From NCBI GenBank assembly GCA_022601195.1, contig JAHZIX010000006.1, positions 16,629 to 80,628 on the forward strand: a stretch of DNA of 64,000 bases. The letters are read 5' to 3'. How positions within the stretch are numbered: the stretch's first letter is position 1; the number at the start of each line of letters is the position of its first letter. This DNA is from Deltaproteobacteria bacterium (GTDB lineage: Bacteria; Acidobacteriota; Thermoanaerobaculia; Multivoradales; JAHZIX01). The notes beneath the pieces are model-generated. The model saw only the letters and a list, made by a program, of their open reading frames with translations, did no database searches and was not told where the DNA came from. The translations under genes and the position numbers were made by a program. Shown one piece after another: positions 1-64,000 of this stretch.

Positions 1-478
1 GATGCCAGGAAACTAGGATGACCCGAGTAGCCCGGCGGGCGACTCTCCGACTTGCCGTGCGCAGTAGGCGACCCTTGAGGGTGTAGCCCCCCCCCTCGCC
101 GACGATGCCGTGAAGGTCGCTGCCATGAAAGGTCACCACGAGGGGAGTCTCGGTCTTTCCAACCACCAACCCACTCTGACCGAATTGGGCGTGAATCAGA
201 TCGAAAGATTCCAAGTCCCAGCGCTGGCGAAGCTGCCGACGGGCTCGGTTGTAGTTGGCCGGGTTGTTGGCTCCTCGAAAGGGGAAGACCTCGACGGCGA
301 TTCCTGCTTCACGGAGGGCGGCCACTTGCTCTACCAAAAAGGGGACGAAGGTCGGGTTTTCGGGAGTCGGCCATTCGCTGGTTACCACGAGTACCTTGAG
401 GGGGGGGCCGGGCGTCGTTTTCCCTGAGTTAAGGGGCGAAGGGACCCCTCCCTGTTGTCGGGTGCTCACCTTCTTCAT
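1..478 (-). CDS. Glycosyltransferase family 4 (GT4), N-terminal part; gene continues beyond window start
   Basis: Manual translation of the minus strand from ATG (complement of 476-478) runs stop-free to position 1. It starts MKKVSTRQQ...LKVLVVTSEWPTPENPTFVPFLVEQVAALREAGIAVEVF...LIHAQFGQSGLVVGKTETPLVVTFHGSDLHGIV, typical of a Glyco_trans_4-like N-domain. The ATG overlaps the stop of the upstream gene (ATGA-type coupling). It is absent from the ORF track because it runs off the window edge. Confidence 0.65.
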   Translation of the reverse strand, partial: MKKVSTRQQGGVPSPLNSGKTTPGPPLKVLVVTSEWPTPENPTFVPFLVEQVAALREAGIAVEVFPFRGANNPANYNRARRQLRQRWDLESFDLIHAQFGQSGLVVGKTETPLVVTFHGSDLHGIVGEGGGYTLKGRLLRTASRRVARRATRVILVSWH

Positions 479-1980
479 AGTCGTCGAGCCTCGCGGAGCG
501 GTGAAGGCACCGCCGCTGGCCATTGTGGGGGCGGAGCGCCGCCGCTAGGGGAAGGGTGTTTCCCCAAGGCCCTCGGAGGCGAAGGCCTGGTGCTCGGTCG
601 TCTTATGGGGCTGACTTCTGCCAGCATCAGGGCGGTAGCTAACCCAAAAGTGAAGGATGGCGCTGCCAAGCGAGTGGCGGAATGAAATAGGTAAAGCAGC
701 GCCCAGGCGATCATCGTGGCGCGAAAGGCCCGGGTCAACGGTGGAGCTTTCTTGGCGAGGAATTTCACGCTCATACCGAGCAGCAACAGTAGAGACAGCA
801 GGCCCAAGCTACCGTGCTCGGCGAGCATTCGGGTGTATTCCGTGTGGGCGCTGGAGAGCCGAAAGAAAATCTCATGGTACTCCGCAGCGTAGCCGGGACC
901 TACTCCGAGGATAGGGTTCTCCCTGAAGGCGAGCAAATCCCCTTGAATGATTCGGTCTCGTCCGGTGAGAGAGGGATCCGAGAATCGCTTGCCGAGATTC
1001 CCTCCGGTCATGGCGTCGAGGGCGGGAAAGAGAAGGTAGAGACCCACGGCGCCAGCGAGAGCTCCACGAATCACCGCACCGCCGCGACTTCGTCGGTCGC
1101 CGAGGAGGAAGAATCCCCCCACCGCCAAGGCGCCTAGGCAGTTGGCTAAACCGCCACGAGAGAAGGTCAGAACACTCTGACCGAGCAGCCACAGGGCAAC
1201 GATCAACAAAGACCAGTAAAGGAGCTTACGTTGTCGTTCGATGAAGGCATAAAACAGGGCGAATACTGCCCCTAAGCCGAGGGCCGCGGACACCTGGTTG
1301 GGGCCAATTCCTGCGGAGGTGATCTTGGTAGAGCCGGTGAAGTGTAAGTCGGCGGCGGAGAAGGTCGAGAACGTCGAAATAGCTGCCAGACCGAGAATCG
1401 GCGCGACCAAGGCAAAGCAGAGGTTGCGAAAGACGCTTTGGGATAGACGGAGGCAGGAGAAAAGCGCAACGCAAACTGCCAGAGCGAAGGGGCCACTTAG
1501 GTTCTTGGCGATTAGCTGACGATCAATACCCGGCATGACGGCGATGCTCGGAAGGAGCAGAGCGAAATAGATGACTGGAGTTCTCGGAATTCGTTTGTGC
1601 AGGGAGAAACGGAAGATGAGGATCATCGCCATGAGGCAGATGGAGTACTTGCCGGATTCCCACAGAATCTTTGCTCCGGTGCCTCGCCATAAAATTTCGG
1701 CGCCAACAATGTAGCCCATCACGGGGATGACCCGATTGGGATTGCGATCCTTCATGGCGAAGAACAATCCCAGGCCAAAGGTAGCCAGGGCGTGACCAGT
1801 AGAGATCAGGGAGCTGGCCCGGATCGCTACCGCGAGGGGAATGTGAGCGGCGAGGAAGGCCAGAACTTTGAAGGTCAGGAGGGGATCTTCTCGTGGAGGT
1901 GCCTGAGCCGATGCAGCAGAATTTCGGCCAGGGCGCTTTGGGGAGACTCTCACCAACGCATTTCTAGCGGGTGTCGTCAT
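475..1980 (-). CDS. O-antigen ligase / Wzy_C-family membrane protein (polymerase or ligase)
   Basis: 501-aa polytopic membrane protein. It carries Wzy_C-like motifs TFSRGGLANCLGAL, ENPILGVGPGYAAEY and SAHTEYTRMLAEHGSLG, plus a low-complexity Pro/Arg-rich C-terminal tail. Confidence 0.7.
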   Translation of the reverse strand: MTTPARNALVRVSPKRPGRNSAASAQAPPREDPLLTFKVLAFLAAHIPLAVAIRASSLISTGHALATFGLGLFFAMKDRNPNRVIPVMGYIVGAEILWRGTGAKILWESGKYSICLMAMILIFRFSLHKRIPRTPVIYFALLLPSIAVMPGIDRQLIAKNLSGPFALAVCVALFSCLRLSQSVFRNLCFALVAPILGLAAISTFSTFSAADLHFTGSTKITSAGIGPNQVSAALGLGAVFALFYAFIERQRKLLYWSLLIVALWLLGQSVLTFSRGGLANCLGALAVGGFFLLGDRRSRGGAVIRGALAGAVGLYLLFPALDAMTGGNLGKRFSDPSLTGRDRIIQGDLLAFRENPILGVGPGYAAEYHEIFFRLSSAHTEYTRMLAEHGSLGLLSLLLLLGMSVKFLAKKAPPLTRAFRATMIAWALLYLFHSATRLAAPSFTFGLATALMLAEVSPIRRPSTRPSPPRALGKHPSPSGGAPPPQWPAAVPSPLREARRL

Positions 1981-3040
1981 TGTCGCTATCCCCTAGACCC
2001 CAATGATGATTGGCTCCATCCAAGGCGCTCATGACATCGGTGGATTCACTACTCCAGCAAAACCGGCTCGTGGCCCGAAAAAAGAAGCCGTAATTCCGCA
2101 GGCGAGCCACCGAGGCAGGCCTCGACACCAGAATCGTTACCTGGTGGGCTCCCCTCTGTGCTGCCGCAGCGCTGGCCAGGCGAATCACGTCCTCCACATC
2201 CCTTTCCTGTTCCAAATTTCCAAAAAGGTCGAGTATTCGCACTCCAGGGCTGCCGACCTTGAGGTCTTGGCCCTCAGGCCAGTGGCGGCAAATCAATCCT
2301 ACCTCCGGGGCCGATGAAGGACCCGCCACGTAGAATTCTAGCTGATCTCGAAACGGCATTTCGAGATAGCGCCATTGGAAGAAATCAGCGTCCCTTAGGG
2401 TGGTTACTTGGTCCCGAGAAGTGCCTCTCGCTGCGATCGCCGCGAGCTCTGTACCAGTGGGTCGCTCGAGACGACGGGCTGTCTTGGGGCGGTAGCGAGC
2501 AACGTAGCCTCGCCACAGGCCTGCTGCGGGTCTCGCCAACCTCGAGGCTAGGCGTAGCGCTCGGCCCCGCCAACCGCTCGCGGTGGCGATTGCATTGAGG
2601 CGAGGAGGATCTAAGGGAAGAAGGAGAGTCTTCAAATCCTCTCTGACTCCCCAGCCATGCTTGCGGTGAATGCGTGCCGCCAATTCGTTGGGAAAACCGA
2701 GCAGCAACGGAGCCCGCCGCCGGACTTCCACATCGAAGAGAGTCTGCAGACCTCGGCCACGAAACGCTGGTGCCACCACTAGGTCCATCCACCACAGGGC
2801 GGGTATTCGTTGGTCGCCGACAACACATTCGATCGGAGTCACGGCGCAGTAGGCGGCGATCTCTTCCTCCACCTGAATGACCCAACGATTCCCTTCGCCC
2901 CGATGCCACCAGCTGCCATGGTGATGTAGGAACTCTGCCTTCTGAGGGCCGAAGGAGGCTTCTAAGAATGAGCGCAGTCGATCCGGTGAGACTTCTTCGG
3001 CAGTGCGCAGGAGGGGCTCTGGGGAATTCTGAGGGCTCAT
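1964..3040 (-). CDS. GNAT/FemAB(CelD/BioF2)-like acyltransferase
   Basis: GNAT motif A-like LVVAPAFRGRGLQTLF around residue 90. At 358 aa it is larger than a single GNAT domain, suggesting a FemAB/CelD-like two-lobe acyltransferase. Confidence 0.5.
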   Translation of the reverse strand: MSPQNSPEPLLRTAEEVSPDRLRSFLEASFGPQKAEFLHHHGSWWHRGEGNRWVIQVEEEIAAYCAVTPIECVVGDQRIPALWWMDLVVAPAFRGRGLQTLFDVEVRRRAPLLLGFPNELAARIHRKHGWGVREDLKTLLLPLDPPRLNAIATASGWRGRALRLASRLARPAAGLWRGYVARYRPKTARRLERPTGTELAAIAARGTSRDQVTTLRDADFFQWRYLEMPFRDQLEFYVAGPSSAPEVGLICRHWPEGQDLKVGSPGVRILDLFGNLEQERDVEDVIRLASAAAAQRGAHQVTILVSRPASVARLRNYGFFFRATSRFCWSSESTDVMSALDGANHHWGLGDSDNDDTR

Positions 3041-4236
3041 GGGATAGGCCTCGAGTCGATCTCTCTGGGCTCTTTCCCGAGGGCCTGTTCGTAGAGCTTC
3101 CCGAGGCGACTGGCAATGACTGCGCAGCCATGCTCTTGGCGAGCTAGGCGGAGCCCTTCCTGGCCCATGCGGCGCCGGAGCTCTTCATCGTCCAAGAGCT
3201 GGCCGACCGCAGCGGCGAAGCCAGCTTCATCGCCGGGTTCCACCAACAGGCCGCTGGTTCCATGGCGTACCACTTCAGGAACACCTCCAACGCGCACGGC
3301 CACAGTCGGTCTACCGGCAGCCATGGCCTCGAGGAGCGCATTGGGCATGCCTTCACTGTGGGAAGTGAGGCAAACCACCGCTAGTCTCGGCAGGAGTTGG
3401 GGTACGTCGGAGCGAAACCCCAGCATCTTGACCCGTTTCCCTAATCCAAGCCGGTTGATCTCTTGTTCCAAGCGCTGCGGCATATCCGGTTCACTGGCGA
3501 TCGGTTGGCCGATCAACACCGCCTTTGCTTCCGGTCGGTGAGGTAGGAGGCGAGCCATCGCTCGGAGAAAAAAGAGCTGGTTCTTCACTCGGCGAAGATT
3601 GCCGACGATCCCCACCAGAAGGTCATTGGCAGCGATCCCGGCAGCGGAGAGATCCACCGGCAGGTTCTCCTCCGCTCGTTCCACACAGTTGGGCAGCACG
3701 AGCAGCTTTCTTGCCGGCACTCCGGCTGCCTCTAGCTGGTCCCGCAGGGCGTGACAGTTGCTGATCTGGGCGGAGACCGAGTGGAGAGCGAGGGCTCGCA
3801 GCAGCCACGGAAGGCGCTGTAGCCCCGGTGAGAGCAGAGAACCTCTTAGAGAGCCCCAACGCACCGGGCAGCCGGCGAGCCGGCCGATGACTCCCGAGTA
3901 GGGATTGTCATGGAAACTCCAGGAGTGGACAACCTGGGGATGTAACTGACGAAACAATCGAAACAGAAACGCCGATCGCCGGGGGACTCCTCGACAGGAG
4001 GGGGGCACCGTCCAAACACGAATTCCTAGGGAGGCCAGCTCATCGTCGTAGACCACGTTCTGGCTCTGATTGAAAACGACGACATGGTTTTCGAAGCGCT
4101 GCCGATCTAGGTGTTTGAGGGCCAGGAATAACTGCCGTTCCGTGCCTCCCAACCCAAGATGGTTGACCAGGTGGAGCAGGCGAATTCGATGGCTACCAGG
4201 ATTCTCGAGGGGTGCCGTTTCGAGGGTAGCTCCCAT
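3037..4236 (-). CDS. Glycosyltransferase family 4
   Basis: C-terminal GT1/GT4 signature SEGMPNALLEAMAAGRPTVAVRVGGVPEVV. The probable start is internal, at Met25 (MGATLETAPLENPGSHRIRLLHLVNHLGLGGTE), sharing one base with the stop of the upstream gene (TAATG). The full ORF extends to 4308. Confidence 0.85.
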   Translation of the reverse strand: MGATLETAPLENPGSHRIRLLHLVNHLGLGGTERQLFLALKHLDRQRFENHVVVFNQSQNVVYDDELASLGIRVWTVPPSCRGVPRRSAFLFRLFRQLHPQVVHSWSFHDNPYSGVIGRLAGCPVRWGSLRGSLLSPGLQRLPWLLRALALHSVSAQISNCHALRDQLEAAGVPARKLLVLPNCVERAEENLPVDLSAAGIAANDLLVGIVGNLRRVKNQLFFLRAMARLLPHRPEAKAVLIGQPIASEPDMPQRLEQEINRLGLGKRVKMLGFRSDVPQLLPRLAVVCLTSHSEGMPNALLEAMAAGRPTVAVRVGGVPEVVRHGTSGLLVEPGDEAGFAAAVGQLLDDEELRRRMGQEGLRLARQEHGCAVIASRLGKLYEQALGKEPREIDSRPIP

Positions 4237-5051
4237 TAGAGGTCTCCCCTTCGCAAGGGGCGGCGGTGGAGTCCGCAGAGTTTGGCGCTGAGGTAGTCCG
4301 GGCGCCAATTGTACAGGCCGACGCGGGGGATCTCGAATCGGGGAATACCGAAGCGAAGAGAGTCCTCCGCAAAGGCGGCCTGGTAGCCGGCGGCGCGAAC
4401 AGCCTTAGCGACGCAGAGGTCATAGTCCCCCGAAGGGTAGGCAAATAGATCGACCTTCTGGCCACTGACCTCTTCGAGGAATCCCTTGGAGCGGAGTAGC
4501 TCGGATTCGAGGCTGGAGCGATCGCAGGTAGAGAGTCGGGGGTGGCTCTCGGTATGGCCGCCTAGGGTGATCAAAGGGCTTTTGGCGCAGGCCTCTAGCT
4601 GCTCCCGGGACATACCAGCGAAAAGGTCCGTGGCGACTTCCTGCGGCAGGGGACCGCAGGCCTCCTCTTGGCTGCGGCTGGTGTGAAGGCGCTGGCTCGG
4701 TTCTCCCACATGACCGGTGGCGACGAAGAAGACGGCTGGGGCCCCCGCTTCTTCCAATATCGGTAAGGCGTTCTCGGCATTGTTTGCCAGACCGTCATCG
4801 AAGGTCAGAAGAACGCTCCTTGGAGGGGGGCCGCCGGGCTCTAGGAAAGCCTCCGGAGGAAGAAATTGGTAGCGTTCTCCCAACCACCGAAGAATACGCT
4901 GCAGCTCTTCCGCGGAGAGGTAGGAAACGGCTCCAGAGGGGAGTTCCGGATAGCGCTGCCGAGCAATGCCATGGAACTCCAGCACGAAGCTACCGTTGCC
5001 TACTAAGAAGCGGCGGCACAGTTCGGTGAAAGGCAGGCGCCAACTAGACAT
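4236..5051 (-). CDS. Polysaccharide deacetylase (CE4 / NodB homology)
   Basis: LLTFDDGLANNAENALPILEEAGAPAVFFVATGHV is the classic NodB motif 1-2 region. The ORF track offers a TTG start at 5132, but the more likely start is ATG (MSSWRL) at about 5051, just past the stop of the upstream GT4. Confidence 0.8.
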   Translation of the reverse strand: MSSWRLPFTELCRRFLVGNGSFVLEFHGIARQRYPELPSGAVSYLSAEELQRILRWLGERYQFLPPEAFLEPGGPPPRSVLLTFDDGLANNAENALPILEEAGAPAVFFVATGHVGEPSQRLHTSRSQEEACGPLPQEVATDLFAGMSREQLEACAKSPLITLGGHTESHPRLSTCDRSSLESELLRSKGFLEEVSGQKVDLFAYPSGDYDLCVAKAVRAAGYQAAFAEDSLRFGIPRFEIPRVGLYNWRPDYLSAKLCGLHRRPLRRGDL

Positions 5052-6249
5052 GCTCGGCTTCCTGCTGCAGGTCTTCGGTGGTGAGCTGTGCTTTCCGCCG
5101 CCACTTCCAAGCAGCGAAGAGGCTCTCTCCAATGAGGTCTTGCCATCCTTCCAGGGTGTAGCGTTGGGCAGTCTTCCGAGCCTGAGAAGAGATCCTCCCT
5201 AGCCGCTCAGGGTCTGCCGTCAGTGACAGCACCGCATTGGCCACCTGCTTGCCTTCCGGGGCTTCCAAGAGAGCGCCGCAACCCTCTTCCAATAGAAGGC
5301 GAAGGACCGACACCGGCGGAGCGACAACCGGCAGGCCACAAGCCAGGGCTTCAAGAGCAGCTTTGGGGAACCCTTCCGCGGTGCGAGTGGGGAAGAGAAA
5401 GATATGGCTACGGCACAGGGCGTCGAGGACCCCCGGGTGGCTGAGGTTGCCGTGGAAGGTCACCGCATCCAGGAGGTCCAGATCCTTTGCCATGGATTCC
5501 AGCTCGGCACGGCAAGGGCCCGCTCCGACGACTTCCAGGTGAGCCTCTGGGTAGTGGTTCCGGATGAGGGACAGAGCGGAGAGGCAGGCGCGGGTGTTCT
5601 TGCCGCGGCTCAAGCGACCGACCGTGACCAACCTCAGCGGTCGCCCCGGTTGCCAAGGCGAAGAGATCGGAATCTCGTTCATTTCTTTCCGGCTGAGAGA
5701 CGTGGAGAAGATCCATTGAACAGCAGGGTAGCGCGGCTCCGGTGGCGCGGCGTCGCCTCCCGTGGCGAGCACGACGTTTCTTCCTCCCGCAATGCGAGGT
5801 AGCAGCCAGGCGAGGAAGCGGTCGGCGAGGGTGGTGCGGTTCCCCCAGGTGCCGCAATGGCGCACCAGAAGGGGTTTTTTTCTGATCAGGGCGAGCAGCA
5901 GACCCAGAGTCCCTAGATCTCCCGGTACCGCCGCGTGCACCGCGTCGGCGTGGCCCACTTGGCGCCAGAGGTTTGGCAAATGACGGGGAAACCAGATCAG
6001 CAGAGCGAGTTTCCGCCGCAGGCCGAGGCCCGGTGGTTCCGGTAGGGGGGAGACCCGAAGCTCATGTCCGGCTAGGGGAGTCAGGCCCTTCGGTGCCGGG
6101 CTCCGCCGATGGGGGAGCAATAGGGTCGTCTTTTCGAAGAGCTGGGAGAGTGCTCCCATTTGAAAGGGGAAGCCACCATCCGTGGCGAAACCACTCGCTG
6201 CTTCCGCAGAGGGCCAGCAAGGCTTGTGGGAAAGGACGAGCAATTCCAT
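5044..6249 (-). CDS. Glycosyltransferase family 4
   Basis: 401 aa with the retaining GT-B C-domain signature FPTRTAEGFPKAALEALACGLPVVA. Confidence 0.85.
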   Translation of the reverse strand: MELLVLSHKPCWPSAEAASGFATDGGFPFQMGALSQLFEKTTLLLPHRRSPAPKGLTPLAGHELRVSPLPEPPGLGLRRKLALLIWFPRHLPNLWRQVGHADAVHAAVPGDLGTLGLLLALIRKKPLLVRHCGTWGNRTTLADRFLAWLLPRIAGGRNVVLATGGDAAPPEPRYPAVQWIFSTSLSRKEMNEIPISSPWQPGRPLRLVTVGRLSRGKNTRACLSALSLIRNHYPEAHLEVVGAGPCRAELESMAKDLDLLDAVTFHGNLSHPGVLDALCRSHIFLFPTRTAEGFPKAALEALACGLPVVAPPVSVLRLLLEEGCGALLEAPEGKQVANAVLSLTADPERLGRISSQARKTAQRYTLEGWQDLIGESLFAAWKWRRKAQLTTEDLQQEAEHV

Positions 6250-6264
6250 GGAGAGCTGAGAATC

Positions 6265-6897
6265 CTAACGGGGTAGAGAGTCGATGGTGGAGTAGACCTC
6301 TTCTTTCCGATAGATCTTCAGCCAACTGTCCTTCTGTTGGTCGTAGTCCTCCCACTCCAGCTCTGGATCCATGGGGTCAATATTGGTGGGCGGAAAGGGG
6401 AAGCCTTCCGGTCGCTGCCCCTTGCGGACCAGACCACAACCTCGGTTGGTGTTGAACAGCCAAGTGGTGAGATCCGGGTCTTGGCTGATCTTGAGGTAAG
6501 CCCGCCACACGTCTCCCGTCCAGGAACTCTGCATCCGCGGGACGATCTGCTGCTCCCGGGTACTGGGAATGCAATCGTGGACCAGAATCGCGCCTCCGGG
6601 ATTCAGCACCTCGAGGGAATTGCGAATGTCTTTGTAGGCTTGGTCCGCATGGTGCAAACCATCGACAAAGATCAAGTCGAAAGTGCGCTGGTTCCGTTCG
6701 AAAAAGCGGTCCGAAGTGATCTTTTTGATCTCGCGGCGGAAGATGTACCAACGCCGCCAAGCGGGATCGACACCCAATTTGTCTTCTACCTGGACGTTGC
6801 GAAAACTACTGCCCCCGGCAACTCCGATCTCCAGGTAAGAGCGATAGCCAAAGCGTGCTGCCAGGCGGTTCAAAATGTCGACGCGGTTGATTTTCAT
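6265..6897 (-). CDS. Class I SAM-dependent methyltransferase (CmcI/TylF-like sugar O-methyltransferase)
   Basis: YLEIGVAGGSS (motif I) followed by DLIFVDGLHHADQAYKDIRNSLEVLNPGGAILVHD, as in Methyltransf_24/CmcI-type O-methyltransferases. Confidence 0.75.
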   Translation of the reverse strand: MKINRVDILNRLAARFGYRSYLEIGVAGGSSFRNVQVEDKLGVDPAWRRWYIFRREIKKITSDRFFERNQRTFDLIFVDGLHHADQAYKDIRNSLEVLNPGGAILVHDCIPSTREQQIVPRMQSSWTGDVWRAYLKISQDPDLTTWLFNTNRGCGLVRKGQRPEGFPFPPTNIDPMDPELEWEDYDQQKDSWLKIYRKEEVYSTIDSLPR

Positions 6898-7973
6898 CCT
6901 ACGGTTTTCCTTCCCGCTGAGAGGGTGCTGAGCACGACCCGTTGCGGGGCCAGATGATCCAAATAGTATTTGCGGGCATTGGTTTGTAGATGCCGTCGGT
7001 AGTCCGCATCGTTGCAGAGCTTGTCGACGGCTCCTCTAATCGCTTCTTGGGAGCCATCTACGAAGTGTACCTGCTTCCCGTGGTCTAGGGGAGCTGGCAT
7101 GGCTCGAGATAGGGGGGTGGAAATGATCGCTTTGCCCAAGGCCAGGAATTCAGCCAGCTTCCAACCGTGACAGGAGGAGACCGCCGGGGTATTGAACACC
7201 AAGAGGGAGCGCTGAGTCTTGGTGAAGTACTCGGCCGTTGGGTACTTTCTGTCGATGGTTTCCGGGGCGTATTCCGGAAATTCTCCCTTAGGTCGAGGCA
7301 CGAACCCTCCTTCGAAGTGGAGATCCGCCACGGAGCGACAAGCCCGAATGTAGTTGGCCCGGAATTGGTTGGTGGTCGGGTTGCGTTGCCAGAGTCGAGA
7401 GGCGAAGAATAGGTAATCCGACTCGGGCTCCTGGGGTCGGTAGGCCGAAAGGGGCATACGGTATTTGTATTGGCGCCGGTAGTTGGCAAGATGCTCCCGC
7501 ACTCGCTCCACCTGACCCCGGCAGAGGGCGAAGCTCTTGAGGGCACGGAAGGCGGCCGCCAAAGGAGACCATCGTCGAACGGGGAAGCTCGGTCCGATGG
7601 CTAACAGACGGCTGCGCAACTCTAAGGGAGGAGCGTCTGGGCCCAAGACTTCATCCAGGTCAAGGGCCAGGTTAGCCTTGGCGTAAACGTCGCACCACTC
7701 GAGGCCTCGAGGGTTGATGCCGGGGCCATCCGAGGCGGAAATGTAGATTCGGATCGGTCTTTGCCCCCCTGCATCTACCTCGAAGGCTAGGCAGTGATGT
7801 CCGAATCTTGGGAAACTCCTCGTCGTCCAGGCGAGGTTGCCCCGACCGAAGGCTTGCTCCAATCCCTGAAGGTAAAAGGAGTAGTACAAGGCGTTGAAAC
7901 CGGGGTAGAGGCGGACGACCCGTCGGCCTCGGGAGGCTACGGGGGCCGAAGGGCTTGCAGGTACCGAATTCAC
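6894..7973 (-). CDS. Putative GT-B-fold glycosyltransferase (CgeB/DUF3880-like C-domain); function uncertain
   Basis: C-terminal LVFNTPAVSSCHGWKLAEFLALGKAIISTPL...HFVDGSQEAIRGAVDKLCNDADYRRHLQTNARKY resembles Glyco_trans_1_2-type C-domains. The N-terminal half has no motif I recognise. It overlaps the downstream MTase by 4 nt. Confidence 0.4.
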   Translation of the reverse strand: MNSVPASPSAPVASRGRRVVRLYPGFNALYYSFYLQGLEQAFGRGNLAWTTRSFPRFGHHCLAFEVDAGGQRPIRIYISASDGPGINPRGLEWCDVYAKANLALDLDEVLGPDAPPLELRSRLLAIGPSFPVRRWSPLAAAFRALKSFALCRGQVERVREHLANYRRQYKYRMPLSAYRPQEPESDYLFFASRLWQRNPTTNQFRANYIRACRSVADLHFEGGFVPRPKGEFPEYAPETIDRKYPTAEYFTKTQRSLLVFNTPAVSSCHGWKLAEFLALGKAIISTPLSRAMPAPLDHGKQVHFVDGSQEAIRGAVDKLCNDADYRRHLQTNARKYYLDHLAPQRVVLSTLSAGRKTVG

Positions 7974-8022
7974 CAGAGTTTTTCCTGCCCATCGATGCTC
8001 GAGGCCGTTCTTCCAGCCAGCT

Positions 8023-9294
8023 TCACGACTTCCAGACTCCTTTGCGCTGCTTCTGCCACTGGAGTAGCTCTTGCGTCAGGCGGCCGTAGGTGGCCTCGAA
8101 GGAGTATCGCTGGGCCACTTGTTGATGGGCCAGTTCTCCTTGTTGACGTCTTTGCATCGGGTCCTTGAGCAGCTCTAGGGCGCGCCGCGCCTGATTTTCC
8201 GGCTCGGATTCCAGAAAGATGCCCTGGCCGTCTCGAAGGTCCATGCCGGCGACGGCATCCTTAGAGGCGATCACCGGCAGGCCGAGAGCCATCACTTGAA
8301 CCAGGCGGCTTCGGAAACCATAGGTCCCTTGCCAGGGGCAAAGCACCAAGCTCATGGTGTTGAGAAGAGGCGGCGCGTCTTCCACGAATCCCGTCACGTG
8401 AACTCGGGAATCTGATTCCTCGAGGTTGCGAATCTCTGCGGGAGGGTTGGAGCCCACGATCCACAGCTCGGCTTCGGGCAGCTGCTGCCAGACCAACGGC
8501 ATGATCTTCTCGTAACAGCTGCGAGCATCTCGTTGATTGTGGACGCTGCCCAGGCCACCAAAGTAGGCCAGCCTCGGAGGCGAAGCGGGTTGCGGGTCGA
8601 AAGGCCATTCGCCGAGATCGATACCCATGGGAGCGTAAAAGACCTGCTGCTTGGGGCCGCAGTGTCGCCGCACGTAGGTGTCTTCCTCCGCATTGATGGA
8701 GATGAGGCCATCGAAGTCTCCCCAAGCCGCTTCTTCTCGCCTCCGATAGGCGGTGACCTTACGCCGACGCAGCCACGAGGGGAGCCGCGGTCGGGCTTCC
8801 AGCTGGCGCCCAAAGGACTGCCAAAGGAGGTTGTGCATATCGAGTACCGAAGGCACCCCTCGTCGCCGGAGGGCTGCGGCAGCGCGGTGAGAATGCCAGT
8901 ACTCGAAAAGAGCTAGGTCGTAGGCTTGAGGATCGATGGCTCCGAGCACTCGTTGGGGTGACAGCTCGAGCTCTCCCACCAGGTAGTTCGAAGTCTTCAA
9001 GGAACGAAGGGCGGCGTACCCCGCTGCCCGCACGCGGTGACTCCAGCGAGAAGCGGTACTTCGAGTGTAGAGGGACTCCATCACGACGGCATGATCGCAG
9101 AGCTCCTTGAGCTCCTGGCGCAAGCCCGGCCGTCGGCTGCTCTCCGCGAAAGTCAGAAAGGTCGTCTCGAAGCTCTCCCGGAGCGCCAAGAGTTTGTTGC
9201 GCACCCGTTCCCGTTGCCCAGCGACAGCTGGGAAGGGGAGAACCGCCGAGACGATCAGGATGCGCGGTCGCGACAATTTCACTTCTTCTCTCAA
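8023..9294 (-). CDS. Glycosyltransferase family 4
   Basis: 423 aa. The N-domain starts RILIVSAVLPFPAVAGQRER. The C-domain has FGGLGSVHNQRDARS...IVGSNP...LVLCPWQGTYGFRSRLVQVMALGLPVIAS, giving a GT4 architecture. Confidence 0.85.
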   Translation of the reverse strand: MREEVKLSRPRILIVSAVLPFPAVAGQRERVRNKLLALRESFETTFLTFAESSRRPGLRQELKELCDHAVVMESLYTRSTASRWSHRVRAAGYAALRSLKTSNYLVGELELSPQRVLGAIDPQAYDLALFEYWHSHRAAAALRRRGVPSVLDMHNLLWQSFGRQLEARPRLPSWLRRRKVTAYRRREEAAWGDFDGLISINAEEDTYVRRHCGPKQQVFYAPMGIDLGEWPFDPQPASPPRLAYFGGLGSVHNQRDARSCYEKIMPLVWQQLPEAELWIVGSNPPAEIRNLEESDSRVHVTGFVEDAPPLLNTMSLVLCPWQGTYGFRSRLVQVMALGLPVIASKDAVAGMDLRDGQGIFLESEPENQARRALELLKDPMQRRQQGELAHQQVAQRYSFEATYGRLTQELLQWQKQRKGVWKS

Positions 9295-11138
9295 GGTCGC
9301 TTCGCTTCTCCCGAGGCCGCCACGGTCTTTCTGCCCAACAACATAGGGCGAGAGAAGCCATCCGGGGCAAACTCTTCAACTTGTGGAAAACCGTTGGCCT
9401 GGAGGAGCCTCTTGAGGAAAGTCAAAGTGGATTTCTGAGCTTTGTTCTCGGTGGCCTGGGCTCGGGTGTCGTTCTTGGCCTGAAGCACCATCATGGGGGC
9501 GAGCTCCGCTGCTCTACGGACCACCTGAGCCATTTCCTCCTCCTCTAGGTAGTAGAGGGAGCAAAAGGCGGTCACGAGATCGAAGGAGCCCCAGTCTTCC
9601 GTCAGCACGGCACGCATATCCCGTCTCTTGAGGTCGAGGCTGTAGGACCGCATATCTCGCCAATGGAATAGGGCTTCCAATGATCGAGCGCTTTGGCAGT
9701 TTTCTTCCGACTGCTCCACCGCGACGACTTGGCGAGCTCCGGCCCGCAGCATCAGCAGGGGGAGCACACAGTTGTGGGAGCCGAGGTCGAGAATGCGTTT
9801 GCCTTCGATCTGGCCTTCCAGCGCTCGTCGGTTGAGGTACTCCCACCTCCCGGTGCCGCTGTCGACGGACCAGAAGCCGCGAGTCGCCAGGCCGTCGCCT
9901 AAGTCCACGGGGGCATAGGATTCGAGGGCCGGGGTTGCCAAGAGGGCACGGGCGCTGCCTTCCGTGAGGAGGTCTCGGTCGTAGAGTCGGTTGAACTTTG
10001 AGCGGTCGCGGTCCCGCTGTAGGGCGAAGAGGAAGCCAAGATCCGGGCCGTGGCAATAGCCATCATCGAAATCGAAGAAGCTCGGCAGGCCCTCTACCGG
10101 ATCCACAGCAACATTGCTAAAGGTGAGGCTTAAACCGGTGACGCCACGGGAGTGAATCACTTCCATCTGGCGCTCCAATTCGGCGACAAAACCTGCGCCG
10201 ACCGCTTTTTGTAGGTGCTGGGTTCCCCTCTCCAGTATCGCTGCCAGCCGCGCCGGCGGTTCCAGGGCCTCGAGGTCCGGGTCCGTCGCTGTTTGTGACA
10301 GGCGGATGCGGGCTCCGGAGCGCACCAGGAGGTCGTTCAAGGTGTCCCCAGGAAGGAAACTTCGGGTGAGGTGATAGCGCTTCTCATCGACCGCGAGAAC
10401 GGTCGGCACCCGGGCGTGACCGGCGAGTTGGTCGAGGATGGTCCACTCTTTCTGAAAAGTCCGTTGGTCGCCTCGAAAGTTCTTGCGAATGGCAACCCAA
10501 CCTTGGACTAGGACCAAATCGAGGTCGTAGCGAGATCGGTTGAGGAAATCCTCTTTGGAGCCAGGGTCGAAACCGGGGAAGGTGCCGAAGTTGGAGAGCA
10601 GCTTGCCATCGGCGTCGATGTGGCCGAGAACGACCAGCTCATCTCCCTCGCGCTGCGATTCCACCGCTCTCCGCACCGTCCCATCGACTTCCCAGCTCTG
10701 CCAATCGATGGCGCTGCCCTTGGTGGCACGATCTTTGGTGGCACCGTCTTCGAGGGGATTGGCCGAGGTAAGTAGAGAGTGAGAGGGCAGCCTCGACCGC
10801 GCCCCCTCGAGGCGCTGGCGCCTCTGGCGAGCTTCGGACAAGCTCTGCCAACTCCACCGAGCCAGTGCCAGGAACAAGCCGAGGATGATGCCTGCTGGAA
10901 TTCCAATCCATGGAACGGTAATCAGCCCGAGCAGGAAGAAGGCTGTCATCCCGGCGAAAGTCCCGGCTGCACGGACCCGACGCGGGCTGTGGTGAAAAAA
11001 GGTTCGGTAGCGCAGACGGGGCCATAGGTAGCCTCCAACCAGATAGAGCAGGTAGGAAGGTCGCCGTCGCCGGAGCACCTCCATCAGGCGGACGAGGGCA
11101 TTCATGGTGTTCTTCCACCCCAGGTCGTGACTCCGCAA
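9291..11138 (-). CDS. Membrane-anchored protein-kinase-like domain fused to C-terminal class I SAM methyltransferase (WbdD-like chain-terminator candidate)
   Basis: 615 aa with two N-terminal TM helices (LLYLVGGYLW...; FFLLGLITVPWIGIPAGIILGLFLALA). The central domain has a beta3-Lys-like WVAIRK, an FSNVAVDP catalytic-loop-like segment and a DFG-like FFDFDDG, but no canonical HxD. The C-terminus has MTase motif I KRILDLGSHNCVLPLLMLRAGARQVVAVEQSEEN. Confidence 0.55.
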   Translation of the reverse strand: MRSHDLGWKNTMNALVRLMEVLRRRRPSYLLYLVGGYLWPRLRYRTFFHHSPRRVRAAGTFAGMTAFFLLGLITVPWIGIPAGIILGLFLALARWSWQSLSEARQRRQRLEGARSRLPSHSLLTSANPLEDGATKDRATKGSAIDWQSWEVDGTVRRAVESQREGDELVVLGHIDADGKLLSNFGTFPGFDPGSKEDFLNRSRYDLDLVLVQGWVAIRKNFRGDQRTFQKEWTILDQLAGHARVPTVLAVDEKRYHLTRSFLPGDTLNDLLVRSGARIRLSQTATDPDLEALEPPARLAAILERGTQHLQKAVGAGFVAELERQMEVIHSRGVTGLSLTFSNVAVDPVEGLPSFFDFDDGYCHGPDLGFLFALQRDRDRSKFNRLYDRDLLTEGSARALLATPALESYAPVDLGDGLATRGFWSVDSGTGRWEYLNRRALEGQIEGKRILDLGSHNCVLPLLMLRAGARQVVAVEQSEENCQSARSLEALFHWRDMRSYSLDLKRRDMRAVLTEDWGSFDLVTAFCSLYYLEEEEMAQVVRRAAELAPMMVLQAKNDTRAQATENKAQKSTLTFLKRLLQANGFPQVEEFAPDGFSRPMLLGRKTVAASGEAKRP

Positions 11139-11160
11139 ACAGGCTGCATGATCGGGTGGT

Positions 11161-12003
11161 TCATCCCTTCGGTACCGCTAGGACGTGCTTTGGGTAGAGG
11201 CGGCCCCCCTCTCGAACCGGCTCGATGGGAGTGAGGGTGTAGGAGGCGGCGGTGAGGAGCCGTTGGACTGCGGTGTCGTTGGCGGGATCGTGAACCTCGA
11301 TCAGCCAGGTGGGAGGAGTCTGCGAAGCGAGCAGGTCTCTGGCCCCTTCCAGCGCTTGGCCTTCTGCGCCTTCGATGTCCATCTTGATGAAGTTAGGGGG
11401 CGGGTGGTTGGAGACGAAATCATCCAGTCGGATCGTCGACACCTGCACGGTTTCTCCCTCTTCTTGTGCTCCCTCTTGTCGAGAGGAGCTTGGCTCGGAG
11501 TCGGCGACGAGGCTCGCTTCCGTGGTGGCTCTGCCGGTGCCGAGAAAAAGGGTCGAGTGACCGGTTTCGCTGGCTACGGCGAAGGACTCCAAAGAAACCT
11601 GCTGGCAACCGTTTTGTTCCAAAGCAAGCTCCAGGAGTCGCCGGTTTGCCTCGACCGGCTCGAAAGTGAAGACCCGCCCCTTCGGCCCCACGATGCGTGC
11701 GGCCAGCAAGCTCATATAGCCGTTGTGACCACCGATGTCGTAGCACACTCCGCCCGGGCGGAGATGGCGCACCATGGTCTCCTGAGCAGGCAATTCGTAG
11801 ACCCCGAGGCGTTGGGCCAGGCCTCCGGTGAATCGGGCGCCTCGCAGGGGGCCGGAGAGGACGCGATGGCGCCGCAGAGCCCGTCGGCAAATGGCCTCGA
11901 AGGGGCGGCGGAAGGGTCCCCACCAGAGCTTCCCAAGAAGCCTCTGGAGAGGGGTAATGGTCACAGAGGATTCCTGTTCCACAGGTGTCTGGGCAGCCTT
12001 CAT
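11161..12003 (-). CDS. FkbM-family methyltransferase
   Basis: GGVCYDIGGHNGYMSLLAA...NFIKMDIEGAEGQALEGA matches the Methyltransf_21 (FkbM) hallmarks. The likely start is MKAAQ at 12003, overlapping the upstream stop as ATGA; the ORF track offers an earlier start at 12042. Confidence 0.8.
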   Translation of the reverse strand: MKAAQTPVEQESSVTITPLQRLLGKLWWGPFRRPFEAICRRALRRHRVLSGPLRGARFTGGLAQRLGVYELPAQETMVRHLRPGGVCYDIGGHNGYMSLLAARIVGPKGRVFTFEPVEANRRLLELALEQNGCQQVSLESFAVASETGHSTLFLGTGRATTEASLVADSEPSSSRQEGAQEEGETVQVSTIRLDDFVSNHPPPNFIKMDIEGAEGQALEGARDLLASQTPPTWLIEVHDPANDTAVQRLLTAASYTLTPIEPVREGGRLYPKHVLAVPKG

Positions 12004-13433
12004 GCCTTCTCTTTTCGGTCTTGGGCCAAATGCAGCAGGCACTCAGCGACACGGCGGCCGCTGTTGCCATCGAGGGTATCCCCGAACATTTCGTGGAGGA
12101 AGCGACGACGGATCTCGCTGTCTCCCTGCGGCTCGCTGAGACCCCGGTACAGCATGCTCCTCATATCTTCGACACTTCTGGCCACCATTACCGCACCGCT
12201 CTGGGCCACAGGCCAATAGTGGTCGAAGCGAATGTGGCGCTCAAAGCCGAGGGCCCACGGTAGGTTCGAGCCGGGGGGGTCGAAATCGAGATTCATCACC
12301 GGTTTGTCGAACAGCAGCAGCTCGAGAGAAACGGTGGAGGCAGCGTTGATTCCAACGGTGGCGTGGCGCAGTAGGTTGGAGTAGAGAGCCAGGTCCTCGA
12401 AAAGGGGTGTTTGCCAACGAGGTTCCCATAGGACTTCCGGAAACACTACGTCCGGGAGGTTGCGTTTCGACAGTTCCAGCATCTCGGGGCTGGTGCCCTT
12501 GACGTAGGTCCGCACCACCAGTTGTGGCTTGTGGGGCAGATCCAGCTCTGCAAGGATGCGGATCACTTCCTCTACGTGGCGATGCTCTTCGAAAAAGTGA
12601 TTCGAGATTCCGGTGGTGTAGAGAACGAAGGGTCGATTGGCGTCGAGGCCAACCCGTTGACAGAGCTCCTCTCGGGAGAGCTCCAGATCCGATTTGAGAT
12701 GAAAGTCGAATTGGGGAGTGCCGGTCGTCCAAACGTTTTCCGCTTTGACCCTCGGGTAGATTTCCAGGAGCTGCTGGCGCATGTTCTCGTGCCATACCAG
12801 GTAGTGGTCGTAGGGCGGAAAGATGCGGCTACGGGAGGTGAGATTGTCCCAGGAGAAAATGAAGCCCGCGGTGGGGATGCCCATGCGCTTGGCGACTCGA
12901 ATGGGCAGCTCTCCGGCCTGGCCATGGATATGGGAGCCGTTAAACACTAGGTCCGGTTGGAGTTCTTCGAATAATTCGTCGAACCGGCGGGTCGGCCGCA
13001 GAGTGTAGCTCAGGCGGTTTTCCAGGGCGGTCAGGGCGTGGAGGCTCGGGGAGTTGGCGAGGAGTCTGGAGGCAGCTTTGATCAGCCACCGCTGCAAGCT
13101 CTTGCCCCGCTCGGCGGCGCGGCGATCCCGTAGCTCCCAATGGTTTCGGGCGACGGCGCTCCATAGCCACCGGTCGTGGGCATTCTCGGTGAGAGTTCGC
13201 AAATAGTAGGAGAGGCGCGGCTGCGGCAGCTCAGAGAGGGGCAGGATCGCCTCGACGAAGGGCCGGAAAGGTTCCACGAAGGCCTCGTCGTGAACCACCG
13301 TCAACACGGTGACCCGTGCCTGCTCGTGAAGGGTCCGCAGGGTCTCGGAGTAGAGGAAGTTGCGCACCGCCTCTCCGCGCGGGATCACCAGCACAACGTG
13401 GGGTCGCGAGGACTTGTTTTCTGGGGAAGTCAA
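12000..13433 (-). CDS. GT-B-fold surface-polysaccharide biosynthesis protein (TagF/KpsS-like glycosyl- or polyol-phosphate transferase); possible ulosonic-acid transferase
   Basis: 477 aa. RPFVLYTTGISNHFFEE resembles the TagF-family YAPTWR region. Its position immediately next to the NeuB-like/CMP-synthetase pair is the usual place for the cognate transferase. The assignment is weak. Confidence 0.4.
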   Translation of the reverse strand: MTSPENKSSRPHVVLVIPRGEAVRNFLYSETLRTLHEQARVTVLTVVHDEAFVEPFRPFVEAILPLSELPQPRLSYYLRTLTENAHDRWLWSAVARNHWELRDRRAAERGKSLQRWLIKAASRLLANSPSLHALTALENRLSYTLRPTRRFDELFEELQPDLVFNGSHIHGQAGELPIRVAKRMGIPTAGFIFSWDNLTSRSRIFPPYDHYLVWHENMRQQLLEIYPRVKAENVWTTGTPQFDFHLKSDLELSREELCQRVGLDANRPFVLYTTGISNHFFEEHRHVEEVIRILAELDLPHKPQLVVRTYVKGTSPEMLELSKRNLPDVVFPEVLWEPRWQTPLFEDLALYSNLLRHATVGINAASTVSLELLLFDKPVMNLDFDPPGSNLPWALGFERHIRFDHYWPVAQSGAVMVARSVEDMRSMLYRGLSEPQGDSEIRRRFLHEMFGDTLDGNSGRRVAECLLHLAQDRKEKA

Positions 13434-13491
13434 GGCAGGCCTATTCCGTTAGTAGCAGATGCTCTCGCCGCGGCAATTTTCAGATCAGGCC

Positions 13492-15381
13492 TCAAAGGAC
13501 CCCGAAACGTCCCAAGCGGTGGATGGCTTCCACAAAACCCGCGGCGTTGTGCAAATGCCCGCTCCAGATCTCCGGCACCCAGCTAAAGTCTTTGTGGGAG
13601 AGGAGCTCCATCAAGTCATCCCATTCCACGACGCCCTCACCGATCTGCAACCCTTCGCCATCGATTCCGCTGGCATCGGCGACGTGCAGATGACGCACAT
13701 GGGGCAGACACAGGTCGACGAAATCCTGCAGCTTGCGGTGATAGAAGTTGCAATAGAGCTGGGCGTGGGAGATATCCAGAGTCATCCCCAGGCCTAGCTC
13801 CTGGCAGAACTCCACCAATTCCTCCGGTCGGATGAAGACGTTCTGGACCCATTGCCCTCCCAGGTACCAAGGCCGGGGAGGAAGATTTTCCGGCAGCAGA
13901 ATGGTGCCCTTCGCATCGAGTCGGCGAAAGGCCTCCACGGCTCGACCGAGGAGCAGGTCGTGGCGCTCGATGGGCTCGTCCATGCTCATGCCGCCGACAT
14001 GGATGACCACGCCCACGGGACCGGTGAAATGAGCTTGCATGGCAGCAGCCTTGTCGATGGTGCGCTGCATCAGAGTGATGGCTTGTTCACGGATCTCGTC
14101 ATCGAAGGAACAAAGGTCCAGGAGTCGGCTGTCGGAAAACTCGGGAGCATGAATGAACAGCTGCTGCGGGTGAGGCGAGGGGGGAGCTTCGAAAGGGTGA
14201 TCCACATCCGCTTCGCTGAAATGAAGCTCCACTAATTTCGGCTTCTTCTCCAGAATCTCCTGGAGATCGTGGAAGCGGGCCTTGAGTCCCCAGGTACGGA
14301 CCAGCTTCGAGGGTTCCAGGACGCGATCCGTGCCGGTCGACAAGTCCCCCTCGGTGAAATATTCGTCCTCTTCGATATTGCGATCCAAACGAGTGCCGAG
14401 GAGCTCTTGCATGCGCTGGGGGGAGAGCCCTTTGCCGGGTCCCTTGACTCGCACCATTGCTCGCTCGACGACCGTGCCCGTTGCCAAGTCTCGAGACGCG
14501 ACCAGGCTCTTGCGCAGCACCTGGCGATTGAGCATCTCCATGGTGGAAAGGTGTTTGACTTGGTCCCCTAGAGCAATTTCTCCATGGCGAATATCGCGCA
14601 CCAACTTCTGGATCCCTGCCGGCTCCAGACTCGCTGGGTGGTCCGGTCCAGGGAGGGTGCGGTCCAGGGTGATGTGTTTTTCGATGATCACGGAGCCCAA
14701 GGCCAAGGCCAGCATGGGGACGGCAATGCCCCGTTCGTGGCTGCTGTAACCCACCGGCACGTCCAACTCCTTGAGTCGCTCCAGGTAGCGCAAGTTGAGG
14801 CTCTCGAAGGGGGCCGGGTAGGTGCTGACGCAGTGGAGCAAGGCGAAGGAGGCGCCGAGATTCTTGAGGTGGCTAACGGTTCTCTCGATCTCCTCCGGAG
14901 TCGCCATGCCCGTCGAGAGAATCAGGGGCTTGCCCGTAGCGGTCAATTTTTCCAGCAAGGGCAAATTGACCAGATCCGCAGAGGCCACTTTGTAGATGCT
15001 CACTCCGAGCTCTTCGAGAAACTCCAGGCTCGGGGCGTCCCAGGGAGTGCACATGAAGCGGATTCCCTTTTCGTCGCAGCGCGCCTTGATCTGGTGGAAG
15101 CCGTCGTCGGTGAGCTCCTGCTGTTGGAGGATCGGTAGAAGGTATTGAAAAGCCCACTCGGCAGAGTTGGGATCGTTGAGCAGCTTGGCCGGGTACAGGC
15201 TCTTGACGTTCCGTTTCTGAAATTTGACCGCGTCGGCACCGGCTTCCGCAGCGACATCGACCAGCTTTAGGGCCATGTCCAGGCTACCGTTATGGTTCAC
15301 GCCGGCCTCGGCGATGATGAAGCAGGGCTCGCCCGTTCCGATACGGCGATCTTCCAGTTGCAAATAAGGTGTCTCAGGCAT
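13492..15381 (-). CDS. NeuB-family ulosonic-acid synthase (PEP-condensing, with SAF domain) fused to a C-terminal xylose-isomerase-like TIM-barrel (AP_endonuc_2) domain
   Basis: The N-terminal CFIIAEAGVNHNGSLDMALKLVDVAAEAGADAVKFQ is the classic NeuB/PseI/LegI motif. The SAF region lies around SLVASRDLATGTVVERAMVRVKG. Residues ~350-629 carry LHVADASGIDGEGLQIGEGVVEWDDLMELL, typical of sugar-phosphate isomerase/epimerase TIM barrels. Confidence 0.8.
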   Translation of the reverse strand: MPETPYLQLEDRRIGTGEPCFIIAEAGVNHNGSLDMALKLVDVAAEAGADAVKFQKRNVKSLYPAKLLNDPNSAEWAFQYLLPILQQQELTDDGFHQIKARCDEKGIRFMCTPWDAPSLEFLEELGVSIYKVASADLVNLPLLEKLTATGKPLILSTGMATPEEIERTVSHLKNLGASFALLHCVSTYPAPFESLNLRYLERLKELDVPVGYSSHERGIAVPMLALALGSVIIEKHITLDRTLPGPDHPASLEPAGIQKLVRDIRHGEIALGDQVKHLSTMEMLNRQVLRKSLVASRDLATGTVVERAMVRVKGPGKGLSPQRMQELLGTRLDRNIEEDEYFTEGDLSTGTDRVLEPSKLVRTWGLKARFHDLQEILEKKPKLVELHFSEADVDHPFEAPPSPHPQQLFIHAPEFSDSRLLDLCSFDDEIREQAITLMQRTIDKAAAMQAHFTGPVGVVIHVGGMSMDEPIERHDLLLGRAVEAFRRLDAKGTILLPENLPPRPWYLGGQWVQNVFIRPEELVEFCQELGLGMTLDISHAQLYCNFYHRKLQDFVDLCLPHVRHLHVADASGIDGEGLQIGEGVVEWDDLMELLSHKDFSWVPEIWSGHLHNAAGFVEAIHRLGRFGVL

Positions 15382-15616
15382 GACGGCTCTCGTTTCTCAC
15401 GGTGCTCCCTCTGGCCAGCGTGTTTTCTCTAGTCAGTGTGCTCGTTCTTCTGACAACGCTCATGGCGCTGAATACGTGCGCTGTTTTTGCGATGCGCAGG
15501 GTCTTATCTATGCGCAGATCTCTTCGGTGCAGAGGTTTTTACCCATGCAGACTACGCTGAACAACGCTCGCCGGTGCCGGCCGGAAGGGTCTTCACAAGA
15601 TCTTAGGGATGGAGAT

Positions 15617-16315
15617 TCAGGACTTGACCGCGCGGCGCAACTGAAAGAGCTGCTCCATGCGCGGAAGATCTTCGGGCTCGTCGATCTGGAACGAATCAAG
15701 GGGGTCCATCCGGTGAACGGCGATTCTACCACCTAGACGGTTGCCATGGCGACGCAGCACCCAGGGCTTGAAGAGATAGATCGAACCGTTTTCTAGTAGA
15801 TCTTCTCCCAGATCCTGGCGGCGTTGACGCCTCTCGAAGTCGTAGCTAACGGAGCTCAGGCCCTGGGCATTCAGGCGCCATACGAATCCGTGAACCGGGC
15901 AAGCGGAAAACAAGCTGTCTGCCCCTTCTCGGTGCAGGGTTTCGATGGCCCGGGCTATGTCTTCCGGTTGGCGCAGAGGGGATGTGGCTTGGAGGAAGAG
16001 GACTAGGTCTGGCACGTATCCCTCCTCCTGTTCCAGGTGATCCAATGCATGGACCAGAGCCGACTCGGAGCTGGCTTCGTCGCCACTGATGTCTACCGGG
16101 CGGTGGACGACTTCAGCACCGTACTCGCTGGCCACTCCGGCGATGACCTGGTCATCCGTGGAGACGACCACCCGGTCCACGGCGGAAGCTTGTCGAGCTT
16201 GCTCGATGCTATGGGCGACCAGAGGTTTTCCCGCTACCAGGTGGACGTTTTTTCCAGGTATTCCTTTGGAGCCCCCCCGGGCAGGGATCAGGGCGAGGAT
16301 GGAAGGTGCGCTCAA
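15617..16315 (-). CDS. CMP-ulosonic acid synthetase (acylneuraminate/KDO cytidylyltransferase family)
   Basis: ALIPARGGSKGIPGKN N-terminal motif, 232 aa. It is separated from the synthase gene by an unusual 235-bp gap. Confidence 0.85.
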   Translation of the reverse strand: MSAPSILALIPARGGSKGIPGKNVHLVAGKPLVAHSIEQARQASAVDRVVVSTDDQVIAGVASEYGAEVVHRPVDISGDEASSESALVHALDHLEQEEGYVPDLVLFLQATSPLRQPEDIARAIETLHREGADSLFSACPVHGFVWRLNAQGLSSVSYDFERRQRRQDLGEDLLENGSIYLFKPWVLRRHGNRLGGRIAVHRMDPLDSFQIDEPEDLPRMEQLFQLRRAVKS

Positions 16316-18105
16316 GGGGTCGCTCCTTTGTTCGGTTGATGGGATGGCTGCGGACTCTGGGGTGGCTTCGGTTCCTGGAGCGGCGAAGTTGCCGGCGTGG
16401 TGGAACCTCTTGGAAGCAATAGACCATCTGGAAGCGACAGGTCTTCTGGAAAGGACAGGTCATTTGGTAGCGAAAGGGCGAACAGCAGTAGGTGCTCGGA
16501 TCGAAGGATCTCGGTGGCAAAGCTCGGTGGGCTGGAGAAATCCTGCTGATGCTCCGAATCTACCGCCAGGTAACCGAGAGACCCGGGAAAGACTCTAGGT
16601 AGCTCCTCTCTCACTCTCTCTACCAGAGGCCAGTTGGTGACCCCTCGCACAACGTGCCGCTCCGCGTAATAGACGGGAATCATATTGGTTTGAGGAGACA
16701 ACACCACGGCGCCCTGAGGGATGGCCTGGCGGATTTCTTGGGCGTAGTCCAAGAGAGGGTGGGAGATCTCGCGGGGGCCGGAGGCGTTTACCCTTCCCTT
16801 GGCAACCAGGGGGAAAAGCAGGGTTGCTGGAAGAACGCCCAGGAGAGTCCAGCGGGCTGCCCTGCGTAGGGCAGGGGACGGGGAGACATCGCAGTGGGCT
16901 AGAGCGCTGGCTACTGCCACTCCGACGCTGCCGGCAAGAAACGGAGCGCCGATATACATCTCGTATTGGTGGTTATAGGCGTGGTTCTTCATCAAGAGGA
17001 ACCAAGCGACCCACATAGTGGCCAGTCCACCGAGAGCGTAACCTGCCTCGATGTTTGGTCGACGGCGGTGTAGCCAGCCAGCTATCACTGCCCATCCTGC
17101 CGCCGTAACCACGAGCTGTCCGTTGGCCCAGATTCGCTCCGCGAAGGTGAGAACAACCTGGGCTAGGGAAGGTTGTAGATAGCTGCCGTAGCTGTGGTGG
17201 TTGACCAGGGTATGCACCTGAAAAGCCTGCTCTGGGGAGTACTCGAGGCCGAGGCGAAAGGCGACGGTGTGCCAAAGGTCCTCCAACAGCCCCGGCGACT
17301 GCCATGCGTAGAGCCCCATGACCAGGAAGACGGTGACTCCGGCGGTGAGGCAGTAGCCAGCTGCCAAGACCAGGTCGAATCGCCGTCGCCGAAACAGCGC
17401 CAGGCCCAGCAGGCCCCCTGTGGCGAGGGCTGGTTCCCAGGAGGTTCCCACGGCGGCTGCCATGGAGGTGATTCCGAGCCAAGGCCAGGGGCTTTTCCAC
17501 TGGTTTTGTTTCGTCTGGTTTTGTTTCGTCTGGGTTCGTTTCGTCTGGGCCCGTTTCGTCGCTTCGACAAAGCCGAGCAAAGCGAGAAGGGTAAAGGCCA
17601 GGGCCAGATGGAGATGCATCACCATTTCTCCCTTGATGGCCACGATAGGCAAGCAAAGGAAGGTGAAGGCTCCTACCAGAGCAGCGCGTTGGCTCAGGCA
17701 GGCACGCAGCAGCCAACCGACAAGGGCAGCGTTTATGAGCAAAAGGAAGGTGGCGAAGCCACGGGCGGCCATGGGGGACTCCCCAAACACTGCAAAAACC
17801 CAGCTCAAGACAATGGGGAAAAGGGGGGGCCAATGAAGATAGGCATCCGGTTCCAGGCCCAATGGTGAGTGGTTCTGGATGGGTAGACCGCCCAGCCCGA
17901 ATACTCCGTGCTCCTGATATGCGTGGGCTATGGTCGCGAAGTGGGCCGACACCCAACCGTTGGTGACCAGGGGTTGAGAATAGCGAAGGCCGTGGCTGAT
18001 CAGGGTCAACAGGATCGCCAGAGCCAACCAGGCGAGCAGGATAGGTTCCCTGGTGGCGGCAGGGTTCCTGGCTTCCTCGGCCTCGGGCTGTCGGTGGGCT
18101 TCCAT
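16312..18105 (-). CDS. GT-C-fold polytopic membrane glycosyltransferase (ArnT/PMT-like, polyprenyl-P-sugar dependent)
   Basis: 597 aa, many TM helices, large hydrophilic C-terminal domain. An internal five-residue repeat TKRAQ/TKRTQ/TKQNQ/TKQNQ is encoded by a 15-bp tandem DNA repeat. The start overlaps the UbiA gene by 1 nt. Confidence 0.55.
   Translation of the reverse strand: MEAHRQPEAEEARNPAATREPILLAWLALAILLTLISHGLRYSQPLVTNGWVSAHFATIAHAYQEHGVFGLGGLPIQNHSPLGLEPDAYLHWPPLFPIVLSWVFAVFGESPMAARGFATFLLLINAALVGWLLRACLSQRAALVGAFTFLCLPIVAIKGEMVMHLHLALAFTLLALLGFVEATKRAQTKRTQTKQNQTKQNQWKSPWPWLGITSMAAAVGTSWEPALATGGLLGLALFRRRRFDLVLAAGYCLTAGVTVFLVMGLYAWQSPGLLEDLWHTVAFRLGLEYSPEQAFQVHTLVNHHSYGSYLQPSLAQVVLTFAERIWANGQLVVTAAGWAVIAGWLHRRRPNIEAGYALGGLATMWVAWFLLMKNHAYNHQYEMYIGAPFLAGSVGVAVASALAHCDVSPSPALRRAARWTLLGVLPATLLFPLVAKGRVNASGPREISHPLLDYAQEIRQAIPQGAVVLSPQTNMIPVYYAERHVVRGVTNWPLVERVREELPRVFPGSLGYLAVDSEHQQDFSSPPSFATEILRSEHLLLFALSLPNDLSFPEDLSLPDGLLLPRGSTTPATSPLQEPKPPQSPQPSHQPNKGATP
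17501..17560. repeat. 15-bp tandem repeat x4 (tggttttgtttcgtc; two perfect plus two diverged copies) inside GT-C coding sequence
   Basis: Read directly: tggttttgtttcgtc tggttttgtttcgtc tgggttcgtttcgtc tgggcccgtttcgtc. In frame this encodes TKxxQ pentapeptide repeats. Confidence 0.8.
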
Positions 18106-19100
18106 TACATGCCCGGAACGGTTGGTTCCAGGAGGCGATGCACCCAGGGGATATCGAAGTAGAGCAGCAGGAGGATCACTGCAGCGCAGCCGAGGATGGC
18201 GAACATCAGGTGGGGTTCTTTGTACAGTCGCTCCGGAGCTTGGGCGGCACTGTTGTTCTTGAAAGCTACTGAGAGGTATAAGGCCATCACCAAGGCAACA
18301 AAGGGAAAAGAGAGAATCAGCTCCAGGCGGTACCTCATGATGAAAGCGCCTAGGAAGAGCATGGCTGCCGAGCTATAGAACATCACTGAGATCAACAGCT
18401 TGTCCAGTGTGTAGACGCCGAAGGAGCGCCGGTAGCCGGTGGTCTGCGCCGTACTGCCCAACTGCCTCAGCTCGGCGTAGCGTTTGATGGCCATGAAGTA
18501 CGCCCCCACCATCCAATAGCTAAGCAATAGGGAGCCTGGGGGAGCTCCCAAGGGAGTGGCTATATACCAACCGGCGAGCATGCGCAGGGGGTTGTTGACC
18601 GCTTCGGACAGGGCGTCCAAGTAGGCGACTTCCTTGGTTCGAATGGGGCGGACGTTGTAGACCACCCCCATGAGCCAGAGGGCTCCGAGAGTCCAGGCCA
18701 ACCCCGGGGAGACAGAGGCTCCCAAAGCGATTCCGGCTGCGCCGAAGACGATCCATTGGAGGTACGCGAGAGGGATGTGTACCTGGCCACTTGGAACCGG
18801 CCGGTGGCGCTTAGTGGGGTGGAGGCGATCAAAAGGGGCGTCGAGGACCTCGTTCAAAGTGTAGTTGCTGGAGGCCACCAAACAGGTGGCCAGGAGCCCC
18901 ACGGCAATCGCTAGCCAGAGCTGGTTGCCGGCGGCTTGGGGAGCCAGGGTCAAGGCGACGACGATGCCCGGCAGCACGAAGACATTCTTTACCCAATGGT
19001 CGAGGCGCAGGATGGCTAGATGGCCCGCCAGAGAAGGACGGCTCGCTTCGGTGGGCCGGGAGGAGCTGCTGGGGGCAGGTGGTTGAGGGGGCTCGCTCAA
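18105..19100 (-). CDS. UbiA-superfamily prenyltransferase, decaprenyl-phosphate phosphoribosyltransferase (DPPR)-like
   Basis: NEVLDAPFDRLHPTKRHRPVPSGQV contains the NxxxDxxxD motif plus the R..RP.PSG segment of UbiA enzymes. A second acidic motif lies at YLDALSE. It has ~8 TM helices and 331 aa. Confidence 0.75.
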   Translation of the reverse strand: MSEPPQPPAPSSSSRPTEASRPSLAGHLAILRLDHWVKNVFVLPGIVVALTLAPQAAGNQLWLAIAVGLLATCLVASSNYTLNEVLDAPFDRLHPTKRHRPVPSGQVHIPLAYLQWIVFGAAGIALGASVSPGLAWTLGALWLMGVVYNVRPIRTKEVAYLDALSEAVNNPLRMLAGWYIATPLGAPPGSLLLSYWMVGAYFMAIKRYAELRQLGSTAQTTGYRRSFGVYTLDKLLISVMFYSSAAMLFLGAFIMRYRLELILSFPFVALVMALYLSVAFKNNSAAQAPERLYKEPHLMFAILGCAAVILLLLYFDIPWVHRLLEPTVPGM

Positions 19101-20008
19101 GGCTGCCTCGCGTAGAGTACGACCATCGAATCTCTAGGGTTTACAGGGATCACACGTTCATAAAGCCAAGCTAGTGGCGCGATGCGTTTGGCCATCCGGT
19201 TCACGAAGCCAACGGGGAGGTAGCGCTCCAGGCGTTCCGCCACGTATCCCACGGGGAAGAACCACCGAGCCCGGCGAAAGCCAATGGGGTGAAGGCCCGC
19301 TGCCTGCGCCGCACGGTCGAGGGATCGACGGTCGAAGTAGCCTACATGGGCGAGACGAAAGTGCCACCAACGATGCCGCAGTATCTTGGCTGCAAGGCTG
19401 CCCACATCCGGCGTTACGACCATCAATCGGCCGTTCGATTCCATGCCCTCGGCACAAGCGCGCAGCAAGGCCACCGGATCGGGGACATGCTCGATGACGT
19501 CGATCAGACAAACCGCGTCGAAGCGGTGTCCGCTCAACTTTGGGTGGGGATAGGTTCCTTGCAGAATTCCCACGCTGTGGAGTCGTTGGGCCGTTGCCAC
19601 GAGGGCTTGGCTTGGCTCGACCCCCTCGGTCTTCCAGCCTCGAAGATTGGCCTCGGCGATCAGGGCTCCAGCTCCAGCTCCGATGTCCAAGAGGGTCTTG
19701 GCTTCGGGAGCGGCCTTGCGCAGCACCTTCAGCAACCAGCTCATTTGCAAGCGCCGGCTTTCCTGACCTTCTTCATACCCGGAGTCTTCGAGTTCTTCAT
19801 AGAGACTCAGCAGCTTCGCCAATTCGCCGCCTTCAGCAAAGATAAAGCCGCAATCCGGACAACGGACAAGGGATAGGGTCAGGCCGTAGCGAGCATCGGT
19901 GATTTTGAGATCATCGGGTACCAGCTCCCGGTCGAGATTTCTCGGCTTCCAGGGCTGGCTCTGGAGCGAGCCGCAGATCCAGCAAGCGTTTTCTATGAGT
20001 CTTTCCAT
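19097..20008 (-). CDS. Class I SAM methyltransferase with N-terminal Zn-ribbon
   Basis: CWICGS...CPDCG forms a Cys4 ribbon. MTase motif I is LLDIGAGAGALIAEANLRG. Motif III/post is VCLIDVIEHVPDP...GRLMVVTPD. Confidence 0.75.
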   Translation of the reverse strand: MERLIENACWICGSLQSQPWKPRNLDRELVPDDLKITDARYGLTLSLVRCPDCGFIFAEGGELAKLLSLYEELEDSGYEEGQESRRLQMSWLLKVLRKAAPEAKTLLDIGAGAGALIAEANLRGWKTEGVEPSQALVATAQRLHSVGILQGTYPHPKLSGHRFDAVCLIDVIEHVPDPVALLRACAEGMESNGRLMVVTPDVGSLAAKILRHRWWHFRLAHVGYFDRRSLDRAAQAAGLHPIGFRRARWFFPVGYVAERLERYLPVGFVNRMAKRIAPLAWLYERVIPVNPRDSMVVLYARQP

Positions 20009-20056
20009 GGTACCCGCGGATCATGGCACATTTGCCTTCTGCTACACTCGCCCGCC

Positions 20057-21466
20057 ATGAAACTCAGTGTGTTGATTCCCGTGTACAACGAGCGCTATCT
20101 CGTGGCAGAGCTGGTGCGCCGAGTCTTGGTGGCACCGCTTCCAGAAGGGGTCGGACGGGAGATTATCATCGTCGATGATGGCTCCCGGGACGGTACTGTG
20201 GAAGTGGTCGCGAAGATGGAGAGCGAGCACCCTGACCAGATTCGTTTCATTCAGCACGAAAAGAACCAAGGCAAGGGTGCCGCGGTTCGGACTGCGATTC
20301 GCGAGGCCAGCGGCGATTTCGCCATCTTTCAGGACGCCGACTTGGAATACGATCCCCGCGACTACGAGCGACTCCTGGAGCCTCTTTTGTCCGGTCAGGC
20401 GGATGTGGTCTACGGCTCCCGCTTCCTTCCTTCTCAACGTCGCCGTGTTCTCTATTTTTGGCACAGCCTGGGCAACCGCTTCCTCACCCTTCTGTCCAAT
20501 ATGTTTACCAATCTCAATCTCACCGACATGGAAACCTGCTACAAGGTTTTTCGCACCGAGGTCCTAAAGACGATCCCCATTCGCAGTAACGATTTCGGCC
20601 TCGAGCCGGAGATCACCGCCAAGGTTTCCAAGCGGGGGCTGCGTCTCTACGAAGTTCCCATTAGCTATGACGGGCGAACCTATCTGGAAGGCAAGAAGAT
20701 CGGTTGGAGGGATGGCTTACGGGCCCTCTACGTGATCCTCAAGTATCACTTCATCGACGATCTCTACGATGAGAAAACCGGCCATGCGATCCTCTCGGAC
20801 CTGTCTCGGGCGCACCGGTTCAATCGTTGGATGGCAGACATCATCCGCCCCGAGTTGGGCCACTCAGTGCTCGAAGTGGGAGCTGGAATCGGCAATCTCA
20901 CCTCCCAGCTACTGCCTCGGGAACGGTACATCGCTAGCGATTTCGACGATCTTCACCTCGATGTCCTGCAAAATCTGGCCATGAATCGGGTCGGCCTCGA
21001 CGTCCATCGTCTCGATGCCTCAGAGGCCGAGGGCTATGCAGGCTTTCGGGGCGATATCGACTCTATAGTCTGCCTCAATGTTCTCGAGCACATTCCCCAA
21101 GCGGCGGCCTCGTTGAAGAATTTTTACGATTCCTTGGCCCCAGGGGGCCGAGTGATCATCTTGGTGCCTCAGGGGAAATGGCTCTTCTGTCCTTTGGACG
21201 AGGCTTTGGAGCACGTCAAGCGCTATTCGCCCCAGGAGCTGCGAGAGGAACTGGAGGCAGCGGGTTTCGAGGTGGAAAAGGTCCGTCATTTCAACCGCAT
21301 CGGAGTGATCGGCTGGTTCTTGAACGGCAAATTGCTGCGTCGGGTTCAGCTGGCCAAGATTCAGCTGAAGATTTACGACTCCTTGGTGTGGCTCTGGCGA
21401 GGCATCGATCGGTTCTTACCGTGGCATGGACTCTCGGTCATCGCCGTGGGCCGCAAGCCGGAATAG
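20057..21466 (+). CDS. GT2 polyprenyl-phosphate sugar synthase (ArnC/DPM1/GtrB-like) fused to C-terminal class I SAM methyltransferase domain
   Basis: The N-terminal MKLSVLIPVYNE...IIVDDGSRDGT...IFQDADLEYDP...VVYGSRF matches the DPM1/ArnC family. C-terminal residues ~260-469 carry SVLEVGAGIGNLTSQLL...SIVCLNVLEHIPQ...GGRVIILVPQ (MTase motifs I and III). Confidence 0.8.
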   Translation: MKLSVLIPVYNERYLVAELVRRVLVAPLPEGVGREIIIVDDGSRDGTVEVVAKMESEHPDQIRFIQHEKNQGKGAAVRTAIREASGDFAIFQDADLEYDPRDYERLLEPLLSGQADVVYGSRFLPSQRRRVLYFWHSLGNRFLTLLSNMFTNLNLTDMETCYKVFRTEVLKTIPIRSNDFGLEPEITAKVSKRGLRLYEVPISYDGRTYLEGKKIGWRDGLRALYVILKYHFIDDLYDEKTGHAILSDLSRAHRFNRWMADIIRPELGHSVLEVGAGIGNLTSQLLPRERYIASDFDDLHLDVLQNLAMNRVGLDVHRLDASEAEGYAGFRGDIDSIVCLNVLEHIPQAAASLKNFYDSLAPGGRVIILVPQGKWLFCPLDEALEHVKRYSPQELREELEAAGFEVEKVRHFNRIGVIGWFLNGKLLRRVQLAKIQLKIYDSLVWLWRGIDRFLPWHGLSVIAVGRKPE

Positions 21467-22846
21467 TCGCCGTCTCGAAGTTTCCAGGCCGGCGGCGGCG
21501 TAGAGACAGAGGATCGGCGTAATGGGAACGCGAAATCGGTGGTAGGACTCCGGGCCGGCAGAAATGAGTACCAGATAAGCGGCGACTCCCCAGGCACAAA
21601 GGTCGAAGACTTCGACCCGGCGGTGGCGAAGGGATGTCCACCACCAGCGGGCTCCACCCCAGTAGAGGACCGCCAAAAAGGCCAGCAGTACCAGAGCGAC
21701 CAGAAAGCTCATCGATCGTTCTAGAACCCACCGCCTCAGGTAGTCCCTCGGCTTCAAGCGAAACAGATCTCCCAGCGGTCCGGAGCTGGGAATGGGAATG
21801 CCGAGCAACCGCATCACGGTGTGTTCACCGGTTCCCCCGAGGGTTGCCGCCATGCCCACCAGCTGCATTTTCGCGACTTCTGCCGGATGCTGAGCCAAAA
21901 TGGCTAGACCTTCTTCCTTCCACCGTTCGGTGAGCTCTTCTTCAGTGAAGTCACGGGTTTCCGGATGAAGCTCCCGGTACCAACCCTTTCCCAGCTGATG
22001 GCGGGCTTCCTCGAGGCTGATGCCATCTCGCAAGGAGATGACTTTGGCGCCTCGGAAGAACAACAGATCCAAGCCGACGATTTGGCTGATATCGCCGCTA
22101 CCGGTGAGGCGATAGTTGCGCAGTTGCCAGCCTCCCAACAGTCCCACTACGGGAATAAGGAAGGCCAAGAGAGCCGCGCAGGTCTTTTGAGGCGAGAGAT
22201 GGCGCCGCCACGCTGCCACCAGGATCCAGCCGGCGACAGCGGGCGCCAAGTAGTAGCTGATCGGCCTCACCAAGGTCGCCACGGCCAGCAACAGGCCGAT
22301 GCCGCCGGCCCACAGAACCCCCCGATTTCCCTTGGCAAAACGGAGGGCGCAAAACAACATGGCAACCATGAGGAATGCGAAGAGGGTCTCGGTGAGTAGA
22401 AGGAGCGAGTGGGAAAAAGAGGCTGCATCGAGGGTGAGAAGGCCCGCGGCGGCGATTCCCACCGGTGTGGAGAAACGCTCTTGGGTGAGGCGAAAAAGAA
22501 GCAGTATCGTTGCCAGGCTAAGGAGGATCTGCCAGGCGATACCCGCTGCTGGTCTTTCTCCTGCCAAAGCATAGGCGGGAGCCAGAAAAATCGGGTAGCC
22601 GGGTGTGCGACGAGTCTCCGGGACGTTGGGGCGGTCGGCGGACACGGAGAACCTTCCCGCTTGCAACAGAGAGCGGGTGGTCTCGTGATAGGCGACCGAG
22701 TCGGTGTAGACGAAACGGGCCGGGTCCTGGGTCACCACGACCCCCCACACAAGAACCTTGAGAACTGCCGAAATGGCCAGCAGCCCCAACAGGCATTTGG
22801 GCAAGCCTCCCCTGGGCAGTTTCACTGGGTTACCCCTCCTCGGCAT
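21416..22846 (-). CDS. GT-C-fold glycosyltransferase, ArnT (GT83)/PMT-like
   Basis: The first periplasmic loop FVYTDSVAYHETTRSLLQ aligns with the ArnT TDETRYAEISREML motif (T-D-x-x-x-Y-x-E-x-x-R-x-x-L), and there are more than 10 TM helices. The probable start is at Met34 (MPRRGNPVKL); the ORF extends to 22945. Confidence 0.7.
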   Translation of the reverse strand: MPRRGNPVKLPRGGLPKCLLGLLAISAVLKVLVWGVVVTQDPARFVYTDSVAYHETTRSLLQAGRFSVSADRPNVPETRRTPGYPIFLAPAYALAGERPAAGIAWQILLSLATILLLFRLTQERFSTPVGIAAAGLLTLDAASFSHSLLLLTETLFAFLMVAMLFCALRFAKGNRGVLWAGGIGLLLAVATLVRPISYYLAPAVAGWILVAAWRRHLSPQKTCAALLAFLIPVVGLLGGWQLRNYRLTGSGDISQIVGLDLLFFRGAKVISLRDGISLEEARHQLGKGWYRELHPETRDFTEEELTERWKEEGLAILAQHPAEVAKMQLVGMAATLGGTGEHTVMRLLGIPIPSSGPLGDLFRLKPRDYLRRWVLERSMSFLVALVLLAFLAVLYWGGARWWWTSLRHRRVEVFDLCAWGVAAYLVLISAGPESYHRFRVPITPILCLYAAAGLETSRRRLFRLAAHGDDRESMPR

Positions 22847-23970
22847 TTCCCCTCTTCGGCGGCGAGGCGCAAGACTTTTTCGACTCTTCCGCCGGCTACC
22901 TGCCAATTGAGATCCGACTCGTAGCGTCTGCGGCTGTCGATACACAACCGGTGATAGCGCTGCGGTTGGGCCATCAAGCGAGCGATGGCTTCGGAAAAAG
23001 CTTCCGCCATGGCCCCGGCGGGGAGAACCACGCCGGAGGTACCGTTCTTCACGGAAGTAGCGATGCCTCCGACATCTCGGGTCACGACCGGGAGGCCAAA
23101 GGCTGCAGCCTCGGCGGTGACGATAGGAGAGGGGTCGAAGCGAGCTGGGTGAAGCAACAGATGCGACCTGCGGTAGAGCTCTAGGTAGGTCTCGAGCTCT
23201 TGAGATCGGCTCTTTCGAAACGGGCCCACAAAGCGAATATGCTCCTCATCGGATCCCGAAAGCCCACAGATCGTCAACCGAGTGGGGTTGCCGGAGCGGT
23301 TCAGCTGTCGAGTCGTCTCCATGGCGATATCGATACCTTTGCGGTGGAAGTTCCGGCCCACGGTGAGGAGCTCCAAAGGCTCTGCCAGGGACCGCGGAGG
23401 GGGAGCCCCATCGGGAACCTTGTCTTGGGGCAACGCCGAGGGATTGGGAAAGGTATGAATACGGCGCGCATCGAAGCCGTAGTCGCGAGCCAAGCCTTCG
23501 GCGGACCAACCACTATGGGTGATCAAGTGGGAGCAGCGGGCAAAGGCGCGATGTTCCTGCCAAATATTCAGTTTCATGGCCAAATCTCCGAACTCCTCAT
23601 ATCCACTTTGGTAGCCACGGAAACTGGTGTCCAAGCGGAAGACGCAAGGGGTAGAGCCGCGGTAAAAAACCAACGATGGCTGAAACAGAGTGAACACGAC
23701 ATCTGCTTTGGCTGCCTCTTCGGCCCGGTTCAGCCCCGCTGATGCCCGCCGGGTCAGGCTGTGGGGGAACTTGGCGTATCGCTTCTTGATCCCTCGCTGG
23801 TAAAGGCGTTTCAAGACTCTCTCCCAGGCGCTGGGTGGGTGTCTAAAGGGCCCGACGAGACTCATGTCATGGCCTCGTTCCGCCAGAGAACGATAGAAGT
23901 TGAAGTCGGCGCCGCTCGCAGCGTCCGGGTCTCTGGGGTCGTGGCGATAGGCGGAATAGAGGATTCTCAT
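22822..23970 (-). CDS. Glycosyltransferase family 4
   Basis: 382 aa. HLLLHPARFDPSPIVTAEAAAFGLPVVTRDVGGIATSV is a GT4 C-domain motif. Confidence 0.8.
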   Translation of the reverse strand: MRILYSAYRHDPRDPDAASGADFNFYRSLAERGHDMSLVGPFRHPPSAWERVLKRLYQRGIKKRYAKFPHSLTRRASAGLNRAEEAAKADVVFTLFQPSLVFYRGSTPCVFRLDTSFRGYQSGYEEFGDLAMKLNIWQEHRAFARCSHLITHSGWSAEGLARDYGFDARRIHTFPNPSALPQDKVPDGAPPPRSLAEPLELLTVGRNFHRKGIDIAMETTRQLNRSGNPTRLTICGLSGSDEEHIRFVGPFRKSRSQELETYLELYRRSHLLLHPARFDPSPIVTAEAAAFGLPVVTRDVGGIATSVKNGTSGVVLPAGAMAEAFSEAIARLMAQPQRYHRLCIDSRRRYESDLNWQVAGGRVEKVLRLAAEEGKCRGGVTQ

Positions 23971-23973
23971 GAA

Positions 23974-24792
23974 TCACTCGTCGCCGGAGCCCCGGGGGGA
24001 CGAGGGTGCCCGGGCGGCGACCAACAAGTCGATCGCCTTGTTCGGTGTGGTTTCCCGTTGGGTTCTCTTCCAGAGTTTCCAAACGAACGGCAGGCGGTTC
24101 ATGTATTTGCGCAGCTTGAGGCGGGCTCCCTCACAGCGTCTCCCGTGGCCGCGAAATTCCAACACCTCGAAGCCGCTGCTCTCGAGGAGAGCCGACAGAC
24201 GTTCCTGGGAATAGTGGCGAAAGTGATGGGTTGGCATTTTCAGGTTCCAGCTCGGGGTGGTCAGAACCAGAAGCCCACCGGGAGCGAGAACTCGCCGAAT
24301 CTCCTCCAGGAGAGCTGTTTCCACCTCATCGGGCACATGCTCGATGACTTCGATGGCGGTGATTAGGTCAAAACTGCCAGCTTCGAAGGGTAGACGGTTG
24401 CCATCGTAGGCACGAAAGTCGATTTCAGGGGTGATCAATCTGGCAAAAGCGATGGCCCGTTCGCTGATGTCAACGCCGAAGGCACGGGTATCCCCGGCCA
24501 GATGGTCGAAGACATCGGAGGTCCAACGTCCGTCACCACAGCCGAAGTCCAGGTAGCGACCGATCGACGGCGGCCCGTTGCGGGAGATGAGCTCGAAGAT
24601 GATGCGTTGTTTTTCCTCACGGAAAAAGCGCGGCAGCCTCTGCTCCGGGAACCAGTGGTAGGGCAAGCGGTACTGTTTTTCTTGCTCGTCGATAGGGGAA
24701 GTTGGGGGTTGAGATGTCACAGCGTCCCCTCCCTGGGCAGCCGGGATTCGATCTCCAGAAGCAGTCGCTCGGTTGCGATCTTCCATGTCCAA
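23974..24792 (-). CDS. Class I SAM methyltransferase (Methyltransf_11-like)
   Basis: YLDFGCGDGRWTSDVF is motif I. ...FDLITAIEVIEHVPD...PGGLLVLTTP follows. The start is uncertain because the first ~25 codons overlap the upstream GT4 C-terminus. Confidence 0.75.
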   Translation of the reverse strand: MDMEDRNRATASGDRIPAAQGGDAVTSQPPTSPIDEQEKQYRLPYHWFPEQRLPRFFREEKQRIIFELISRNGPPSIGRYLDFGCGDGRWTSDVFDHLAGDTRAFGVDISERAIAFARLITPEIDFRAYDGNRLPFEAGSFDLITAIEVIEHVPDEVETALLEEIRRVLAPGGLLVLTTPSWNLKMPTHHFRHYSQERLSALLESSGFEVLEFRGHGRRCEGARLKLRKYMNRLPFVWKLWKRTQRETTPNKAIDLLVAARAPSSPRGSGDE

Positions 24793-25994
24793 TTCTCCTC
24801 GTAGCGCCGCCGTGAAGCTCGAGCCAGGTGACGATACAGGTCGGGGGTCTTGACGAGACCAGTGACGGCGTCGGCAAAATCTATCGCAGAGCTTCCCAAA
24901 GGGAGAAGCAGGCCGGTTTCTTCGTGGAGGACGATCTCATTGACGCCATCCGTGTCATGGGTGATCACCGGGAGGCCGTGAGCCGCAGCCTCCGCGAAGG
25001 CCAGGCCGAAACCTTCTGCGGCGGTAGGAAGGACGAGGAGCTGACATTTTGCAAAGAGCTCCCCGAGGCGAGCTAGATCTTTGGGTCGATTCTTGTCCAA
25101 GAGTCCGTAGTAGACCACCGACTCGTCCTGCGACCGGTCTGGAGACTGGCCTTGAGACGGGCCCTGAAGCGAGGCTTGAGATACGCCTTGGGGTTCGCCG
25201 CCCGCTGCATGCAGCACTGCTTCGTACCCTTGGCGCCGAAGCACCCGACAGCACTCGACGGCCAAGGGGCCTCCTTTGCCGAGCCAATCTTTGCCCAGGA
25301 AGAGCAGGTCGAGACGAGTTTTGCCGGTCGATCCTTTGGGTAGATCCGTGACGGACCGAGTTCTTGAGAGTTCAGCTCCCGGGTCGTCGACGTTGGCACC
25401 GAAGGGAACCACTGCGAGGCGCTGGGCAAGATCCGGGTCATAGGCTAGGGCCTCTCTCATCTGCCATCGTCCGGGAAAAATACTGATCGCTGCCTTTGCC
25501 AAACCAGCGCCGATGGTTCTCAAGCTGAAAGCCGTGCTCAAGGGAGAGAGTCCGGCCAGACGCGGGTTGGTACGTTTTGCTGGTTCCTTGGAAATCATGC
25601 TGTCGGTGTAGAGAACGACAGGGCGCTCTGTTGGACAGTAGGCTGCCAGGCCATAGTCGGAAGTGAGCAAGAAGTCGTAGTCCAACCCGGCCAGGCTCGG
25701 CCCGAGGCTACGTCCCAGTCGGCGGGCAAATAGTGGATCTTGAAAGGTTCGGTAGCCCGAGCCTTGGCGCCGGCTAAGTCCCTTGAAGATGCGAGTGGCA
25801 ACGGGGAGCTCGACCTCTCCGGGCTGCAGAAAATGTACCGTATGACCCTGTCGTTCGAGCTCTTGGCCGAGGAAATACCAGGTGCCGGAGCCGCGGCGAA
25901 CGTCGCGAGCATCGAAGAGGTTCGCGTAGGCGATGCGCAGAGTCAAGGTTCGTAGAGCAGGCGGTAGGTGAGCGTGTTGATTCTCTTGAGCCAT
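24717..25994 (-). CDS. Glycosyltransferase family 4
   Basis: LLVLPTAAEGFGLAFAEAAAHGLPVITHDTDGVNEIV is a GT4 C-domain motif. A Gln/Ser/Pro low-complexity insertion is present. The probable start is Met64 (MAQENQ); the ORF extends to 26183. Confidence 0.8.
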   Translation of the reverse strand: MAQENQHAHLPPALRTLTLRIAYANLFDARDVRRGSGTWYFLGQELERQGHTVHFLQPGEVELPVATRIFKGLSRRQGSGYRTFQDPLFARRLGRSLGPSLAGLDYDFLLTSDYGLAAYCPTERPVVLYTDSMISKEPAKRTNPRLAGLSPLSTAFSLRTIGAGLAKAAISIFPGRWQMREALAYDPDLAQRLAVVPFGANVDDPGAELSRTRSVTDLPKGSTGKTRLDLLFLGKDWLGKGGPLAVECCRVLRRQGYEAVLHAAGGEPQGVSQASLQGPSQGQSPDRSQDESVVYYGLLDKNRPKDLARLGELFAKCQLLVLPTAAEGFGLAFAEAAAHGLPVITHDTDGVNEIVLHEETGLLLPLGSSAIDFADAVTGLVKTPDLYRHLARASRRRYEENWTWKIATERLLLEIESRLPREGTL

Positions 25995-26971
25995 CGCCGC
26001 AGATATCGGTTGCTGACCCGGGGCCGGGAGTGGCTCTGCTGGTCTGTTGCCTCGTTTTTGGCAGGCAATCCTGAGGCGTCGAAGAGGCGAGGGTCCACAT
26101 CGATTCCCTCCGGCATGGCTGCAAAGCTTGGGGCAGCGTTGCCGAGGTGATGAATGCGGTAACCGGTGGTGGAGAGACGCCAAAACCCAAGAGCATCCAC
26201 TCGCTTCTCCAGCACCGGGCTATAGACCGGGTCATAGTACTCACCGGGCTCCGTCACTTGAAGGGGCAGGACCTGTTCCAACACCTTGCGTCGGGTGGTG
26301 AATTGAAAATCTTGAGCCGAGACAAAGGCACTGACCCCTCGCCGGGTGATCTGTACATCCTGACGGTTCAGCAGTCGACTCGCGTACTCCTCGGAACTGG
26401 ATCCAAGGCTGATGCGGTGGGCTTCGATATGAGCCTCGGGGATAAGGTCCGGACCCTCCTGCAAGGTGAGGTCTTCGCTTCGGCGTACCGCCTCTCGGGT
26501 GCCGGAACAATGTCGGTCTGCGGTATCGGCCGTGGGCAGGGCTGTGACCTGGCCAGCTTCCGGGAAGGCATCGAGAACCGCCAGGGTCTCATCGAGCCAG
26601 CCGGGTAGGAAGAGGACGTCGCTATCGGCGAAGGAGATGATCTCTCCTGGAGCCACCTGCAGCAGAAAATTGAGCGCTCCCAATTTGCGCAGATTGTGTT
26701 GCGAGAGGATCAGGCATTGAATGACCCCTTGTCGTCGCAGTTCCAGAAGGTAGTCCTGAATTTCGGTACAACTGCCATTGTCGAAGACATAGAGGTCAAA
26801 GGGGTGATCGGTATTTTCTTTCAGGCTGCGGAAGAACAGTCGAAGCACGGAGAAGCTCTCAGCCCAGAAGCCCTCTAGCACCGGCACATGGACGATGGTG
26901 GTGATGGTGATTCTCTGGGCCTTGGGTTGCTCGTGGAGCCACTTCATAGGGTTCTGGCCAACTCGTGACAT
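25943..26971 (-). CDS. Glycosyltransferase family 2 (GT-A)
   Basis: FDLYVFDNGS and ISFADSDVLF (DxD) are present. 342 aa. Confidence 0.6.
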   Translation of the reverse strand: MSRVGQNPMKWLHEQPKAQRITITTIVHVPVLEGFWAESFSVLRLFFRSLKENTDHPFDLYVFDNGSCTEIQDYLLELRRQGVIQCLILSQHNLRKLGALNFLLQVAPGEIISFADSDVLFLPGWLDETLAVLDAFPEAGQVTALPTADTADRHCSGTREAVRRSEDLTLQEGPDLIPEAHIEAHRISLGSSSEEYASRLLNRQDVQITRRGVSAFVSAQDFQFTTRRKVLEQVLPLQVTEPGEYYDPVYSPVLEKRVDALGFWRLSTTGYRIHHLGNAAPSFAAMPEGIDVDPRLFDASGLPAKNEATDQQSHSRPRVSNRYLRRWLKRINTLTYRLLYEP

Positions 26972-28261
26972 TCAATCACCTCGTCCGTGAGCTTGGTGCC
27001 ACTGATGATGCACCAAAAAGCTGCCATGGCGTTGGCCGATGGGGGCCTGTCCACTGCCGAAGGCATTGCCTTCCACCAGATTGAATTGGAAGGCCTCTTT
27101 GACATTGTCGGAGAACTCTCCATTCACGGAGCAACCTAAAGAGACGGTGTAGACGCCAGCCGCTAGGGGAATCGAAGGCATTTGGCAGTGGATTTTTCCT
27201 TCGGGCGGCAACGTTTCGAATCGTCCGACATCAGTGAAGTGAGTCGATAGAGTAAAGAGTAGATTGCCGATGTGGTCAGCGACGTGTATTTGGGCCAAGA
27301 CTTTGATCAGAGGTTTGCCGTCGGTGGAGCGGTAGCCGATCTCGAAGACACCCGAATCGCCGGAGCGTAGGGAACCGCTTTGGGTACCGTCCGGGTCGGT
27401 CAGTCGAATGCTTTGGAAGCGCATCGGGCCCGCCCCACGGCGATCGGTCCGATCTCCTAGAGGTATTGCTAGCTGAGTGGAGACCTTGGCCATGTATTGG
27501 GTGATGACTTCGTCGGTAGGACCGTAGGCCTCCAAACGGCCCCTTTCCAGCATTAAGGTGGTCGGGCAAAGGTGGGAAATAGCACCTAGATTGTGACTGA
27601 CCAAGAGCACGGTGCGACCTTGTCCAGCCACCTCTCCCATTTTACCCAGGCATTTTTTTTGAAAGGCGGCATCTCCCACTGCCAGCACTTCATCTACCAG
27701 TAGAATCTCCGGTTCCAAATGAGCAGCTACGGCAAATGCTAGCCGTAGGTACATGCCGCTCGAGTAGTGCTTGACCGGAGTGTCGATGAACTTTTCGAGC
27801 TCCGCGAAGTCAACGATCTCCTCGAACTTCTTCAGAATCTCGCCCCGGCCCATGCCGAGGATCGCCCCATTCAGAAAGATATTCTCTCTACCGGTGAGCT
27901 CCGGGTGAAAGCCGGTGCCGACCTCGAGCAGGGAGCCGACTCGGCCTCGGATTCGCGCTAGCCCGGCGGAAGGCTCGGTGATACGTGAGAGAATTTTGAG
28001 CAGTGTGCTCTTGCCTGCTCCATTGCGGCCGATAATACCCACCACCGCCCCTTCCGGAATGGCGAAAGAGATTTCCTGGAGGGCCCAGAAACTTTCGTGG
28101 AGGTCCGCTGCTCCGGTCGCATGACCCTTGAGTAAGTTTCCTACCCGCCGAAACGGGCTCGCTGCTAGCTCGACGAGCGTTTCTCGCAAAGTGCGGTACC
28201 GCTCCTGCTTGCCAATGAAGTAGCGCTTGCCGAGATCTTCCGCGAGGATGGCGTCATTCAT
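26972..28261 (-). CDS. wzt: ABC transporter ATP-binding protein Wzt with C-terminal carbohydrate-binding (Wzt_C-like) domain
   Basis: GRNGAGKSTLLKIL is Walker A, YSSGMYLRLAFAVA is the signature motif and LLVDEVLAVGD is Walker B. A ~165-aa C-terminal extension (FQSIRLTDPDGTQSGSLRSGDSGVFEIGYRS...) follows. The start MNDAIL lies 2 nt after the wzm stop; the ORF track extends spuriously to 28585. Confidence 0.9.
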   Translation of the reverse strand: MNDAILAEDLGKRYFIGKQERYRTLRETLVELAASPFRRVGNLLKGHATGAADLHESFWALQEISFAIPEGAVVGIIGRNGAGKSTLLKILSRITEPSAGLARIRGRVGSLLEVGTGFHPELTGRENIFLNGAILGMGRGEILKKFEEIVDFAELEKFIDTPVKHYSSGMYLRLAFAVAAHLEPEILLVDEVLAVGDAAFQKKCLGKMGEVAGQGRTVLLVSHNLGAISHLCPTTLMLERGRLEAYGPTDEVITQYMAKVSTQLAIPLGDRTDRRGAGPMRFQSIRLTDPDGTQSGSLRSGDSGVFEIGYRSTDGKPLIKVLAQIHVADHIGNLLFTLSTHFTDVGRFETLPPEGKIHCQMPSIPLAAGVYTVSLGCSVNGEFSDNVKEAFQFNLVEGNAFGSGQAPIGQRHGSFLVHHQWHQAHGRGD

Positions 28262-28263
28262 GA

Positions 28264-29160
28264 TTAGACGACATCCGCAAAAGTCTTTTCCATGCGCCGA
28301 AAGTACAGCAAGCCGGTCACCAGGAGCACCAGGGTTGCGATCGAAGAGGTCAGCACCAGACTGAATATCGGGGCGTCGAGTCCGAGCAGAGCCCATCGGA
28401 ATCCCTCGACGACACCGACCATGGGGTTCAATGCATAGATCCACACGGGGATGCCCATCTCCTCGAGCTTGGGCGCGACCTCTGCGGTGGAGTAGATCAC
28501 TGGCGTGACGAAAAGGAGGAGCTGGGTAAAGAAAGGGATGACATAGCGGATATCTCGGAATTGGACGTTCAAGGCAGAAAGCCAAAGGCCTGCCCCGAGT
28601 GCGCTACCGAAGGCCAGGAGAGCCAGGAACGGCAACCAAACAACCATCGCCGTGGGGCGGGTGCCGTAGTAAGCCATCATGGGGAAGAGAATCAGAAACG
28701 CTAGAACGAAATCAACGGCGGGAGCAAGGGCTGAAGCGATCGGGATGGCGAGACGAGGAAAATAAACTTTCTTGATCAGGTTTTGGCTTCCCACCAGGCT
28801 ATTGGACGATTGGGTCAAGCCGAGGGAAAAGAAAGTCCAGGGGAGTAGTCCCGCATAGGAAAAGATGGGGTAGGCGATTCCCTCTGGCCCCAACTGGGCC
28901 ACCCGCCCGAAGAAGATGGTGAACACGACCATGGTCAATAAAGGCTGGAGAATCGCCCAGGAGGCACCAAGGACCGTCTGCTTGTATCGAACCTTGATGT
29001 CCCGCCACACCAAGAAGTAGAGCAGGGCTCGGTAGTCCCACAACTCGCCCAACCGCAAGGAAACCCAGCCGGAAGAGGGCTGGATGAGGGTCTCGGCAAT
29101 GGCCGAGATACGCGGTTGATTATCCATGAGCTGCGGCTTACTTTCGGGAGGCAAAATCAA
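28264..29160 (-). CDS. wzm: ABC-2 type polysaccharide export permease Wzm
   Basis: LWDYRALLYFLVWRDIKVRYKQTVLGASWAILQPLLTMVVF is the canonical Wzm/KpsM/TagG N-terminus. Six TM helices. Confidence 0.85.
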   Translation of the reverse strand: MILPPESKPQLMDNQPRISAIAETLIQPSSGWVSLRLGELWDYRALLYFLVWRDIKVRYKQTVLGASWAILQPLLTMVVFTIFFGRVAQLGPEGIAYPIFSYAGLLPWTFFSLGLTQSSNSLVGSQNLIKKVYFPRLAIPIASALAPAVDFVLAFLILFPMMAYYGTRPTAMVVWLPFLALLAFGSALGAGLWLSALNVQFRDIRYVIPFFTQLLLFVTPVIYSTAEVAPKLEEMGIPVWIYALNPMVGVVEGFRWALLGLDAPIFSLVLTSSIATLVLLVTGLLYFRRMEKTFADVV

Positions 29161-29216
29161 AGAAGGCGTCCGCCATGTAGCGGACGCCTCATTCGTACAA
29201 GCTCTCTATCGAGGGC

Positions 29217-30092
29217 CTACGGGGCCGATGGTGAAACCGGCGGATCGTCTCTATTCGAAATAACGATGGCGGGGGGAACCAGCAAGGCCGGAATGAGAAT
29301 TTCCTTCTTTTTCCACCAGGCGATGACGCAAGCGCGACAGTGGTCGTCCGCGCGCAAGATGTCGAGGGGGTTGATTCGACTGACGATGCCATCGCAGAGC
29401 CAGTGGAAAACCCGTTCTCCCCGTTCCCATTCAGCGGTTTCACCGATGGTGAGGTTCTCGGATTCGCCTTCCTGCTGCTCGGTCAACTCGACTTCACAGT
29501 CGTCCCGGACCTCGACTACTTTCATGTCCGATCGAGCTATGCGTTTGCCGGCGTCGTCGTACACGGTCCCGAAGTACTCGGCTGGCTCGTTTTCGAGCCC
29601 TTCGAGCCATTCCTGGAGAGTCGCGTCATCGAGAGCTTCTAGCCACTCCCTCGGCTCATTTCGACCTTGAGCAGAGCGCTCTTCGATGAGCTCTTGGTCG
29701 AGGTCATCGTTGGGGTCTCGGTCATCGACTGTGACCTTGGTGCGCCACCATTCCGCCCAACCTTCGTCGGGGTTGTCGTCGTCGTCGAAATCCCCCTCGA
29801 GATCCCGTTCTTCAAGTTCTTCGTCCTCGGCTTCCGGTAAGACAGCCCAATACCGGCCACCACCACTGGGCCGTGCAACAACGTAGTAGAAATCCTCGAC
29901 TTCCTCGTGGAGGCGTCGGAAATATATGCGGACAGAGCTTCCTCCGGGAGCATTCTCTACGGTCGCGGTCACTAGGCCGTTCTCGGCGATTGGTAGGCAT
30001 TCAGCCTGATCGACCGAGACGGAAACCTCCTGCGCGGCCAGCAGTTGGCTTCCCATGAAGGCCAAGATTGTCATCAATAGGTACCGATGCAC
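29217..30092 (-). CDS. Secreted acidic hypothetical protein
   Basis: Signal peptide MHRYLLMTILAFMGSQLLAAQE. An Asp/Glu-rich middle region follows, then Cys pairs (HCRAC) and a hydrophobic C-terminal segment. No family recognised. Confidence 0.4.
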   Translation of the reverse strand: MHRYLLMTILAFMGSQLLAAQEVSVSVDQAECLPIAENGLVTATVENAPGGSSVRIYFRRLHEEVEDFYYVVARPSGGGRYWAVLPEAEDEELEERDLEGDFDDDDNPDEGWAEWWRTKVTVDDRDPNDDLDQELIEERSAQGRNEPREWLEALDDATLQEWLEGLENEPAEYFGTVYDDAGKRIARSDMKVVEVRDDCEVELTEQQEGESENLTIGETAEWERGERVFHWLCDGIVSRINPLDILRADDHCRACVIAWWKKKEILIPALLVPPAIVISNRDDPPVSPSAP

Positions 30093-30183
30093 GGTCTCCC
30101 CCCCTCTTTACTCCAAGATCGTCGGATCATATAAGTAGAAACAATATCCTATCAAACTAGGTGTTCGCAGCAAAAAATCCGGA

Positions 30184-31740
30184 CTAGCTACCAGATTCGC
30201 TGAGTATCTTCTCTATATAGTCTTCCACGAACGAAGTTCGTTGCAATTTTGGCAAAGCTCGTTCGAGGGCTCCTTCTGCTGCTACCGGATCGCCGGATTC
30301 GTAGAAAGATATAGCCATAAAGAAAAGCAGGTTTGGACGGTTGTCGCCGGGGTCGCCGCCGCGGCGAAAATAGGTTGCTGACTTCTCCCAAAGAGAGCCT
30401 CGATAGGCAATCTCGGCTACCAAGTGTTGAGCTCTTCGAGATTGAGGAAAAGCGTCGGCTACAGATTGAGCCAGAGTCAAAGCCGGTTCAAGGTCGGCGA
30501 CCTTCTTGGCGTTGGACAAGAGGCTTCGCGCCTCTACCAGGCGGGCCTCATCTTCGGAGCTGAGATTCTTGGGAGCCGGTGAGGTTCGGGGAGCCGGGGG
30601 CGTCAGCTCTGTATTTTGGGATGCTGATGTAGGTCTACGCCCGCCACCCTTTTCCTCAGCAGCTCTTCTCGCAACATCCTCGCCCTCGAGACGAGGATCG
30701 TCCGGGACTCTTTGGGTCGCGACTTGGCTGGCGGCGGGACTTTTCTGGTCCATTGAAGCCGCAGGTGGGTCGAAAGAAGGCAGGTGGTTTTCGTCCCTAG
30801 CTACTGGCTCTGAGGCGAGGTCAGCAAGATCTTCACCGGATGCCTCAAGTTCTTCTTGTCGCTGGGCCTCTTGCCTTTTGAGACCCTTCTCAATGCGCCG
30901 GCCTAGGCGGGTAAACTCTCTTTGAGAGCGCACCGATGGTTCGAGGGCTAAAAGGGTGGCATTCGCCTGTTCCCAGGATTCCATTTCGGTCAGGCAACTG
31001 ACTAGCGGGGAGGCAAACCGGGCCTGGAGCCGTGTCTCGGGACAGATTGTGAGGTCGGTGATGGCTTCGGTGCACCGTTGCATTTCGGCCAGAGTTTGAC
31101 CGCGAAGGCAATGGGCTTGCTCCGACTCTTTGCCTTCAGAGATGAGCTGGTCTAACAAAGGGAGGGCCTCCTGCCTCAGCCCTTCTTCTAGGGTCAGCTT
31201 CGCTAACTGAAGGCGCCACTTCGGTTCTTCCGGTTCGATTTGAGCTCGTTCCGAGAGCGCTTCGCGTCGTTGAGATTTGGGTAGAGCAGCAATGCGTTCG
31301 ACCGCCTTCTCTTTGGCTAGATCCGCAAAGGCAGGAAAGGTCGAGAGCTCCGCTTCTGGGACGAGGTTTCTGACCGTTTCGACGAAGCTACTCTGTAGGG
31401 ATGGAGGGAAAGAATTCTTGGAGTAGGCCTCGAACTGATTTTCGATTTCCATCAGTTTGCGAAATGTGGACCGAAACTCATCCGGATCCCCAGCCCTAGC
31501 ATGGGTCAGAGAAAGTCTGGCCAAACCTTCTGCCAGGAGGTTTGGTTCATCCAAAAATCCGAAATTCGCCAACCGGAGCAGATCTTGAGCTTCTTGGAAG
31601 TCACCACGCTCAGAGGCGGCAATGCCATCTCGTAGGAGGTTTGTGTAGAAGGGGTCTGCTGCTCTCGAGAGGCCAGGAACAGCGAAGCAGAGAAGAAGAA
31701 AGACCAAGAGGAGCTTGCTCAAAGAGGATCGAGAGCCCAT
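30184..31740 (-). CDS. Secreted TPR-repeat protein
   Basis: The probable start is at the signal peptide MGSRSSLSKLLLVFLLLCFAVPGLSRA (Met38 of the ORF). The helical repeat content includes ...DPVAAEGALERALPKLQ.... Confidence 0.5.
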   Translation of the reverse strand: MGSRSSLSKLLLVFLLLCFAVPGLSRAADPFYTNLLRDGIAASERGDFQEAQDLLRLANFGFLDEPNLLAEGLARLSLTHARAGDPDEFRSTFRKLMEIENQFEAYSKNSFPPSLQSSFVETVRNLVPEAELSTFPAFADLAKEKAVERIAALPKSQRREALSERAQIEPEEPKWRLQLAKLTLEEGLRQEALPLLDQLISEGKESEQAHCLRGQTLAEMQRCTEAITDLTICPETRLQARFASPLVSCLTEMESWEQANATLLALEPSVRSQREFTRLGRRIEKGLKRQEAQRQEELEASGEDLADLASEPVARDENHLPSFDPPAASMDQKSPAASQVATQRVPDDPRLEGEDVARRAAEEKGGGRRPTSASQNTELTPPAPRTSPAPKNLSSEDEARLVEARSLLSNAKKVADLEPALTLAQSVADAFPQSRRAQHLVAEIAYRGSLWEKSATYFRRGGDPGDNRPNLLFFMAISFYESGDPVAAEGALERALPKLQRTSFVEDYIEKILSESGS

Positions 31741-32002
31741 TGTGGTGGAAGAACTCCTAGGAAACCTTCCTATCTGGTAGCGCCCACGGCAGGACGACGG
31801 TCGCTTCTTGCAAGGACCGGTCTCTGAATGGGATTCGGGCAACTGAATCATTTATCGACTTTTTCCACTGGGTGGCCTGATATTTCCAAAATCGAAGCTT
31901 CGACCCGTAGAATTTATAGCAAGAGCCGTACCAAGGACTAATTTCTCTGCTCTTCTCAATTTTTTTAATTGGCGGTGTGCCATCTTACTGGCCTCCGCCT
32001 AG

Positions 32003-32725
32003 CTAGGGTATGGGTTGATTGTTCACGACCCTCGTAGGGTTCGTCGTGGTCAACAATGTGGCTACTTCTGGGCTCCAGCGGTCCGCTACATGGTCGTAGG
32101 CTCGCAATAGCCCTGGGGGGCGACGCTCAATTCCGTGGCAGTCGCTGGCGATAAAGTGAGCGAGGGATGTCTCGATGAGCCGCCGGGCCGATTCCCGTGG
32201 ACGACGCCCGAATTCTCCCGTGAGGCTCATCGCAGTAATTTGTAGTCGTGCGCCCAGGTGAACCAGGTTTTCCAATCGGGGTAAATCCCCAGCTAGCCAT
32301 GGCAGCAGCTCCGGGTGCGCAAGAATTGGCCTCCAGCCGCCAACTACCAACTCATGGACGATATGTTCCGGCTCCGGCCCTGTTCCGGACCGCGAAAATT
32401 CGATCAGCAGATATTGGGTGTCTGCGATGGGAAGAAAACCGCCGCCGGGCCAAGATTCGGCTTCTGACAACCATTCCGAATCGACTCGGATCTCTCCGCC
32501 AGGCAACAGAGTGGGACTCTCCCCAATCTCCTCTTGAAGGCGGTTGCGGAGCTCCGTCAAGCTCTGCCGGTCTCCATTCCACCAGCGAGGGTGACGCTGG
32601 TGGGGAGTCGCAACCATAGCGGTACAGCCCTGTTCACCAGCGAAACGAACCATGGCGACGGCTTCTTCGAAGCTATCGGCGCCATCGTCGATCCCGGGGA
32701 GGATGTGGCAATGAAGATCGATCAT
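32003..32725 (-). CDS. PHP-family protein-tyrosine phosphatase (CpsB/YwqE type; Wzb functional analogue)
   Basis: MIDLHCHILPGIDDGA N-terminus and ...IASDCHG... metal-binding residues. 240 aa. Confidence 0.9.
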   Translation of the reverse strand: MIDLHCHILPGIDDGADSFEEAVAMVRFAGEQGCTAMVATPHQRHPRWWNGDRQSLTELRNRLQEEIGESPTLLPGGEIRVDSEWLSEAESWPGGGFLPIADTQYLLIEFSRSGTGPEPEHIVHELVVGGWRPILAHPELLPWLAGDLPRLENLVHLGARLQITAMSLTGEFGRRPRESARRLIETSLAHFIASDCHGIERRPPGLLRAYDHVADRWSPEVATLLTTTNPTRVVNNQPIP

Positions 32726-35016
32726 TAGGCCGCTGAATCGGTGCGCGAGTCAGCCACGTCGTCCACATAGCTTTCGTAATACCGGTGTTTGCGCGCATAG
32801 CTGGCTCGACTGGAGTTGGCCCGGAAGCCATTGAGAACCGCCCCGAGCACTCTAATGTCTGAGAAAAGAAGGCGGTCGCGGCAGGCTCGGGCATCTTCCC
32901 GAACCAAAGAGCCCGCTCGGCAGCACAGCACGACGCCATCGGTCATAGAGCCGATGAGGGTGGAATCAGTCACCGCCAGGGTAGGGGGCGTGTCGACGAT
33001 GACAAAGTCGAACCGTTTGCGGGCTTGGAGGAGAAACTCCCTCATCTTGTCTGAGGACAAGAGCTCCGACGGATTGGGAGGAATGGGGCCGGAAGGGCAG
33101 AGATAGAGATTCTCGACCACCGTGGGGAACAGGATGTCCTCCGGTTCTGCGGTACCGGTCAGATAGCTCACCAAGCCGACTCGATTCGACTGCTTGAGCA
33201 ATTGGTGCTGCCTTGGTTTCCGCAGATCACCATCGATGATCAGAACATTTCGGTCTAGTTGGGACATGACCACGGCGAGGTTGGAGGCGGTGGCGGTCTT
33301 TCCTTCCCCAGCTTCTGCAGAGGTCACGGCGATCATCCGAAGCTCTTCGGCGGTAGAGAGTAGTAGCGCCGTTCGAAGGGATCGATACGCCTCAGACACC
33401 GCCAGACGGGGCTGTTCGTGAGGGAGTAGCTCGATCTTCTGTGGATCGTTCTTGCTCCGTCGTTCTCGCCAACTTTTGGAGGCCTTGGCGGGTGCCGCTC
33501 CGTAGCCATAGGCTTTGGCGCCGCGATAGCCATAGGACCGGCCAGCCTCGAAGATATCGGGTATGACCGCGAGAGTGGGGAGCCCCATGACGCTCTCCAA
33601 CTCTTCACTGGTCTTGATGGTGCGGTCCAGAAGCTCTAGAAGAGCAGCGAGCCCTACGCCGAAGAAGAGTCCCATCGCCATGCCCAGGGTGAGGTTGCGG
33701 CGCAGCGATGGCCGAAAGGGCCCTCCCGGAACCAAGGCTGTATCCACGATCCGAACGTTGGATGCACGGGTGTCTTGCAGTCTCGCAGTAACCGCAGTTT
33801 CCGACTGCCGTTGCAGCAGCTGGTTGAGCAGCTGGCGGCGGGTATTGACTTCGTCTTCGAGATTGATGAACTCGAGTCGGCTCGACTTTTGGTCGAGGGT
33901 TTTGTCCTTGAGGTTGCTGATTTCGGCTTCGAGAGCTCGCTTCTGCCGCTCCGCCGCTTGAAACTCACCCCTTGCAGCTTCTTGAGCCTGAGTCGCGCGG
34001 TCTTGGATCAGCCGGTTCAGGCTCTGACGAGCTTTGTCGATGCGTGCCTTCAGATCTACCATCTCGTGCCATTCGGGTTTGTAGACGGCGAGCTTCGATT
34101 GATAGTCCTGTTCCAGGGTTCGTAGGGCACTGCGCTGCTGCGAGACTTCCGTGCTGGCTACCGATTCAGCGAGAGCCTCAGCGGGGGTCGTCAGAAGCTC
34201 GCGATAGTAGGCTTGCTTTTGGATGTGTAGATTTTGCGCTTCCGAGAAATCCTGATTGAGAGCCTTCAGGCGCTGCAAAGTGGTGTTGGACTCCGGGTCC
34301 AGCGCCACGATGTCACTGCGGCGGCTCACTTCTTGAAGGAGGCCTTCTTTCTCGGCAATTTCTGCCCGAAGCTTCTCGATTTCAGCGCCAAGAAAAGTCG
34401 ATGCCTTGCCGGCGGTGGCGCCTCGGTATTCGATTCCCATGTCGATAAAGGCTTGGGCGAAACCGTTGGCGAGAAGAGCAGCCTTGTGGGCCGAGTCGGC
34501 TGTGTAGATCAGCTCTACTAGTTGGGTCTCTCTAACTCGCCGCACGGTCAGGCCGCCGAGAATTGAGCCGGCCAGTCCTGCTACGGCGGCTTGATCGGCG
34601 GCGGCGGTAGCTTGCTGATCTTGGCCATTGAGGGCGGTGGGAGAGCCCCCGAAAGCCGGATCCGTGGTCAGGCGCAGTTGGCGCACCACCTGTTCCGCGA
34701 GACCCCGGCTCTGAAGGAGCTTCTCTTGGGTCGGGTAGAACTCCATATTCCAGTAGTTTTCTAGCCAGGGGTTCTGGGTGCCGATGAGCGGGGTCAGGGA
34801 ACGCCGCTCAATCTGAACGACAGCTCTTGTTTGAAACTCCTCTGGACTAATCACGAACTTGGCGAAGGCAGCCCCTAGGCAAAGGACGACTGCGACCAGA
34901 ATTAAGCGCCAGTGGCGAAGCAGCTTGAAAAGGTAGTCTTTGACGTCGAACTCCATGTCCGGCGTCTGGGAAAAGCCATCCTGCTCCGTTTGCAGGAACG
35001 AATCGGAGTGACTCAA
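32725..35016 (-). CDS. wzc: Polysaccharide co-polymerase / BY-kinase (Wzc-like tyrosine autokinase)
   Basis: Two TM helices flank a long coiled-coil periplasmic region. Walker A is TSAEAGEGKTATASNLAVVM, followed by LIIDGDLRKP and DFVIVDTPP. The C-terminal Tyr cluster is YARKHRYYESY. Confidence 0.9.
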   Translation of the reverse strand: MSHSDSFLQTEQDGFSQTPDMEFDVKDYLFKLLRHWRLILVAVVLCLGAAFAKFVISPEEFQTRAVVQIERRSLTPLIGTQNPWLENYWNMEFYPTQEKLLQSRGLAEQVVRQLRLTTDPAFGGSPTALNGQDQQATAAADQAAVAGLAGSILGGLTVRRVRETQLVELIYTADSAHKAALLANGFAQAFIDMGIEYRGATAGKASTFLGAEIEKLRAEIAEKEGLLQEVSRRSDIVALDPESNTTLQRLKALNQDFSEAQNLHIQKQAYYRELLTTPAEALAESVASTEVSQQRSALRTLEQDYQSKLAVYKPEWHEMVDLKARIDKARQSLNRLIQDRATQAQEAARGEFQAAERQKRALEAEISNLKDKTLDQKSSRLEFINLEDEVNTRRQLLNQLLQRQSETAVTARLQDTRASNVRIVDTALVPGGPFRPSLRRNLTLGMAMGLFFGVGLAALLELLDRTIKTSEELESVMGLPTLAVIPDIFEAGRSYGYRGAKAYGYGAAPAKASKSWRERRSKNDPQKIELLPHEQPRLAVSEAYRSLRTALLLSTAEELRMIAVTSAEAGEGKTATASNLAVVMSQLDRNVLIIDGDLRKPRQHQLLKQSNRVGLVSYLTGTAEPEDILFPTVVENLYLCPSGPIPPNPSELLSSDKMREFLLQARKRFDFVIVDTPPTLAVTDSTLIGSMTDGVVLCCRAGSLVREDARACRDRLLFSDIRVLGAVLNGFRANSSRASYARKHRYYESYVDDVADSRTDSAA

Positions 35017-35858
35017 AAGAAAGACTCCTTGACCACCACTACGTCACCTTCTCGAAGGCGGAAATCTTCTTCCTTGCCAGCGACGATGCGTTTGTAGTCG
35101 ACGCCGATCTCCTGGCCGGTAGAGTCGTGGGTCTGGCCGGCTCGTTTGACGACGATTTTTGGAGAGGCCCGATCCGTCAACCCGCCAGCTCGAGCGATGG
35201 CTGCGAGAAGGGAGACGCGCTCACTGCTCTTGAAGGTCAGGGCACCTGGTCGTTCAACGGCTCCGAGGCAATACACCGTCACGTCGACCGCAGCGGAGAC
35301 GTTGATGAGGTCGTTGGCGAAGATGGGAATATTGACTTTGGGGTCGGCTCGGACCATGAGGTCGTCTACAGCGATCTCCACTTGGCTCGAGAGCCCGTTC
35401 TCCGCTTGTCGCCGGACATAGATCACGGTGCCATGATTTTCGGCAAGGCCTCCCGCGGCGGTGAGAGCCTCCAGTAGAGTCCAGCGACCGGAAAAGCCTA
35501 GATCTCCCGGTTTAGTGACCGCTCCGATCACCGAAATGGGCTTGGAGCGATATTCACGCAACTGTACGGACACGGAGGCGCGCTGGAAAAAACGTTCTTC
35601 CAACCTCTCCTTCAGTCGTGCTTCCAACTGCGCCGCTGTGAGGCCGAGCACGGAAACATCGCCAACCGGTGGGAAGTTGATGTCTCCGTCGGTAGAAACG
35701 CGGTGCTCACTGTTGAGGTTGGGCGCCTCGAAGACCCGAATCTCGACGAGATCCTTGGGGCCGATTCGATAATTGTCGACATTCTGAGCCGTGGCGTCCG
35801 GGAGGGCCGCTGCTAGAAAGAAGACACAAGAAACCCAGTACAACAGTTTTCTCATCAT
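35013..35858 (-). CDS. wza: Outer-membrane polysaccharide export protein, Wza-like OPX (short form lacking C-terminal OM helix)
   Basis: Signal peptide. Poly_export motif NYRIGPKDLVEIRVFEAPNLNSEHRVSTDGDINFPPVGDVSVLGLTAAQLE. SLBB repeats. At 281 aa it is about 100 aa shorter than E. coli Wza. Confidence 0.85.
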   Translation of the reverse strand: MMRKLLYWVSCVFFLAAALPDATAQNVDNYRIGPKDLVEIRVFEAPNLNSEHRVSTDGDINFPPVGDVSVLGLTAAQLEARLKERLEERFFQRASVSVQLREYRSKPISVIGAVTKPGDLGFSGRWTLLEALTAAGGLAENHGTVIYVRRQAENGLSSQVEIAVDDLMVRADPKVNIPIFANDLINVSAAVDVTVYCLGAVERPGALTFKSSERVSLLAAIARAGGLTDRASPKIVVKRAGQTHDSTGQEIGVDYKRIVAGKEEDFRLREGDVVVVKESFF

Positions 35859-35901
35859 TTTAGAGTAACTCAGTTAGACCTTTGGGGTCTACCGGTTGCA
35901 G

Positions 35902-37191
35902 CTATGGCCAAGAGCTACCTCCGAAGGTCAGGTTTGCCGTCAGGCGGGTGAAGGAACGGTCAAACTCCGCGATGGACGAGTCGAAATCGGTCTCTGCTGC
36001 ACCCAGGCGAAAGGTGGAGTTGGGGCGGAGGCGGAACTCGAGGCGGGCTCCGTATCCCTGATATTCGTCTTTTCGATCAGGCCCCAATAGCTGGGAGGCA
36101 GTGTAGTCGGAGTCGCCAGTTTCCGCGTAGATCTCCAAGCTGGTTCGCCGGCCAAAGCTCATCTTGGCTGCGGCTCCTAGGCGGTCGTCGATGGAATAGA
36201 CGAAACCATCGCCGATGGAGTAGGTGACCGACCGGCGGCCATAGGAGATCAGGGTTAGACGGCTACGGGGCTCGAAACCCACCTGGAAGGAACCGGTCGT
36301 TTCGTCGAGCTCTAGGAACTTGGAACCGGGTTCGCCCTCCAGGTCGCGCTGATTGAGCCGCAGATAAAGTTGGCGGCCGCCTCGATTGAAGTCAACTTCG
36401 AGAAAAGGCGTGGTGCCACTGTTGGAGAGGTCGTTGTCTGGATTTCGAAAGATCGCTTCCGAAACTTCAACGCCGAGTTTGAAAAACCAATCCGACTTGA
36501 GTCTCAGCCGGAAACCGACCTCGAGGAGCTCCTCATCCCGATCCAGGCGGTCGAAGGGAGCCGTTCGCGAGTCCTCAGTTTCTTCCACCAGGTGCCGGTA
36601 GTCGGTTGAATAAAACGATGAGAAGAGCCACATAGAGTTCCTCAAAGCGACTTCGGCTCCGAACCGTAGGTCATCCTCTTTGGTGACGATAGCCTGTTCG
36701 AACTCGGAGGAAACGAACCGTTGATTCTCGTCGGACCGGGCAGAGACCTCTAGCGTCAGGCGATTGAAGTAGGCGAAGATACCGCCACCAAAGCGGTCAT
36801 TGAATCGTCTCCGGTCTTCCAGTTTCTGCCACCAGACATATTGAGGTAGATAATAGGCAACCGCCGTGGTCTTGCCCCCGAGGGGGATGTAGGCTTGTAG
36901 GCCGGCACTGATCGTGGCGGTGAGATCACTGGTCTCGGGCTCGTCGGAGCCGGAGAAAACATCGGTGAGGTAGCTGAGGTTCCTCAAGGAGAGCTCAGGT
37001 TCGACCCGTACGGGGCCAAACTTCCAGCGAGCTTCCTGGGTGTCTTGGGAGATCTTGTCTCGTTGAGAGACCGGGTCCCCACGTAAATCGCCCGGAGGAG
37101 CGTATGTGGAAAGCTGGGCGTCTGCGGAAACACAAAAGCCCACCGCAATGACTAGGCATAATGGTAGGGGTAGGGTGTTAGAAGGTCTCAT
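35902..37191 (-). CDS. Outer-membrane beta-barrel protein (putative partner of the short OPX)
   Basis: Signal peptide MRPSNTLPLPLCLVIAVGFCVSADAQ. Alternating hydrophobic beta-strand pattern throughout. C-terminal ...LTFGGSSWP. The ORF track starts at 37239; the start at Met17 is used here. Confidence 0.5.
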   Translation of the reverse strand: MRPSNTLPLPLCLVIAVGFCVSADAQLSTYAPPGDLRGDPVSQRDKISQDTQEARWKFGPVRVEPELSLRNLSYLTDVFSGSDEPETSDLTATISAGLQAYIPLGGKTTAVAYYLPQYVWWQKLEDRRRFNDRFGGGIFAYFNRLTLEVSARSDENQRFVSSEFEQAIVTKEDDLRFGAEVALRNSMWLFSSFYSTDYRHLVEETEDSRTAPFDRLDRDEELLEVGFRLRLKSDWFFKLGVEVSEAIFRNPDNDLSNSGTTPFLEVDFNRGGRQLYLRLNQRDLEGEPGSKFLELDETTGSFQVGFEPRSRLTLISYGRRSVTYSIGDGFVYSIDDRLGAAAKMSFGRRTSLEIYAETGDSDYTASQLLGPDRKDEYQGYGARLEFRLRPNSTFRLGAAETDFDSSIAEFDRSFTRLTANLTFGGSSWP

Positions 37192-37203
37192 TTCTCCTCC
37201 GAG

Positions 37204-38664
37204 TTGGTGGGCAACGGGGTCGGCGCGATGATAAGGCATTTACCTTTGATCCTCGCGGTCTTCCTTGCTCTTGTCCTTTTCTTGATACCTCTACCGTTCG
37301 GTGGAGTGACTCCTTGGGCGGCGTCCTGGACGCAAATCCTCTGCTTCCTGGGCCTATCTCTGGCTTTGGTCCGGGCTCGTTCTATGGCCTATTTCAAGCC
37401 AGTTCGAGCTCCCGCCTTAGCACTGGGGGCGATCGCTTTGCTGGGTACTTTACAGGCCTTGGCCTGGCCGGCTGGCTTAGTGGGGTGGATTTCCCCCGAG
37501 CATTTGGAAGCCCATCGCGCTACAGCGGAGATGATCGGTAAGGGGAAGGGTGAGGTGATCTCTTCGGGTGCTCCTCATCTCAGTTTGGCGCCGGAGGTGT
37601 CCCGGCGGGTCGCTCTCGGCTGGGCAGCGCTAGCAGCTCTAGTTGCTGTAGCTGGGGTCGTCGGTCGCCATCGCTGGCATCGCCGAGCCTTGGCTGGGGG
37701 CCTTTTGGCGGCCGCTTTCTTCCAAATTTTCTACGGAGCTCGCCGGTGGCTCAGTGGCCTGACCACCATCTGGGGGGTCGAAGTTCCCGGCTCTTCCGAT
37801 CGGCTTCGTGGCACCTTCGTCAATCCCGATCATCTGGCCCTCTTTCTCGAGATTGGGCTGGCTGTCGTGTTCGCCTGGTCTTGGTGGGCGCTGCGACAAT
37901 CTGCCCGGCGCCATCGGTGGGAACGACGACTCCTCTTGGTTGGACCTCCGCTGATCTGCTGGTGCTTTCTCTTCGTGGCCCTCGCCTTTACGGGTTCGCG
38001 AGCCGGGTTGGTTGCGGCGGTGATCGGAGTCGCGGTACAGACTTTCCTCTTGCTGTGGCTAGACGGGCGCCATCGGTGGCGAGCGGTGGGGGTGGGCCTA
38101 GGGGCGGTAGTGATCGGTTTACTTGCTATCGGAGTGACCGGGGCGAGGTTTGGATTCGGCCGCCTCCTTGCCACCTCACCCTACGAGGTCACCTTCGGGG
38201 CACGATTCGAAGCAATACGCAGCAGTCTCACCCTGTGGCAGGAATACCCTTGGCTGGGGACTGGCCTAGGCACCTTTCGAGACGCTTTTCCCGTCGTCCA
38301 ACCTCTGACGATTCGCGGTGGCTCCTGGCGCCATGCCCATAGCGATGTCGTTGAGCTGGGGGTCACCACGGGAGTTCTTGGGTGCCTCCTATTCGCCACC
38401 GGCCTGGCCTTTTTACTGGTTCATCTGGTTCGGGTGCTTCGCTGGGGTTGGTCTTCTGAGGATCGAGCGGCTGGTCTTGCTGCCCTGGGGGCCATCGCTG
38501 CCGTTGGGGCTCACGAGTGGGTCGACTTCGGCTTGACGATGCCGGCCAACTCCCTGGCGTTGGCCGTCGTGTGTGGTGCAGCAGCGGCTGCGCGGCTCGA
38601 CTTGGAAAAGGTCACCTCCCCCGGAGTAAAGAGGACCGGGGCCAAGGACTCCAGCTCGAGGTAG
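37204..38664 (+). CDS. O-antigen ligase / Wzy_C-family membrane protein
   Basis: FTGSRAGLVAAVIG, EYPWLGTGLGTFRDAF and HAHSDVVELGVTTGVLG are Wzy_C hallmarks. The start may be the internal Met9 (37228). It is divergent from the beta-barrel gene. Confidence 0.75.
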   Translation: MVGNGVGAMIRHLPLILAVFLALVLFLIPLPFGGVTPWAASWTQILCFLGLSLALVRARSMAYFKPVRAPALALGAIALLGTLQALAWPAGLVGWISPEHLEAHRATAEMIGKGKGEVISSGAPHLSLAPEVSRRVALGWAALAALVAVAGVVGRHRWHRRALAGGLLAAAFFQIFYGARRWLSGLTTIWGVEVPGSSDRLRGTFVNPDHLALFLEIGLAVVFAWSWWALRQSARRHRWERRLLLVGPPLICWCFLFVALAFTGSRAGLVAAVIGVAVQTFLLLWLDGRHRWRAVGVGLGAVVIGLLAIGVTGARFGFGRLLATSPYEVTFGARFEAIRSSLTLWQEYPWLGTGLGTFRDAFPVVQPLTIRGGSWRHAHSDVVELGVTTGVLGCLLFATGLAFLLVHLVRVLRWGWSSEDRAAGLAALGAIAAVGAHEWVDFGLTMPANSLALAVVCGAAAAARLDLEKVTSPGVKRTGAKDSSSR

Positions 38665-40238
38665 TGCACTTCCCCCGCGGCTGCGGAGATTTCTAAGCTC
38701 ACTAGCCCACCGGGCTGGATTTGGAAAGTTCCAATGGGGGAACCGTCCAGTCGAGCTTCGAGAACGGTTCCTGTTGCATTGACGTGGGTGAATTGGATTT
38801 CCACGCTTTCCTGCTTTTCCCCTGCCAGCCATTCGAGACGATAGGCTCTCTCTTTGCGTTTCCAGGCCTGCGCAGGGAGCCGGTTGCGGGCCATGAGCCG
38901 TAGCCTGTCGTTGGCTAGATCGAGGAGGTCTCGATCGCTGAGAGCCATCGCTAGGTCTCGTCGCACCAGCCAAAATAGAGGGTGGTCTCTCCACACCGGA
39001 TCGACGGAGGCGAGAGAGACTTTCGCAGCAGCGAGGTCTCCTCGTTGCAGGAGAGCGCGGGACAGGGCTATGCGAAAAGCGCTCCATTCCGGCGCGCCAG
39101 GAGGCGCCTGAGAGCGACGCTCGAGGAGCTCAGCCCTGACCAGGTCGTTGGATGCCAAGGCAGCTAGGGCCTGCTCAGGTGGGTCGAGCTCCCCGGAGGC
39201 GAGGGTCAATCGGGCTACTACCTCGGGGTCCAACGGGCTACTTCTGGTCAGGAACAACTCAAAGGTGCGGTCCAGATGGCGGCGCAGACTCCGGGCGTAA
39301 TGGGCGCTATAGGCCCCAGGTGGACAACGGGAGAGGGCTCGATTGATGACTGGATCCATGGCGCTTTCGAGAGGGGCCACGGAAGCGGCGGTGAGGAAAA
39401 GGTGGCGAGCACCGCGCAAGTCGCGTCCGGCAAGGTGGAATTCCGCTTGCTCCATGGAGGTGAAGACTTCGTTCCGTAGCGCGGATTGGAGCAGGTCATA
39501 GGCTTCTCGTACGGCTGGCCAGTCGCTGAGGCCAGCGTACTCACGGATGAGAAATCGCCAAGCATCGGGATCGTCCGGGACCACTGAGAAGGCTTCTTGT
39601 CGATCCTTGGCTCGGCTGAGCCAGGGAGCGATCAAACGGCGAAAATGACGGGTGTCCTCCATGGCTCTTCTCAAAAGGCTCTGGGCTAGTTGCTGTTTCT
39701 CAGCAGAAAGAGCCGGCCAAACCTCGAGATAGGCCGAGGCCAGGAAACGAGTCGGCTCGACTCGACTTGGTGCCAGCTCCAGGCTGCGAAGTAGAGGGTC
39801 TTGCCAGGTTTCCGGCGATCGAAACAGGCGGCCATCTCGTTGCAGCGACCAGTCGAGGTAGGTGGCGGCTCCTAGAATCATCGGAGCTTCCCAATTCGTT
39901 GGCCTCTGCAATTGGACTTTCTGGGCGAGGCTTCTGGCTAGGTCGAGGTGGCGTCCCCTCGGCTTTTGGGAATCCGGTTCCAGCGCAGCGGCAACAATGA
40001 AGCGGGCAACCATCATGCGAGCCCGCTGGGGATCACTCTCCCTTTTGATGCGCAGGAGCAGGCCGGAGCTCGGGTCTAGGTCCAGATGTTCTGCTACCTG
40101 AAGAACCGTGTTTTGGTCTCGCAGAAAGCTCTGATGAGCGCCAAAGGCGGTCAAAGCCAAGAGGAGTGAAGCGGCGGCGAGAGAGAATCTCCAAGTTCGG
40201 TGCCGAAGGCTCAGGGAGGAAGGGTGTATAGAGGCCAT
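38511..40238 (-). CDS. Secreted alpha-helical hypothetical protein (possible alpha/alpha-toroid polysaccharide-processing enzyme)
   Basis: N-terminal signal/anchor LAAASLLLALTAFGA. 575 aa, largely predicted helical, with Arg/Leu/Ala-rich repeats. No catalytic motif recognised. The 3' end overlaps the convergent Wzy_C gene by ~150 nt. Confidence 0.35.
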   Translation of the reverse strand: MASIHPSSLSLRHRTWRFSLAAASLLLALTAFGAHQSFLRDQNTVLQVAEHLDLDPSSGLLLRIKRESDPQRARMMVARFIVAAALEPDSQKPRGRHLDLARSLAQKVQLQRPTNWEAPMILGAATYLDWSLQRDGRLFRSPETWQDPLLRSLELAPSRVEPTRFLASAYLEVWPALSAEKQQLAQSLLRRAMEDTRHFRRLIAPWLSRAKDRQEAFSVVPDDPDAWRFLIREYAGLSDWPAVREAYDLLQSALRNEVFTSMEQAEFHLAGRDLRGARHLFLTAASVAPLESAMDPVINRALSRCPPGAYSAHYARSLRRHLDRTFELFLTRSSPLDPEVVARLTLASGELDPPEQALAALASNDLVRAELLERRSQAPPGAPEWSAFRIALSRALLQRGDLAAAKVSLASVDPVWRDHPLFWLVRRDLAMALSDRDLLDLANDRLRLMARNRLPAQAWKRKERAYRLEWLAGEKQESVEIQFTHVNATGTVLEARLDGSPIGTFQIQPGGLVSLEISAAAGEVHYLELESLAPVLFTPGEVTFSKSSRAAAAAPHTTANARELAGIVKPKSTHS

Positions 40239-40260
40239 AGGGAGATATACTAGCTAATTC

Positions 40261-40671
40261 ATGGGAAGTAAGCGTATTCATGGCCGTTGGGCGGTTGCGG
40301 CGGCTATTTGGATGAGCTTGGCCTGGGTCTTGTTGACGATGCAGCTGGGGTCCGCCGAAACGGGGACCCAGGAAGTTTCCGTCTCTGCTTTTGTCGACTC
40401 CTTTGCCAAATTCGGTCACGCTGCTCTCTTTGGCATTCTCGCTTGGCTATTGCACCGTTCTCTGGTCCACCCTCGGGAGAGGAGTCTCGGTGGCTGGTAT
40501 TTCCAGGCTCTTTGGGCAGCGACTCTTGCGGCGATCGGGTACGGAGTCGTCACGGAGTTATACCAGGGGCTACTGCCTCACCGTTCCACCGAGTTCAGAG
40601 ACGCTGTCGCCAATAGTGCCGGGGTCGCCTGCTACGCTTTGTTCGCTTTTTGTTGGCGAGGAAAGGGCTAG
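40261..40671 (+). CDS. VanZ-like family membrane protein
   Basis: 136 aa, 4 TM helices. FGHAALFGILAWLL...TELYQGLLPHRSTEFRDAVANSAGVACY matches the VanZ-like pattern. Confidence 0.6.
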   Translation: MGSKRIHGRWAVAAAIWMSLAWVLLTMQLGSAETGTQEVSVSAFVDSFAKFGHAALFGILAWLLHRSLVHPRERSLGGWYFQALWAATLAAIGYGVVTELYQGLLPHRSTEFRDAVANSAGVACYALFAFCWRGKG

Positions 40672-40745
40672 ACGTTTGATGCGTGGTTCGCTGAGAAACT
40701 CAAGACAGGTCGATAACGCAGGTCGCCAAGAGCCGACCATCCCAG

Positions 40746-42170
40746 GTGCCCGAAGGTAGATCCAGTCGAGGGGCCGTCATTTTGTCTCGTTCTAAGACCA
40801 CCAGAAAGAAACGCGGAGCCGGAGGGAAGCTCCTGGGGGCCGGACTGGGGCTGCGGCTGGACCGGGCGGCCGTGGTGCTGGGAGAGACTTTCTTTTGGCT
40901 GTTGTTGATCTCCGTATGGTGGTTTCATGACCCCGAAGCGAAAGACGCCTTCCGTTTGCCAAAACAGGTCTTGAGTCAAGGCCTTGCTCTCGCTTCGATT
41001 TGCGCCCTCTGCTGGCGCCTGCGGGGAGCCTCTCTGGGTCTAGGCCAGATCAAGCGATGCCAGGTAGTGAGAGCTCTGGTGCCTTTACTCCTGGTGGCGA
41101 GCTTGGGACTGGTCTTCTCTCGATATCCCCTTCATTTGCAGGACGCCCTCACCTCACTGGCTATCGGTAGTTTGGCTCTGGTGGTGTGGAGTTGCTGGTT
41201 GCCGGTCGAGACTCTGAACCGCCTGGTTGGTGGGATCGTCGTACCCGGCGTTGCTTCCGCCCTGGTGGGTATTTCCCAGTTCCACGGCATTTGGCGGCCC
41301 TTCGATTTTGCCGGCGAGTTGGAGTCCCAGAGACTTGGTGTCACCTCCTTTGCTGGTAGCGCTGGGGACCTGGCCGTTTTCTTGGTTCTGCCTTGCCTAA
41401 TCGCTCAGCAGCGATGGGTGGTGAGTACGGGGCGTCGACGCTGGGGGTGGGCCGCAGCGCTGGCGATCTGCCTGTACGCCCTGGCGGTAACTCAAACCCT
41501 CTCTGCCCTGGTCGCCTTGATCGTGGGAAGCCTAGTGTTCTGGCTGATTTTCGCCTCCACCAAGCGGGTTCTGGCAGTGGCTACCGGCCTAGGTCTTGCG
41601 GCTAGCTTGTTGATCCTCGTTTTGGCTCCACTGAGGGCGCGAGTGGTCTCTAAGGTTCAGTACCTGGCGAAGGGAAAAATCGATGAGGTTCTGACCGGCC
41701 GTCTCGACGGCTGGAAGGGAGCCTGGTGGATGTTGTCAGAGAATCCTCTCACTGGCGTCGGGTTGGGGGGCTATCGGGCGGAGTTCGCGACGGCCAAGAT
41801 GGCCCTTGTCGACCAGGGAGTTGAATTTTTCCGCGGCCAGCACCAGGTCATGTTTGTGAACGCCCACAACGAGTTTCTGGAGGTTGCTGCAGAACTGGGA
41901 TGGCCGGGCTTGGTGGCCCTTGCCTGGGCTCTCTGGGTTCTGTTTCAAGTGCTGAGAAATCGCACCTCCCGAATCCAAGGAAAAGACGCACCGGCCCTGG
42001 AGCTACAGCCGAGATCGCGGGCGGATTCTGCTCTCGCTTGGTCTGGAGTGACCGGTTTGGCGGTTTGCTCTCTGGCCCAATTTCCCTTTCGCCTGGCCAT
42101 GGTGGCGTTTCCGGCTATCCTGTTTCTGGCCTGGGTGTTTGCTCGCCAAAGCTCGGAGGAACCATCTTGA
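40746..42170 (+). CDS. O-antigen ligase / Wzy_C-family membrane protein
   Basis: TGRLDGWKGAWWMLSENPLTGVGLGGY and VNAHNEFLEVAAELGWPGLVA (H-N-x-x-L-E) are Wzy_C motifs. About 12 TM helices. Confidence 0.7.
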   Translation: MPEGRSSRGAVILSRSKTTRKKRGAGGKLLGAGLGLRLDRAAVVLGETFFWLLLISVWWFHDPEAKDAFRLPKQVLSQGLALASICALCWRLRGASLGLGQIKRCQVVRALVPLLLVASLGLVFSRYPLHLQDALTSLAIGSLALVVWSCWLPVETLNRLVGGIVVPGVASALVGISQFHGIWRPFDFAGELESQRLGVTSFAGSAGDLAVFLVLPCLIAQQRWVVSTGRRRWGWAAALAICLYALAVTQTLSALVALIVGSLVFWLIFASTKRVLAVATGLGLAASLLILVLAPLRARVVSKVQYLAKGKIDEVLTGRLDGWKGAWWMLSENPLTGVGLGGYRAEFATAKMALVDQGVEFFRGQHQVMFVNAHNEFLEVAAELGWPGLVALAWALWVLFQVLRNRTSRIQGKDAPALELQPRSRADSALAWSGVTGLAVCSLAQFPFRLAMVAFPAILFLAWVFARQSSEEPS

Positions 42171-42196
42171 AAGGGAGCTATGCTGCTGGTCTCGCC

Positions 42197-42622
42197 ATGA
42201 TGTTGACCCTGTTTGCACTGGTATGGCAGGTCCAGGATGGCCGCAAGCGCATGGCGGCGAGTCGACTCCTCTACCGGGCCGAGGCCATTAGTCTCGAAGT
42301 GATGGCGGCGGGAACAGCGCCGCGGGCCTATCTGCAACAGAACCTGCGTGATTTGCGGCGGGCAGCGAATCTAGACCCCCTCGAGGCCGCTATCCCCTTA
42401 GCTCTGGGCAGCCAGTTCCTACTCCTCGATTCCCCCCAGGCGGCTCAAGAGGCCTATCTTCAGGCCTTGGAGATCGAGCCCCGTCCGGAAACCTACCTGA
42501 ACCTCGGAAAAGCCCAGTTCCGTTCCGGTCAAGAGGAAGCTGCTCGGGAGAATTTCGACCGAGCCATCAAACTCGACTGGCATTTCAAGTCCGAGATTCC
42601 CAGACAAGCTAGGGAACGGTGA
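42197..42622 (+). CDS. Small TPR-like protein (start uncertain)
   Basis: AQEAYLQALEIEPRPETYLNLGKAQFRSGQEEAARENFDRAIKLD forms TPR repeats. The ORF track starts at 41900, inside the preceding gene; Met100 is taken as the start. Confidence 0.35.
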   Translation: MMLTLFALVWQVQDGRKRMAASRLLYRAEAISLEVMAAGTAPRAYLQQNLRDLRRAANLDPLEAAIPLALGSQFLLLDSPQAAQEAYLQALEIEPRPETYLNLGKAQFRSGQEEAARENFDRAIKLDWHFKSEIPRQARER

Positions 42623-43820
42623 GCGTCCAAGCGGAAGTGTCACCGGACTCGAAGCCGTCGGCAAAGAAGGGCGCGACCAAACCCTGGTAAACGAAGACTC
42701 CACCGGGCTCCAGCACCCCAAAACGCGGCGCGCCGGCCAACACCGAATCTCCTCCGATGCACACGGAGGTACCCAGTTCATCTCCCTCGAATCCGTTGAG
42801 GGCCGACAGTCGAGCCACCTGGTCCCAGTCGTCCCCGGAGCGCCAGTAGACATAGGCAGCACCGCGGGCTACATCGACCCGCGCGGGATGGTGAGTGTCC
42901 TCTTTAGGGGCTCCTACGATGAGGGTGTGACCGTCGAGCTCGACACTGCTCCCGAAGCGTGCCCCTGACTGAGTGCCGAAGAGAAGCGTCCTAAGCTGGA
43001 AGAACCCCACAGCGTCGGCTTTGTAGAGGTAGATGGCGCCCATGTCCGTGCCAAATATGGTGTCCTCGAAGGGCGCGCCGACCGCTAACCAATCGCCGGA
43101 AAGGGAAAGGCTGGCGCCAAACCCATTTTCAACCTCTTCTCCTGGCGCCCTGATCGTCCCGAAGTCGAACCAGATTCCAAGGGGGTTGCGAGCTCGCAGG
43201 AAGACCTCACCGGTGAGGCCGTTTCCGAAGTTGGGGTCACTGAAGGCGAGGCGAGAGCCATCGAGGTCCACGCTGGTGCCGAGGCTGGAGAGCGGAAAGG
43301 GATTCTGCTGATGGAAATCCAGGTGCCACTGGGCACCATTCCAGCGGTAGACGTTGATTTCGCGATCGATCACGACCCCGAGGGCCAAGAGGTTGTCGGA
43401 GATGGCCAAGGAGTCTGCAGGACCCAGCGCCGGAAAGAGGACTCCCGGGTCCGACTGAGCCGAGCCATCGGTCCAACCACGCACCTCGGTCCCGGTAGGG
43501 AGTTGGTAGGCGAATTGATGGGAATCAAGAGCGGACACTGAGGCGGAATTGAGAAACTCCAGTCCGAGCCATTGGTTCGAAGATTGGCGAAAAAGCATGT
43601 GGGTCGCCGTGAAAGTACCGGCTGCTGCTCGCCGGCCGTTACAGGAGAGTTTTCGCCCGTAGAGATCCCCGACGATGCCTCCGATAATCGAATGGGTCTC
43701 GACAATTTCAGGGATCTCGCCGGCCTCCAGAGGAGAGGCCAGTGGAAAGGCAAGCGCCTGGATGGGCAAGAGTGCGAGAGCCAGGAGCAGGGCTGTGGAC
43801 GGAGAGATTTTTCTGTTCAC
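42609..43820 (-). CDS. Secreted FG-GAP-repeat (integrin-alpha-like beta-propeller) protein with C-terminal GFESGD..AW tag
   Basis: Signal peptide MNRKISPSTALLLALALLPIQALA. Repeats FGASLSLSGDWLAVGAP, FGSSVELDGHTLIVGAP and GAAYVY. Ends ...FFADGFESGDTSAWTLTVP*. Confidence 0.7.
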   Translation of the reverse strand: MNRKISPSTALLLALALLPIQALAFPLASPLEAGEIPEIVETHSIIGGIVGDLYGRKLSCNGRRAAAGTFTATHMLFRQSSNQWLGLEFLNSASVSALDSHQFAYQLPTGTEVRGWTDGSAQSDPGVLFPALGPADSLAISDNLLALGVVIDREINVYRWNGAQWHLDFHQQNPFPLSSLGTSVDLDGSRLAFSDPNFGNGLTGEVFLRARNPLGIWFDFGTIRAPGEEVENGFGASLSLSGDWLAVGAPFEDTIFGTDMGAIYLYKADAVGFFQLRTLLFGTQSGARFGSSVELDGHTLIVGAPKEDTHHPARVDVARGAAYVYWRSGDDWDQVARLSALNGFEGDELGTSVCIGGDSVLAGAPRFGVLEPGGVFVYQGLVAPFFADGFESGDTSAWTLTVP

Positions 43821-44028
43821 GGGAAGTTCCTTTCGGTAGTGGTGATGGGTCGAGGAAATCGCCCTGCGAAGAAGCTTGAAGGTCGCTGGGTTTCGGTCGA
43901 GGCCACCAGGAGGTGACTTCGGGAGATCTCCAATGCCTTCTTCGCAGGACAGTGAACCTCTCGGTCCCTACCTACCTAGAGGAGAGAGAGCCGTCGTTTG
44001 CTCACCGGCGACCTTCGGTAATCGCCGT

Positions 44029-45528
44029 TCAAGGAAAGCTCGCCGACCAAGCAGCGGCATCCCCGGACTCGAATCCGTCGGAGAAGATCTCGGGACCCGG
44101 CGGGTGGGAGTTGGCCTCGTAGGCGCCGCTGTGGCAGAACAGGCCCAGCCGTTGGGCGCCTCGCTGGTCGGTCGGGGGGCAACTAGTGGAGGCAACGAGA
44201 AGGGTAGTGCCGTCCGCAGAGGGCAGTAGCGCGTGGGTCGGAGTGGGTCCGCCGTACCCGGCGAGGGGACGCAGAAGGGGTTTTGTGGTCGTCACATCGC
44301 TCACGTGATCGAGGCTGCAAAAGGTAGAAGGAGCGCCGCCCATGGGGTGTTCCACATTGAACCCGATGGAAGTGATGCCTCCACCCATGCACTCTCCTTC
44401 GATGATCGAAGAGAAGAGAGTCAAGGTCGAGCCGGTGGCGAGGTCGAGGGATGCGGGCATCCCCGAGCCGTGGGCTTTGATGGTCGAGAACGAGATTCCG
44501 AGGTTCGAATTCTGGGCCGCTAGATCCGTACCGCCGCCAAGGGGTGCAAGAGATTGGTTTGCACTGAGAGTCGTATTGCGCACGAGCAGTTGGCTATTCT
44601 GGATGAAGATGCCTCCTCCCGAAGAGCTGGTGCCGGCTAGCCTTCCAGCAACATTGCTGGCAATGGTGGAGTCGAGAATGAAGAAGGAGCCGCTCCCTAG
44701 AAAGAGACCACCGCCTTGGGAGATGGTCGTGGAGGCGGCCCCAGCGGTGTTGTTTTCGAAGCTCGAGCGCTCGATGGAGATCGGAGTGGATCCGCCGAAA
44801 AACAAACCGCCACCACCGTTGCTTGCTGCGACATTTCCTCGGGCCAAGACTCCATCGAAGGCGACGGTGGAATCAGAAGACTGGATGAAGAACGCCCCCC
44901 CGTTGCCACCACTGTTGCAGTCCGCGAAAGAGACATTTGTGAGGCTCAGGGTGCCCGGGGAGCTTGGCGCCGTCCACTCTAGGCAACCGGAAGAGGCGGC
45001 AGCAGTTCCGCCGATGAAATGGATACTCTCCATGGTGAGGGAGGCGCCATGGAAGAAGCGGAGGGAACCGCCTCGATCGTCCGTGGCGCCGTTGTCGGCA
45101 GATCCTCCAAGGAGAGTCAAGGGCCCTTGGAGGAGGATATCGCCGGCACCGAATCGAACGTCTAGAATTCGGTCCGCAGTGAGTTGTTGAACAATGGGAT
45201 GAGCTCCCGGTTCTGCCTGCACTGTCAGGTCGCCACCACCGGGAGTGAAATCGAGGTCGCCACTGGCAGCGGCGTCCTCGGAGGCACCTTCGAGAGTCAG
45301 CGGATAGAGCCCGTCCGGTAGCACCACTGTGGAGCTATCGGCGCTCTGATTTGCCTTGCGAATGGCTCCCCGCAAAGAACAATCGTTCTCAGTAGAGATA
45401 TCGCACCCATCGGCGCTGATGACGTCATCGAATCGGTCTACCACAAGGATCTCTAGAGCTAGGCAGGGGCTGGCCCGAAGAAGAAGAGCAAGAGCCAAGA
45501 AGGCGGCAGCAGGATGTCTCATATTCAC
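44029..45528 (-). CDS. Secreted right-handed parallel beta-helix repeat protein with C-terminal GFESGD..AW tag
   Basis: Signal peptide. CSLRGAIRKAN motif. Gly/Ser/Asn-rich beta-helix coils (GGGLFFGGS, GGGIFIQNS). Ends ...IFSDGFESGDAAAWSASFP*. Confidence 0.7.
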   Translation of the reverse strand: MNMRHPAAAFLALALLLRASPCLALEILVVDRFDDVISADGCDISTENDCSLRGAIRKANQSADSSTVVLPDGLYPLTLEGASEDAAASGDLDFTPGGGDLTVQAEPGAHPIVQQLTADRILDVRFGAGDILLQGPLTLLGGSADNGATDDRGGSLRFFHGASLTMESIHFIGGTAAASSGCLEWTAPSSPGTLSLTNVSFADCNSGGNGGAFFIQSSDSTVAFDGVLARGNVAASNGGGGLFFGGSTPISIERSSFENNTAGAASTTISQGGGLFLGSGSFFILDSTIASNVAGRLAGTSSSGGGIFIQNSQLLVRNTTLSANQSLAPLGGGTDLAAQNSNLGISFSTIKAHGSGMPASLDLATGSTLTLFSSIIEGECMGGGITSIGFNVEHPMGGAPSTFCSLDHVSDVTTTKPLLRPLAGYGGPTPTHALLPSADGTTLLVASTSCPPTDQRGAQRLGLFCHSGAYEANSHPPGPEIFSDGFESGDAAAWSASFP

Positions 45529-45758
45529 CTCTCTATTGGACGAAGATGACTGGGTAATAGATGTGGCAGCCCAGACCAGATTCCTCGGCTCGCCTCTTGA
45601 TCTCGGCGAACTGGACGCAACAGGCCTGTTCGAGAGCTGCGGGGCCCCTCTGTGTTGAGGCCCTATCTATTTAGAGAAGAGATGAGAGCGGTTTGCTCAC
45701 CCCAGGGAACGGGTGGAGAGCTTCGTCCATCAAGCCATATCGAAGCTGGTGAATTCGG

Positions 45759-47159
45759 TTAGGTGCCGCGAAGGGTGAGGACGATCTTGACCGTGCGTAG
45801 CAGGATGGAAAGGTCGAGCCAGAGGCTCCAATTGGCCAGGTAGGCGAGGTCGAAGCGGAGCTTGTTTTCGGCTGTGGAGTGGTATTCACCGCTGATCTGG
45901 GCCAGCCCCGTCAGGCCCGGAGGCAGCGAAAATCGCTCCGAATAGCCGGGAATTTCATCCAGAAAGCGCTCAACGAAAACTGGGCGTTCAGGCCGAGGAC
46001 CCACCAGGCTCATCTCCCCCTTGAGGACATTGAAAAGCTGGGGCAGCTCGTCGATACGAAAGCGTCGCAGCATCCCTCCCACCGGGGTCAGTCGGGGATC
46101 GTTGGGTTCCGCCAAGACTTCTCCCGTGTGGCGCTCGGCATCCTGCTGCATGGTGCGGAGCTTCCAAAGCTCAAAGGGTTTGCGTCCTGCGCCCAGCCGT
46201 TCTTGGCGAAAGAAGGCCGGCCCGGGAGAGGTGAGTCGGATCACCAGGGCACAGAGGGCGATCAACGGGAGGGTGCCGAGTAGCAGCAGGGACCCGCCGA
46301 CCAGGTCGACGGTGCGCTTGACGGGCCGATTGACTCGCCACTCGCTCTGGCGAACGACCTCGATGAGGGGAAGATCCCGCACCCAGCGGTATCGCATACG
46401 TCCAATGAGGCTCTCGAAGGGTCCGGGCAGCAAGAGGACGCTACCTCGCGTCCGTCCGGTCGCTGTCAGTCCATCCATGAGCCGTGTCTGCCAGCCGTAG
46501 CTATTGGCAGCGAGAATCAGATCATCTATCTGCCCCGCTTGGAGGAGAGCCGGAAGGTCCTCCACCGATCCCAAGCAAGGTCCCAGATCGGCATCCTTGG
46601 GTTGCGGCGTTTCCGCCTCGTCCGGCGCCGGGACGAATCCTGCTACTTCCAGCTCATGCCAGCCGTGGTCGCGGATGGTCCGGGCGAGAGACCGGGCGGC
46701 CGACCCACAACCGACGATGGCGACCCGTCGTGCTTCCTGATGGCGAAGGCGGAGGGCCCAGTGTCGCCACCCTAGAAGCATCAGGTAGTTGAACAGGGCG
46801 AAGAGGAGGAGGATGGATCGGGGAAAAGTACCGTTGGTGAGAAAAAAATATCCCATCAGCAGGAGACCTTGGAGGATGACTGCGGTGCCCAGTCGCCGGG
46901 ACAGATCCCCTCGGGTACCGGGATCCGGAGGGTCATAGAAGCCGAAGAAATAGAGGACCAAGGGTTGCGAAACGGCTACAACCCACCATTCCGTAGCGAA
47001 AAAAGACAGCCGATCGGGAGGCAAGAGACTGAGAGTGAAGGGTAAAGGCAGATGGATGCGGGTCTGGAAAGCGAAGAGGAAGGCGGCCAAGCCAGCTGTC
47101 AGGTCGGCTGCCGCCAACAGCCATCTCCAGCCGCGGTGGTGGGAGGTCATGGGTTTCAT
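45759..47159 (-). CDS. Initiating polyprenyl-phosphate hexose-1-phosphate transferase (WbaP/CpsE/EpsZ family, Bac_transf)
   Basis: N-terminal TM bundle. C-terminal PFELWKLRTMQQDAE...IDELPQLFNVLKGEMSLVGPRP. The start is taken at MKPMTSHH; the ORF extends to 47255. Confidence 0.85.
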   Translation of the reverse strand: MKPMTSHHRGWRWLLAAADLTAGLAAFLFAFQTRIHLPLPFTLSLLPPDRLSFFATEWWVVAVSQPLVLYFFGFYDPPDPGTRGDLSRRLGTAVILQGLLLMGYFFLTNGTFPRSILLLFALFNYLMLLGWRHWALRLRHQEARRVAIVGCGSAARSLARTIRDHGWHELEVAGFVPAPDEAETPQPKDADLGPCLGSVEDLPALLQAGQIDDLILAANSYGWQTRLMDGLTATGRTRGSVLLLPGPFESLIGRMRYRWVRDLPLIEVVRQSEWRVNRPVKRTVDLVGGSLLLLGTLPLIALCALVIRLTSPGPAFFRQERLGAGRKPFELWKLRTMQQDAERHTGEVLAEPNDPRLTPVGGMLRRFRIDELPQLFNVLKGEMSLVGPRPERPVFVERFLDEIPGYSERFSLPPGLTGLAQISGEYHSTAENKLRFDLAYLANWSLWLDLSILLRTVKIVLTLRGT

Positions 47160-47478
47160 GTATCCAGGATTATGTACCAGGAGCCTGTAGTGAAAGTCTC
47201 TTGTTTGCGAGAGCGAGCGATCTTTCGGTGAATCCAGAAGGCAAACCGGAGCCAAACCTGGGGTTCGTCGAGGACCTCGCTGCGCCGGGTCGCGGAGTCG
47301 CTGGAAGAGACCCGCTCGCCGCCAGAGAGAGTCGCACTACAGGCTCCTTGGCCAGGGTTTCCTGCTCGATCGTTCGCCGATGTTCGGCTCCAGAATACTC
47401 CCCTCCGCTACGGGACCTGGGCGGTGAGGGGAATTCCGTTGAGGCTCGCAGACTCTATGTGTAGATTCGGCTATACTC

Positions 47479-48438
47479 TTGCGCCTCATGAAGGTAACCG
47501 AGCACCTGGAAAAAGCCACTCGTCCCTTGATTAGCTTCGAGATCATCCCGCCTCTTCGCGGAGGAGATCTCAAGAGTCTTCTTGGGTTGATCGACGATCT
47601 GATGACTTGCCGACCACCGTTTATCGATATCACCAGCCATGCGGCTGAAGTGGTCTACGACGAGACCCCGTCCGGTATCGAGAGGAAGGTCAAACGCAAG
47701 CGCCCTGGGACCCTCGGTGTCTGTGCTCTGATTCAGAACAAATACAACGTAGATGCTGTGCCTCACATCCTCTGTCGCGGCTTTACCCGGGAAGAAACCG
47801 AGGACTTCCTCATCGAATTGCGTTACCTAGGGATTGAGAACGTTCTCGCGGTTCGTGGGGATGATAGCGGTTACCAAAAACCTCTCCGCGATGGCCGCAG
47901 CGCCAATCACTTCGCTTCGGATCTCGTCGCCCAAGTCGCCGATATGAACGGCGGTAAGTACGTCGAGGCCCACCTACTGGATGCTCAACCATCCGAATTT
48001 TGTATCGGCGTCGGTGGGTACCCGGAGAAGCACTTCGAGGCGCCTAACCTAGAAGCCGATGTTCGGTGGACCAAAGCCAAAGAAGAAGCTGGCGCTGACT
48101 ACATTGTGACGCAGATGTTCTTCGACAATCGGCACTATTTTCGCTACGTCGAGGCCTGCCGTGCCGCAGGGATCACCATTCCGATTATTCCCGGGCTGAA
48201 GATCATTACCAGCAAGAAACAGCTCAGCAGCGTGCCTCGGACCTTCTTCGTAGATCTGCCCACTGCGCTCGCCGATGAGGTGATGGAGGCGAAGAAGGGG
48301 CACGTTGCGGACGTCGGGGTAGAGTGGGCACTCAAGCAAAGCGAGGAATTGCTGAGCAGCGGAGTTCCTTCGGTTCATTTCTATGTCATGGCGAGCTCTA
48401 GGGCCGTTCTACGGGTGGTAAAGAAACTCGATGTCTGA
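47479..48438 (+). CDS. metF: 5,10-methylenetetrahydrofolate reductase
   Basis: ISFEIIPP N-terminal motif, 319 aa. Its 3' end overlaps the metH start by 8 nt. Confidence 0.9.
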   Translation: MRLMKVTEHLEKATRPLISFEIIPPLRGGDLKSLLGLIDDLMTCRPPFIDITSHAAEVVYDETPSGIERKVKRKRPGTLGVCALIQNKYNVDAVPHILCRGFTREETEDFLIELRYLGIENVLAVRGDDSGYQKPLRDGRSANHFASDLVAQVADMNGGKYVEAHLLDAQPSEFCIGVGGYPEKHFEAPNLEADVRWTKAKEEAGADYIVTQMFFDNRHYFRYVEACRAAGITIPIIPGLKIITSKKQLSSVPRTFFVDLPTALADEVMEAKKGHVADVGVEWALKQSEELLSSGVPSVHFYVMASSRAVLRVVKKLDV

Positions 48439-51400
48439 AAATTCCAACGCTTCTGCTGTATCCAATGGACTCTCTGTGGCGAGCCTCGCTGCGGATACGC
48501 CACTCCCCCCTCGGGCCGCGGATCTCGAGAGTCGCCGGGCAGCCTTGCTATCGGCCCTGGAAGAGCGGATCCTGGTGCTCGATGGAGCGACCGGGACAGC
48601 ACTTCAGGATGCCGAGCTGGGCCCGGAGGATTTCGGTGGCCCGGAGCTCGAGGGTTGCAACGAGCTACTCTGCGTCACTCGTCCCGATGTCGTGGACAAA
48701 GTCCATGATCGCTACCTGTCTGCCGGAGCAGATATCGTCGAGACCAATAGTTTCGGCTCGACCCCCTTGGTGTTGGATGAGTATGACCAGGGTTATCGAG
48801 CCTACGAGCTGAACCGAGAGTCAGCCCGGCTAGCGCGAGTCGCCTGCGCTCGGTTCGATGAGCCGGGCCGGCTGCGGTTCGTCTGTGGCTCCATGGGACC
48901 GACGACCAAGGCCATTTCGGTCACCGGCGGAGTGACTTTCGAAGAGTTGATGGATCATTTTCGGATCCAGGCTCTCGGCCTCATGGCAGGGGGCGCGGAC
49001 TATCTTCTCCTGGAGACCTGCCAAGACACCCGCAATGTCAAGGCGGGGCTTCTGGGTATTGAGCAAGCCTTCGAGGAGAGCGGGTGGCGCCTACCGGTAG
49101 CGGTCTCTGCCACCATCGAGACCACCGGAACGATGCTCGCGGGGCAGGATGCCGAGGCCTTGGCGGTCTCCCTTCTCCATTCCGAGCTGCTCTACCTAGG
49201 CCTCAACTGCGCCACCGGTCCCGAGCTCATGGCAGACCACCTTCGGACTCTCTCGGAGCTCTCCCATACGCGCATCGCCTGTGTCCCCAATGCCGGCCTA
49301 CCGGACGAGGACGGCATCTATCAGGAGGGGGCCGAGGATTTTCGGCGGGTTTTCGACCGTTTTTTCGCCTCCGGCTGGTTGAACCTCGTGGGCGGATGTT
49401 GTGGCACCACCTCTGAGCACGTGGAAGCCCTGGCGGACCTGGCCCGTAGTCACCGACCTAGAACCATGTCCGTTCATCAGAAAGCCTTGGTGTCCGGCCT
49501 CGAGGCCGTGGAGCTCACGGACGACAACCGCCCCCTCATGGTGGGGGAGCGCACCAACGTGCTCGGCAGTCGCAAGTTCAAGCGCCTGATCCAAGAAGGC
49601 AAGTTTGAGGAAGCGGCGGAGATCGGCCGGGGGCAAGTCAAGGCCGGGGCTCAGATCATCGACGTTTGCCTACAGGATCCGGACCGAGACGAAATGGAGG
49701 ACGTGGAGCGTTTTCTCGATCAGTTGGTGCGCTTGGTAAAAGTGCCGCTGATGATCGACTCGACAGACGCCGAAGTCATGGAGCGGGCTCTCACCTATTG
49801 CCAAGGCAAGGCGGTACTCAACTCCATCAACTTGGAAGACGGCCTGGAGCGATTCGAGCAGGCCGTACCATTGGCCCGTCGATTCGGTGCTGCGTTGGTC
49901 GTAGGGTTAATCGACGAGCAGGGCATGGCGGTCTCCGTCGAACGCAAGCTTGAGGTCGCTCGCCGTAGCTACCAGATCCTCACCGAAGACTTCGGCCTCC
50001 CTCCCGAGGATATCTGGTGGGATGCCCTGGTGTTCCCTTGCGGCACGGGGGACGAGAATTACATCGGCTCCGGTGGCAGTACCATCGAAGGGGTACGAGC
50101 TCTCAAGAAAGAATTCCCCCTTACGAAGAGCATTTTGGGGGTCTCCAACGTCAGTTTCGGTTTGCCTACTGCCGGTCGAGAGGTCTTGAACTCGGTCTTT
50201 CTTTTTCATGCTACCCGTGCCGGTCTCGACACCGCCATTGTCAACAGCCAAAGGCTAGCTCGGTATGCGGAGGTGCCTCAGGAAGAGCGTGAGCTGTCCG
50301 AGAAGCTTATTTTCCTCGAGCCTGGTGACGTGGCCGGCAGCGAGGGCGCGGTCGAGAAATTTGCCGCTCACTTTCGAGGCCGGAGTGCCCTGCGGGAGGT
50401 GCAGCCGCGCAGTGAGCTGCCTTTGGACGAGCGCATCTCTAGGGCCGTGGTGGAGGGGAGCAAGATCGGTCTGGAGAGCGACCTGGCCCTGGCTCTGGAA
50501 GACGATCGATGGCCGGAGGCTTTGGACATCATCAACGGGCCGTTGATGACCGGTATGAAGGAAGTCGGTCGGCTATTCAACGACAACCAGTTGATCGTTG
50601 CCGAAGTGCTGCAGAGCGCTGAGGTCATGAAAGCCGCGGTTGCTTTTCTGGAACCCCATATGGAGCGGGCTGAGGGGGCCTCCCGAGGCAAGATTCTGCT
50701 CGCTACGGTCAAAGGGGATGTTCACGATATCGGCAAAAATCTCGTCGACATCATCCTTAGCAACAACGGTTTCGAAGTGGTCAATCTGGGCATCAAGGTG
50801 CCCAGTGAGCAGTTGATTCAAGGAGTCCGAGAGCACCAGCCGGATCTGATCGGCTTGTCCGGTTTGTTGGTCAAGAGCGCGCAGCAGATGGTGACCACGG
50901 CGGGTGATTTGAAAGCGGTTGGAATCGACATTCCTCTGTTGGTGGGAGGGGCCGCGCTGACCAGGCGTTTCACCCACAAGAAGATCGCCGCTGCTTACGG
51001 GGGGTTGTGTACCTACGCCAAGGATGCCATGTCGGGCCTTCATCTGGTGGAAAAGATCAACGATACCGAAGCGAGGCCGGCATTGGAGTCAGAGATCGCC
51101 GAGCTGGTGCGGTTGGACACCGAAGCCGCTGCCCAACAAGGTAGCGCCGGTCGTCGTGAGCCCAAGCAGCGGAAGGAGACCGTTTCTCGGGATATGGCCG
51201 CGCCCCAACCCTCCGACCTGGTGCGCCACGTGGTCGACTTGGATCTGGATGAGGTCTGGCCGCTGATCAATCCCCAGATGCTATACGCGAAGCATTTGGG
51301 CCTTCGGGGCTCGGCCGCCAAATTAGCGGCGGCGGGAGATGCCAAATTCCTGAAGCTCAAGGAAGTCATCGACGAGCTACAGAGCTTTGGCCGATCCGGT

Positions 51401-51967
51401 GCCATGTCGTGCCGTGCCGTCTGGCGTTTCTTCCCGGCCCAAACCAAGGGTGATCAGCTCGTCCTTTTGGATCCGGACAGCGGTGATCCGGCAGCCACCT
51501 GGACCTTGGCCCGGCAAACCGGGGGTGGTTTGTGCCTTACCGATTACGTCCTCGAAAACGATCACGTGGCTCTGTTCGTCACCACTGCCGGGCATGGAGT
51601 GCGAGCCCAAGTGGAGGAGTGGAAAGAAGCCGGTGAGTACTTGAAGAGTCACGCCTACGCAGCGATGGCCTTGGAGACCGCAGAGGCAGCAGCGGAGTGG
51701 GTACACAGTCATGTGCGCAAGGCTTGGGGTTTTCCGGACCCTCTGGAGCTGACCCCCAAAGACATCTTTTCCACGCGCTATCGAGGCCGCCGCTATAGTT
51801 TCGGTTACCCAGCCTGCCCAGACCTCGAAGGGCAGCAGGCCCTTTTTCGAGCCCTGGCTCCGGAGGAGGTGGGAGTTCAGCTAACCGAAGGAGACATGAT
51901 GGACCCGGAAGCCTCGGTCTCTGCACTGGTTTTCCATCACCCGGAAGCCAAGTATTTCGGAGTGTGA
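48431..51967 (+). CDS. metH: Cobalamin-dependent methionine synthase
   Basis: 1178 aa. Hcy-binding, pterin-binding and B12-binding (GDVHDIGKNLV, DxHxxG) domains and an AdoMet reactivation domain are present in the canonical order. Confidence 0.95.
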   Translation: MSENSNASAVSNGLSVASLAADTPLPPRAADLESRRAALLSALEERILVLDGATGTALQDAELGPEDFGGPELEGCNELLCVTRPDVVDKVHDRYLSAGADIVETNSFGSTPLVLDEYDQGYRAYELNRESARLARVACARFDEPGRLRFVCGSMGPTTKAISVTGGVTFEELMDHFRIQALGLMAGGADYLLLETCQDTRNVKAGLLGIEQAFEESGWRLPVAVSATIETTGTMLAGQDAEALAVSLLHSELLYLGLNCATGPELMADHLRTLSELSHTRIACVPNAGLPDEDGIYQEGAEDFRRVFDRFFASGWLNLVGGCCGTTSEHVEALADLARSHRPRTMSVHQKALVSGLEAVELTDDNRPLMVGERTNVLGSRKFKRLIQEGKFEEAAEIGRGQVKAGAQIIDVCLQDPDRDEMEDVERFLDQLVRLVKVPLMIDSTDAEVMERALTYCQGKAVLNSINLEDGLERFEQAVPLARRFGAALVVGLIDEQGMAVSVERKLEVARRSYQILTEDFGLPPEDIWWDALVFPCGTGDENYIGSGGSTIEGVRALKKEFPLTKSILGVSNVSFGLPTAGREVLNSVFLFHATRAGLDTAIVNSQRLARYAEVPQEERELSEKLIFLEPGDVAGSEGAVEKFAAHFRGRSALREVQPRSELPLDERISRAVVEGSKIGLESDLALALEDDRWPEALDIINGPLMTGMKEVGRLFNDNQLIVAEVLQSAEVMKAAVAFLEPHMERAEGASRGKILLATVKGDVHDIGKNLVDIILSNNGFEVVNLGIKVPSEQLIQGVREHQPDLIGLSGLLVKSAQQMVTTAGDLKAVGIDIPLLVGGAALTRRFTHKKIAAAYGGLCTYAKDAMSGLHLVEKINDTEARPALESEIAELVRLDTEAAAQQGSAGRREPKQRKETVSRDMAAPQPSDLVRHVVDLDLDEVWPLINPQMLYAKHLGLRGSAAKLAAAGDAKFLKLKEVIDELQSFGRSGAMSCRAVWRFFPAQTKGDQLVLLDPDSGDPAATWTLARQTGGGLCLTDYVLENDHVALFVTTAGHGVRAQVEEWKEAGEYLKSHAYAAMALETAEAAAEWVHSHVRKAWGFPDPLELTPKDIFSTRYRGRRYSFGYPACPDLEGQQALFRALAPEEVGVQLTEGDMMDPEASVSALVFHHPEAKYFGV

Positions 51968-52029
51968 GCGGGACTCAAGCCAACTCTGAGCCTCTGGAAC
52001 CTTCCCGGTAGCTCCCGGAACCGTGACGC

Positions 52030-53490
52030 GTGCTGTTCAACACTCCAGAGTTCCTCCTTTTCTTTCCCATAGTTGCCGGTCTCTTTTTTCTGCTGCGCCA
52101 GCGGTTCCGCTGGGCATGGCTGCTCGCGGCGAGCTATTTCTTCTACGCCTGCTGGCGGCCCAGCTATCTCATTCTTATCTTGGTCTCGACCTTGGTCGAT
52201 TACTTCTGTGGCCTGGGTATGGAGGCGACCTCCAGCCGCACTCGTCAACGGCTTCTGGTCGGCATCAGCATTGTTGTCAACTTGGGTTTTCTGGCAGCTT
52301 TTAAGTACCTGGACTTCTTTTTCTCTATCTACTGGGACACGGCGGAGCTATTCGGTTGGTCCCCCACTCGTAGCGTTATCGAGTTGGTGCTCCCGGTGGG
52401 GATTTCTTTCTACACCTTTCAGACGATGAGCTATTCCCTCGACGTCTTTGGAGGGCGTCGTAAGGCGGAGCGGCACCTGGGTTATTTCGCTCTCTATGTG
52501 GCCTTTTTCCCTCAATTGGTGGCAGGTCCAATCGAAAGATCCACCCGGTTGCTGCCTCAATTACGAGCAGAGCATCGCCTCGTAGCTCGTCGGGTATGGA
52601 GTGGGCTTCAGCTGATACTCGGTGGGCTGTTCAAGAAGGTGGTCATCGCTGACACTCTGGCGAAGGTCGTCGATCCGGTCTTCGCCTCTCCACAGGGTCA
52701 GATGGGGCCGGCAATCGCGCTAGCTACGATCTTTTTCTCGCTGCAAATCTACTGCGATTTCTCCGGCTATTCGGACATCGCCATTGGAGTCGCGCGGGTG
52801 ATGGGCTTCGATCTCATGAAGAATTTCGAACGACCCTACCTGGCGATTTCCATCGCTGATTTCTGGCGGCGATGGCATATTTCCCTGTCGACTTGGTTTC
52901 GGGACTATCTGTACTTTCCCCTCGGGGGGAGTCGTGTGCGTCCCTTCCGCCAGGGTCTGAATCTGGTGGTTGTCTTTGCCGTGAGCGGCTTGTGGCATGG
53001 CGCCAATTGGACCTTCATTATCTGGGGCTTGCTCCATGGGAGCTACATGGTGGTGAGCCTGCTCACAAAGTCCCTGCGGTTGAAAGTTCTGGAGGGTATG
53101 GGGATTTCCCCCGAATCCAGCCTCCTGCTCTGGTTTCGCCGAGCTACGGTTTTCTCTTTGGTTTGTCTGGCCTGGATTTTCTTTCGTGCCCGTAGCCTGG
53201 CGGATGCCGTTTACCTGATCCGGCATATTCCTTTCGGTTGGCCTCAGCTGGGGCAGGTAGCAGGTCTGCAGGCAGCTTTTCAGGCACCGTTGGCGGAACC
53301 GGTGGTTCTTGGTGCCTTGTTGTGCCTCGGGCTCCTGGCAGCCCATCTCTTGGGTGGCCAAGAAGAGATTTGGGAGAGACTCTCCCGACAACCGAGGTTC
53401 TATCGCTGGTCGGTCTACTATGGCCTTATCGCCGCCGTGGCTATTTGGGGCAATGCAGGAGGAAAGGAGTTCATCTATTTCCAGTTCTGA
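52030..53490 (+). CDS. MBOAT-family membrane O-acyltransferase (AlgI/DltB-like)
   Basis: MLFNTPEFLLFFPIV... N-terminus with a GTG start. Conserved His region ...FWRRWHISLSTWFRDYLYFPLGGSR. Confidence 0.9.
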   Translation: MLFNTPEFLLFFPIVAGLFFLLRQRFRWAWLLAASYFFYACWRPSYLILILVSTLVDYFCGLGMEATSSRTRQRLLVGISIVVNLGFLAAFKYLDFFFSIYWDTAELFGWSPTRSVIELVLPVGISFYTFQTMSYSLDVFGGRRKAERHLGYFALYVAFFPQLVAGPIERSTRLLPQLRAEHRLVARRVWSGLQLILGGLFKKVVIADTLAKVVDPVFASPQGQMGPAIALATIFFSLQIYCDFSGYSDIAIGVARVMGFDLMKNFERPYLAISIADFWRRWHISLSTWFRDYLYFPLGGSRVRPFRQGLNLVVVFAVSGLWHGANWTFIIWGLLHGSYMVVSLLTKSLRLKVLEGMGISPESSLLLWFRRATVFSLVCLAWIFFRARSLADAVYLIRHIPFGWPQLGQVAGLQAAFQAPLAEPVVLGALLCLGLLAAHLLGGQEEIWERLSRQPRFYRWSVYYGLIAAVAIWGNAGGKEFIYFQF

Positions 53491-54646
53491 GGAGTCGCAG
53501 GAGCCGCAGGAGTTTGGTCGCCTGGTTCTTCGAGGTTTCTTCTTTGTTCTACCCCTGGTTTTTATCCTAGGAGTCGATCTCGTTCTACCTTTGGGTTCCT
53601 CGACCTTTCGTCCCTGGGAGAGCCTGTCTGTTTATCGGGCGAGAGATTTCTTACCAGGCCCCTTTTATCCCAATCAAGAGCTGACAATGACGGCCGAGGG
53701 GGATCTGGGGCGCCAGGGAAGTTACGCGGTGGGGAAGAAGGTTCGATGGCAAACCGATTCCTATGGATACCGCTCTTCTCCAGCTGATGACGAGGTCTAC
53801 GAGATTGTCTTGGTGGGCGATTCCTTCGCCGTGGGTTCTTCCCTAGATCACGAAGACACTCTTGCCGGCCAACTTGGGAACCTTCTCAAAAGGGATGTCT
53901 ATGCCTTCGCTCCGGAAGCTAGGTTTTCTGTTCCCTTGCGAAGTGCCAGGTTCCAGAACCCACGAACCTCTTGTTTCGTTTTGGTGTTGAGTGAGCGTAG
54001 CCTGGAAGGTCTACCATTGGCAGAAGGAACTCTGGAATCGCTCGCCTCGTCACCGGCGACTTCCTTCAGTGGCCTGGTGATCCTGATCGATCGCTTGGCG
54101 AAGGCTTCTCTATTGCGGGCAGGCCGAAACAATATTCGCCGCTGGTTCAGTCGGATTGCCGAGATGGCGGTTGGGGTGGAGCCGTCTATTCCCATGCATC
54201 CCTCCGCCATCGTCGGTGCCAACGGAGTACTCTTTCGGGACCCGCGATTGGAGGACGATCAGGCCTATGGCAAGCCAGAGGCGGCGGATCGGCTCATTGA
54301 AGTCTTACACAGCTATCGAACAGCGGCAGAAGCATTGGGGAAGCATTTTGTCTTTATGCCCATTCCGGAGAAGGAAACCGTCTATTGGCAGCGAACGGGT
54401 GGGCTTCGAGATCCAGAGATCTATCTTTCGTTCGTCAAGAGAACCGAGATGTCTGGAATAGCCACTGTGGACCTGCTCACGCCGTATCTCGAATTTGAAG
54501 CGAGGGATGATCGAATCGACCTCTATCACGCCGACGATTCTCATTGGACCGCCCTGGGAGTCTCGGTTGCAGCGGAGCTGCTCGGTCCTGCTTGCACCAC
54601 CCAAGCCCGAAGTTCTCACGAACCTTCTGCTGCGAAACTCAATTAG
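53453..54646 (+). CDS. AlgJ/AlgX-like SGNH-fold polysaccharide O-acetyltransferase partner
   Basis: TM anchor. IVLVGDSFAV (GDS) and HADDSHWTALG (DxHW, as in AlgJ). The start MQEERS overlaps the MBOAT 3' end by ~38 nt; the ORF track begins at 53309. Confidence 0.65.
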   Translation: MQEERSSSISSSEESQEPQEFGRLVLRGFFFVLPLVFILGVDLVLPLGSSTFRPWESLSVYRARDFLPGPFYPNQELTMTAEGDLGRQGSYAVGKKVRWQTDSYGYRSSPADDEVYEIVLVGDSFAVGSSLDHEDTLAGQLGNLLKRDVYAFAPEARFSVPLRSARFQNPRTSCFVLVLSERSLEGLPLAEGTLESLASSPATSFSGLVILIDRLAKASLLRAGRNNIRRWFSRIAEMAVGVEPSIPMHPSAIVGANGVLFRDPRLEDDQAYGKPEAADRLIEVLHSYRTAAEALGKHFVFMPIPEKETVYWQRTGGLRDPEIYLSFVKRTEMSGIATVDLLTPYLEFEARDDRIDLYHADDSHWTALGVSVAAELLGPACTTQARSSHEPSAAKLN

Positions 54647-55027
54647 ACTCAACTTCCTGCGTCAGGCGGCACTTTGATTCGCCGAGAGAGTGTCGCACTG
54701 CCTCCAGCCACAAAGTCCTGCTTGCCTCCTGGGTTTCCTTGAGTAGATGGCGCCTCGCTACGAATTCGGTGAGAGGTCTGGTCTGTCGGGTCGGGTGTTC
54801 CACTGGCGGAAACCCCGCTTCAAGTGCGTCTTTCCTGGAAACCTCCTCAACTTTCCTTCGTAACAAAGCCTGTTGATTTGATTTTGGATCAGGGGGACGC
54901 CCTTGATTCCTTTCGTATGGTCGATAGCATGGCTCCGGATCTGCTGTCACCCTTTCGGAGTGAGGTGTTTGTGCGATGTTTTGGAATGCTTTATTTGCCG
55001 ACCTCCCAACGATAGGAGTCAACTATT

Positions 55028-56899
55028 GTGAATGTCTCGAGGTTTCCTCTTCTTTCCTCTGTGGTTTCAGTTCTCGGTTTGAGCCTGGTCACGTCTTTCG
55101 CTGCCGCAGGACCTTCAAACAACGGTGAACCTTCCCTCACTCTTGATATAGCCAACCTAACCCCTCAACTGGGCACTTTCACTCGAGTCGCGGGAGCTGG
55201 AGGCCCGACGACCTTTGGAAATTTGGGTACTCCTGTCGCTGGTGGTTTTGACGTTGACGGCGATGGTTTCGTCGATTTTGCAGTAGGACATATGACCACC
55301 ACGAACGGAGCGGACCGGTTGTTTGCCGGTGAAGTGCAGTTGGTCTTTGGCAACGGCACGATCGGTGAGACGGTAGATCTGGCGATCCCTCAGCCGCGGG
55401 TGCTCCGGATTCTCGGTGATGGCCTCTTCGAGGCTACCGGCAGCGAAGTTTGGATGGGCGATGTCACCGGAGATGGTTTGGGCGACATCTTGGTTTGTCG
55501 ACAGGCCTTCAGTCCGGGTGGTCGCCTCGATGCGGGAGGCCTAACCCTCATTGCCGGCAGTGCGGAGCTTCGTAACCTAGCGGCTTCCACTGGAGTTCTA
55601 GACCTTCGCAACCCACCGGCCAATCTCGACATCCTGACGTTTGTCGGCCCAGAGCCGGGGGCCCGCTTGGGAATCTGGGCTCGAACCGGGGATGTGGACG
55701 GCGATGGCATCGATGAGCTGGTGATGGCGGCGGATGGGGAGAGCCTGCCTGGGGAGGCTCTTCGCGGAGCGGTGTATGTGGTTCGTGGAGGGGCTCACCT
55801 GGCCCAGTCGGGAACCGTTGACCTAGTGGACTTCGGCACAACGGCTCTGGCTGGCCAGATCGCCAAGGTTACCCCTCCTACCGGCAGCAATGATTTTCAC
55901 TTGGGGGCCACTTTGCAGACGGGAGACCTGGATGGGAACGGCCAGGTGGAGTTGCTCCTTGGGGCGACCATCAACCGGGCCGGGGCTATTCTCAGTGCTT
56001 CCGGGATGTTCGACGGTCCTGCTGCTGGAGGTGCTCCTGGGGGGCTGATGTACATCGTTTGGGACGATTCCTTTCCCGCCAGCCCTTGGCCAGCAGGCTT
56101 TCATCTCGATCTGACCTCGCCACCAGCCTCTTTGACCACCATTAGTGGTGGAGTCCAGAACGTCAGTTTCGGTGAGGAGCTCTTGGGCGGCAAGGATTAC
56201 GATGGTGACGGCCGAGCAGACCTGTTCATCGGAGACCTGGCAGGGGATGGCTCTGCGGCTCAGGATCGGCGACAGAGCGGCATCGGATACCTCTTTTATC
56301 GCGCTTCTAGACTTCGAGGGCGAACTCTCAACATCGATAACATTCCGTCGAGGCACAAGGTGACGAAGTTTCTTGGTCCCGTCGCTGGAGCCATCGGTGC
56401 AGATACGGTTACGGACGGTGATTTCGACGGTGATGGCATCGATGACTTGGTTTTCGGCAACCCCCACGATACCCCTAATGGTCGCGCTAATGCAGGTACC
56501 TTTCACGTCTTCTTTGGCCGCCACGGTCGGTGGCCGAAAGAGATCGACACGGCGGACGGACAGCTGCCCAAGCCATCCAAGGTGCGGATTACCGAGGTGC
56601 AGGGCGCTTTGGCGGAGATTCCCAACCCCGGTGGGGGCTTTCCGCCGGCAGATGCGGGCGACACGCTTTGCTACAGCGCAGCTGCCGGTGATGTAGACGG
56701 CGATGGCCGAATCGACGTGATTACCAACGAGATGATCGGTAACGGTGTCGCCCCGGATGCCGTAGACGTAGGGAATCTGGTGATTTTCAGTGGCGAGTTT
56801 CTGACGCCGCCGACCGGTGACGACGATGACGACAGCGATTCCGATAGCGACAGTGATTCAGATAGTGACAGCGATTCCGATAGTGACTCGGACGACTGA
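55028..56899 (+). CDS. Secreted FG-GAP/VCBS-like repeat protein with C-terminal (Asp-Ser)11 tail
   Basis: GTG start, signal peptide. Repeated DGDGxxD calcium-binding-like loops (DVDGDGFVDFAVG, DVDGDGIDELV, DLDGNGQVELLLG, DYDGDGRADLFIG, DFDGDGIDDLVFG, DVDGDGRIDVI). Ends DDDDDSDSDSDSDSDSDSDSDSDSDD*. Confidence 0.7.
   Translation: MNVSRFPLLSSVVSVLGLSLVTSFAAAGPSNNGEPSLTLDIANLTPQLGTFTRVAGAGGPTTFGNLGTPVAGGFDVDGDGFVDFAVGHMTTTNGADRLFAGEVQLVFGNGTIGETVDLAIPQPRVLRILGDGLFEATGSEVWMGDVTGDGLGDILVCRQAFSPGGRLDAGGLTLIAGSAELRNLAASTGVLDLRNPPANLDILTFVGPEPGARLGIWARTGDVDGDGIDELVMAADGESLPGEALRGAVYVVRGGAHLAQSGTVDLVDFGTTALAGQIAKVTPPTGSNDFHLGATLQTGDLDGNGQVELLLGATINRAGAILSASGMFDGPAAGGAPGGLMYIVWDDSFPASPWPAGFHLDLTSPPASLTTISGGVQNVSFGEELLGGKDYDGDGRADLFIGDLAGDGSAAQDRRQSGIGYLFYRASRLRGRTLNIDNIPSRHKVTKFLGPVAGAIGADTVTDGDFDGDGIDDLVFGNPHDTPNGRANAGTFHVFFGRHGRWPKEIDTADGQLPKPSKVRITEVQGALAEIPNPGGGFPPADAGDTLCYSAAAGDVDGDGRIDVITNEMIGNGVAPDAVDVGNLVIFSGEFLTPPTGDDDDDSDSDSDSDSDSDSDSDSDSDD
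56830..56896 (+). repeat. (GAY-AGY)n codon repeat encoding (Asp-Ser)11
   Basis: gacagcgattccgatagcgacagtgattcagatagtgacagcgattccgatagtgactcggac is read directly. Confidence 0.85.
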
Positions 56900-56911
56900 A
56901 TAAGGGGCTTT

Positions 56912-56935
56912 CAGCGAGCCTCCCGGGGCTCGCTG
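56912..56935. terminator. Perfect 9-bp GC-rich hairpin between convergent genes (candidate bidirectional terminator)
   Basis: cagcgagcc-tcccgg-ggctcgctg lies 13 nt after the FG-GAP stop and 24 nt after the BON gene stop. There is no strong U-tract. Confidence 0.45.
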
Positions 56936-56958
56936 GAAGCTCTTCGCGCCCCCCCTCC

Positions 56959-57606
56959 TCAATTCAACTCGAGAAGATCGATCACCTTGCGGACCCCTTC
57001 GGCGTCCTGAGCGGTCTTCAGGGCTCGCTGTTTCCTTTCCTGGTCGGGCATCGGGCCTCGAAGGCTCACAATGCCGTCGCTGCTTTCCACTTCGATGTCG
57101 AGGCCGTATCGGCCCAGCTCACCCAATAAAGCCAGCCCAACGCGATTCTCCGTGGCAGCGTCCCGAAGCTCCGCTCCGGAATGCTCCATGGTCTTCCCGA
57201 CCAGGCCACGATCATCTTCTCCGGACTTGTCTAATGCAATGCGGTTCTTGACGCGGCGGATTCCCGGGACCGATAGGGCTATCTCCCGCGCGAGCTCCTG
57301 GGAGGACCGTTCCTGCACTTGTCCCCACAGCGTCGCGGTGGTGGAGCTGACTTGGGGTTGGATACCCAACGCGTCTTTGCCGAGCTTGTCGAGAAGCGCC
57401 CCTCGCACCTGGGCCGCGAGCTCGGCGTCCGCGACCTGATGAGCTTCGGACCGTTCCGTCTCTTGGTCCATGCCCAGTCGAGCTGCGCAGGCTCCTAAGC
57501 CAAGCAACAGGCCTAAACTCAGGGAGAGGATCAGCTGGGTCCGGAACGGGAAAGATGAAGTTTTCCCGGTTACATGAGGGAAATGGGGGGAGGGATTGGT
57601 TTTCAT
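56959..57606 (-). CDS. BON-domain (OsmY-like) probable lipoprotein
   Basis: Possible lipobox LLGLGAC. Two BON-like segments (...LWGQVQERSSQELAREIALSVPGIRRVKNRIAL... and ...VSLRGPMPDQERKQRALKTAQDAEGVRKVIDLLEL). The ORF track starts at 57621. Confidence 0.6.
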   Translation of the reverse strand: MKTNPSPHFPHVTGKTSSFPFRTQLILSLSLGLLLGLGACAARLGMDQETERSEAHQVADAELAAQVRGALLDKLGKDALGIQPQVSSTTATLWGQVQERSSQELAREIALSVPGIRRVKNRIALDKSGEDDRGLVGKTMEHSGAELRDAATENRVGLALLGELGRYGLDIEVESSDGIVSLRGPMPDQERKQRALKTAQDAEGVRKVIDLLELN

Positions 57607-57821
57607 CGAGTAGATCCTCATTTAGAGATTGGGTCCCGTGCTGTCCTTGGGGCAGATAATACCAAGGCCCGTTGGGGTATTTCCTGATGATCCCGGACTG
57701 CGAATAGAATGCCCTTTAGGTGCGCGCTGAAAAGGGGGCGATGCGCTTCTTCAGCAAGCTCTCAGGACTCAGGATCTTTGGAGATGGCTAGGATATTTCG
57801 AGAAGGAAGGGAGATGCAGCC

Positions 57822-58637
57822 ATGGCGGAAAGGGACTACCGACGCTTGCCTGGAGAGCGTTACGATTTATCGGCGATCGATCCGTCCGACACGGGCGACT
57901 ACGAAGGGAAGAAAAAGGGGGAGAAGGAGCTGGAGAAACGCCGGGAGGTGCTCCTCGAGTTGCAGCGAAAGCTACACGTAGATGGTCGGAATTCCCTGTT
58001 GGTAGTACTCCAGGCGATGGATTGCGCAGGTAAAGATGGGACCATCCGTCATGTGCTCGGAGCCTTCGAGCCCCAAGGAACCCAGGTCGCCTCTTTCAAA
58101 GTTCCGAGTGAAGAGGAGAGAGCTCACGACTTCCTGTGGAGAATTCACAAAGCGGTGCCTCGGCTGGGAATGGTAGGTATCTTCAATCGCTCTCACTACG
58201 AAGAGGTACTGGTGGTTCGGGTCAAAGAATTGAAGCCCGAAGCGGTCTGGCGAACCCATTTCGAACACATCAACAACTTCGAACGGTTGCTTGCCGAAAG
58301 TGGTGTGACCATCGTCAAGATCTTCCTCCACATCAGCCCAGAAGAGCAGGCCGAGCGTTTGAGAGACCGGCAACAGCGACCGGAAAAGCAGTGGAAGTTC
58401 AGCCCAGGAGATCTCGAAGATCGCGTTCGATGGAAGTCCTATATGGCCGCCTATGAAGAAGCTTTGACCTTATGTAACACAGACCACGCTCCTTGGTATG
58501 TGGTTCCGGCGGACAAGAAATGGCATCGAAACCTGGTGGTCTCCGAGATCTTGATCGAGACGTTGAAGAATATGGATCTGCAGTACCCGGATCCTGTAGC
58601 AGATATCGACTCCTATGTAATTCCAGATATCGAATAA
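57822..58637 (+). CDS. ppk2: Polyphosphate kinase 2 family (polyphosphate:nucleotide phosphotransferase)
   Basis: LLVVLQAMDCAGKDGTIRHV is Walker A-like. ...GIFNRSHYEEVLVVRV and the lid region ...WKFSPGDLEDR follow. 271 aa single-domain PPK2. Confidence 0.9.
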   Translation: MAERDYRRLPGERYDLSAIDPSDTGDYEGKKKGEKELEKRREVLLELQRKLHVDGRNSLLVVLQAMDCAGKDGTIRHVLGAFEPQGTQVASFKVPSEEERAHDFLWRIHKAVPRLGMVGIFNRSHYEEVLVVRVKELKPEAVWRTHFEHINNFERLLAESGVTIVKIFLHISPEEQAERLRDRQQRPEKQWKFSPGDLEDRVRWKSYMAAYEEALTLCNTDHAPWYVVPADKKWHRNLVVSEILIETLKNMDLQYPDPVADIDSYVIPDIE

Positions 58638-59185
58638 GCTGCTCAGTGGCTCGGGGTGCCTTTGGCTCCTGGAGGTCTCGCTGCAGGAGTGAGAAGGAAA
58701 ACTCATACGAGAAAATTCTCTCCTTGATACGGAGTCGGGAGGCATTGAAAGAGGGAAAGTAGGTACCTCGATGCCTCGGTTTTGCCGAAGACTCTTGAGC
58801 ACGAGAAAGCGTTGGGGCTGGAAATAGCCTGGATTTCGTGTATTCTTGGCGCACATTGAATCCTGGTTGTGGCTGCGAGGTGCGATGAGCCGGCACTCAT
58901 AAACAGTCTTAGGTGAAGATCTCTTGTCAGCGGTAGTGAGGAATTTGGCGTTGGTTCGAGGCAAAAACCGGGGATCAACTCCAAGGTTGTTCGAAGGTTT
59001 TTCACCCGGAGGCGGCGTCAGAGGCCCGCTCGCAACCAGAGGACTCTTCGGAGCTCTGGAGAAGACATCCCAGGCTGTACTATCGCTATCTATAGTGTGG
59101 TTACACGACCGCAGTTTTTGAGTTTTCTTTCGTTTCTATGGGGATATAGGTTTGTGACCTGGAAGTACTGATTCTTCTGGTCTAG

Positions 59186-60478
59186 GTGAGTGCGATGAGT
59201 GAAGACAAGAGGTTTTGGAATATTCGGCCGGAATCAAGGCGTATTGCCCACCCACAAAAGGTTTATCTTAAGTTTCCAAACTCAGATGAGTTTATCGAGG
59301 AATACCTGGTCGATCTTTCGATGACCGGAATGTTCGTTCGGTGCATGAATCCACAAGAGTCAGGAACCACCTTCTCTTTCAAGATGCGGCTATCTGCAGG
59401 GGCCTCTACGGTACAAGGAACCGCGGAGGTGGTATGGGTTCGACAGGACCAGCATCGCCTCTCCCATCCGAAGGGAATGGGGGTTCGATTCGTTCACCTA
59501 GAACCGGATAGCCGTCGACAGATTCAGGAAACTGTAGAGAGGTATGCTCAGGATCCTGGAGAACCCCAGGAGATGAGTCATCTGCGCTCGGTGGTCGAAG
59601 AGACCCTGGGAGAGGTTCTTGCTCCTTCCGACGAAAGTGTTGAGGCCGAGGAAATTTTCGCTCCAGGTCCCCAAGAAGCGGCCACGATTAGCCTAGAGAT
59701 ATCACCACCCGAAACGAGTTCGGCCACCGACGAAAGGGTTGGGATGGTCGTTGAGGGCAAGGGGTCTCGCAATCGCTGGATTTCTGTAGCTGCAATCTTA
59801 CTGCTTTGTGCTGGTTTGGGTGTGTTCTTCTGGGGGCAGGGTCGAAGAGCTCCCAAACCGGTGGCGACGGTAGCCGAGGGTGGACCTGAGCCCTCAACGA
59901 TCTCACTACCTCAGGCCAGCACTTCCCCACCGCCGGGATCTGCGGCGACTGTTAGTCCTTCCTCGAACCCGGTACCCCCCGTGGAAGGAAGTGAAGTGGC
60001 TGGCGATTCCTCTTTGGCCGTTGAGAGCCCGGTGCAGGTGTCGTTAACAGAAGAGTCTGCCGTGCCAGAGAGCGCTGCAATGGAGGAGTCTCCAAAGGTT
60101 GCTGAGGAGACAGCTCCGCCCCCTGTTGTCGAGAATCCAGAGCGTTTGCTGTTGAGCATCGTAGAAGGATGGGCGGATGCTTGGTCGAGTCAGGACGTAG
60201 ACTCCTATCTGTCGTTCTACTCGGATCGATTTCGGCCTTCTCGAGGTCTTAGCCTGGTCGATTGGCGCAAACAGAGAAGAACGCGATTGAGACGACCTAG
60301 TTTCGTTTCAGTAACCGTATCGAGCCCTACAGTCTCCGCCCAATCGAACGGAAATATGGAAGTTCGTTTTGTTCAAACCTATCGATCGAATACCTTGGAC
60401 GATACGGTTTGGAAGATTCTGGAGTTTGCCCAGGAAGGAGAATCTTGGAAGATTCTTCGAGAGCGGGTTGACTCCTGA
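59186..60478 (+). CDS. PilZ domain - TM helix - Pro/Ser-rich linker - NTF2-like (SnoaL/DUF4440-like) domain protein
   Basis: The N-terminus has RPESRR (RxxxR) and DLSMTGMFV (DxSxxG), the canonical c-di-GMP-binding PilZ motifs. The TM helix is WISVAAILLLCAGLGVFFW. The C-terminus (EGWADAWSSQDVDSYLSFYSDRF...WKILRE) has an NTF2-like pattern. The start is GTG at 59186 or ATG at 59195. Confidence 0.6.
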   Translation: MSAMSEDKRFWNIRPESRRIAHPQKVYLKFPNSDEFIEEYLVDLSMTGMFVRCMNPQESGTTFSFKMRLSAGASTVQGTAEVVWVRQDQHRLSHPKGMGVRFVHLEPDSRRQIQETVERYAQDPGEPQEMSHLRSVVEETLGEVLAPSDESVEAEEIFAPGPQEAATISLEISPPETSSATDERVGMVVEGKGSRNRWISVAAILLLCAGLGVFFWGQGRRAPKPVATVAEGGPEPSTISLPQASTSPPPGSAATVSPSSNPVPPVEGSEVAGDSSLAVESPVQVSLTEESAVPESAAMEESPKVAEETAPPPVVENPERLLLSIVEGWADAWSSQDVDSYLSFYSDRFRPSRGLSLVDWRKQRRTRLRRPSFVSVTVSSPTVSAQSNGNMEVRFVQTYRSNTLDDTVWKILEFAQEGESWKILRERVDS

Positions 60479-60776
60479 TTCAGGGTCTTGCTTCGCGAGC
60501 TGGTCGCCATGAGTCGCGTCGTATTTCTACCTAGCCAATAGCTCAAATTTTCATACCTATAGTTCGATCTGTTTAGATCTTCTGGTCACGCGTTGGAACT
60601 TGTCTCCCCGACATTCTGGAGGCCTCGCGATGCCTCCTCCTGTAAACTTGCAAAGTTCCAGTTCAATAGGTCAATTTTTCGATAAGTTCGCCTGGTTGGA
60701 TACACCAAGAAAACCCTCCGGTATACTATTTGTTCGTCTATTTTATGGTTTGTGTTTAGTGGGCTGATCAACGTCG

Positions 60777-62015
60777 ATGAATGAACTGCTAGCTCGCCGA
60801 CCGGTTCCTGTGGAATCCCGCCGGATTCCTTTGGAGGCCACTGTCGTGCTGACCCAACCAGAAACGGGATTCTCTCGGGAGGTTGCCGGAGTCAACCTTT
60901 CCATGTCCGGTATGTTTGTGAGTAGCGCGGTTCTTTTAGACGTTGGCACGCTCGTTGACTTTCGTTTCGATCTCGGAGAAGACCAGCAGTCGATCCATGG
61001 CCGTGCAGAGGTGGTGTGGACTCGCGAGGATGCCAAAGGAATTCGATTTCCCAAGGGGTTGGGAATGAGGTTTTTGCGCCTCGATGCGGAGTGCCGGAGA
61101 CGGATTCGAAAAGCCGTGGAGAGTCTGATTCAGGAGAGCGACGCGCCTCCGGAGCTACGAGAGTTGCGGATGGTAGTGGAGGAGACTCTGGAAGACATCC
61201 TGAGTCTGGAATCTCCTGCCCCTGTGAACCCGCCGGCTTTGCTCAATGAGCGCACCCCGCACCTTGCCTCGGAATCTCGGGCGATGGTGGCTCGGTCAGA
61301 ATTGGGCAGCGGCAGATGGCTTCCCATCATGGGTATCGGACTTTTGGTCTTGCTCGTTGTATCCGGTTCGTATTTCCTAGCTCGACGCGGGCCACAGGTT
61401 CGTGGGTCACAGGTCGCTAGCCAGAGTGCCTCTGCCGTTTCCGATCTGCCCGCTACCAAGGCTCCTGATCTCGCGAGGCAGCTGGAAGCAGACCAGGATG
61501 AGTTGACGGAACTCAGAGGCTTCGGTCCTGACGAAGCGCTCTCGGTTTCGACGGACAAGACAGTCAAGGCGCCTCCTGGGCGCGAGCAAGAGTCGCTGGT
61601 AGAGACAGGAGAAGCTCCGGGCCTAGCTCTGGTACCAAACTCTAACGGCCCGAAGAAGATTGCTAGTCATCGAGTGAGAGAAGAGGTGCAGAGAGTCGTG
61701 ATGGGGTGGGCCAAGGTATGGTCGGACCAAGAGCCGGAGCGCTATCTTGAGTATTACTCGAGACGTTTTGTACTCCCTGACGGACTCAGTAGATCTCAAT
61801 GGGAGTCGCAGCGACGCCAGCGAATCTCGCAGCCTCAGTTCGTGAGAGTCAGCCTGGTTGATCTCGAGGTCGCGATACAGCAGGAGGATCTGGTTCAGGC
61901 TCACTTTCTCCAAAACTATCGGAGCGACAGCTTCGAAGATGCGGTTCGCAAGACCCTACATCTGGTCCGTGAAGATGATGCCTGGAAGATCTCCCAAGAG
62001 CTATCGGGTCCCTAG
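60777..62015 (+). CDS. Paralogous PilZ-like - TM - linker - NTF2-like domain protein
   Basis: The N-terminus has ESRRIP and VNLSMSGMFV (NxSxxG), with the RxxxR motif degenerate. The TM helix is WLPIMGIGLLVLLVVSGSYF. The C-terminus (MGWAKVWSDQEPERYLEYYSRRF...WKISQE) is homologous to the C-terminus of the upstream paralog. Confidence 0.55.
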   Translation: MNELLARRPVPVESRRIPLEATVVLTQPETGFSREVAGVNLSMSGMFVSSAVLLDVGTLVDFRFDLGEDQQSIHGRAEVVWTREDAKGIRFPKGLGMRFLRLDAECRRRIRKAVESLIQESDAPPELRELRMVVEETLEDILSLESPAPVNPPALLNERTPHLASESRAMVARSELGSGRWLPIMGIGLLVLLVVSGSYFLARRGPQVRGSQVASQSASAVSDLPATKAPDLARQLEADQDELTELRGFGPDEALSVSTDKTVKAPPGREQESLVETGEAPGLALVPNSNGPKKIASHRVREEVQRVVMGWAKVWSDQEPERYLEYYSRRFVLPDGLSRSQWESQRRQRISQPQFVRVSLVDLEVAIQQEDLVQAHFLQNYRSDSFEDAVRKTLHLVREDDAWKISQELSGP

Positions 62016-62793
62016 GAGCCTGTCGTGTATTGAATCACCCAGCGTGCGATGGGCGGCACGGGACCCCCTCAGCATTGCCTTCACGATGAAACCAACCAGG
62101 TTTTGCCTGCAAAAGCGTCTCGAGGGATCTCCCGTGGCGCCCCATCTGCCACCAACCGTCCATGTGAACGTGGACTCCTAGTCCGCCCTTTGCACCAGCC
62201 TTCTGCTGCGGCTCCGGACCTACTGGGATCTCCTACATCAAAACGCGATTCTGATTCCCGACCGAGAAAGACGATGCTTGCGGCACTGAGTACGCCTTCT
62301 TCCAGGGATCTTTAGCCTTCAAAGGCAACTCACGACACAGCTGGCGACAAGTCCGGATTGACCTTTGATCTCACGGGGCTTTGGTTTGGTGGTGGTTCTA
62401 TCAGCGGCCCCTGCAGTGAGGATTCCGAGTGCCGTCGGCCCTATGGAATCGCGACGAAGGCAGCCAGCGATGATCGGATCGACTGGTTCCTGGAGCTTCG
62501 AGGCCCTGAGGTCCCTGCAAGATAGGGAAGATCTCCACCCGTCCCACTGTCTCAGTTTGGTGAATTCTACGCACAAAAGAGACAGCGCTTGTTGGCTACT
62601 GCACTAGGTTGCTGTGCCAGATTGGTCGTAGAGGGTGTCAGAGAAGCGCTGGGGCTCATGGGATCCCGGGAATTCTTCCTGGTCGGACGTTGTTGAGAAC
62701 CTGACCTTCAGTCTCAGGGGAACGGGTACATGTCACCGCAAGTTCTTTCATGCTCTTCGCCTCGATCAAGATCCTTCGAACTGTCGCCCTACT

Positions 62794-62850
62794 CCAGAAA
62801 CCCAGACCCCAGAAACCCAGACCCCAGAAACCCGAATCCTAGAAAACCAG
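62794..62850. repeat. 15-bp tandem repeat (ccagaaacccagacc x2 plus degenerate copies) in ~900-bp non-coding stretch
   Basis: ccagaaacccagacc ccagaaacccagacc ccagaaacccgaatc ctagaaaaccag is read directly. Confidence 0.7.
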
Positions 62851-62914
62851 CGTGAATGCCCCATTTGCCCTCCTTCCTAGGAGAGCCCCATTAGATAGAT
62901 TGTTCGTATTGCTA

Positions 62915-64000
62915 TGAGTCAAGCCTTAGAAGCCAATGCCGATTTCCTCCGGGTGGTATCCCTTCTCGAAGGCATGAAAGCCCCAGAGAACCCCAGGCTG
63001 GATTCAGCTCCAGGGTCCCCTACGTACTCCGGAGGAGGTGCAAAGCGGGCTTCGATGGAGTACCTCGGCGAGCGAGCGCACGTGATCTCGAGGTATCTGA
63101 AGGCTCACGATCTTTCGGGAAGGCGAGTTTGGCTGTTGTACCCCCCCGGTCCAGATTTCGTTGCCAGTTACCTCGCCTGCCTTAGGGCATCGGTGATTCC
63201 TCAACCGATTTGGCTTCCCAATAGTGATTGGGCAGGTTTCGTGCAACATCTCGAATCCTCAGAGGCCGAGACTGCCCTGATCCTGACCTTGGCGACGGAG
63301 GTCTCCCAGTGGGAAAAGGAGCAAGCCCAGGAGCTTCGGCTGCGGTGGGTAGCGACCGACACTCTCCCAGGATTGGCTTGGGATTCCAGCGAGTTGCGCG
63401 ACCCTCCGCTGTCCTTTTCCAGCCATGTACCTCTTTGGCGTCAGAGTGCGCCTCGTCCTCCCTTCGAGGCGGCGGAGGTGCGGAGGTGGCTCTTTTTTGT
63501 CGATGATTACGGGGTGGTCTCGGATCTGGTCGAGCGCATGAGGCGATTGCCCGGAAGCCTGGAGCCAGAGGTTTCCCTGGTCCGGCCTGGCGAGGGCTTC
63601 GAGCGCATCGACGAAGGTCTCTACACGATCGACCCAGGTTGTCCCCAGCACTATCTGGAGCTGATCGCCGATCTCGTCGATCAAGATCGGGCGCCGGACT
63701 ACATACTCCATGGCTGGAGCATTTCCGTACCCCCTCAGGGACGAGCCCCTGAGCCCGCTTCCGCGTCTAGGGAGGACAGTGATTTCGAATCTCGCCTTGC
63801 CTTCGAGCGCAACCGTCTCGCCGCTCACCGTGTAGTGAGCTTCGATAGCTTAGAGTTTCTCGCGCGAGCTCTAGGGCGTCAGTTGCCCACCGGGCCGCGG
63901 ACTCTGACGATCCTGTCCAACGATCTGCACCGAGTTATGGCAGAAGACAACGTGGAGCCAGACAAAGCCTTCCTTCTCGGTGCCGTGAGGGAGCTGCCGC
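62915..64000 (+). CDS. 5' part of a large gene; adenylate-forming enzyme (FAAL/AMP-ligase)-like N-terminus; continues beyond window end
   Basis: Manual translation from ATG 62915 is stop-free to the window end (~360 codons in high-GC DNA). The N-terminal ASMEYLGERAHVISRYLKAHDLSGRRVWLLYPPGPDFVASYLACLRASVIPQP resembles the FAAL/AMP-binding A1-A2 region. Downstream adenylation motifs were not recognised, and there is a frame-reading risk. Confidence 0.3.

Follow-up and report, generated by a model that had tools for sequence, protein, structure and literature searches.

An acidobacterial polysaccharide-export locus in the window, the stretch of 64,000 nucleotides of DNA analysed here, encodes an OPX protein that ends without a C-terminal helix and, adjacent to it, an 18-stranded beta-barrel, and the two probably form a two-part export system in which the barrel supplies the missing outer-membrane pore. 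Indirect evidence for this reading of the pair comes from how the OPX domains are arranged and their lack of D4, from the fold of the barrel, and from conservation of both the gene pairing and a C-terminal Ser-Phe-Phe tail. The features concerned are as follows.

30184..31851, minus strand: TPR-repeat protein downstream of CpsB, weakly PrsT-like (Pfam TPR families; TIGR02917 PrsT, E 1.3e-5), syntenic in most related loci
32003..32725, minus strand: CpsB/CapC-type PHP tyrosine phosphatase, BY-kinase partner (Pfam CpsB_CapC, E 1.4e-48), syntenic in most related loci
32725..35016, minus strand: Wzc-like PCP-2a co-polymerase with BY-kinase domain, 763 aa (Pfam Wzz, GNVR, AAA_31)
35013..35858, minus strand: OPX protein (Class-3, D1D2D2), 281 aa (Pfam, AlphaFold2, Foldseek, phmmer)
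35016..35024, minus strand: codons of the Ser-Phe-Phe tail, a putative porin-docking motif (alignment to WzaB ...PESFF)
35902..37191, minus strand: predicted outer-membrane 18-stranded beta-barrel, 429 aa (AlphaFold2, signal peptide); the longest ORF reaches 37239
37117..37191, minus strand: type I signal peptide of the barrel, MRPSNTLPLPLCLVIAVGFCVSADA followed by QL (direct sequence reading)
37204..38664, plus strand: Wzy_C (O-antigen ligase/polymerase-like) membrane protein, divergent from the barrel gene (Pfam Wzy_C, E 4e-17)
38511..40238, minus strand: conserved 575-aa protein, always with the Wzy_C-barrel pair (tblastn: most related loci, 29-42% identity)

The initial annotation had the barrel encoded by the gene next after that for the OPX protein, which holds only in plus-strand coordinates, as on the coding strand it is the barrel gene that comes first, 43 bp upstream of the OPX gene; its description of the product as a signal-peptide barrel is upheld by the signal peptide and by the 18 strands of an AlphaFold2 model. 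The start of the PCP gene and the OPX stop share 4 bp. On TIGR01007 the co-polymerase scores 173 bits, which exceeds the cut-off, and it matches Wzc/Etk models less strongly. It has hydrophobic segments around residues 29-59 and 441-464, carries a Walker A GEGKT at 570 and ends in a Tyr-rich C-terminal tail. Its periplasmic region is Wzc-sized and not extended, and so fits a three-domain OPX protein of Wza-like height. The 575-aa protein is without a match in Pfam and NCBIfam. Because the locus also codes for a Wzm/Wzt ABC exporter and three Wzy_C proteins, the exported polymer and its pathway are ambiguous; there is no exosortase among the window ORFs scanned.

A helix-less OPX protein with a conserved tail

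Pfam places Poly_export at residues 25-100 of the OPX protein (E 7.8e-23), with two SLBB stretches (SLBB_2, E 1.4e-14; SLBB, E 1.1e-13), so that ORF length and Pfam matches bear out its initial description as a 281-aa protein with these regions. Neither Wza_C nor GfcC is matched at E <= 0.01. The AlphaFold2 model, built with 107 homologues (pLDDT 88.5), has three domains and no helix in its last 20 residues; its final element is a strand at 273-278, after which come only S279-F280-F281. The annotated lack of a C-terminal helix therefore stands, and neither Pfam nor the model reveals one that had been overlooked. The precursor begins with a Sec/SPI signal peptide, MMRKLLYWVSCVFFLAAALPDATA, cleaved between PDATA and QN, leaving a mature protein of about 257 aa. 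No lipobox is present in this signal peptide, nor does a Cys occur close to the cleavage site in the homologues. From its sequence the protein is predicted to be soluble and periplasmic, carrying an SPI signal but no lipid anchor, and to be unable to cross the outer membrane by itself.

In Foldseek the alignment of the model with Escherichia coli Wza spans approximately 270-290 columns, as would fit coverage of D1-D3; the model also matches WzaB of Myxococcus xanthus (9N9A), to which the phmmer E value is 5e-23. In the phmmer alignment with Wza the window protein is gapped by 3 residues opposite ‘pag’ and by 8 opposite ‘sssdtgnw’ (11 in total), between the Poly_export strands. By our own reading of this alignment the gaps would fall at the site of the beta1-beta2 tyrosine-ring (gating) loop, and so the protein appears to be without it; a truncated beta1-beta2 loop, leaving no tyrosine-ring gate, is a described hallmark of the Class-3 OPX proteins of Saidi et al. 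(2022, PMC9603273). Also in keeping with a short OPX protein are its matches, all sub-threshold, to the models EpsE, pepcterm_export and EpsY.

The end of the OPX protein, ...VVVVKESFF, aligns with that of WzaB, ...IVFVPESFF, the ESFF being identical in both. SFF is the C-terminus of 117 of 120 OPX homologues, and 63 of the 67 OPX ORFs detected at related loci have an [FL][FL] end, including the divergent EWFF, EWLF and EHFF; even divergent OPX proteins at 33-40% identity finish with WFF, WLF or HFF. In WzaB, S202-F203-F204 is needed both for binding to WzpB and for secretion, and its deletion abolishes both (Mellouk 2026, PMC12819527). Conservation of the tail implies a partner on the outer-membrane side for the acidobacterial protein. 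At the PCP-facing end, WzaB Arg106-Arg107, the PCP contact in the D1 apical loop, aligns with Q92-R93, one Arg being kept, and Q92 is invariant across the OPX family.

The barrel and its companions in related genomes

The barrel probably starts at the ATG at 37191, 16 codons inside the longest ORF, with the start at 37239 not being used, since the former is preceded by GGAGGAG and gives both a signal peptide, MRPSNTLPLPLCLVIAVGFCVSADA cleaved before QL, and a 429-aa product, the same length as the NCBI-deposited protein P0001. With 93 homologues, AlphaFold2 yields a high-confidence model (pLDDT 91.0, pTM 0.87) of a barrel whose 18 strands lie within residues 56-423, rather than the soluble periplasmic protein that would have spoken against the pairing. 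Periplasmic turns are of 2-4 residues and the extracellular loops are longer, the classic short-turn/long-loop topology; residues 1-23 have pLDDT below 50. An A-x-A cleavage context with Q following is common to the homologues and is succeeded by a conserved QYTxPG segment. Nothing in Pfam or NCBIfam is above threshold for the window barrel, whose BBP2_2 score is 13.2 bits, the cut-off being 23.7. Among the 93 family members, 31 match PF10082 BBP2_2 (best E 9e-9) and 46 match TIGR03014 EpsL weakly (best E 8.9e-10), and these profile scores suggest a distant, sub-threshold relative of EpsL/BBP2_2, in the sense of distant relatedness only. AlgE, PgaA and BcsC are not among the top 50 PDB fold matches. 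The acidobacterial barrel is at present annotated only as ‘hypothetical protein’.

Eighty related loci were compared, all from MAGs labelled Acidobacteriota or its sub-lineages except for a few labelled only ‘bacterium’; pairing counts rest on 76 informative loci and Wzy_C adjacency on 60. Barrel and OPX are kept together in 65 of the 76, the co-occurrence of homologous pairs that a composite system calls for, with the OPX gene immediately downstream of that for the barrel in 62, immediately upstream in two and 2.1 kb away in one. The pairing is far beyond chance. The usual gene order is barrel, OPX, Wzc-like tyrosine kinase, CpsB phosphatase and TPR protein. In the other direction a Wzy_C gene divergently adjoins the barrel gene in 52/60 loci. 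Eleven of the 76 have the barrel gene with those for Wzy_C and the 575-aa protein and no OPX within up to 8 kb, and so adjacency of the barrel to OPX is not obligatory.

Linkage of the Wzy_C and 575-aa genes to the barrel gene about as tight as that of OPX, and the 11 loci where this trio occurs without OPX, are what would be expected were the barrel an accessory outer-membrane protein, either a Wzi-like anchor or lectin or a partner of the Wzy_C and 575-aa proteins, with the polymer leaving by another route; Wzi too, which belongs to Wzy-dependent capsule loci and is dispensable for export, is an 18-stranded barrel. However, the Wzi family is absent from the Pfam matches of the window barrel and of the 93 members, and Wzi is outside the top 50 folds. 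An accessory barrel would also leave the OPX protein with no way across the outer membrane, as no other outer-membrane channel gene is found among the window ORFs scanned, and it would leave aside a conserved SFF tail that is porin-binding in the WzaB system where it was tested. This alternative is unlikely.

Another possibility is that the OPX protein serves the PCP alone as a periplasmic adaptor, with no outer-membrane pore and with a product that stays cell-associated or periplasmic, as proposed for monoderm Class-3 OPX proteins. Class-3 OPX proteins are encoded in approximately 7% of Gram-positive genomes, a sign that their function in the periplasm is conserved, and a soluble OPX protein that has an SPI signal but lacks a lipid anchor would suit such a role. 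The host, though, is a diderm acidobacterium with a dedicated outer-membrane barrel gene in the same operon, and the outer-membrane partner implied by the SFF tail tells against it as well, making an adaptor acting alone very unlikely. Most improbable is a small-molecule porin of Occ/OprD type, general or substrate-specific, that merely adjoins export genes: though 18-stranded Occ/OprD barrels are the best PDB folds for the barrel (OccAB3, OccK and OprD, E 4e-8 to 1e-6, TM ~0.5), identity of 9-13% and an rmsd of 6-7 Å reflect the generic likeness between any two 18-stranded barrels, synteny with polysaccharide-export genes is kept over dozens of divergent genomes, even as the identity of the barrel falls to ~31%, and the family weakly matches EpsL and PEP-CTERM-associated polysaccharide OMP models and not porin models.

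A proposed path across the outer membrane

Under the two-part reading, in which the barrel acts as the outer-membrane pore for the OPX protein, the 281-aa OPX precursor would be exported by Sec and its product remain in the periplasm. By analogy with Wza and WzaB it may form a ring, probably an octamer, whose three stacked domains (D1-D2-D2) would enclose an ungated conduit. At its base such a ring would touch the Wzc-like PCP-2a, the product of the next and overlapping gene, through the periplasmic domain of that protein, and at its top the C-terminal Ser-Phe-Phe tails would be offered to the rim that the 18-stranded barrel has on its periplasmic side. The barrel would then provide the pore that in Wza is built from D4 helices, with cycling between the BY-kinase and the CpsB phosphatase perhaps governing assembly and polymerization. 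In this scheme we infer the oligomeric state of the OPX protein, its contact with the barrel, the passage of polymer through the barrel and which polymer of the locus is exported.

Relation to known export systems

Escherichia coli Wza, a Class-1 OPX protein (PDB 2J58), also has D1 and two beta-grasp domains (Foldseek E 1e-17, 25% identity) and a Wzc-type PCP-2a partner. Unlike Wza, the window protein is without the D4 amphipathic helix, a lipid anchor and the tyrosine-ring loop, and a separate outer-membrane pore is needed. A second resemblance is to the EpsE/EpsL and PEP-CTERM (XrtA/XrtB) EPS loci. Alignment of the OPX protein to the EpsE model, which has 239 positions, is end to end (124 bits), as is that to pepcterm_export (127 bits), and weak matches to PEP-CTERM-system models are given by the PCP, the PGT and the TPR protein and by one Wzy_C protein, yet all window scores on the models concerned (TIGR03028, TIGR03027, TIGR03014, TIGR03016 and PF10082) are below the curated cut-offs.

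The initial annotation proposed the same bipartite ‘secretin’ as that of myxobacteria. The wording is wrong, translocon being the correct term, but the substance is sustained by the missing helix, GfcC domain and gating loop, the adjacent barrel, synteny, the PCP-2a and the SFF tail. WzaB, WzpB and WzcB of M. xanthus share the barrel-then-OPX order, the wzpB-wzaB gap being 23 bp compared with 43 bp here. WzaB has a homologous D1 and terminal SLBB domain, the ESFF end and no tyrosine-ring loop; WzpB is likewise an 18-stranded barrel with an SPI signal peptide, and WzcB a PCP-2a with a tyrosine kinase domain. The likeness to the myxobacterial proteins has limits, of which the missing lipidation and the unrelated barrel sequence count against the two-part reading. 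First, the window OPX protein is D1D2D2 and unlipidated, in contrast to EpsY, ExoA and WzaB: WzaB is a two-domain lipoprotein (D1D2, 204 aa), whereas the window protein has three domains and an SPI signal, and lipidation of WzaB through its type II signal peptide is essential for oligomerization and function (Saidi et al. 2022; Mellouk 2026). Second, the barrel appears to share its architecture with WzpB and not its protein family, no sequence similarity being detectable. BLASTP with WzpB (MXAN_1916) gives E 0.39; in hmmsearch the A1 barrel HMM scores -1 to -2 bits on three WzpB orthologues, and a WzpB HMM at most 3.6 bits on the barrel family; hhalign returns a probability of 2-3%, with a WzpB profile that is shallow at three sequences. 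A separate hhalign result of probability 99 (-M 50) was rejected as an artefact of a one-column alignment.

A more adventurous proposal, which we put forward tentatively and consider rather doubtful, is that the acidobacterial barrel belongs to a lineage separate from the EpsX/ExoB/WzpB porins, one that is EpsL/BBP2_2-like, and yet is docked by the same E-S-F-F tail. If so, the di-phenylalanine tail would be a near-universal adaptor fitting helix-less OPX rings into unrelated 18-stranded barrels, and attachment at the outer membrane would proceed without a lipid anchor, maybe aided by the periplasmic N-terminal QYTxPG segment of the barrel.

Composite OPX/beta-barrel translocons were described by Schwabe et al. 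(2022, mBio, PMC9601211), for whom the D1D2D2 OPX/barrel couple is a widespread variant, exemplified by VpsN/VpsM of Vibrio cholerae, and a Class-3 OPX/porin system by Saidi et al. (2022). The window OPX protein resembles the D1D2D2 proteins of the former in its size (approximately 250-280 aa), in having a PES/Poly_export D1 and two beta-grasp domains and in having no C-terminal helix, though its 281-aa precursor is one residue over their empirical cut-off of <= 280 aa. As in their couples, a barrel of at least 16 strands is encoded within five genes of the OPX protein and a PCP gene is adjacent; the lineage here is Acidobacteriota (Thermoanaerobaculia/Holophagae-type MAGs), VpsN/VpsM being from V. 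cholerae. The acidobacterial pair is most likely a true but ordinary case of the two-part export system described in 2022.

The three-gene string and its OPX protein

A barrel gene, an OPX gene and a gene for a Wzc-like polysaccharide co-polymerase with a BY-kinase domain (PCP-2a) form a tight string on the minus strand, and with this coding direction the barrel gene precedes the OPX gene.

35902-37239, minus strand: barrel ORF, 445 aa as the longest ORF
35013-35858, minus strand: OPX ORF, 281 aa, following the barrel gene after a 43-bp gap
32725-35016, minus strand: PCP-2a ORF, 763 aa, with a TTG start and a 4-bp overlap with the OPX stop codon

Barrel-then-OPX is also the order of Myxococcus xanthus wzpB-wzaB, where the gap is 23 bp rather than 43 bp. 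The most likely start codon of the barrel gene is the ATG at 37191, with GGAGGAG just before it. The 429-aa product then begins with a textbook Sec signal peptide (MRPSNTLPLPLCLVIAVGFCVSADA, followed by QL), and the protein deposited for this MAG, P0001 ('hypothetical protein'), is 100% identical and of the same length; on these three grounds the longest-ORF start at 37239 was dropped. The likely start codons of the barrel and of a divergent Wzy_C gene (37191-37228) are at most ~36 bp apart, and so their promoters must sit within each other's coding sequence. Further on, the convergent ORFs for this Wzy_C protein (plus strand) and a 575-aa protein (minus strand) overlap at their 3′ ends by 154 nt (38511-38664).

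The initial annotation described the 281-aa protein as an OPX with Poly_export and SLBB regions and without a C-terminal outer-membrane helix, and it was right on both. Pfam places Poly_export at residues 25-100 (E 7.8e-23) together with two SLBB stretches, and gives no Wza_C or GfcC match. The NCBIfam short-OPX models all match below threshold: pepcterm_export (127 bits), EpsE (124 bits, end to end over its 239 positions) and EpsY (107 bits). In the AlphaFold2 model made with 107 homologues (pLDDT 88.5), D1 is followed by two beta-grasp domains, and the last structural element is the strand 273-278, then S-F-F, with the terminal helix absent. By Foldseek the model aligns with Escherichia coli Wza (some 270-290 columns, E about 1e-17) and also with 9N9A, the crystal structure of M. 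xanthus WzaB. Relative to Wza, the phmmer alignment has two gaps in the window OPX, of 3 and 8 residues, which by our placement would be the site of the tyrosine-ring gating loop, whose absence is a reported hallmark of Class-3 OPXs. The signal peptide, ..LPDATA before QN, is of SPI type. Lipidation at Cys11 was considered and rejected: a lipobox cysteine is absent in the protein and its homologues, the hydrophobic stretch before Cys11 is too short and that Cys is missing in homologues. Given the Pfam domains, a model lacking D4 (the Wza_C helix) and the apparent lack of the gating loop, the protein is a Class-3 OPX (Saidi et al.) or, in the other nomenclature, a D1D2D2-OPX (Schwabe et al.).

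The barrel and its relatives

The neighbouring product had been read as a signal-peptide protein with beta-barrel strands, and besides the Sec signal an AlphaFold2 model from a 93-sequence family alignment (pLDDT 91.0, pTM 0.87) bears this out, DSSP assigning 18 strands within residues 56-423. The turns are of 2-4 residues on one side and the loops of 5-17 residues on the other, and the N-terminal periplasmic segment has a short helix (residues 43-52).

Searched alone, the barrel matches nothing in Pfam, NCBIfam or the PDB sequences, and direct family assignment with the 93-sequence profile in searches of the same three gave nothing significant. Individual members do match models: 31 of the 93 match BBP2_2 of Pfam (best E 9e-9), 46 match EpsL, the NCBIfam 'XrtB/PEP-CTERM-associated polysaccharide biosynthesis outer membrane protein' (best E 8.9e-10), and 15 match TIGR03016, a PEP-CTERM-associated outer-membrane protein; the window barrel itself stays below the BBP2_2 threshold (13 bits versus a cut-off of 23.7). 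Judged by these matches, the annotated proteins closest to the window barrel are the EpsL/BBP2_2 barrels from EPS loci of the PEP-CTERM type. The window OPX, PCP, phosphoglycosyl transferase, one Wzy_C protein and a TPR protein also match PEP-CTERM system models, weakly, and no exosortase was seen among the window ORFs scanned. A literature search gave nothing useful on PF10082, EpsL with exosortase, VpsM's family or Thermoanaerobaculia exopolysaccharide export. Clustered at 50% identity, the barrel family comprises 498 representative clusters with E <= 1e-30, or 1,448 with E <= 1e-10. Four motifs are conserved in it.

Residues 26-34 (window 37117-37130 region), mature N-terminus: (A)QFxQYTxPG
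Residues 114-121, strand 3: LPEYVWW
Residues 216-220, loop 4/strand 8: LDRDE
Residues 256-260, loop 5/strand 10: RSNSGT

The last three are at extracellular strand ends or in loops. Loops of outer-membrane barrels are normally variable, and conserved motifs on the extracellular side are unusual for porins; these hint at possible lumen-lining or gating elements.

For comparison with the M. xanthus porin, WzaB was reconstructed from the 9N9A alignment and found in the protein database, and three myxobacterial wzpB-wzaB loci were fetched, which supplied WzpB itself (MXAN_1916, 421 aa) plus two orthologues. Compared with WzpB by BLASTP, the window barrel shows no detectable homology (E 0.39), the barrel-family HMM scores -1 to -2 bits on WzpB, the WzpB HMM scores at most 3.6 bits on family members, and hhalign gives a probability of 2-3%. 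An hhalign probability of 99 with '-M 50' is an artefact, the same score being obtained from a one-column alignment. WzpB itself matches neither BBP2_2 nor EpsL. With BLASTP, HMMER and hhalign all negative, the two barrels are alike in architecture and context with no demonstrable common sequence family, and it is by architecture and context, therefore, that the window barrel would work like WzpB.

Pairing, putative docking tail and a proposed export route

A scan for barrel relatives, with one genome per GTDB species, gave 105, and the best 80 of the 105 loci were examined. These are from MAGs labelled Acidobacteriota, Thermoanaerobaculia, Holophagales/Holophagae, Terriglobia or 'Multivoradales', with a few labelled 'bacterium' only. 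In 76 of them the sequence continues for 1.3 kb or more past the barrel on its downstream side; these loci are informative, and the pairing pointed to by the initial annotation recurs among them.

Position of the OPX gene relative to the barrel gene in 76 informative loci
Directly downstream on the same strand: 62
Directly upstream: 2
At a distance of 2.1 kb: 1
No OPX gene in the flank: 11

The usual block is the 575-aa protein, a divergent Wzy_C, barrel, OPX, PCP-2a kinase, its PHP tyrosine phosphatase partner CpsB and a TPR protein. Conservation across loci is far higher in the OPX, at a median of 61% identity to its window counterpart, than in the barrel, at 31-40%. The 575-aa protein (38511-40238, minus strand) has no Pfam or NCBIfam match; in most related loci it accompanies the Wzy_C-barrel pair, at 29-42% identity, and it is apparently an integral, unannotated member of the module.

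The 11 loci without OPX (L004, L006, L007, L010, L011, L013, L014, L037, L051, L058 and L064) keep the 575-aa protein, divergent Wzy_C and barrel, the last at about 8001-9250 in most of them; an OPX-HMM search of six-frame ORFs in their flanks of up to 8 kb was also negative. They fall mainly within two barrel sub-clades, and in two MAGs a locus of this kind coexists with another barrel locus whose OPX is divergent (L058 with L045, L064 with L020). These 11 loci are the reason to retain, as an improbable alternative to a pore for the OPX, a barrel that serves as a Wzi-like anchor or whose role is linked to the Wzy_C and 575-aa genes.

The C-terminus of the OPX bears on the pore more directly. 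The top solved-structure sequence match is 9N9A, the sWzaB structure (E 5e-23), and the C-termini align residue by residue, ...GDIVFVPESFF in WzaB and ...GDVVVVKESFF in the window protein. Deletion of Ser202-Phe203-Phe204 abolishes WzaB-WzpB binding (wild-type Kd 9.5 uM) and also secretion in vivo (Mellouk et al. 2026, PMC12819527). Among 120 proteins closely homologous to the window OPX, 117 terminate in SFF; related loci gave 67 OPX open reading frames, of which 63 finish with [FL][FL], including divergent ones at only 33-40% identity with EWFF, EWLF or EHFF. Such a tail is the strongest sequence-level evidence for an OPX that would be built to contact an outer-membrane partner. Together with the conserved synteny it makes it very unlikely that the OPX acts without any pore or that the barrel is a generic porin. 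At the other end of the proposed pore complex, the PCP-contacting Arg106-Arg107 of WzaB corresponds to Gln92-Arg93 (window 35582-35587), with Gln92 invariant across 107 OPX family members, and this replacement of the twin arginine suggests that the OPX-PCP contact may differ from WzaB's.

The window also encodes many glycosyltransferases and methyltransferases, and the following polymer-related genes.

45759-47255: Bac_transf phosphoglycosyl transferase
26972-29160, minus strand: Wzm/Wzt ABC exporter, Wzt with a Wzt_C carbohydrate-binding domain
475-1980, 37204-38664 and 40746-42170: three Wzy_C proteins
13492-15381 and 15617-16315, minus strand: NeuB-family nonulosonic acid synthase fused to a xylose-isomerase-like TIM-barrel (AP_endonuc_2) domain, and adjoining CMP-sugar cytidylyltransferase
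52030-54646, plus strand: MBOAT protein, then AlgX-like SGNH protein
59186-60478 and 60777-62015, plus strand: two tandem paralogues with an N-terminal PilZ and a C-terminal Cds6_C NTF2-like domain

The NeuB fusion with its adjoining cytidylyltransferase points to a polymer that may contain a sialic-acid-like sugar. The window ORFs scanned included no recognisable Wzx flippase and, with Wzm/Wzt and Wzy_C genes both at the locus, more than one pathway could feed the OPX and barrel. Wzm/Wzt belongs to the same-strand run of genes that includes the PCP-2a kinase and CpsB (32003-35016, minus strand). The MBOAT and AlgX-like genes, at the edge of the locus, are an AlgI/AlgX-style polysaccharide O-acetylation pair, and the PilZ/Cds6_C paralogues near it may be c-di-GMP-responsive.

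In the proposed route, polymer would be assembled at the inner membrane and, with its kinase domain and CpsB cycling it, the PCP-2a would pass the chain to an ungated ring of three-domain OPX. Through its SFF tails this ring would sit on the barrel's periplasmic rim, and the 18-stranded barrel would be the outer-membrane pore. The periplasmic region of the PCP is Wzc-sized and not extended, which fits a ring of roughly Wza D1-D3 height; extended PCPs have been proposed for two-domain OPXs (Schwabe et al., PMC9601211). Architecture, synteny and motif conservation were seen directly, and the stoichiometry, contacts, substrate and gating of the OPX-barrel system are what we infer.

Relation to known composite translocons

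Composite OPX/barrel translocons, the D1D2D2 variant included, are widespread across 10 phyla (Schwabe et al. 2022, PMC9601211), a catalogue lists Class-3 OPXs for 13 of 14 Acidobacteria genomes, and the SFF docking mechanism was shown in 2026 (Mellouk et al., PMC12819527). The window locus is probably another case of this known translocon and leaves the current picture of polysaccharide export unchanged. What it adds is an OPX that is not lipidated, a so far unannotated family of acidobacterial barrels and an ESFF tail conserved across phyla. A 'hypothetical' protein family of about 500 (E <= 1e-30) to about 1,450 (E <= 1e-10) clusters gains a putative functional annotation, and the combination of Class-3 OPX, outer-membrane porin and Ser-Phe-Phe docking would reach the Thermoanaerobaculia/Holophagae-type Acidobacteriota, which are abundant, uncultured and found in soil and sea. 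The docking tail is kept there with an OPX of three domains in place of two and not lipidated, and though the barrel is without detectable sequence similarity to the porin with which docking was tested.

Follow-up and report, generated by a model that had tools for sequence, protein, structure and literature searches.

A short conserved C-terminal tail shared by unrelated exported proteins of Thermoanaerobaculia and Holophagae: a putative sorting or anchoring tag

Two genes in the 64 kb stretch of DNA analysed here (the window) encode exported proteins of unrelated fold which end in the same 19-residue tail. The tail is modular, strongly conserved and almost always terminal, it is found on signal-peptide proteins and it replaces known sorting tails in homologues. 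Our preferred reading, held with about even confidence, is that the tail is an autonomous, lineage-specific mini-module serving as a putative C-terminal sorting or anchoring tag, which would be read in trans after export. Since no partner was found, the mechanism by which the tag would act is one that we infer.

Translation recovered both reading frames and both tails at the positions reported in the first-pass annotation (Table 1). The FG-GAP protein is identical to a protein called on the source scaffold, and by inspection its N-terminus has a basic n-region, a hydrophobic core and an A-x-A-type site. The beta-helix protein is 499 aa long from its GTG start; the public gene call (P0183) begins at an ATG two codons downstream and gives 497 aa. 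With 42.6 bits against NF041518 (cut-off 25) it belongs to the choice-of-anchor Q proteins, and an 8-residue stretch including the Pro/Gly-rich HPPGPE lies between this domain and the tag. Many of its homologues are named 'CSLREA domain-containing protein' in their source records; the NCBIfam CSLREA model gave no match to the protein itself at E<=0.01. In the AF2 models the propeller body has a pLDDT >90 and the beta-helix protein a mean pLDDT of 89.7. The best PDB fold matches of the latter were Rhombotarget A (9cdu/9cdv), followed by alginate C5-epimerases and lyases.

Table 1. Features of the two tagged genes and their products (positions in the window)
Feature	Position	Strand	Basis
FG-GAP beta-propeller gene, exported, tagged, 403 aa	42609..43820	(-)	Pfam FG-GAP_2 E=6e-23
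Predicted Sec signal peptide, FG-GAP protein, (M/V)NRKISPSTALLLALALLPIQALA	43749..43820	(-)	translation, judged by inspection
C-terminal tag FFADGFESGDTSAWTLTVP, 19 aa, FG-GAP protein	42612..42668	(-)	translation; stop codon 42609-42611
Right-handed beta-helix gene, exported, tagged	44029..45528	(-)	ORF, Pfam Beta_helix, NCBIfam NF041518
Predicted Sec signal peptide, beta-helix protein, (M/V)NMRHPAAAFLALALLLRASPCLA	45457..45528	(-)	translation, judged by inspection
CSLREA-like motif CSLRGAIRKAN near the mature N-terminus, beta-helix protein	45349..45381	(-)	translation
Choice-of-anchor Q domain, residues 417-472, beta-helix protein	44113..44280	(-)	NF041518
C-terminal tag IFSDGFESGDAAAWSASFP, 19 aa, beta-helix protein, from residue 481	44032..44088	(-)	translation; stop codon 44029-44031

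The claim that unrelated folds share the tail was borne out: the two proteins match separate Pfam and NCBIfam domains (FG-GAP_2 versus Beta_helix plus choice-of-anchor Q), and the only significant BLASTP alignment between them is the tail itself (E=6e-5). Both were said to terminate six residues after the Trp; the end is indeed the same in both, but five residues follow the Trp and the sixth position is the stop codon. As annotated, the tails have neither a TM segment nor a basic tail. A six-frame regex scan of the 64 kb window turned up no copies besides these two. Local duplication was rejected as their origin, since the tail DNA is identical in only 42/66 nt and the tail is the sole significant BLASTP similarity. 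Downstream of the tags lies either a spacer of 208 nt or a convergent gene that overlaps; the next features start at a distance of 0-208 nt.

The possibility that the motif is limited to these two proteins was dispelled by a profile search of 1.84 billion proteins, in which 5,907 cluster representatives (50% identity) were matched at E<=1e-3. The consensus is [ILV]F[SA]DGFESGDTSAWSx[TV]VP-COOH, which FFADGFESGDTSAWTLTVP fits. The DGFESGDxxAW core was found at no less than 118 loci (a lower bound) by a DNA scan of a 596 Gb genome collection, against a chance expectation of about 2-5 estimated from typical amino-acid frequencies; the tail match is far beyond chance. The DNA scan of the species genomes is unbiased with respect to position, and among the matches listed about 90% of those with the exact core have a stop 0-7 residues after the Trp, while in 64 of the 105 non-window in-frame matches listed the stop comes exactly five residues after it. 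Among 211 collected tails five residues follow the Trp in 159, and 143 of these 159 end in Pro. Conservation sets in three residues before the Asp; upstream of this point the 211 tails are unconserved, positions -7 to -4 being rich in Pro and Gly. The tail is acidic, amphipathic and Pro-ending; its conservation peaks at D, G, F, E and W and not at Ser/Thr. When 38 orthologues of the beta-helix protein (39-58% identity) were compared, the tag was in the top 5% of conserved 19-aa windows.

The carriers are almost all Thermoanaerobaculia or Holophagae, among the matches listed, and the lower bounds for a MAG are 3-5 tags; a cluster look-up of ten tagged proteins returned metagenomic sources only. 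In some genomes the part behind the Trp is shortened, so that the protein ends in W, WQ or WSL. In a comparison restricted to pairs from different loci, the post-Trp similarity was 0.305 within genomes and 0.221 between them, the observed value being reached in 10 of 5000 permutations. This likeness within genomes could stem from paralogy or gene conversion. When a synthetic tandem-tag query was run against a word-indexed database, nearly all matches were FSDGFESGDTSAWSxTVP ends, directly before the stop, of otherwise unrelated fragments; the query favours short fragments by candidate selection and its counts are not representative. All three stop codons are used after the tags and the frame beyond them stays open for a median of 37 codons, on which grounds readthrough or recoding into a downstream domain was rejected.

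The 85 tagged ORFs fall into 58 Pfam families typical of extracellular proteins, including FG-GAP, Beta_helix, the InhA MAM domain, peptidases S8, M36, M14 and M28, trypsin-like peptidases, BNR, GH8, PAD_porph and LVIVD. Signal-peptide-like N-termini were seen in 57 of the 85, as compared to 6 of 85 in the reversed-sequence control. The tag directly follows the choice-of-anchor Q domain in 47 of 120 beta-helix homologues. In the same slot, untagged homologues have IPTL-CTERM-like VPTLS+TM+basic tails or other tails with a TM segment and basic residues, and 15 of the 120 have a short [FY]LPL[IV]x[RK] tail. Among the FG-GAP homologues 12 are tagged, one has an IPTL-like and one a MYXO/PEP-like tail. 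Signature-motif tails with a TM helix and basic residues are seen at this position in the homologues P0249, P0281, P0420, P0238 and P0276. Two independent AF2 models, with cargo bodies above pLDDT 90 and the tag at 40-60, leave the tag exposed and predict no packing against the cargo: in the FG-GAP protein the pLDDT falls from 62 to 45 over the last ~23 residues, which make no contact with the propeller, and in the beta-helix protein the tail is undocked at a pLDDT of 40-47.

Whether the tail is the start of a known domain has a divided answer. Elsewhere the motif is the first strand region of ConA-like jelly rolls. An internal motif aligns to profile positions 1-6 of PF14099, PF02018 (CBM_4_9) and PF06439, with sub-threshold scores in a consistent register, and such first-strand copies occur in Actinobacteria, Chloroflexi and Archaea, where xFxDGFE(S/T)Gx(L/F/T)SxW is followed by 170-290 more residues. 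The residue preference differs, terminal copies having GD-T-SAW...TVP and domain-start copies GD-[LF]-SAW. In the sampled Acidobacteriota loci only positions 1-19 are present and the rest of the jelly-roll domain was never seen; in the window proteins, too, the complete beta-sandwich body (~130-210 residues) is absent, the stop coming five residues after the Trp. As complete jelly rolls elsewhere ordinarily have this motif as their first strand region, its conservation may in part be a matter of structural ancestry. The motif also comes straight behind signal peptides (P0175, P0148, P0156) and recurs inside proteins as tandem mini-repeats of 21-70 aa with P/S/T/G linkers between them (P0068, P0082, P0088, P0103); thus a mechanism that depends on a free C-terminus cannot be universal. 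Searched by sequence against the PDB, the tail profile hit nothing beyond methane monooxygenase at chance level (E~1), and a motif-bearing jelly-roll protein gave only a weak match to a T9SS-cargo CBM-like chain among the solved structures.

The tail could not be assigned to a named motif, as the annotation had held: no NCBIfam or Pfam model covers it in searches with the full proteins and the isolated tails up to E=10, and literature searches found no publication with the motif string or a description of the tail. The two tagged genes sit inside an EPS cluster. The called genes of the window contain polysaccharide synthesis and export genes only and no candidate sorting enzyme, receptor or transporter; the sole ABC transporter is of the Wzm/Wzt polysaccharide type. 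Neither an exosortase, which is often encoded in an EPS locus, nor a rhombosortase is among these genes, and no exosortase was found in the flanks of the window either. When the 3,132 ORFs of 118 loci, among the matches listed, were clustered all against all, the only recurrent untagged neighbours were Ser/Thr kinase-TPR proteins, ECF sigma factors, sulfatases, SDRs and efflux pumps, and no conserved protease, transporter or ligase. The co-occurring dedicated protease or transporter that had been proposed as a check was therefore found neither in the window nor among the recurrent neighbours, and for this reason a dedicated machinery is something that we infer. The suggestion of a sorting, processing or anchoring signal stands as far as it concerns a conserved module on many unrelated Sec-exported proteins, located in the sorting-signal slot of homologues.

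On the preferred reading, as a C-terminal sorting or anchoring tag, the module would be joined via a short Pro/Gly-rich linker to the C-terminus of many unrelated Sec-exported proteins by Acidobacteriota of the Thermoanaerobaculia and Holophagae type, the organism of the window among them. It would then act as a cargo tag, that is, a sorting or a retention (anchoring or docking) signal recognised in trans after export. The tag would be derived from, or mimic, the first beta-strand region of a ConA-like jelly roll, and may be bound as an exposed peptide or hairpin by a putative envelope partner, such as a receptor, a translocon or a processing enzyme. In the window it would direct the beta-helix protein (of epimerase/lyase-like fold) and the FG-GAP propeller to the cell surface or matrix.

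The tag resembles PEP-CTERM/exosortase, IPTL-CTERM, GlyGly-CTERM/rhombosortase and MYXO-CTERM signals. These, too, are short, lineage-restricted C-terminal homologies of which a genome has several copies, on Sec-exported proteins that are otherwise unrelated. Like the PEP-CTERM-type tails it follows a 'choice-of-anchor' domain and is interchangeable with those tails in homologues. Rhombotargets are GlyGly-CTERM proteins, so the best solved fold match of the beta-helix cargo is a further link to this system. In contrast to PEP-CTERM-type tails the tag lacks the signature motif, TM helix and Arg/Lys cluster, and cannot be presented in the same way to an intramembrane transpeptidase or protease. 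On the preferred reading it would be the functional counterpart of the PEP-CTERM, IPTL-CTERM and GlyGly-CTERM tails and of the T9SS CTD, but would work by another mechanism, as it has no membrane-spanning segment. FFADGFESGDTSAWTLTVP and IFSDGFESGDAAAWSASFP contain no PEP motif, hydrophobic stretch or basic residues as in PEP-CTERM (TIGR02595), and gave no NCBIfam match even at E<=10; GG, IPTL or LPXTG with a TM segment and basic tail, as expected for GlyGly-CTERM, IPTL-CTERM and LPXTG/sortase substrates, is absent from both. The T9SS CTD (TIGR04183 / PF18962) is another C-terminal signal without a TM segment, carried by a range of secreted hydrolases and adhesins in a diderm phylum, and its cargo overlaps that of the tag (S8, M36, PAD_porph, BNR, FG-GAP). 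However, the CTD is a folded beta-sandwich of ~70-100 residues found in Bacteroidota, whereas the tag of the Acidobacteriota is conserved over 19-20 residues only, upstream of which conservation ends, and no CTD model in Pfam or NCBIfam matched. RTX-type type I secretion, in which the cargo has no N-terminal signal peptide but an uncleaved, poorly conserved C-terminal signal and an ABC/MFP/TolC system is encoded nearby, does not fit either, both window proteins and 57 of the 85 tagged ORFs having signal-peptide-like N-termini and the ABC transporter being of the type named above. The ConA-like jelly rolls (PF14099 Polysacc_lyase, PF02018 CBM_4_9, PF06439) share the first-strand motif, but the tagged proteins of the window and of Acidobacteriota stop without the domain body. 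The [FY]LPL[IV]x[RK]-COOH tail of CSLREA/choice-of-anchor Q proteins, for which no name was found, is likewise very short, TM-less and in the same slot; its sequence is unrelated, hydrophobic with one basic residue. By analogy to dockerin-cohesin pairs or pilus donor-strand complementation, a terminal module, sometimes in tandem, could attach many enzymes to a common scaffold, although the tag is much shorter than a dockerin and no partner domain was identified for it.

An explanation without dedicated secretion or processing machinery has a real but limited chance of being right. The motif would then be a binding or structural mini-module, a small, aromatic-clamped, possibly Ca2+-binding beta-hairpin which can stand at either end or between linkers, and it might attach proteins to the polysaccharide matrix of the cell itself, let them multimerise, or shield the terminus from exoproteases. 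The copies behind signal peptides and in linker-separated tandem repeats agree with this, as do the equivalence to the first strand region of ConA-like/CBM_4_9-like domains, the location of both window genes in the EPS cluster and the failure to find machinery in the window or by neighbour clustering. The FExG strand in such folds often contributes to a structural Ca2+ site, which also favours it. However, a position-indifferent module is not expected to be terminal with a fixed end in about 90% of the exact-core copies (among the matches listed), the tag replaces true sorting tails in homologues, and carbohydrate binding is unlikely for a lone 19-residue peptide. We consider it improbable that the tag is a covalent glycan acceptor whose Ser/Thr-rich SGDTSAWSxT would receive O-glycans or be joined to polysaccharide through a ligase of the Wzy_C/PglL type, tethering the protein to EPS or LPS, like T9SS cargo on A-LPS. 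The tail is rich in Ser and Thr, and the flanks of the tagged genes contain Wzy_C-domain genes (40746-42170 and 37204-38664); one of these matches TIGR03097, the exosortase-associated putative O-glycosylation ligase, with 32.5 bits, far under the cut-off of 188. The EPS locus itself explains this adjacency, though; Wzy_C is absent from the recurrent neighbours in the 118 other loci, among the matches listed, and the highest conservation does not fall on Ser/Thr.

As a purely structural idea, the tag might also be a strand donor, its beta1-beta2 hairpin inserting in trans into an envelope-anchored jelly roll without a first hairpin of its own and thus docking the cargo non-covalently, much as in pilus donor-strand complementation or cohesin-dockerin pairing. 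The equivalence in sequence to the strand region with which complete jelly rolls begin, the restriction of the sampled Acidobacteriota loci to the 19-aa piece, the tail predicted to be free by AF2 and the tandem copies, which would allow multivalent docking, are in line with it; but neither the window nor ~0.9 Mb of sampled loci, a sample not aimed at acceptors and too small to weigh as evidence, yielded a hairpin-less acceptor, and we give this explanation little chance. That the tail is a neutral stub without function, left over when a C-terminal carbohydrate-binding or jelly-roll domain was lost or produced by local duplication, is hardly credible. Its resemblance in type to the N-terminus of PF14099/CBM_4_9-like domains would suit such an origin, but thousands of independent occurrences share the same precise end, the tail is among the best conserved windows in orthologues, all three stop codons are in use with no domain downstream, and the two window copies have diverged at the DNA level. 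The conservation data effectively refute it.

In its boldest form, which we regard as unlikely, the preferred reading would make the tail the first TM-less sorting or anchoring signal of ~20 residues in diderms, a detached jelly-roll hairpin read by complementation or by a dedicated outer-membrane or periplasmic partner; it would then define a new protein-sorting system in Thermoanaerobaculia and Holophagae, whose cargo families would number in the hundreds to thousands. With LPXTG, PEP-CTERM, GlyGly-CTERM and the T9SS CTD it was in each case the tag that led to a dedicated sorting machinery being discovered, and C-terminal cargo tags are practical markers of the surface and secreted proteome. 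The present tag, which falls under no curated model, labels hydrolases and adhesins in great number and variety in Thermoanaerobaculia and Holophagae, abundant and almost uncultured Acidobacteriota of soil, sediment and wastewater. As a sorting signal it would allow their exoproteome to be predicted, would point to an undiscovered recognition system which could not work like the membrane-embedded sortases, and would offer a compact label of 19 residues for surface display. Were it a binding mini-module only, it would still show how a single jelly-roll strand region turned into an independent, mobile unit.

Two neighbouring minus-strand ORFs with a common tail, coding for an FG-GAP propeller protein and a beta-helix protein, were confirmed by translation, with the positions and ends reported in the first-pass annotation. 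The distance from the conserved Trp to the end is also the same in both proteins, as stated there, but it is five residues and not six; since five residues separate the Trp from the stop, the stop codon is found at +6. Both N-termini are signal-peptide-like by inspection. The 19-residue tail gave the sole BLASTP alignment between the two proteins (E=6e-5). The DNA of the two tails is identical at 42 of 66 positions, therefore they do not derive from a recent local duplication. A six-frame regex scan of the 64 kb window detected no third copy.

Coordinates of the features in the window (nucleotides, unless residues are indicated)
Feature	Position	Strand	Description
Polysaccharide biosynthesis/export locus	1-64000		one very large locus, covering practically the entire window
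FG-GAP_2 propeller gene	42609-43820	-	403 aa, C-terminus FFADGFESGDTSAWTLTVP
3' end overlap of the FG-GAP gene and a convergent TPR gene	42609-42622		14 nt, last tag codons and stop of the FG-GAP gene
Right-handed beta-helix gene	44029-45528	-	499 aa from GTG start (497 aa in the public gene call), C-terminus IFSDGFESGDAAAWSASFP
Choice-of-anchor Q domain (NCBIfam)	residues 417-472 of the beta-helix protein		ends eight residues before the tail
Polyprenyl glycosylphosphotransferase (Bac_transf) gene			directly upstream of the beta-helix gene
MTHFR and MetH genes	47479-51967		housekeeping genes interrupting the middle of the polysaccharide locus
PilZ + Cds6_C gene	59186-60478	+	just downstream of the EPS genes
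PilZ + Cds6_C gene	60777-62015	+	adjacent paralogue of the preceding gene

The surrounding locus codes for a Wzm/Wzt ABC transporter, Wza (Poly_export), a Wzz/GNVR tyrosine-kinase-type (Wzc-like) protein, CpsB, many GT1/GT2/GT4 glycosyltransferases, methyltransferases, NeuB, UbiA, PMT_2, three Wzy_C proteins and an MBOAT/AlgX pair. The two PilZ + Cds6_C paralogues may be c-di-GMP receptors for the EPS locus. Genes for an exosortase, a rhombosortase, a peptidase or a secretion system were not found within the window.

In order to see how far the tail extends, as the first-pass annotation had proposed, wider protein and genome collections were searched by pattern and profile, and the tail was found far beyond the two window proteins. 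A synthetic tandem-tag sequence, run against an index of 5.8 billion proteins, retrieved 59 otherwise unrelated short fragments, nearly all ending in ...[ILF]FSDGFESGDTSAWSxTVP. An exhaustive search of 1.84 billion cluster representatives with a profile (A3) built from the tails of these matches gave 5,907 matches at E<=1e-3, of which 52 reached E<=1e-10. When 185,579 species genomes were scanned with a DNA pattern for the core, DGFESGDxxAW, at any position, at least 118 loci with the exact core were obtained, while only 2-5 chance matches are expected in the whole collection, as estimated from amino-acid frequencies; this exact-core scan favours consensus tails. The possibility that the motif is confined to the two window proteins is thus contradicted by both the profile matches and the genome loci.

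The position of the motif is predominantly terminal. Among the matches listed, the stop follows exactly five residues after the Trp in 64 of the 105 in-frame matches outside the window, and 0-7 residues after it in about 90% of them. The consensus of 211 non-redundant terminal tails is [ILV]-F-[SA]-D-G-F-E-S-G-D-T-S-A-W-S-x-[TVS]-V-P; five residues follow the Trp in 159 of the 211, and Pro is the last one in 143 of these 159. Upstream of the Asp only three residues are conserved, preceded by a Pro/Gly-rich stretch at positions -7 to -4. The tagged genes use all three stop codons, and no sign of readthrough past the tail stop was seen. The part after the Trp varies by lineage in loci L088, L092, L038, L019, L035, L041, L056 and those of the MAG JAUIJL01: it may be ...SSHNP, ...xxR, W-Q-stop, W-stop, or an end that is short and irregular. 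In JAUIJL01 all five sampled tails are shortened or irregular.

The taxonomic distribution, indicative as it is drawn from the matches listed, is overwhelmingly restricted to Thermoanaerobaculia (among them 'Multivoradales' and 'Sulfomarinibacteraceae'), Holophagae and unclassified Acidobacteriota MAGs, with one Polyangiaceae and one Kangiella MAG as outliers. The window lies on a 424-kb MAG scaffold (ENA ERZ23491219, DHAR22-1 scaffold_6). Both window proteins (P0183, P0303) carry the NCBI submitter label 'Deltaproteobacteria bacterium', and their nearest homologues are labelled Acidobacteria; given these homologues and the range of the tail, the source bin may be mislabelled.

The 85 tagged ORFs from the listed loci matched 58 different Pfam families, including FG-GAP, Beta_helix, the InhA-like MAM domain, peptidases S8/M36/M14/M28, trypsin-like and BNR/sialidase-like proteins, GH8, PAD_porph, LVIVD, and GSDH and lactonase propellers, which is the usual extracellular and surface protein repertoire. 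A crude rule recognised a signal-peptide-like N-terminus in 57 of the 85, as compared with 6 of 85 reversed sequences. Several MAGs contain 3-5 tagged genes each among the matches listed, as a lower bound.

Homologues of the beta-helix protein were compared at the slot behind the choice-of-anchor Q domain, whose conserved end (...DQRG..R....CD[IA]G[AS]YE) served as the marker. The tag occupies this slot in 47 of 120 homologues, some of them distant (~30% identity); in others the same slot holds IPTL-CTERM-like VPTLS+TM+basic tails (P0249, P0281) or other TM+basic tails (P0238, P0240, P0276, P0293, P0296), and some have no tail whatever after the domain. Among the FG-GAP_2 homologues 12 are tagged, one has an IPTL-like tail (P0420) and one a TM+basic tail (P0343); some of the remainder have dockerin-like ends and the majority are without any tail. 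Fifteen of the 120 beta-helix homologues (P0231, P0239, P0246, P0255, P0267 and P0274 among them) have, right behind the choice-of-anchor Q domain, another very short, TM-less tail, [FY]LPL[IV]x[RK]-COOH, which could be assigned to no named signal; the FG-GAP homologue P0310 ends in a tail of this type, YTYLPFILK. Shorter relatives of the tag terminate the FG-GAP homologues P0330, P0351, P0353, P0318 and P0358, for example ...IFADGFEAATP, ...VFADGFDGAAAR and ...LLRDGFEGGTR, and their sequences suggest that C-terminal ends of the type xF.DGF[ED] form a broader family, extending beyond Acidobacteriota.

The AlphaFold2 models, calculated from family alignments, have a mean pLDDT of 89.7 for the beta-helix protein and values above 90 for the propeller blades, while both tails remain at 40-60, with neither regular strands nor packing on the body. 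Being free in both models, the tail is unlikely to form a built-in strand or cap in two folds so unlike each other. Among solved structures, the fold of the beta-helix model was closest to Rhombotarget A and then to alginate C5-epimerases and lyases; Rhombotarget A is counted among the Acinetobacter type II secretion substrates (PMC5861075). A sequence search of solved structures found no instance of the tail.

Large proteins that contain the motif in 2-6 internal copies make up the top-scoring A3 matches; each copy opens a repeated domain of 170-290 residues, and 170-195 residues follow the last one. Pfam places these copies at positions 1-6 of PF14099 (Polysacc_lyase), PF02018 (CBM_4_9) and PF06439, with sub-threshold scores in a constant register; all three families are ConA-like jelly rolls. 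Among the matches listed, complete jelly-roll domains with the motif occur in Actinobacteria, Chloroflexi, Bathyarchaeota and Haloarcula loci, whereas in Acidobacteriota loci the match is limited to the first 19 positions of the domain. Terminal copies prefer GD-T-SAW and domain-start copies GD-[LF]-SAW. In the best 150 of the 5,907 matches, a set biased toward multi-copy proteins, the motif stands at the terminus in 67 instances; in 96 it has at least 120 residues behind it, and in 29 it has 13-119. In P0076 a choice-of-anchor Q-like end precedes a complete motif-started jelly roll, a PSPPPTPD linker and a second, terminal copy, so that one chain combines the full domain with the detached tag. 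Judging from these alignments, the tail appears to be a homologue or close mimic of the jelly-roll first strand region, turned into an autonomous unit. The suspicion that a known domain begins with this motif and is cut short here thus holds in the evolutionary sense, but not as an accidental truncation.

The data show a modular and conserved tail that is mostly terminal and exposed, is found on exported proteins and in a restricted set of lineages, and is interchangeable with true sorting tails. The idea that it is a neutral stub is rejected on the conservation data; among 38 orthologues (39-58% identity) it is one of the 5% best conserved 19-residue windows. A rival explanation, a binding or structural mini-module without sorting role, is favoured by motif copies lying directly after the signal peptide (P0175, P0148, P0156, P0113) and by tandem copies 21-70 residues apart, joined by P/S/T/G linkers (P0068, P0082, P0074, P0088, P0103, P0159). 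A putative glycan-attachment acceptor is suggested only by the Wzy_C genes flanking the tagged genes in the window; the other loci give no such hint. A putative hairpin complementing a partner jelly roll is attractive; no hairpin-less acceptor jelly-roll domain was found in the DNA of the window and of a small sample of loci.

In the preferred reading, that of a sorting tag, the tail would act on cargo exported by Sec; an envelope component would recognise it in trans and would retain, translocate or process the tagged protein. The similarity of the post-Trp parts, calculated for different-locus pairs only, is 0.305 within genomes versus 0.221 between them, a value reached in 10 of 5000 permutations. 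This is in line with tails that co-vary with a shared reader, and could also result from paralogy or gene conversion. No partner gene emerged from the 118 listed loci, in which the only recurrent neighbours are Ser/Thr kinases and ECF sigma factors. Kinase-cluster ORFs are present in 14 of the 118; pairs of an ECF-type sigma and a large Ser/Thr kinase-TPR gene adjoin tagged genes in L019, L022, L040, L052, L084, L115 and others, and may merely reflect the abundance of such pairs in Acidobacteriota.

The first-pass annotation, which saw in the tail a sorting, processing or anchoring signal analogous to PEP-CTERM/exosortase or the T9SS C-terminal domain, could assign it to no named motif. This was borne out: neither the full proteins nor the tail alone matched a model for it in Pfam-A (2025) or NCBIfam (June 2026) at E<=10, and full-text literature searches gave no description. 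PEP-CTERM, IPTL, GlyGly and LPXTG tails are defined by a TM helix and a basic cluster; since the window tail has neither, it falls outside these classes. Nor does it satisfy the definition of the T9SS CTD, because that is a domain of 70-100 residues. The tail is best placed among the C-terminal cargo tags, as a variant matching no described one, and its mechanism could be new.

What the first reader, a model, noticed from the sequence alone, without database searches (positions are those of the whole stretch)
59186..62015. Tandem paralogs: cytoplasmic PilZ domain - single TM - Pro/Ser linker - periplasmic NTF2-like domain
Seen in sequence: both proteins have the same architecture. The first has canonical c-di-GMP-binding PilZ motifs (RPESRR; DLSMTG). 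The second retains NxSxxG (NLSMSG) but has a degenerate RxxxR. Both have C-terminal domains with an NTF2/SnoaL-like pattern (W..AWSSQD...Y..YS.RF....W...R.....; ...WKI..E) placed beyond a TM helix.

A PilZ receptor that projects an NTF2-like module into the periplasm, next to a large EPS locus and a PPK2 gene, suggests c-di-GMP-dependent control of periplasmic polymer processing or export. I do not recognise this as a described PilZ partner domain.
Basis: partly seen in the sequence, partly recalled or inferred. Interest (0 to 1): 0.65.

Follow-up and report, generated by a model that had tools for sequence, protein, structure and literature searches.

The report
Membrane PilZ proteins with wall-binding domain
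Two neighbouring genes encode membrane proteins with a c-di-GMP-receptor-type (PilZ) domain inside the cell and, outside the membrane, a domain that in other bacteria binds the cell wall; this fusion has not been studied and more likely links signalling to the cell wall than to slime export.

Summary
Two tandem paralogs lie at 59195(59186)-60478 and 60777-62015 (31% identity, E 1e-52). Each has an N-terminal PilZ barrel, one TM helix, a disordered linker and a C-terminal NTF2-like domain.

- **C-domain:** it is not an orphan. It belongs to Pfam PF24125 (Cds6_C), the NTF2 module of the periplasmic peptidoglycan LD-carboxypeptidases Csd6, Pgp2 and Bd1075. In those enzymes it binds peptidoglycan or targets the enzyme. 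The tested pocket residues are conserved in both ORFs.
- **Topology:** charge bias across 118 relatives supports N-in/C-out.
- **PilZ motifs:** [D/N]hSxxG and one Arg (R19) are nearly invariant. The first Arg of RxxxR in the canonical register is missing in both ORFs and in 109 of 125 relatives. ORF1's "RPESR" is off-register and lineage-specific, so c-di-GMP binding is plausible but unproven.
- **Family:** at least 125 clusters (50% identity) share the architecture. The full-length relatives identified to taxon are Thermoanaerobaculia (Acidobacteriota) MAGs.
- **Synteny:** the conserved neighbours are PPK2 (all six lineages) and usually a BON protein, not the EPS genes.

Best reading: peptidoglycan-tethered transmembrane PilZ adaptors or receptors. 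This is a new variant of known kinds, of moderate interest.

The parts
59195..60478 (+). ORF1 (427 aa from ATG 59195; 430 aa if read from GTG 59186): PilZ - TM - linker - Cds6_C/NTF2 protein, NCBI MCH9647267.1
   Evidence: the start is supported by the conserved SD-like GGTGAG and alignment of orthologous upstream regions
59231..59551 (+). ORF1 cytoplasmic PilZ beta-barrel plus C-terminal helix (residues 16-122 in 430-aa numbering). It includes ESRR (E16-R19) and DLSMTG (43-48, nt 59312-59329).
   Evidence: Pfam PF07238 E 1.9e-12 and TIGR02266 73.2 bits (cut-off 68.7); pLDDT above 90; Foldseek matches to c-di-GMP-bound MapZ, YcgR, Alg44 and PA0012
59567..59608 (+). Conserved cytoplasmic helix after PilZ (residues 128-141, LRSVVEETLGEVL). 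Its function is unknown.
   Evidence: Conserved in both paralogs and in P0002-P0011/P0016; predicted as a helix at low confidence
59771..59845 (+). ORF1 single transmembrane helix (residues 196-220; hydrophobic core 199-217)
   Evidence: Kyte-Doolittle 2.27 over 19 residues; AF2 helix; positive-inside bias across the family, with N-side K/R exceeding C-side in 100 of 118, p 2e-17
59846..60136 (+). ORF1 periplasmic disordered Pro/Ser/Glu/Ala/Val-rich tether (residues 221-317)
   Evidence: Composition; pLDDT below 50; family median linker 58 aa, rich in A/P/S/E
60137..60472 (+). ORF1 periplasmic Csd6/Pgp2/Bd1075-type NTF2-like domain (residues 318-429). Pocket residues: W329, W333, Y341, Y345, F349, R364, Y399, K410, E426.
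   Evidence: PF24125 E 9.8e-16; 7o21 E 9e-10 by sequence, rmsd 1.8 A over 107 columns; pocket mapping
60777..62015 (+). ORF2 (412 aa), a paralog with the same architecture, NCBI MCH9647268.1
60816..61139 (+). ORF2 PilZ domain (residues 14-121), with ESRR (13-16) and NLSMSG (40-45, nt 60894-60911). No Arg at -4 or -5 relative to R16.
   Evidence: PF07238 E 7.4e-13; TIGR02266 57.3 bits, below the cut-off; pLDDT above 90
61317..61385 (+). ORF2 transmembrane helix (residues 181-203)
   Evidence: Kyte-Doolittle 2.26; AF2 helix with pLDDT 83-92
61647..62009 (+). ORF2 periplasmic NTF2-like (Cds6_C) domain (residues 291-411). Pocket residues: W311, W315, Y323, Y327, F331, R346, Y381, K392, E408.
   Evidence: PF24125 E 5.9e-16; Foldseek top hit Bd1075, rmsd 1.8 A over 112 columns; hmmalign mapping
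57822..58637 (+). PPK2 polyphosphate kinase gene, the conserved upstream neighbour of the pair on the same strand
   Evidence: PF03976 E 9e-76; adjacent to ORF1-type genes in L001/L009, L002, L044, L046 and L048
56959..57621 (-). Protein with two BON domains and a probable lipoprotein signal (…LGLGAC…), divergent from PPK2. It is part of the conserved cluster in most lineages.
   Evidence: PF04972 E 1.7e-23; present in L001/L009, L044 and L046; the signal was read from the sequence
59140..59190 (+). Conserved upstream elements of ORF1: a TATA-like box (GGGGATATAGG, about 59140-59150) and an SD-like GGTGAG (59185-59190). Promoter function is an inference only.
   Evidence: Invariant columns in the alignment of six orthologous PPK2-to-ORF1 intergenic regions. 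The sigma-70 consensus scan found no promoter.

Best explanation
ORF1 and ORF2 are bitopic inner-membrane proteins oriented N-in/C-out. Each has a cytoplasmic PilZ-type barrel of the TIGR02266 kind, one TM helix, and a flexible periplasmic tether of about 90-100 residues. The tether ends in an NTF2-like domain of the Csd6/Pgp2/Bd1075 family.

**Shown**
- The domain identities, the single TM helix and the disordered tether.
- Conservation of the peptidoglycan-pocket residues.
- Conservation of the gene pair next to PPK2.

**Inferred**
- The periplasmic domain binds peptidoglycan (muropeptide stems). This immobilises or positions the protein on the sacculus, and the tether is what lets the domain reach the wall.
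- The cytoplasmic PilZ domain then couples that wall attachment to a cytoplasmic partner or to c-di-GMP. It could act as a c-di-GMP receptor whose ligand state changes oligomerisation or periplasmic engagement (inside-out, as in Alg44 or LapD). It could also act as a wall-anchored docking site for a partner.
- The ORF1-type/ORF2-type pair is kept together in five lineages (window, L001/L009, L002, L044/L045, L048), so the two probably work as a heteromer.

They are not LD-carboxypeptidases, because they have no catalytic domain. They are unlikely to be EPS co-polymerases.
For: **Domains and fold**
-.

**Pocket conservation**
- Pgp2 Y233/F242/K257/K307/E324 are needed for helical shape, and K307 is needed for sacculus pull-down (PMC8038945). 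They align with ORF1 Y341/F349/R364/K410/E426 and ORF2 Y323/F331/R346/K392/E408.
- Of these, Y341/R364/K410/E426 are invariant columns of the family alignment; F349 is a majority residue only (Tyr in about a quarter of A1).
- Bd1075 Y274, the pocket base needed for targeting (PMC8938487), aligns with invariant Y399/Y381.
- Csd6 pocket W223/W227/Y235/Y239/F243/K258/K313 (PMC4599014) are likewise matched.

**Periplasmic placement**
- One TM helix and no signal peptide.
- Positive-inside bias in 100 of 118 relatives, p 2e-17.
- Other PF24125 proteins carry N-terminal signal or TM segments. They are fused to YkuD L,D-transpeptidase, BamE or TPR, all envelope contexts.

**PilZ ligand site partly kept**
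- [D/N]hSxxG: N/D in 123 of 128, S in 123 of 128, G in 127 of 128. R19 is present in 125 of 128.

**Family and pairing**
- At least 125 clusters share the architecture.
- The PPK2 + ORF1-type + ORF2-type order is kept while the outer flanks change.
- Some single-copy relatives lie next to a class A PBP.
Against: - No binding data exist for any member.
- The first Arg of RxxxR in the canonical register is absent in ORF1, in ORF2 and in 109 of 125 relatives. PilZ domains lacking that half-motif are generally predicted or found not to bind c-di-GMP (PMC10313047; bioRxiv 10.1101/814665).
- The closest solved PilZ by sequence is the non-binding Xanthomonas PilZ, although the match covers only the barrel core.
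- The NTF2 pocket of Csd6 has also been proposed, in silico only, to bind pseudaminic acid. The ligand could therefore be another acidic glycan.
- In Pgp2, strong peptidoglycan binding needed the catalytic domain as well.
- PBP adjacency is convergent and was seen only in two syntenic loci.
- No c-di-GMP turnover gene is in the window.
Confidence: 0.5

Rival explanations
1. [quoted passage not shown]
For: - A real polysaccharide locus lies upstream: GT4 glycosyltransferases, Wzt ABC, a Wzc-like kinase, Wzy_C, Bac_transf and an MBOAT + AlgX-like pair. The same arrangement is found in L001.
- Alg44 sets a precedent for PilZ-TM-periplasmic domain proteins.
- The Csd6 NTF2 pocket was docked with an acidic sugar.
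Against: - The pair is separated from the EPS genes by MetF/MetH, an FG-GAP protein, BON and PPK2.
- L002, L044 and L046 keep PPK2 plus the PilZ gene(s) without polysaccharide genes in their sequenced flanks; L048 holds only PPK2 and the pair.
- The other subgroups sit in unrelated contexts.
- There is no synthase with which to form a co-polymerase pair, and no MFP/HlyD-like periplasmic domain.
- The pocket residues match those shown experimentally to bind peptidoglycan.
Confidence: 0.12
2. A c-di-GMP-independent scaffold. The PilZ domain has lost nucleotide binding, as in Xanthomonas/Pseudomonas PilZ, PlpA or CsdK1. It serves only as a protein-interaction module on a wall-anchored membrane protein.
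For: - The canonical first Arg is missing in 109 of 125 members. A literal RxxxR occurs anywhere nearby in only 34 of 125.
- ORF1's R14 is not shared by its orthologs.
- The best PDB sequence match for the barrel is the non-binding Xanthomonas PilZ, E 9e-6.
- The literature expects loss of binding without the first half-motif.
Against: - R19, the h position and S/G of [D/N]hSxxG are almost invariant across at least 125 diverged clusters. That is hard to explain unless a ligand site is under selection.
- Position 18 is R or K in 74 of 128, and upstream basic dyads occur in 41 of 125, so they could substitute.
- The fold matches ligand-bound PilZ structures.
Confidence: 0.28
3. An outside-in sensor. 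The periplasmic NTF2 domain senses muropeptides or wall damage and transmits the signal inward, like bitopic anti-sigma factors with extracytoplasmic NTF2 sensors (RsgI9). This would change what the PilZ domain binds.
For: - The RsgI9 S1C-NTF2 sensor appears among the fold matches.
- The BON envelope protein is a conserved neighbour.
- Single-pass topology is typical of such sensors.
Against: - A long disordered tether (35-128 aa) transmits conformational signals poorly.
- There is no anti-sigma, kinase or other output domain.
- No adjacent sigma factor or regulator is conserved.
Confidence: 0.1

Closest known systems
NTF2-like C-terminal domain of the LD-carboxypeptidases Csd6 (H. pylori, 4XZZ), Pgp2 (C. 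jejuni, 6XJ6) and Bd1075 (B. bacteriovorus, 7O21); Pfam PF24125 Cds6_C
   Same: - Same Pfam family, above the cut-off.
- rmsd 1.7-2.0 A over 107-116 columns for ORF1.
- 21-28% identity for ORF1.
- Same aromatic/basic/acidic pocket residues.
- Same periplasmic location.
   Different: - There is no LD-carboxypeptidase (YkuD-like) catalytic domain.
- The domain hangs on a disordered tether from a TM helix instead of packing against a catalytic domain.
- It lacks the Bd1075-specific C-terminal extension with W303.
Alg44 (P. aeruginosa alginate co-polymerase)
   Same: An N-terminal cytoplasmic PilZ domain, a single TM helix and a periplasmic C-terminal domain. The PilZ fold matches 4RT0/4RT1.
   Different: - In Alg44 the periplasmic part is an MFP/HlyD-like domain, not NTF2.
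- Alg44 has a canonical RxxxR.
- Alg44 is encoded inside the synthase operon. Here the conserved neighbours are PPK2 and BON.
TIGR02266 (gmx) PilZ paralog family of Myxococcus, Geobacter and related bacteria
   Same: ORF1 scores above the NCBIfam cut-off. The barrel core, 'GMFV', 'VVWVR' and 'GMGVRF' signatures are shared.
   Different: The family is defined only as a domain, and no function is attached to it. ORF2 scores below the cut-off. The TM + NTF2 extension is not part of that definition.
Wall-anchored bitopic hub or assembly proteins (FimV/HubP with periplasmic LysM; ExeA/GspA with a periplasmic PG-binding domain). This comparison rests on my own knowledge.
   Same: The logic is the same: one TM helix joins a periplasmic peptidoglycan-binding module to a cytoplasmic interaction or nucleotide-binding module.
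   Different: The domains are unrelated (LysM or PF01471 versus NTF2; TPR or AAA+ versus PilZ), and FimV has the opposite orientation.

Membership tests
PilZ domain (PF07238), canonical c-di-GMP receptor | Profile match above Pfam's gathering score | tested here: met
   ORF1 47.9 bits and ORF2 49.2 bits against a cut-off of 22.5
PilZ domain (PF07238), canonical c-di-GMP receptor | Six-stranded beta-barrel followed by a charged C-terminal helix | tested here: met
   AF2 pLDDT above 90, strands plus helix 107-122 (ORF1) and 104-121 (ORF2). Foldseek TM(target) 0.67-0.74 to MapZ, Alg44 and PA0012.
PilZ domain (PF07238), canonical c-di-GMP receptor | [D/N]hSxxG motif | tested here: met
   DLSMTG in ORF1 and NLSMSG in ORF2. 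Across the family, N/D is present in 123 of 128, S in 123 of 128 and G in 127 of 128.
PilZ domain (PF07238), canonical c-di-GMP receptor | RxxxR motif in the register RxxxR-h-x-h | tested here: not met
   - The conserved Arg followed by h-x-h is R19 (ORF1) and R16 (ORF2).
- The -4 position is Pro in ORF1 and Val in ORF2. It is Arg in only 16 of 125 relatives.
- ORF1 has a literal R14xxxR18 one residue out of register, and its orthologs do not share it.
PilZ domain (PF07238), canonical c-di-GMP receptor | Binds c-di-GMP | not testable with these tools
   This needs DRaCALA, ITC or MST on the N-domains.
TIGR02266 (NCBIfam paralog domain) | Score above the curated cut-off of 68.7 bits | tested here: inconclusive
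   ORF1 scores 73.2 bits (met). ORF2 scores 57.3 bits (below the cut-off).
Cds6_C / Csd6-Pgp2-Bd1075 NTF2-like domain (PF24125) | Profile match above the gathering score and the cone-shaped alpha+beta NTF2 fold | tested here: met
   58.5 and 59.2 bits against a cut-off of 27. Top Foldseek hits are 7o21, 4xzz and 6xj6/6xj7. The profile hits 7o21 at E 2e-11, 6xj6 at 3e-6 and 4xzz at 1e-5.
Cds6_C / Csd6-Pgp2-Bd1075 NTF2-like domain (PF24125) | Conserved pocket residues shown to matter in Pgp2 and Bd1075 | tested here: met
   - Y341/F349/R364/K410/E426 and Y399 in ORF1.
- Y323/F331/R346/K392/E408 and Y381 in ORF2.
- All but the Phe (F349/F331; Tyr in about a quarter of A1) are invariant in the family alignments.
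Cds6_C / Csd6-Pgp2-Bd1075 NTF2-like domain (PF24125) | Binds peptidoglycan or muropeptides | not testable with these tools
   Inferred from homology to Pgp2 (PMC8038945). It needs sacculus pull-down or NMR.
Csd6/Pgp2-type LD-carboxypeptidase (whole enzyme) | YkuD-like catalytic domain with a Cys/His triad | tested here: not met
   Neither ORF has a PF03734 hit. The only other folded part is PilZ.
Alg44-type PilZ co-polymerase | Periplasmic MFP/HlyD-like domain, with the gene inside a synthase operon | tested here: not met
   The periplasmic domain is NTF2. The neighbours are PPK2 and BON, with no adjacent GT2 synthase.

The most novel reading that the evidence does not exclude
These proteins are a direct physical coupling between c-di-GMP and the sacculus. 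A non-canonical PilZ site (ES[R/K]R + [D/N]hSxxG) still binds c-di-GMP. Binding switches the heteromeric pair so that its tethered NTF2 domains engage or release specific peptidoglycan features. This would spatially control wall-modifying enzymes, envelope stiffness or cell shape. The conserved PPK2 would supply GTP from polyphosphate for the local signal.
Probability: 0.2. Interest if true: 0.7.

Novelty: new variant of a known kind. Interest (0 to 1): 0.45.

Why it matters
Known PilZ effectors act on flagellar motors, pili, polysaccharide synthases, chemotaxis proteins or transcription. A PilZ protein whose only other folded part is a periplasmic peptidoglycan-binding module would add the cell wall itself to the list of c-di-GMP outputs or anchoring points.

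It would also show that the Csd6/Pgp2/Bd1075 NTF2 domain is a portable wall-binding module, used outside LD-carboxypeptidases with PilZ, TPR and BamE.

The family's half-kept RxxxR motif, alongside an intact second motif, is a natural test case for what a PilZ domain minimally needs to bind c-di-GMP.

The practical limit is that the taxon-named full-length members found here are all uncultured Thermoanaerobaculia MAGs.

Tried and rejected
- **Riboswitch or other known RNA:** Rfam found nothing credible in the long intergenic regions 58400-64000. There are no tRNAs. The sigma-70 and terminator scans were at or below chance.
- **Shared repeats:** no regulatory repeats are shared between the two upstream regions. 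Only short matches at chance level were found.
- **A conserved divergent partner:** the 278/279-aa upstream proteins in L004 and L005 are not homologous.
- **GspB-like + AAA_22 neighbours:** they recur next to single-copy relatives. The whole neighbourhood is syntenic and convergent, so I did not count this as independent functional evidence.
- **c-di-GMP turnover genes:** no ORF in the window contains a GGDEF, EAL or HD-GYP motif.
- **AFDB fold search:** the library was unavailable.
- **Family size:** the word-indexed homolog searches gave about 35-40 clusters, which underestimated the family. The exhaustive profile search corrected this.
- **Literature:** searches for PilZ + NTF2-like, TIGR02266, and PilZ with a periplasmic or peptidoglycan domain found no description of this architecture.
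Full report
**1. What is there**

- The ORF table shows two same-strand ORFs at 59186-60478 (430 aa, GTG start) and 60777-62015 (412 aa).
- NCBI holds them as MCH9647267.1 (427 aa, starting at ATG 59195, 'TIGR02266 family protein') and MCH9647268.1 ('PilZ domain-containing protein'). Both come from a 423,876-bp MAG contig labelled Deltaproteobacteria.
- ATG 59195 is the better start. It is preceded by GGTGAG, and an SD-like purine block at the same distance is conserved in five orthologous loci.
- The two proteins align over their whole length at 31% identity, E 1e-52.

**2. Domains and topology**

- Pfam assigns PilZ (PF07238) to the N-terminus and Cds6_C (PF24125, 'Cds6 C-terminal NTF2-like domain') to the C-terminus of both proteins. 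All hits are above the gathering scores.
- NCBIfam places ORF1 in TIGR02266. ORF2 falls just below the cut-off.
- Each protein has exactly one strong hydrophobic segment and no N-terminal signal peptide.
- AlphaFold models of both give confident PilZ barrels, a TM helix and an NTF2 cone, joined by disordered linkers.
- In 118 relatives with the same architecture, the 15 residues on the N-side of the TM helix carry more Lys/Arg than the C-side in 100 cases (Wilcoxon p 2e-17). This is the positive-inside signature of N-in/C-out.

**3. The C-terminal domain is a known wall-associated module**

- By sequence, the best solved relative is Bd1075 of Bdellovibrio (7O21, E 9e-10; E 2e-11 with the family profile). 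Pgp2 (6XJ6) and Csd6 (4XZZ) follow.
- By fold, the same three lead the list for both models. For ORF1 the rmsd is 1.7-2.0 A over 107-116 columns.
- Pgp2's NTF2 pocket binds peptidoglycan fragments by NMR. K307A weakens sacculus pull-down. Y233, F242, K257, K307 and E324 are all needed for helical shape (PMC8038945).
- Profile alignment maps these residues onto ORF1 Y341/F349/R364/K410/E426/Y399 and ORF2 Y323/F331/R346/K392/E408/Y381.
- All of them except the Phe (F349/F331, Tyr in about a quarter of A1) are invariant columns of the family alignments. So are the Trp and Tyr that line the Csd6 pocket.
- Elsewhere PF24125 occurs behind signal or TM segments, singly or in two to five copies. It is fused to YkuD L,D-transpeptidase, BamE or TPR. 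All of these are envelope settings.
- There is no catalytic domain here. The proteins are therefore not LD-carboxypeptidases; they borrow only the binding module.

**4. The PilZ domain**

- The fold matches ligand-bound PilZ structures: MapZ, YcgR, Alg44 and PA0012.
- In 128 family members the second motif is nearly invariant, and so is one Arg (R19 in ORF1 numbering, 125 of 128).
- The PilZ review gives the pattern RxxxR-h-x-h. R19-I-A-H/L fits it, and the alignment to the AcsA PilZ domain (4I86) places the canonical second Arg on R19.
- The canonical first Arg position (-4) is Pro in ORF1 and Val in ORF2. It is Arg in only 16 of 125 members. A literal RxxxR anywhere in the preceding 14 residues occurs in 34 of 125.
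- ORF1's R14 gives a literal R14xxxR18 but is replaced by S, P or A in all its close orthologs.
- The family motif is therefore ES(R/K)R-h-x-h plus [D/N]hSxxG. Whether this binds c-di-GMP cannot be decided here.
- The literature treats loss of the first half-motif as loss of binding. Against that, the strict conservation of R19, S45 and G48 argues that a ligand site is maintained.

**5. Family and distribution**

- The exhaustive profile search found 20,321 hits at E<=1e-3 and 2,062 at E<=1e-30.
- Of the 178 sequences in hand, 118 are PilZ-TM-NTF2 and 7 are PilZ-PilZ-TM-NTF2.
- In the GTDB species set, the full-length matches are all Acidobacteriota MAGs, mostly Thermoanaerobaculia and including Ca. 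Multivoradales.
- The window's MetH is 81% identical to that of a Thermoanaerobaculia MAG. The 'Deltaproteobacteria' label is therefore probably wrong.

**6. Genomic context**

- The window carries a genuine polysaccharide locus: PMT_2, two GT4 enzymes, Wzt, a Wzc-like protein, Wzy_C, Bac_transf and an MBOAT + AlgX-like pair.
- MetF/MetH, an FG-GAP protein, a BON protein (minus strand) and PPK2 lie between that locus and the pair.
- Across six lineages (window, L001/L009, L002, L044/L045, L046/L047, L048/L049), PPK2 always lies immediately upstream of the ORF1-type gene on the same strand.
- An ORF2-type gene follows in five of those lineages, and BON is present in four.
- The outer flanks differ: MetH and IleRS, or DoxX with an aminotransferase, or fatty-acid genes.
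- The PPK2-to-ORF1 spacer is always at least 190 bp. It holds a conserved TATA-like box about 50 nt upstream of the ATG, which suggests the pair has its own promoter.
- Single-copy relatives sit in other contexts:
  - convergent with a class A PBP;
  - convergent with a GspB-like + AAA_22 pair, in a wholly syntenic block;
  - beside cNMP-binding/TPR and hybrid-kinase genes, with an FHA-EAL gene nearby.
- None of these contexts supports a dedicated EPS role.

**7. Interpretation**

- The best-supported model is a peptidoglycan-tethered, single-pass membrane protein pair. Its cytoplasmic PilZ domains act as c-di-GMP receptors or as docking modules.
- The Ala/Pro/Ser/Glu-rich tether (35-128 aa, median 58, in the family; about 97 aa in ORF1) is the kind of spacer that would let the NTF2 domain reach the sacculus from the inner membrane. 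This is an inference.
- Direction of signalling, ligand identity and heteromer formation are also inferred.
- The rivals are an Alg44-like EPS role, a c-di-GMP-blind scaffold and an outside-in wall sensor. They are scored in the report sections.

**8. Novelty**

- Both domains and the bitopic PilZ layout (Alg44) are known, and the databases already tag both domains.
- No paper in the searchable library describes the fusion.
- I rate it a new variant of a known kind, of moderate interest.

Noticed in passing
window 56959-62015; L001, L002, L044, L046, L048: BON lipoprotein (minus strand), PPK2 and the PilZ-NTF2 gene(s) form a small gene cluster conserved across six lineages while the outer flanks change. 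PPK2 is the only invariant neighbour. A functional link between polyphosphate/GTP and these proteins is possible but untested.
   Followed up: partly
window 59140-59150 and 59185-59190; alignment A4: A TATA-like box about 50 nt upstream of the ORF1-type start codon and an SD-like GGTGAG/GGAGAG are conserved in six orthologous intergenic regions that are otherwise unalignable. The spacer is 558 bp in the window against 190-260 bp elsewhere.
   Followed up: partly
window 62016-63258, repeat at 62791-62850: About 1.2 kb downstream of ORF2 has no ORF with any hint of a gene (none over 92 aa, and none was tested for homology). It holds a 15-nt tandem repeat in about 4 units (ACCCCAGAAACCCAG). Rfam found nothing there.
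   Followed up: no
window 58001-62000: G+C drops to 0.53-0.54 over the pair and its spacers, against about 0.58-0.62 in most of the window.
   Followed up: no
whole window; L009: The NCBI record calls the MAG 'Deltaproteobacteria bacterium'. The closest syntenic relative (MetH 81%, PPK2 64% identity) is a Thermoanaerobaculia MAG, and every full-length family match in GTDB is from Acidobacteriota, mostly Thermoanaerobaculia. The taxonomic label is probably wrong.
   Followed up: partly
window 21416-47255 and 52030-54646: A large surface-polysaccharide locus is split by metF/metH. It contains PMT_2, two GT4 glycosyltransferases, Wzt-type ABC ATPase, a Wzc-like Wzz/GNVR/P-loop protein, Wzy_C, a beta-helix protein, Bac_transf, and an MBOAT + AlgX-like O-acetylation pair.
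   Followed up: partly
ORF1 residues 128-141 (59567-59608); ORF2 residues 125-142: A short helix, P-x-E-(L/M)-x-x-LRSVVEETL-x-x-(V/I)L, follows the PilZ C-terminal helix. It is conserved in both paralogs and in the PBP-adjacent subgroup, but not in the other subgroups. Its role is unknown.
   Followed up: no
L005/L006, L010-L012, L014, L017, L018: Single-copy family members in Thermoanaerobaculia lie tail-to-tail with a GspB/T2SSB-like gene and an AAA_22 (GspA/ExeA-like) gene. The block is conserved and also holds FHA-GAF-SpoIIE, FKBP, MscS and a methyltransferase.
   Followed up: partly
P0045, P0047, P0049, P0065, P0089 (relatives, not in the window): Proteins with 3-5 tandem Cds6_C/NTF2 domains sit behind a signal or TM segment. 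Some are fused to TPR or BamE, which suggests the domain serves as a multivalent envelope-binding repeat.
   Followed up: partly
L046 4181-4930 (P0008), and P0013: Some ORF1-type orthologs are truncated to PilZ-TM without the NTF2 domain. In L046 the next gene is an unannotated 682-aa protein instead of the ORF2-type paralog.
   Followed up: no
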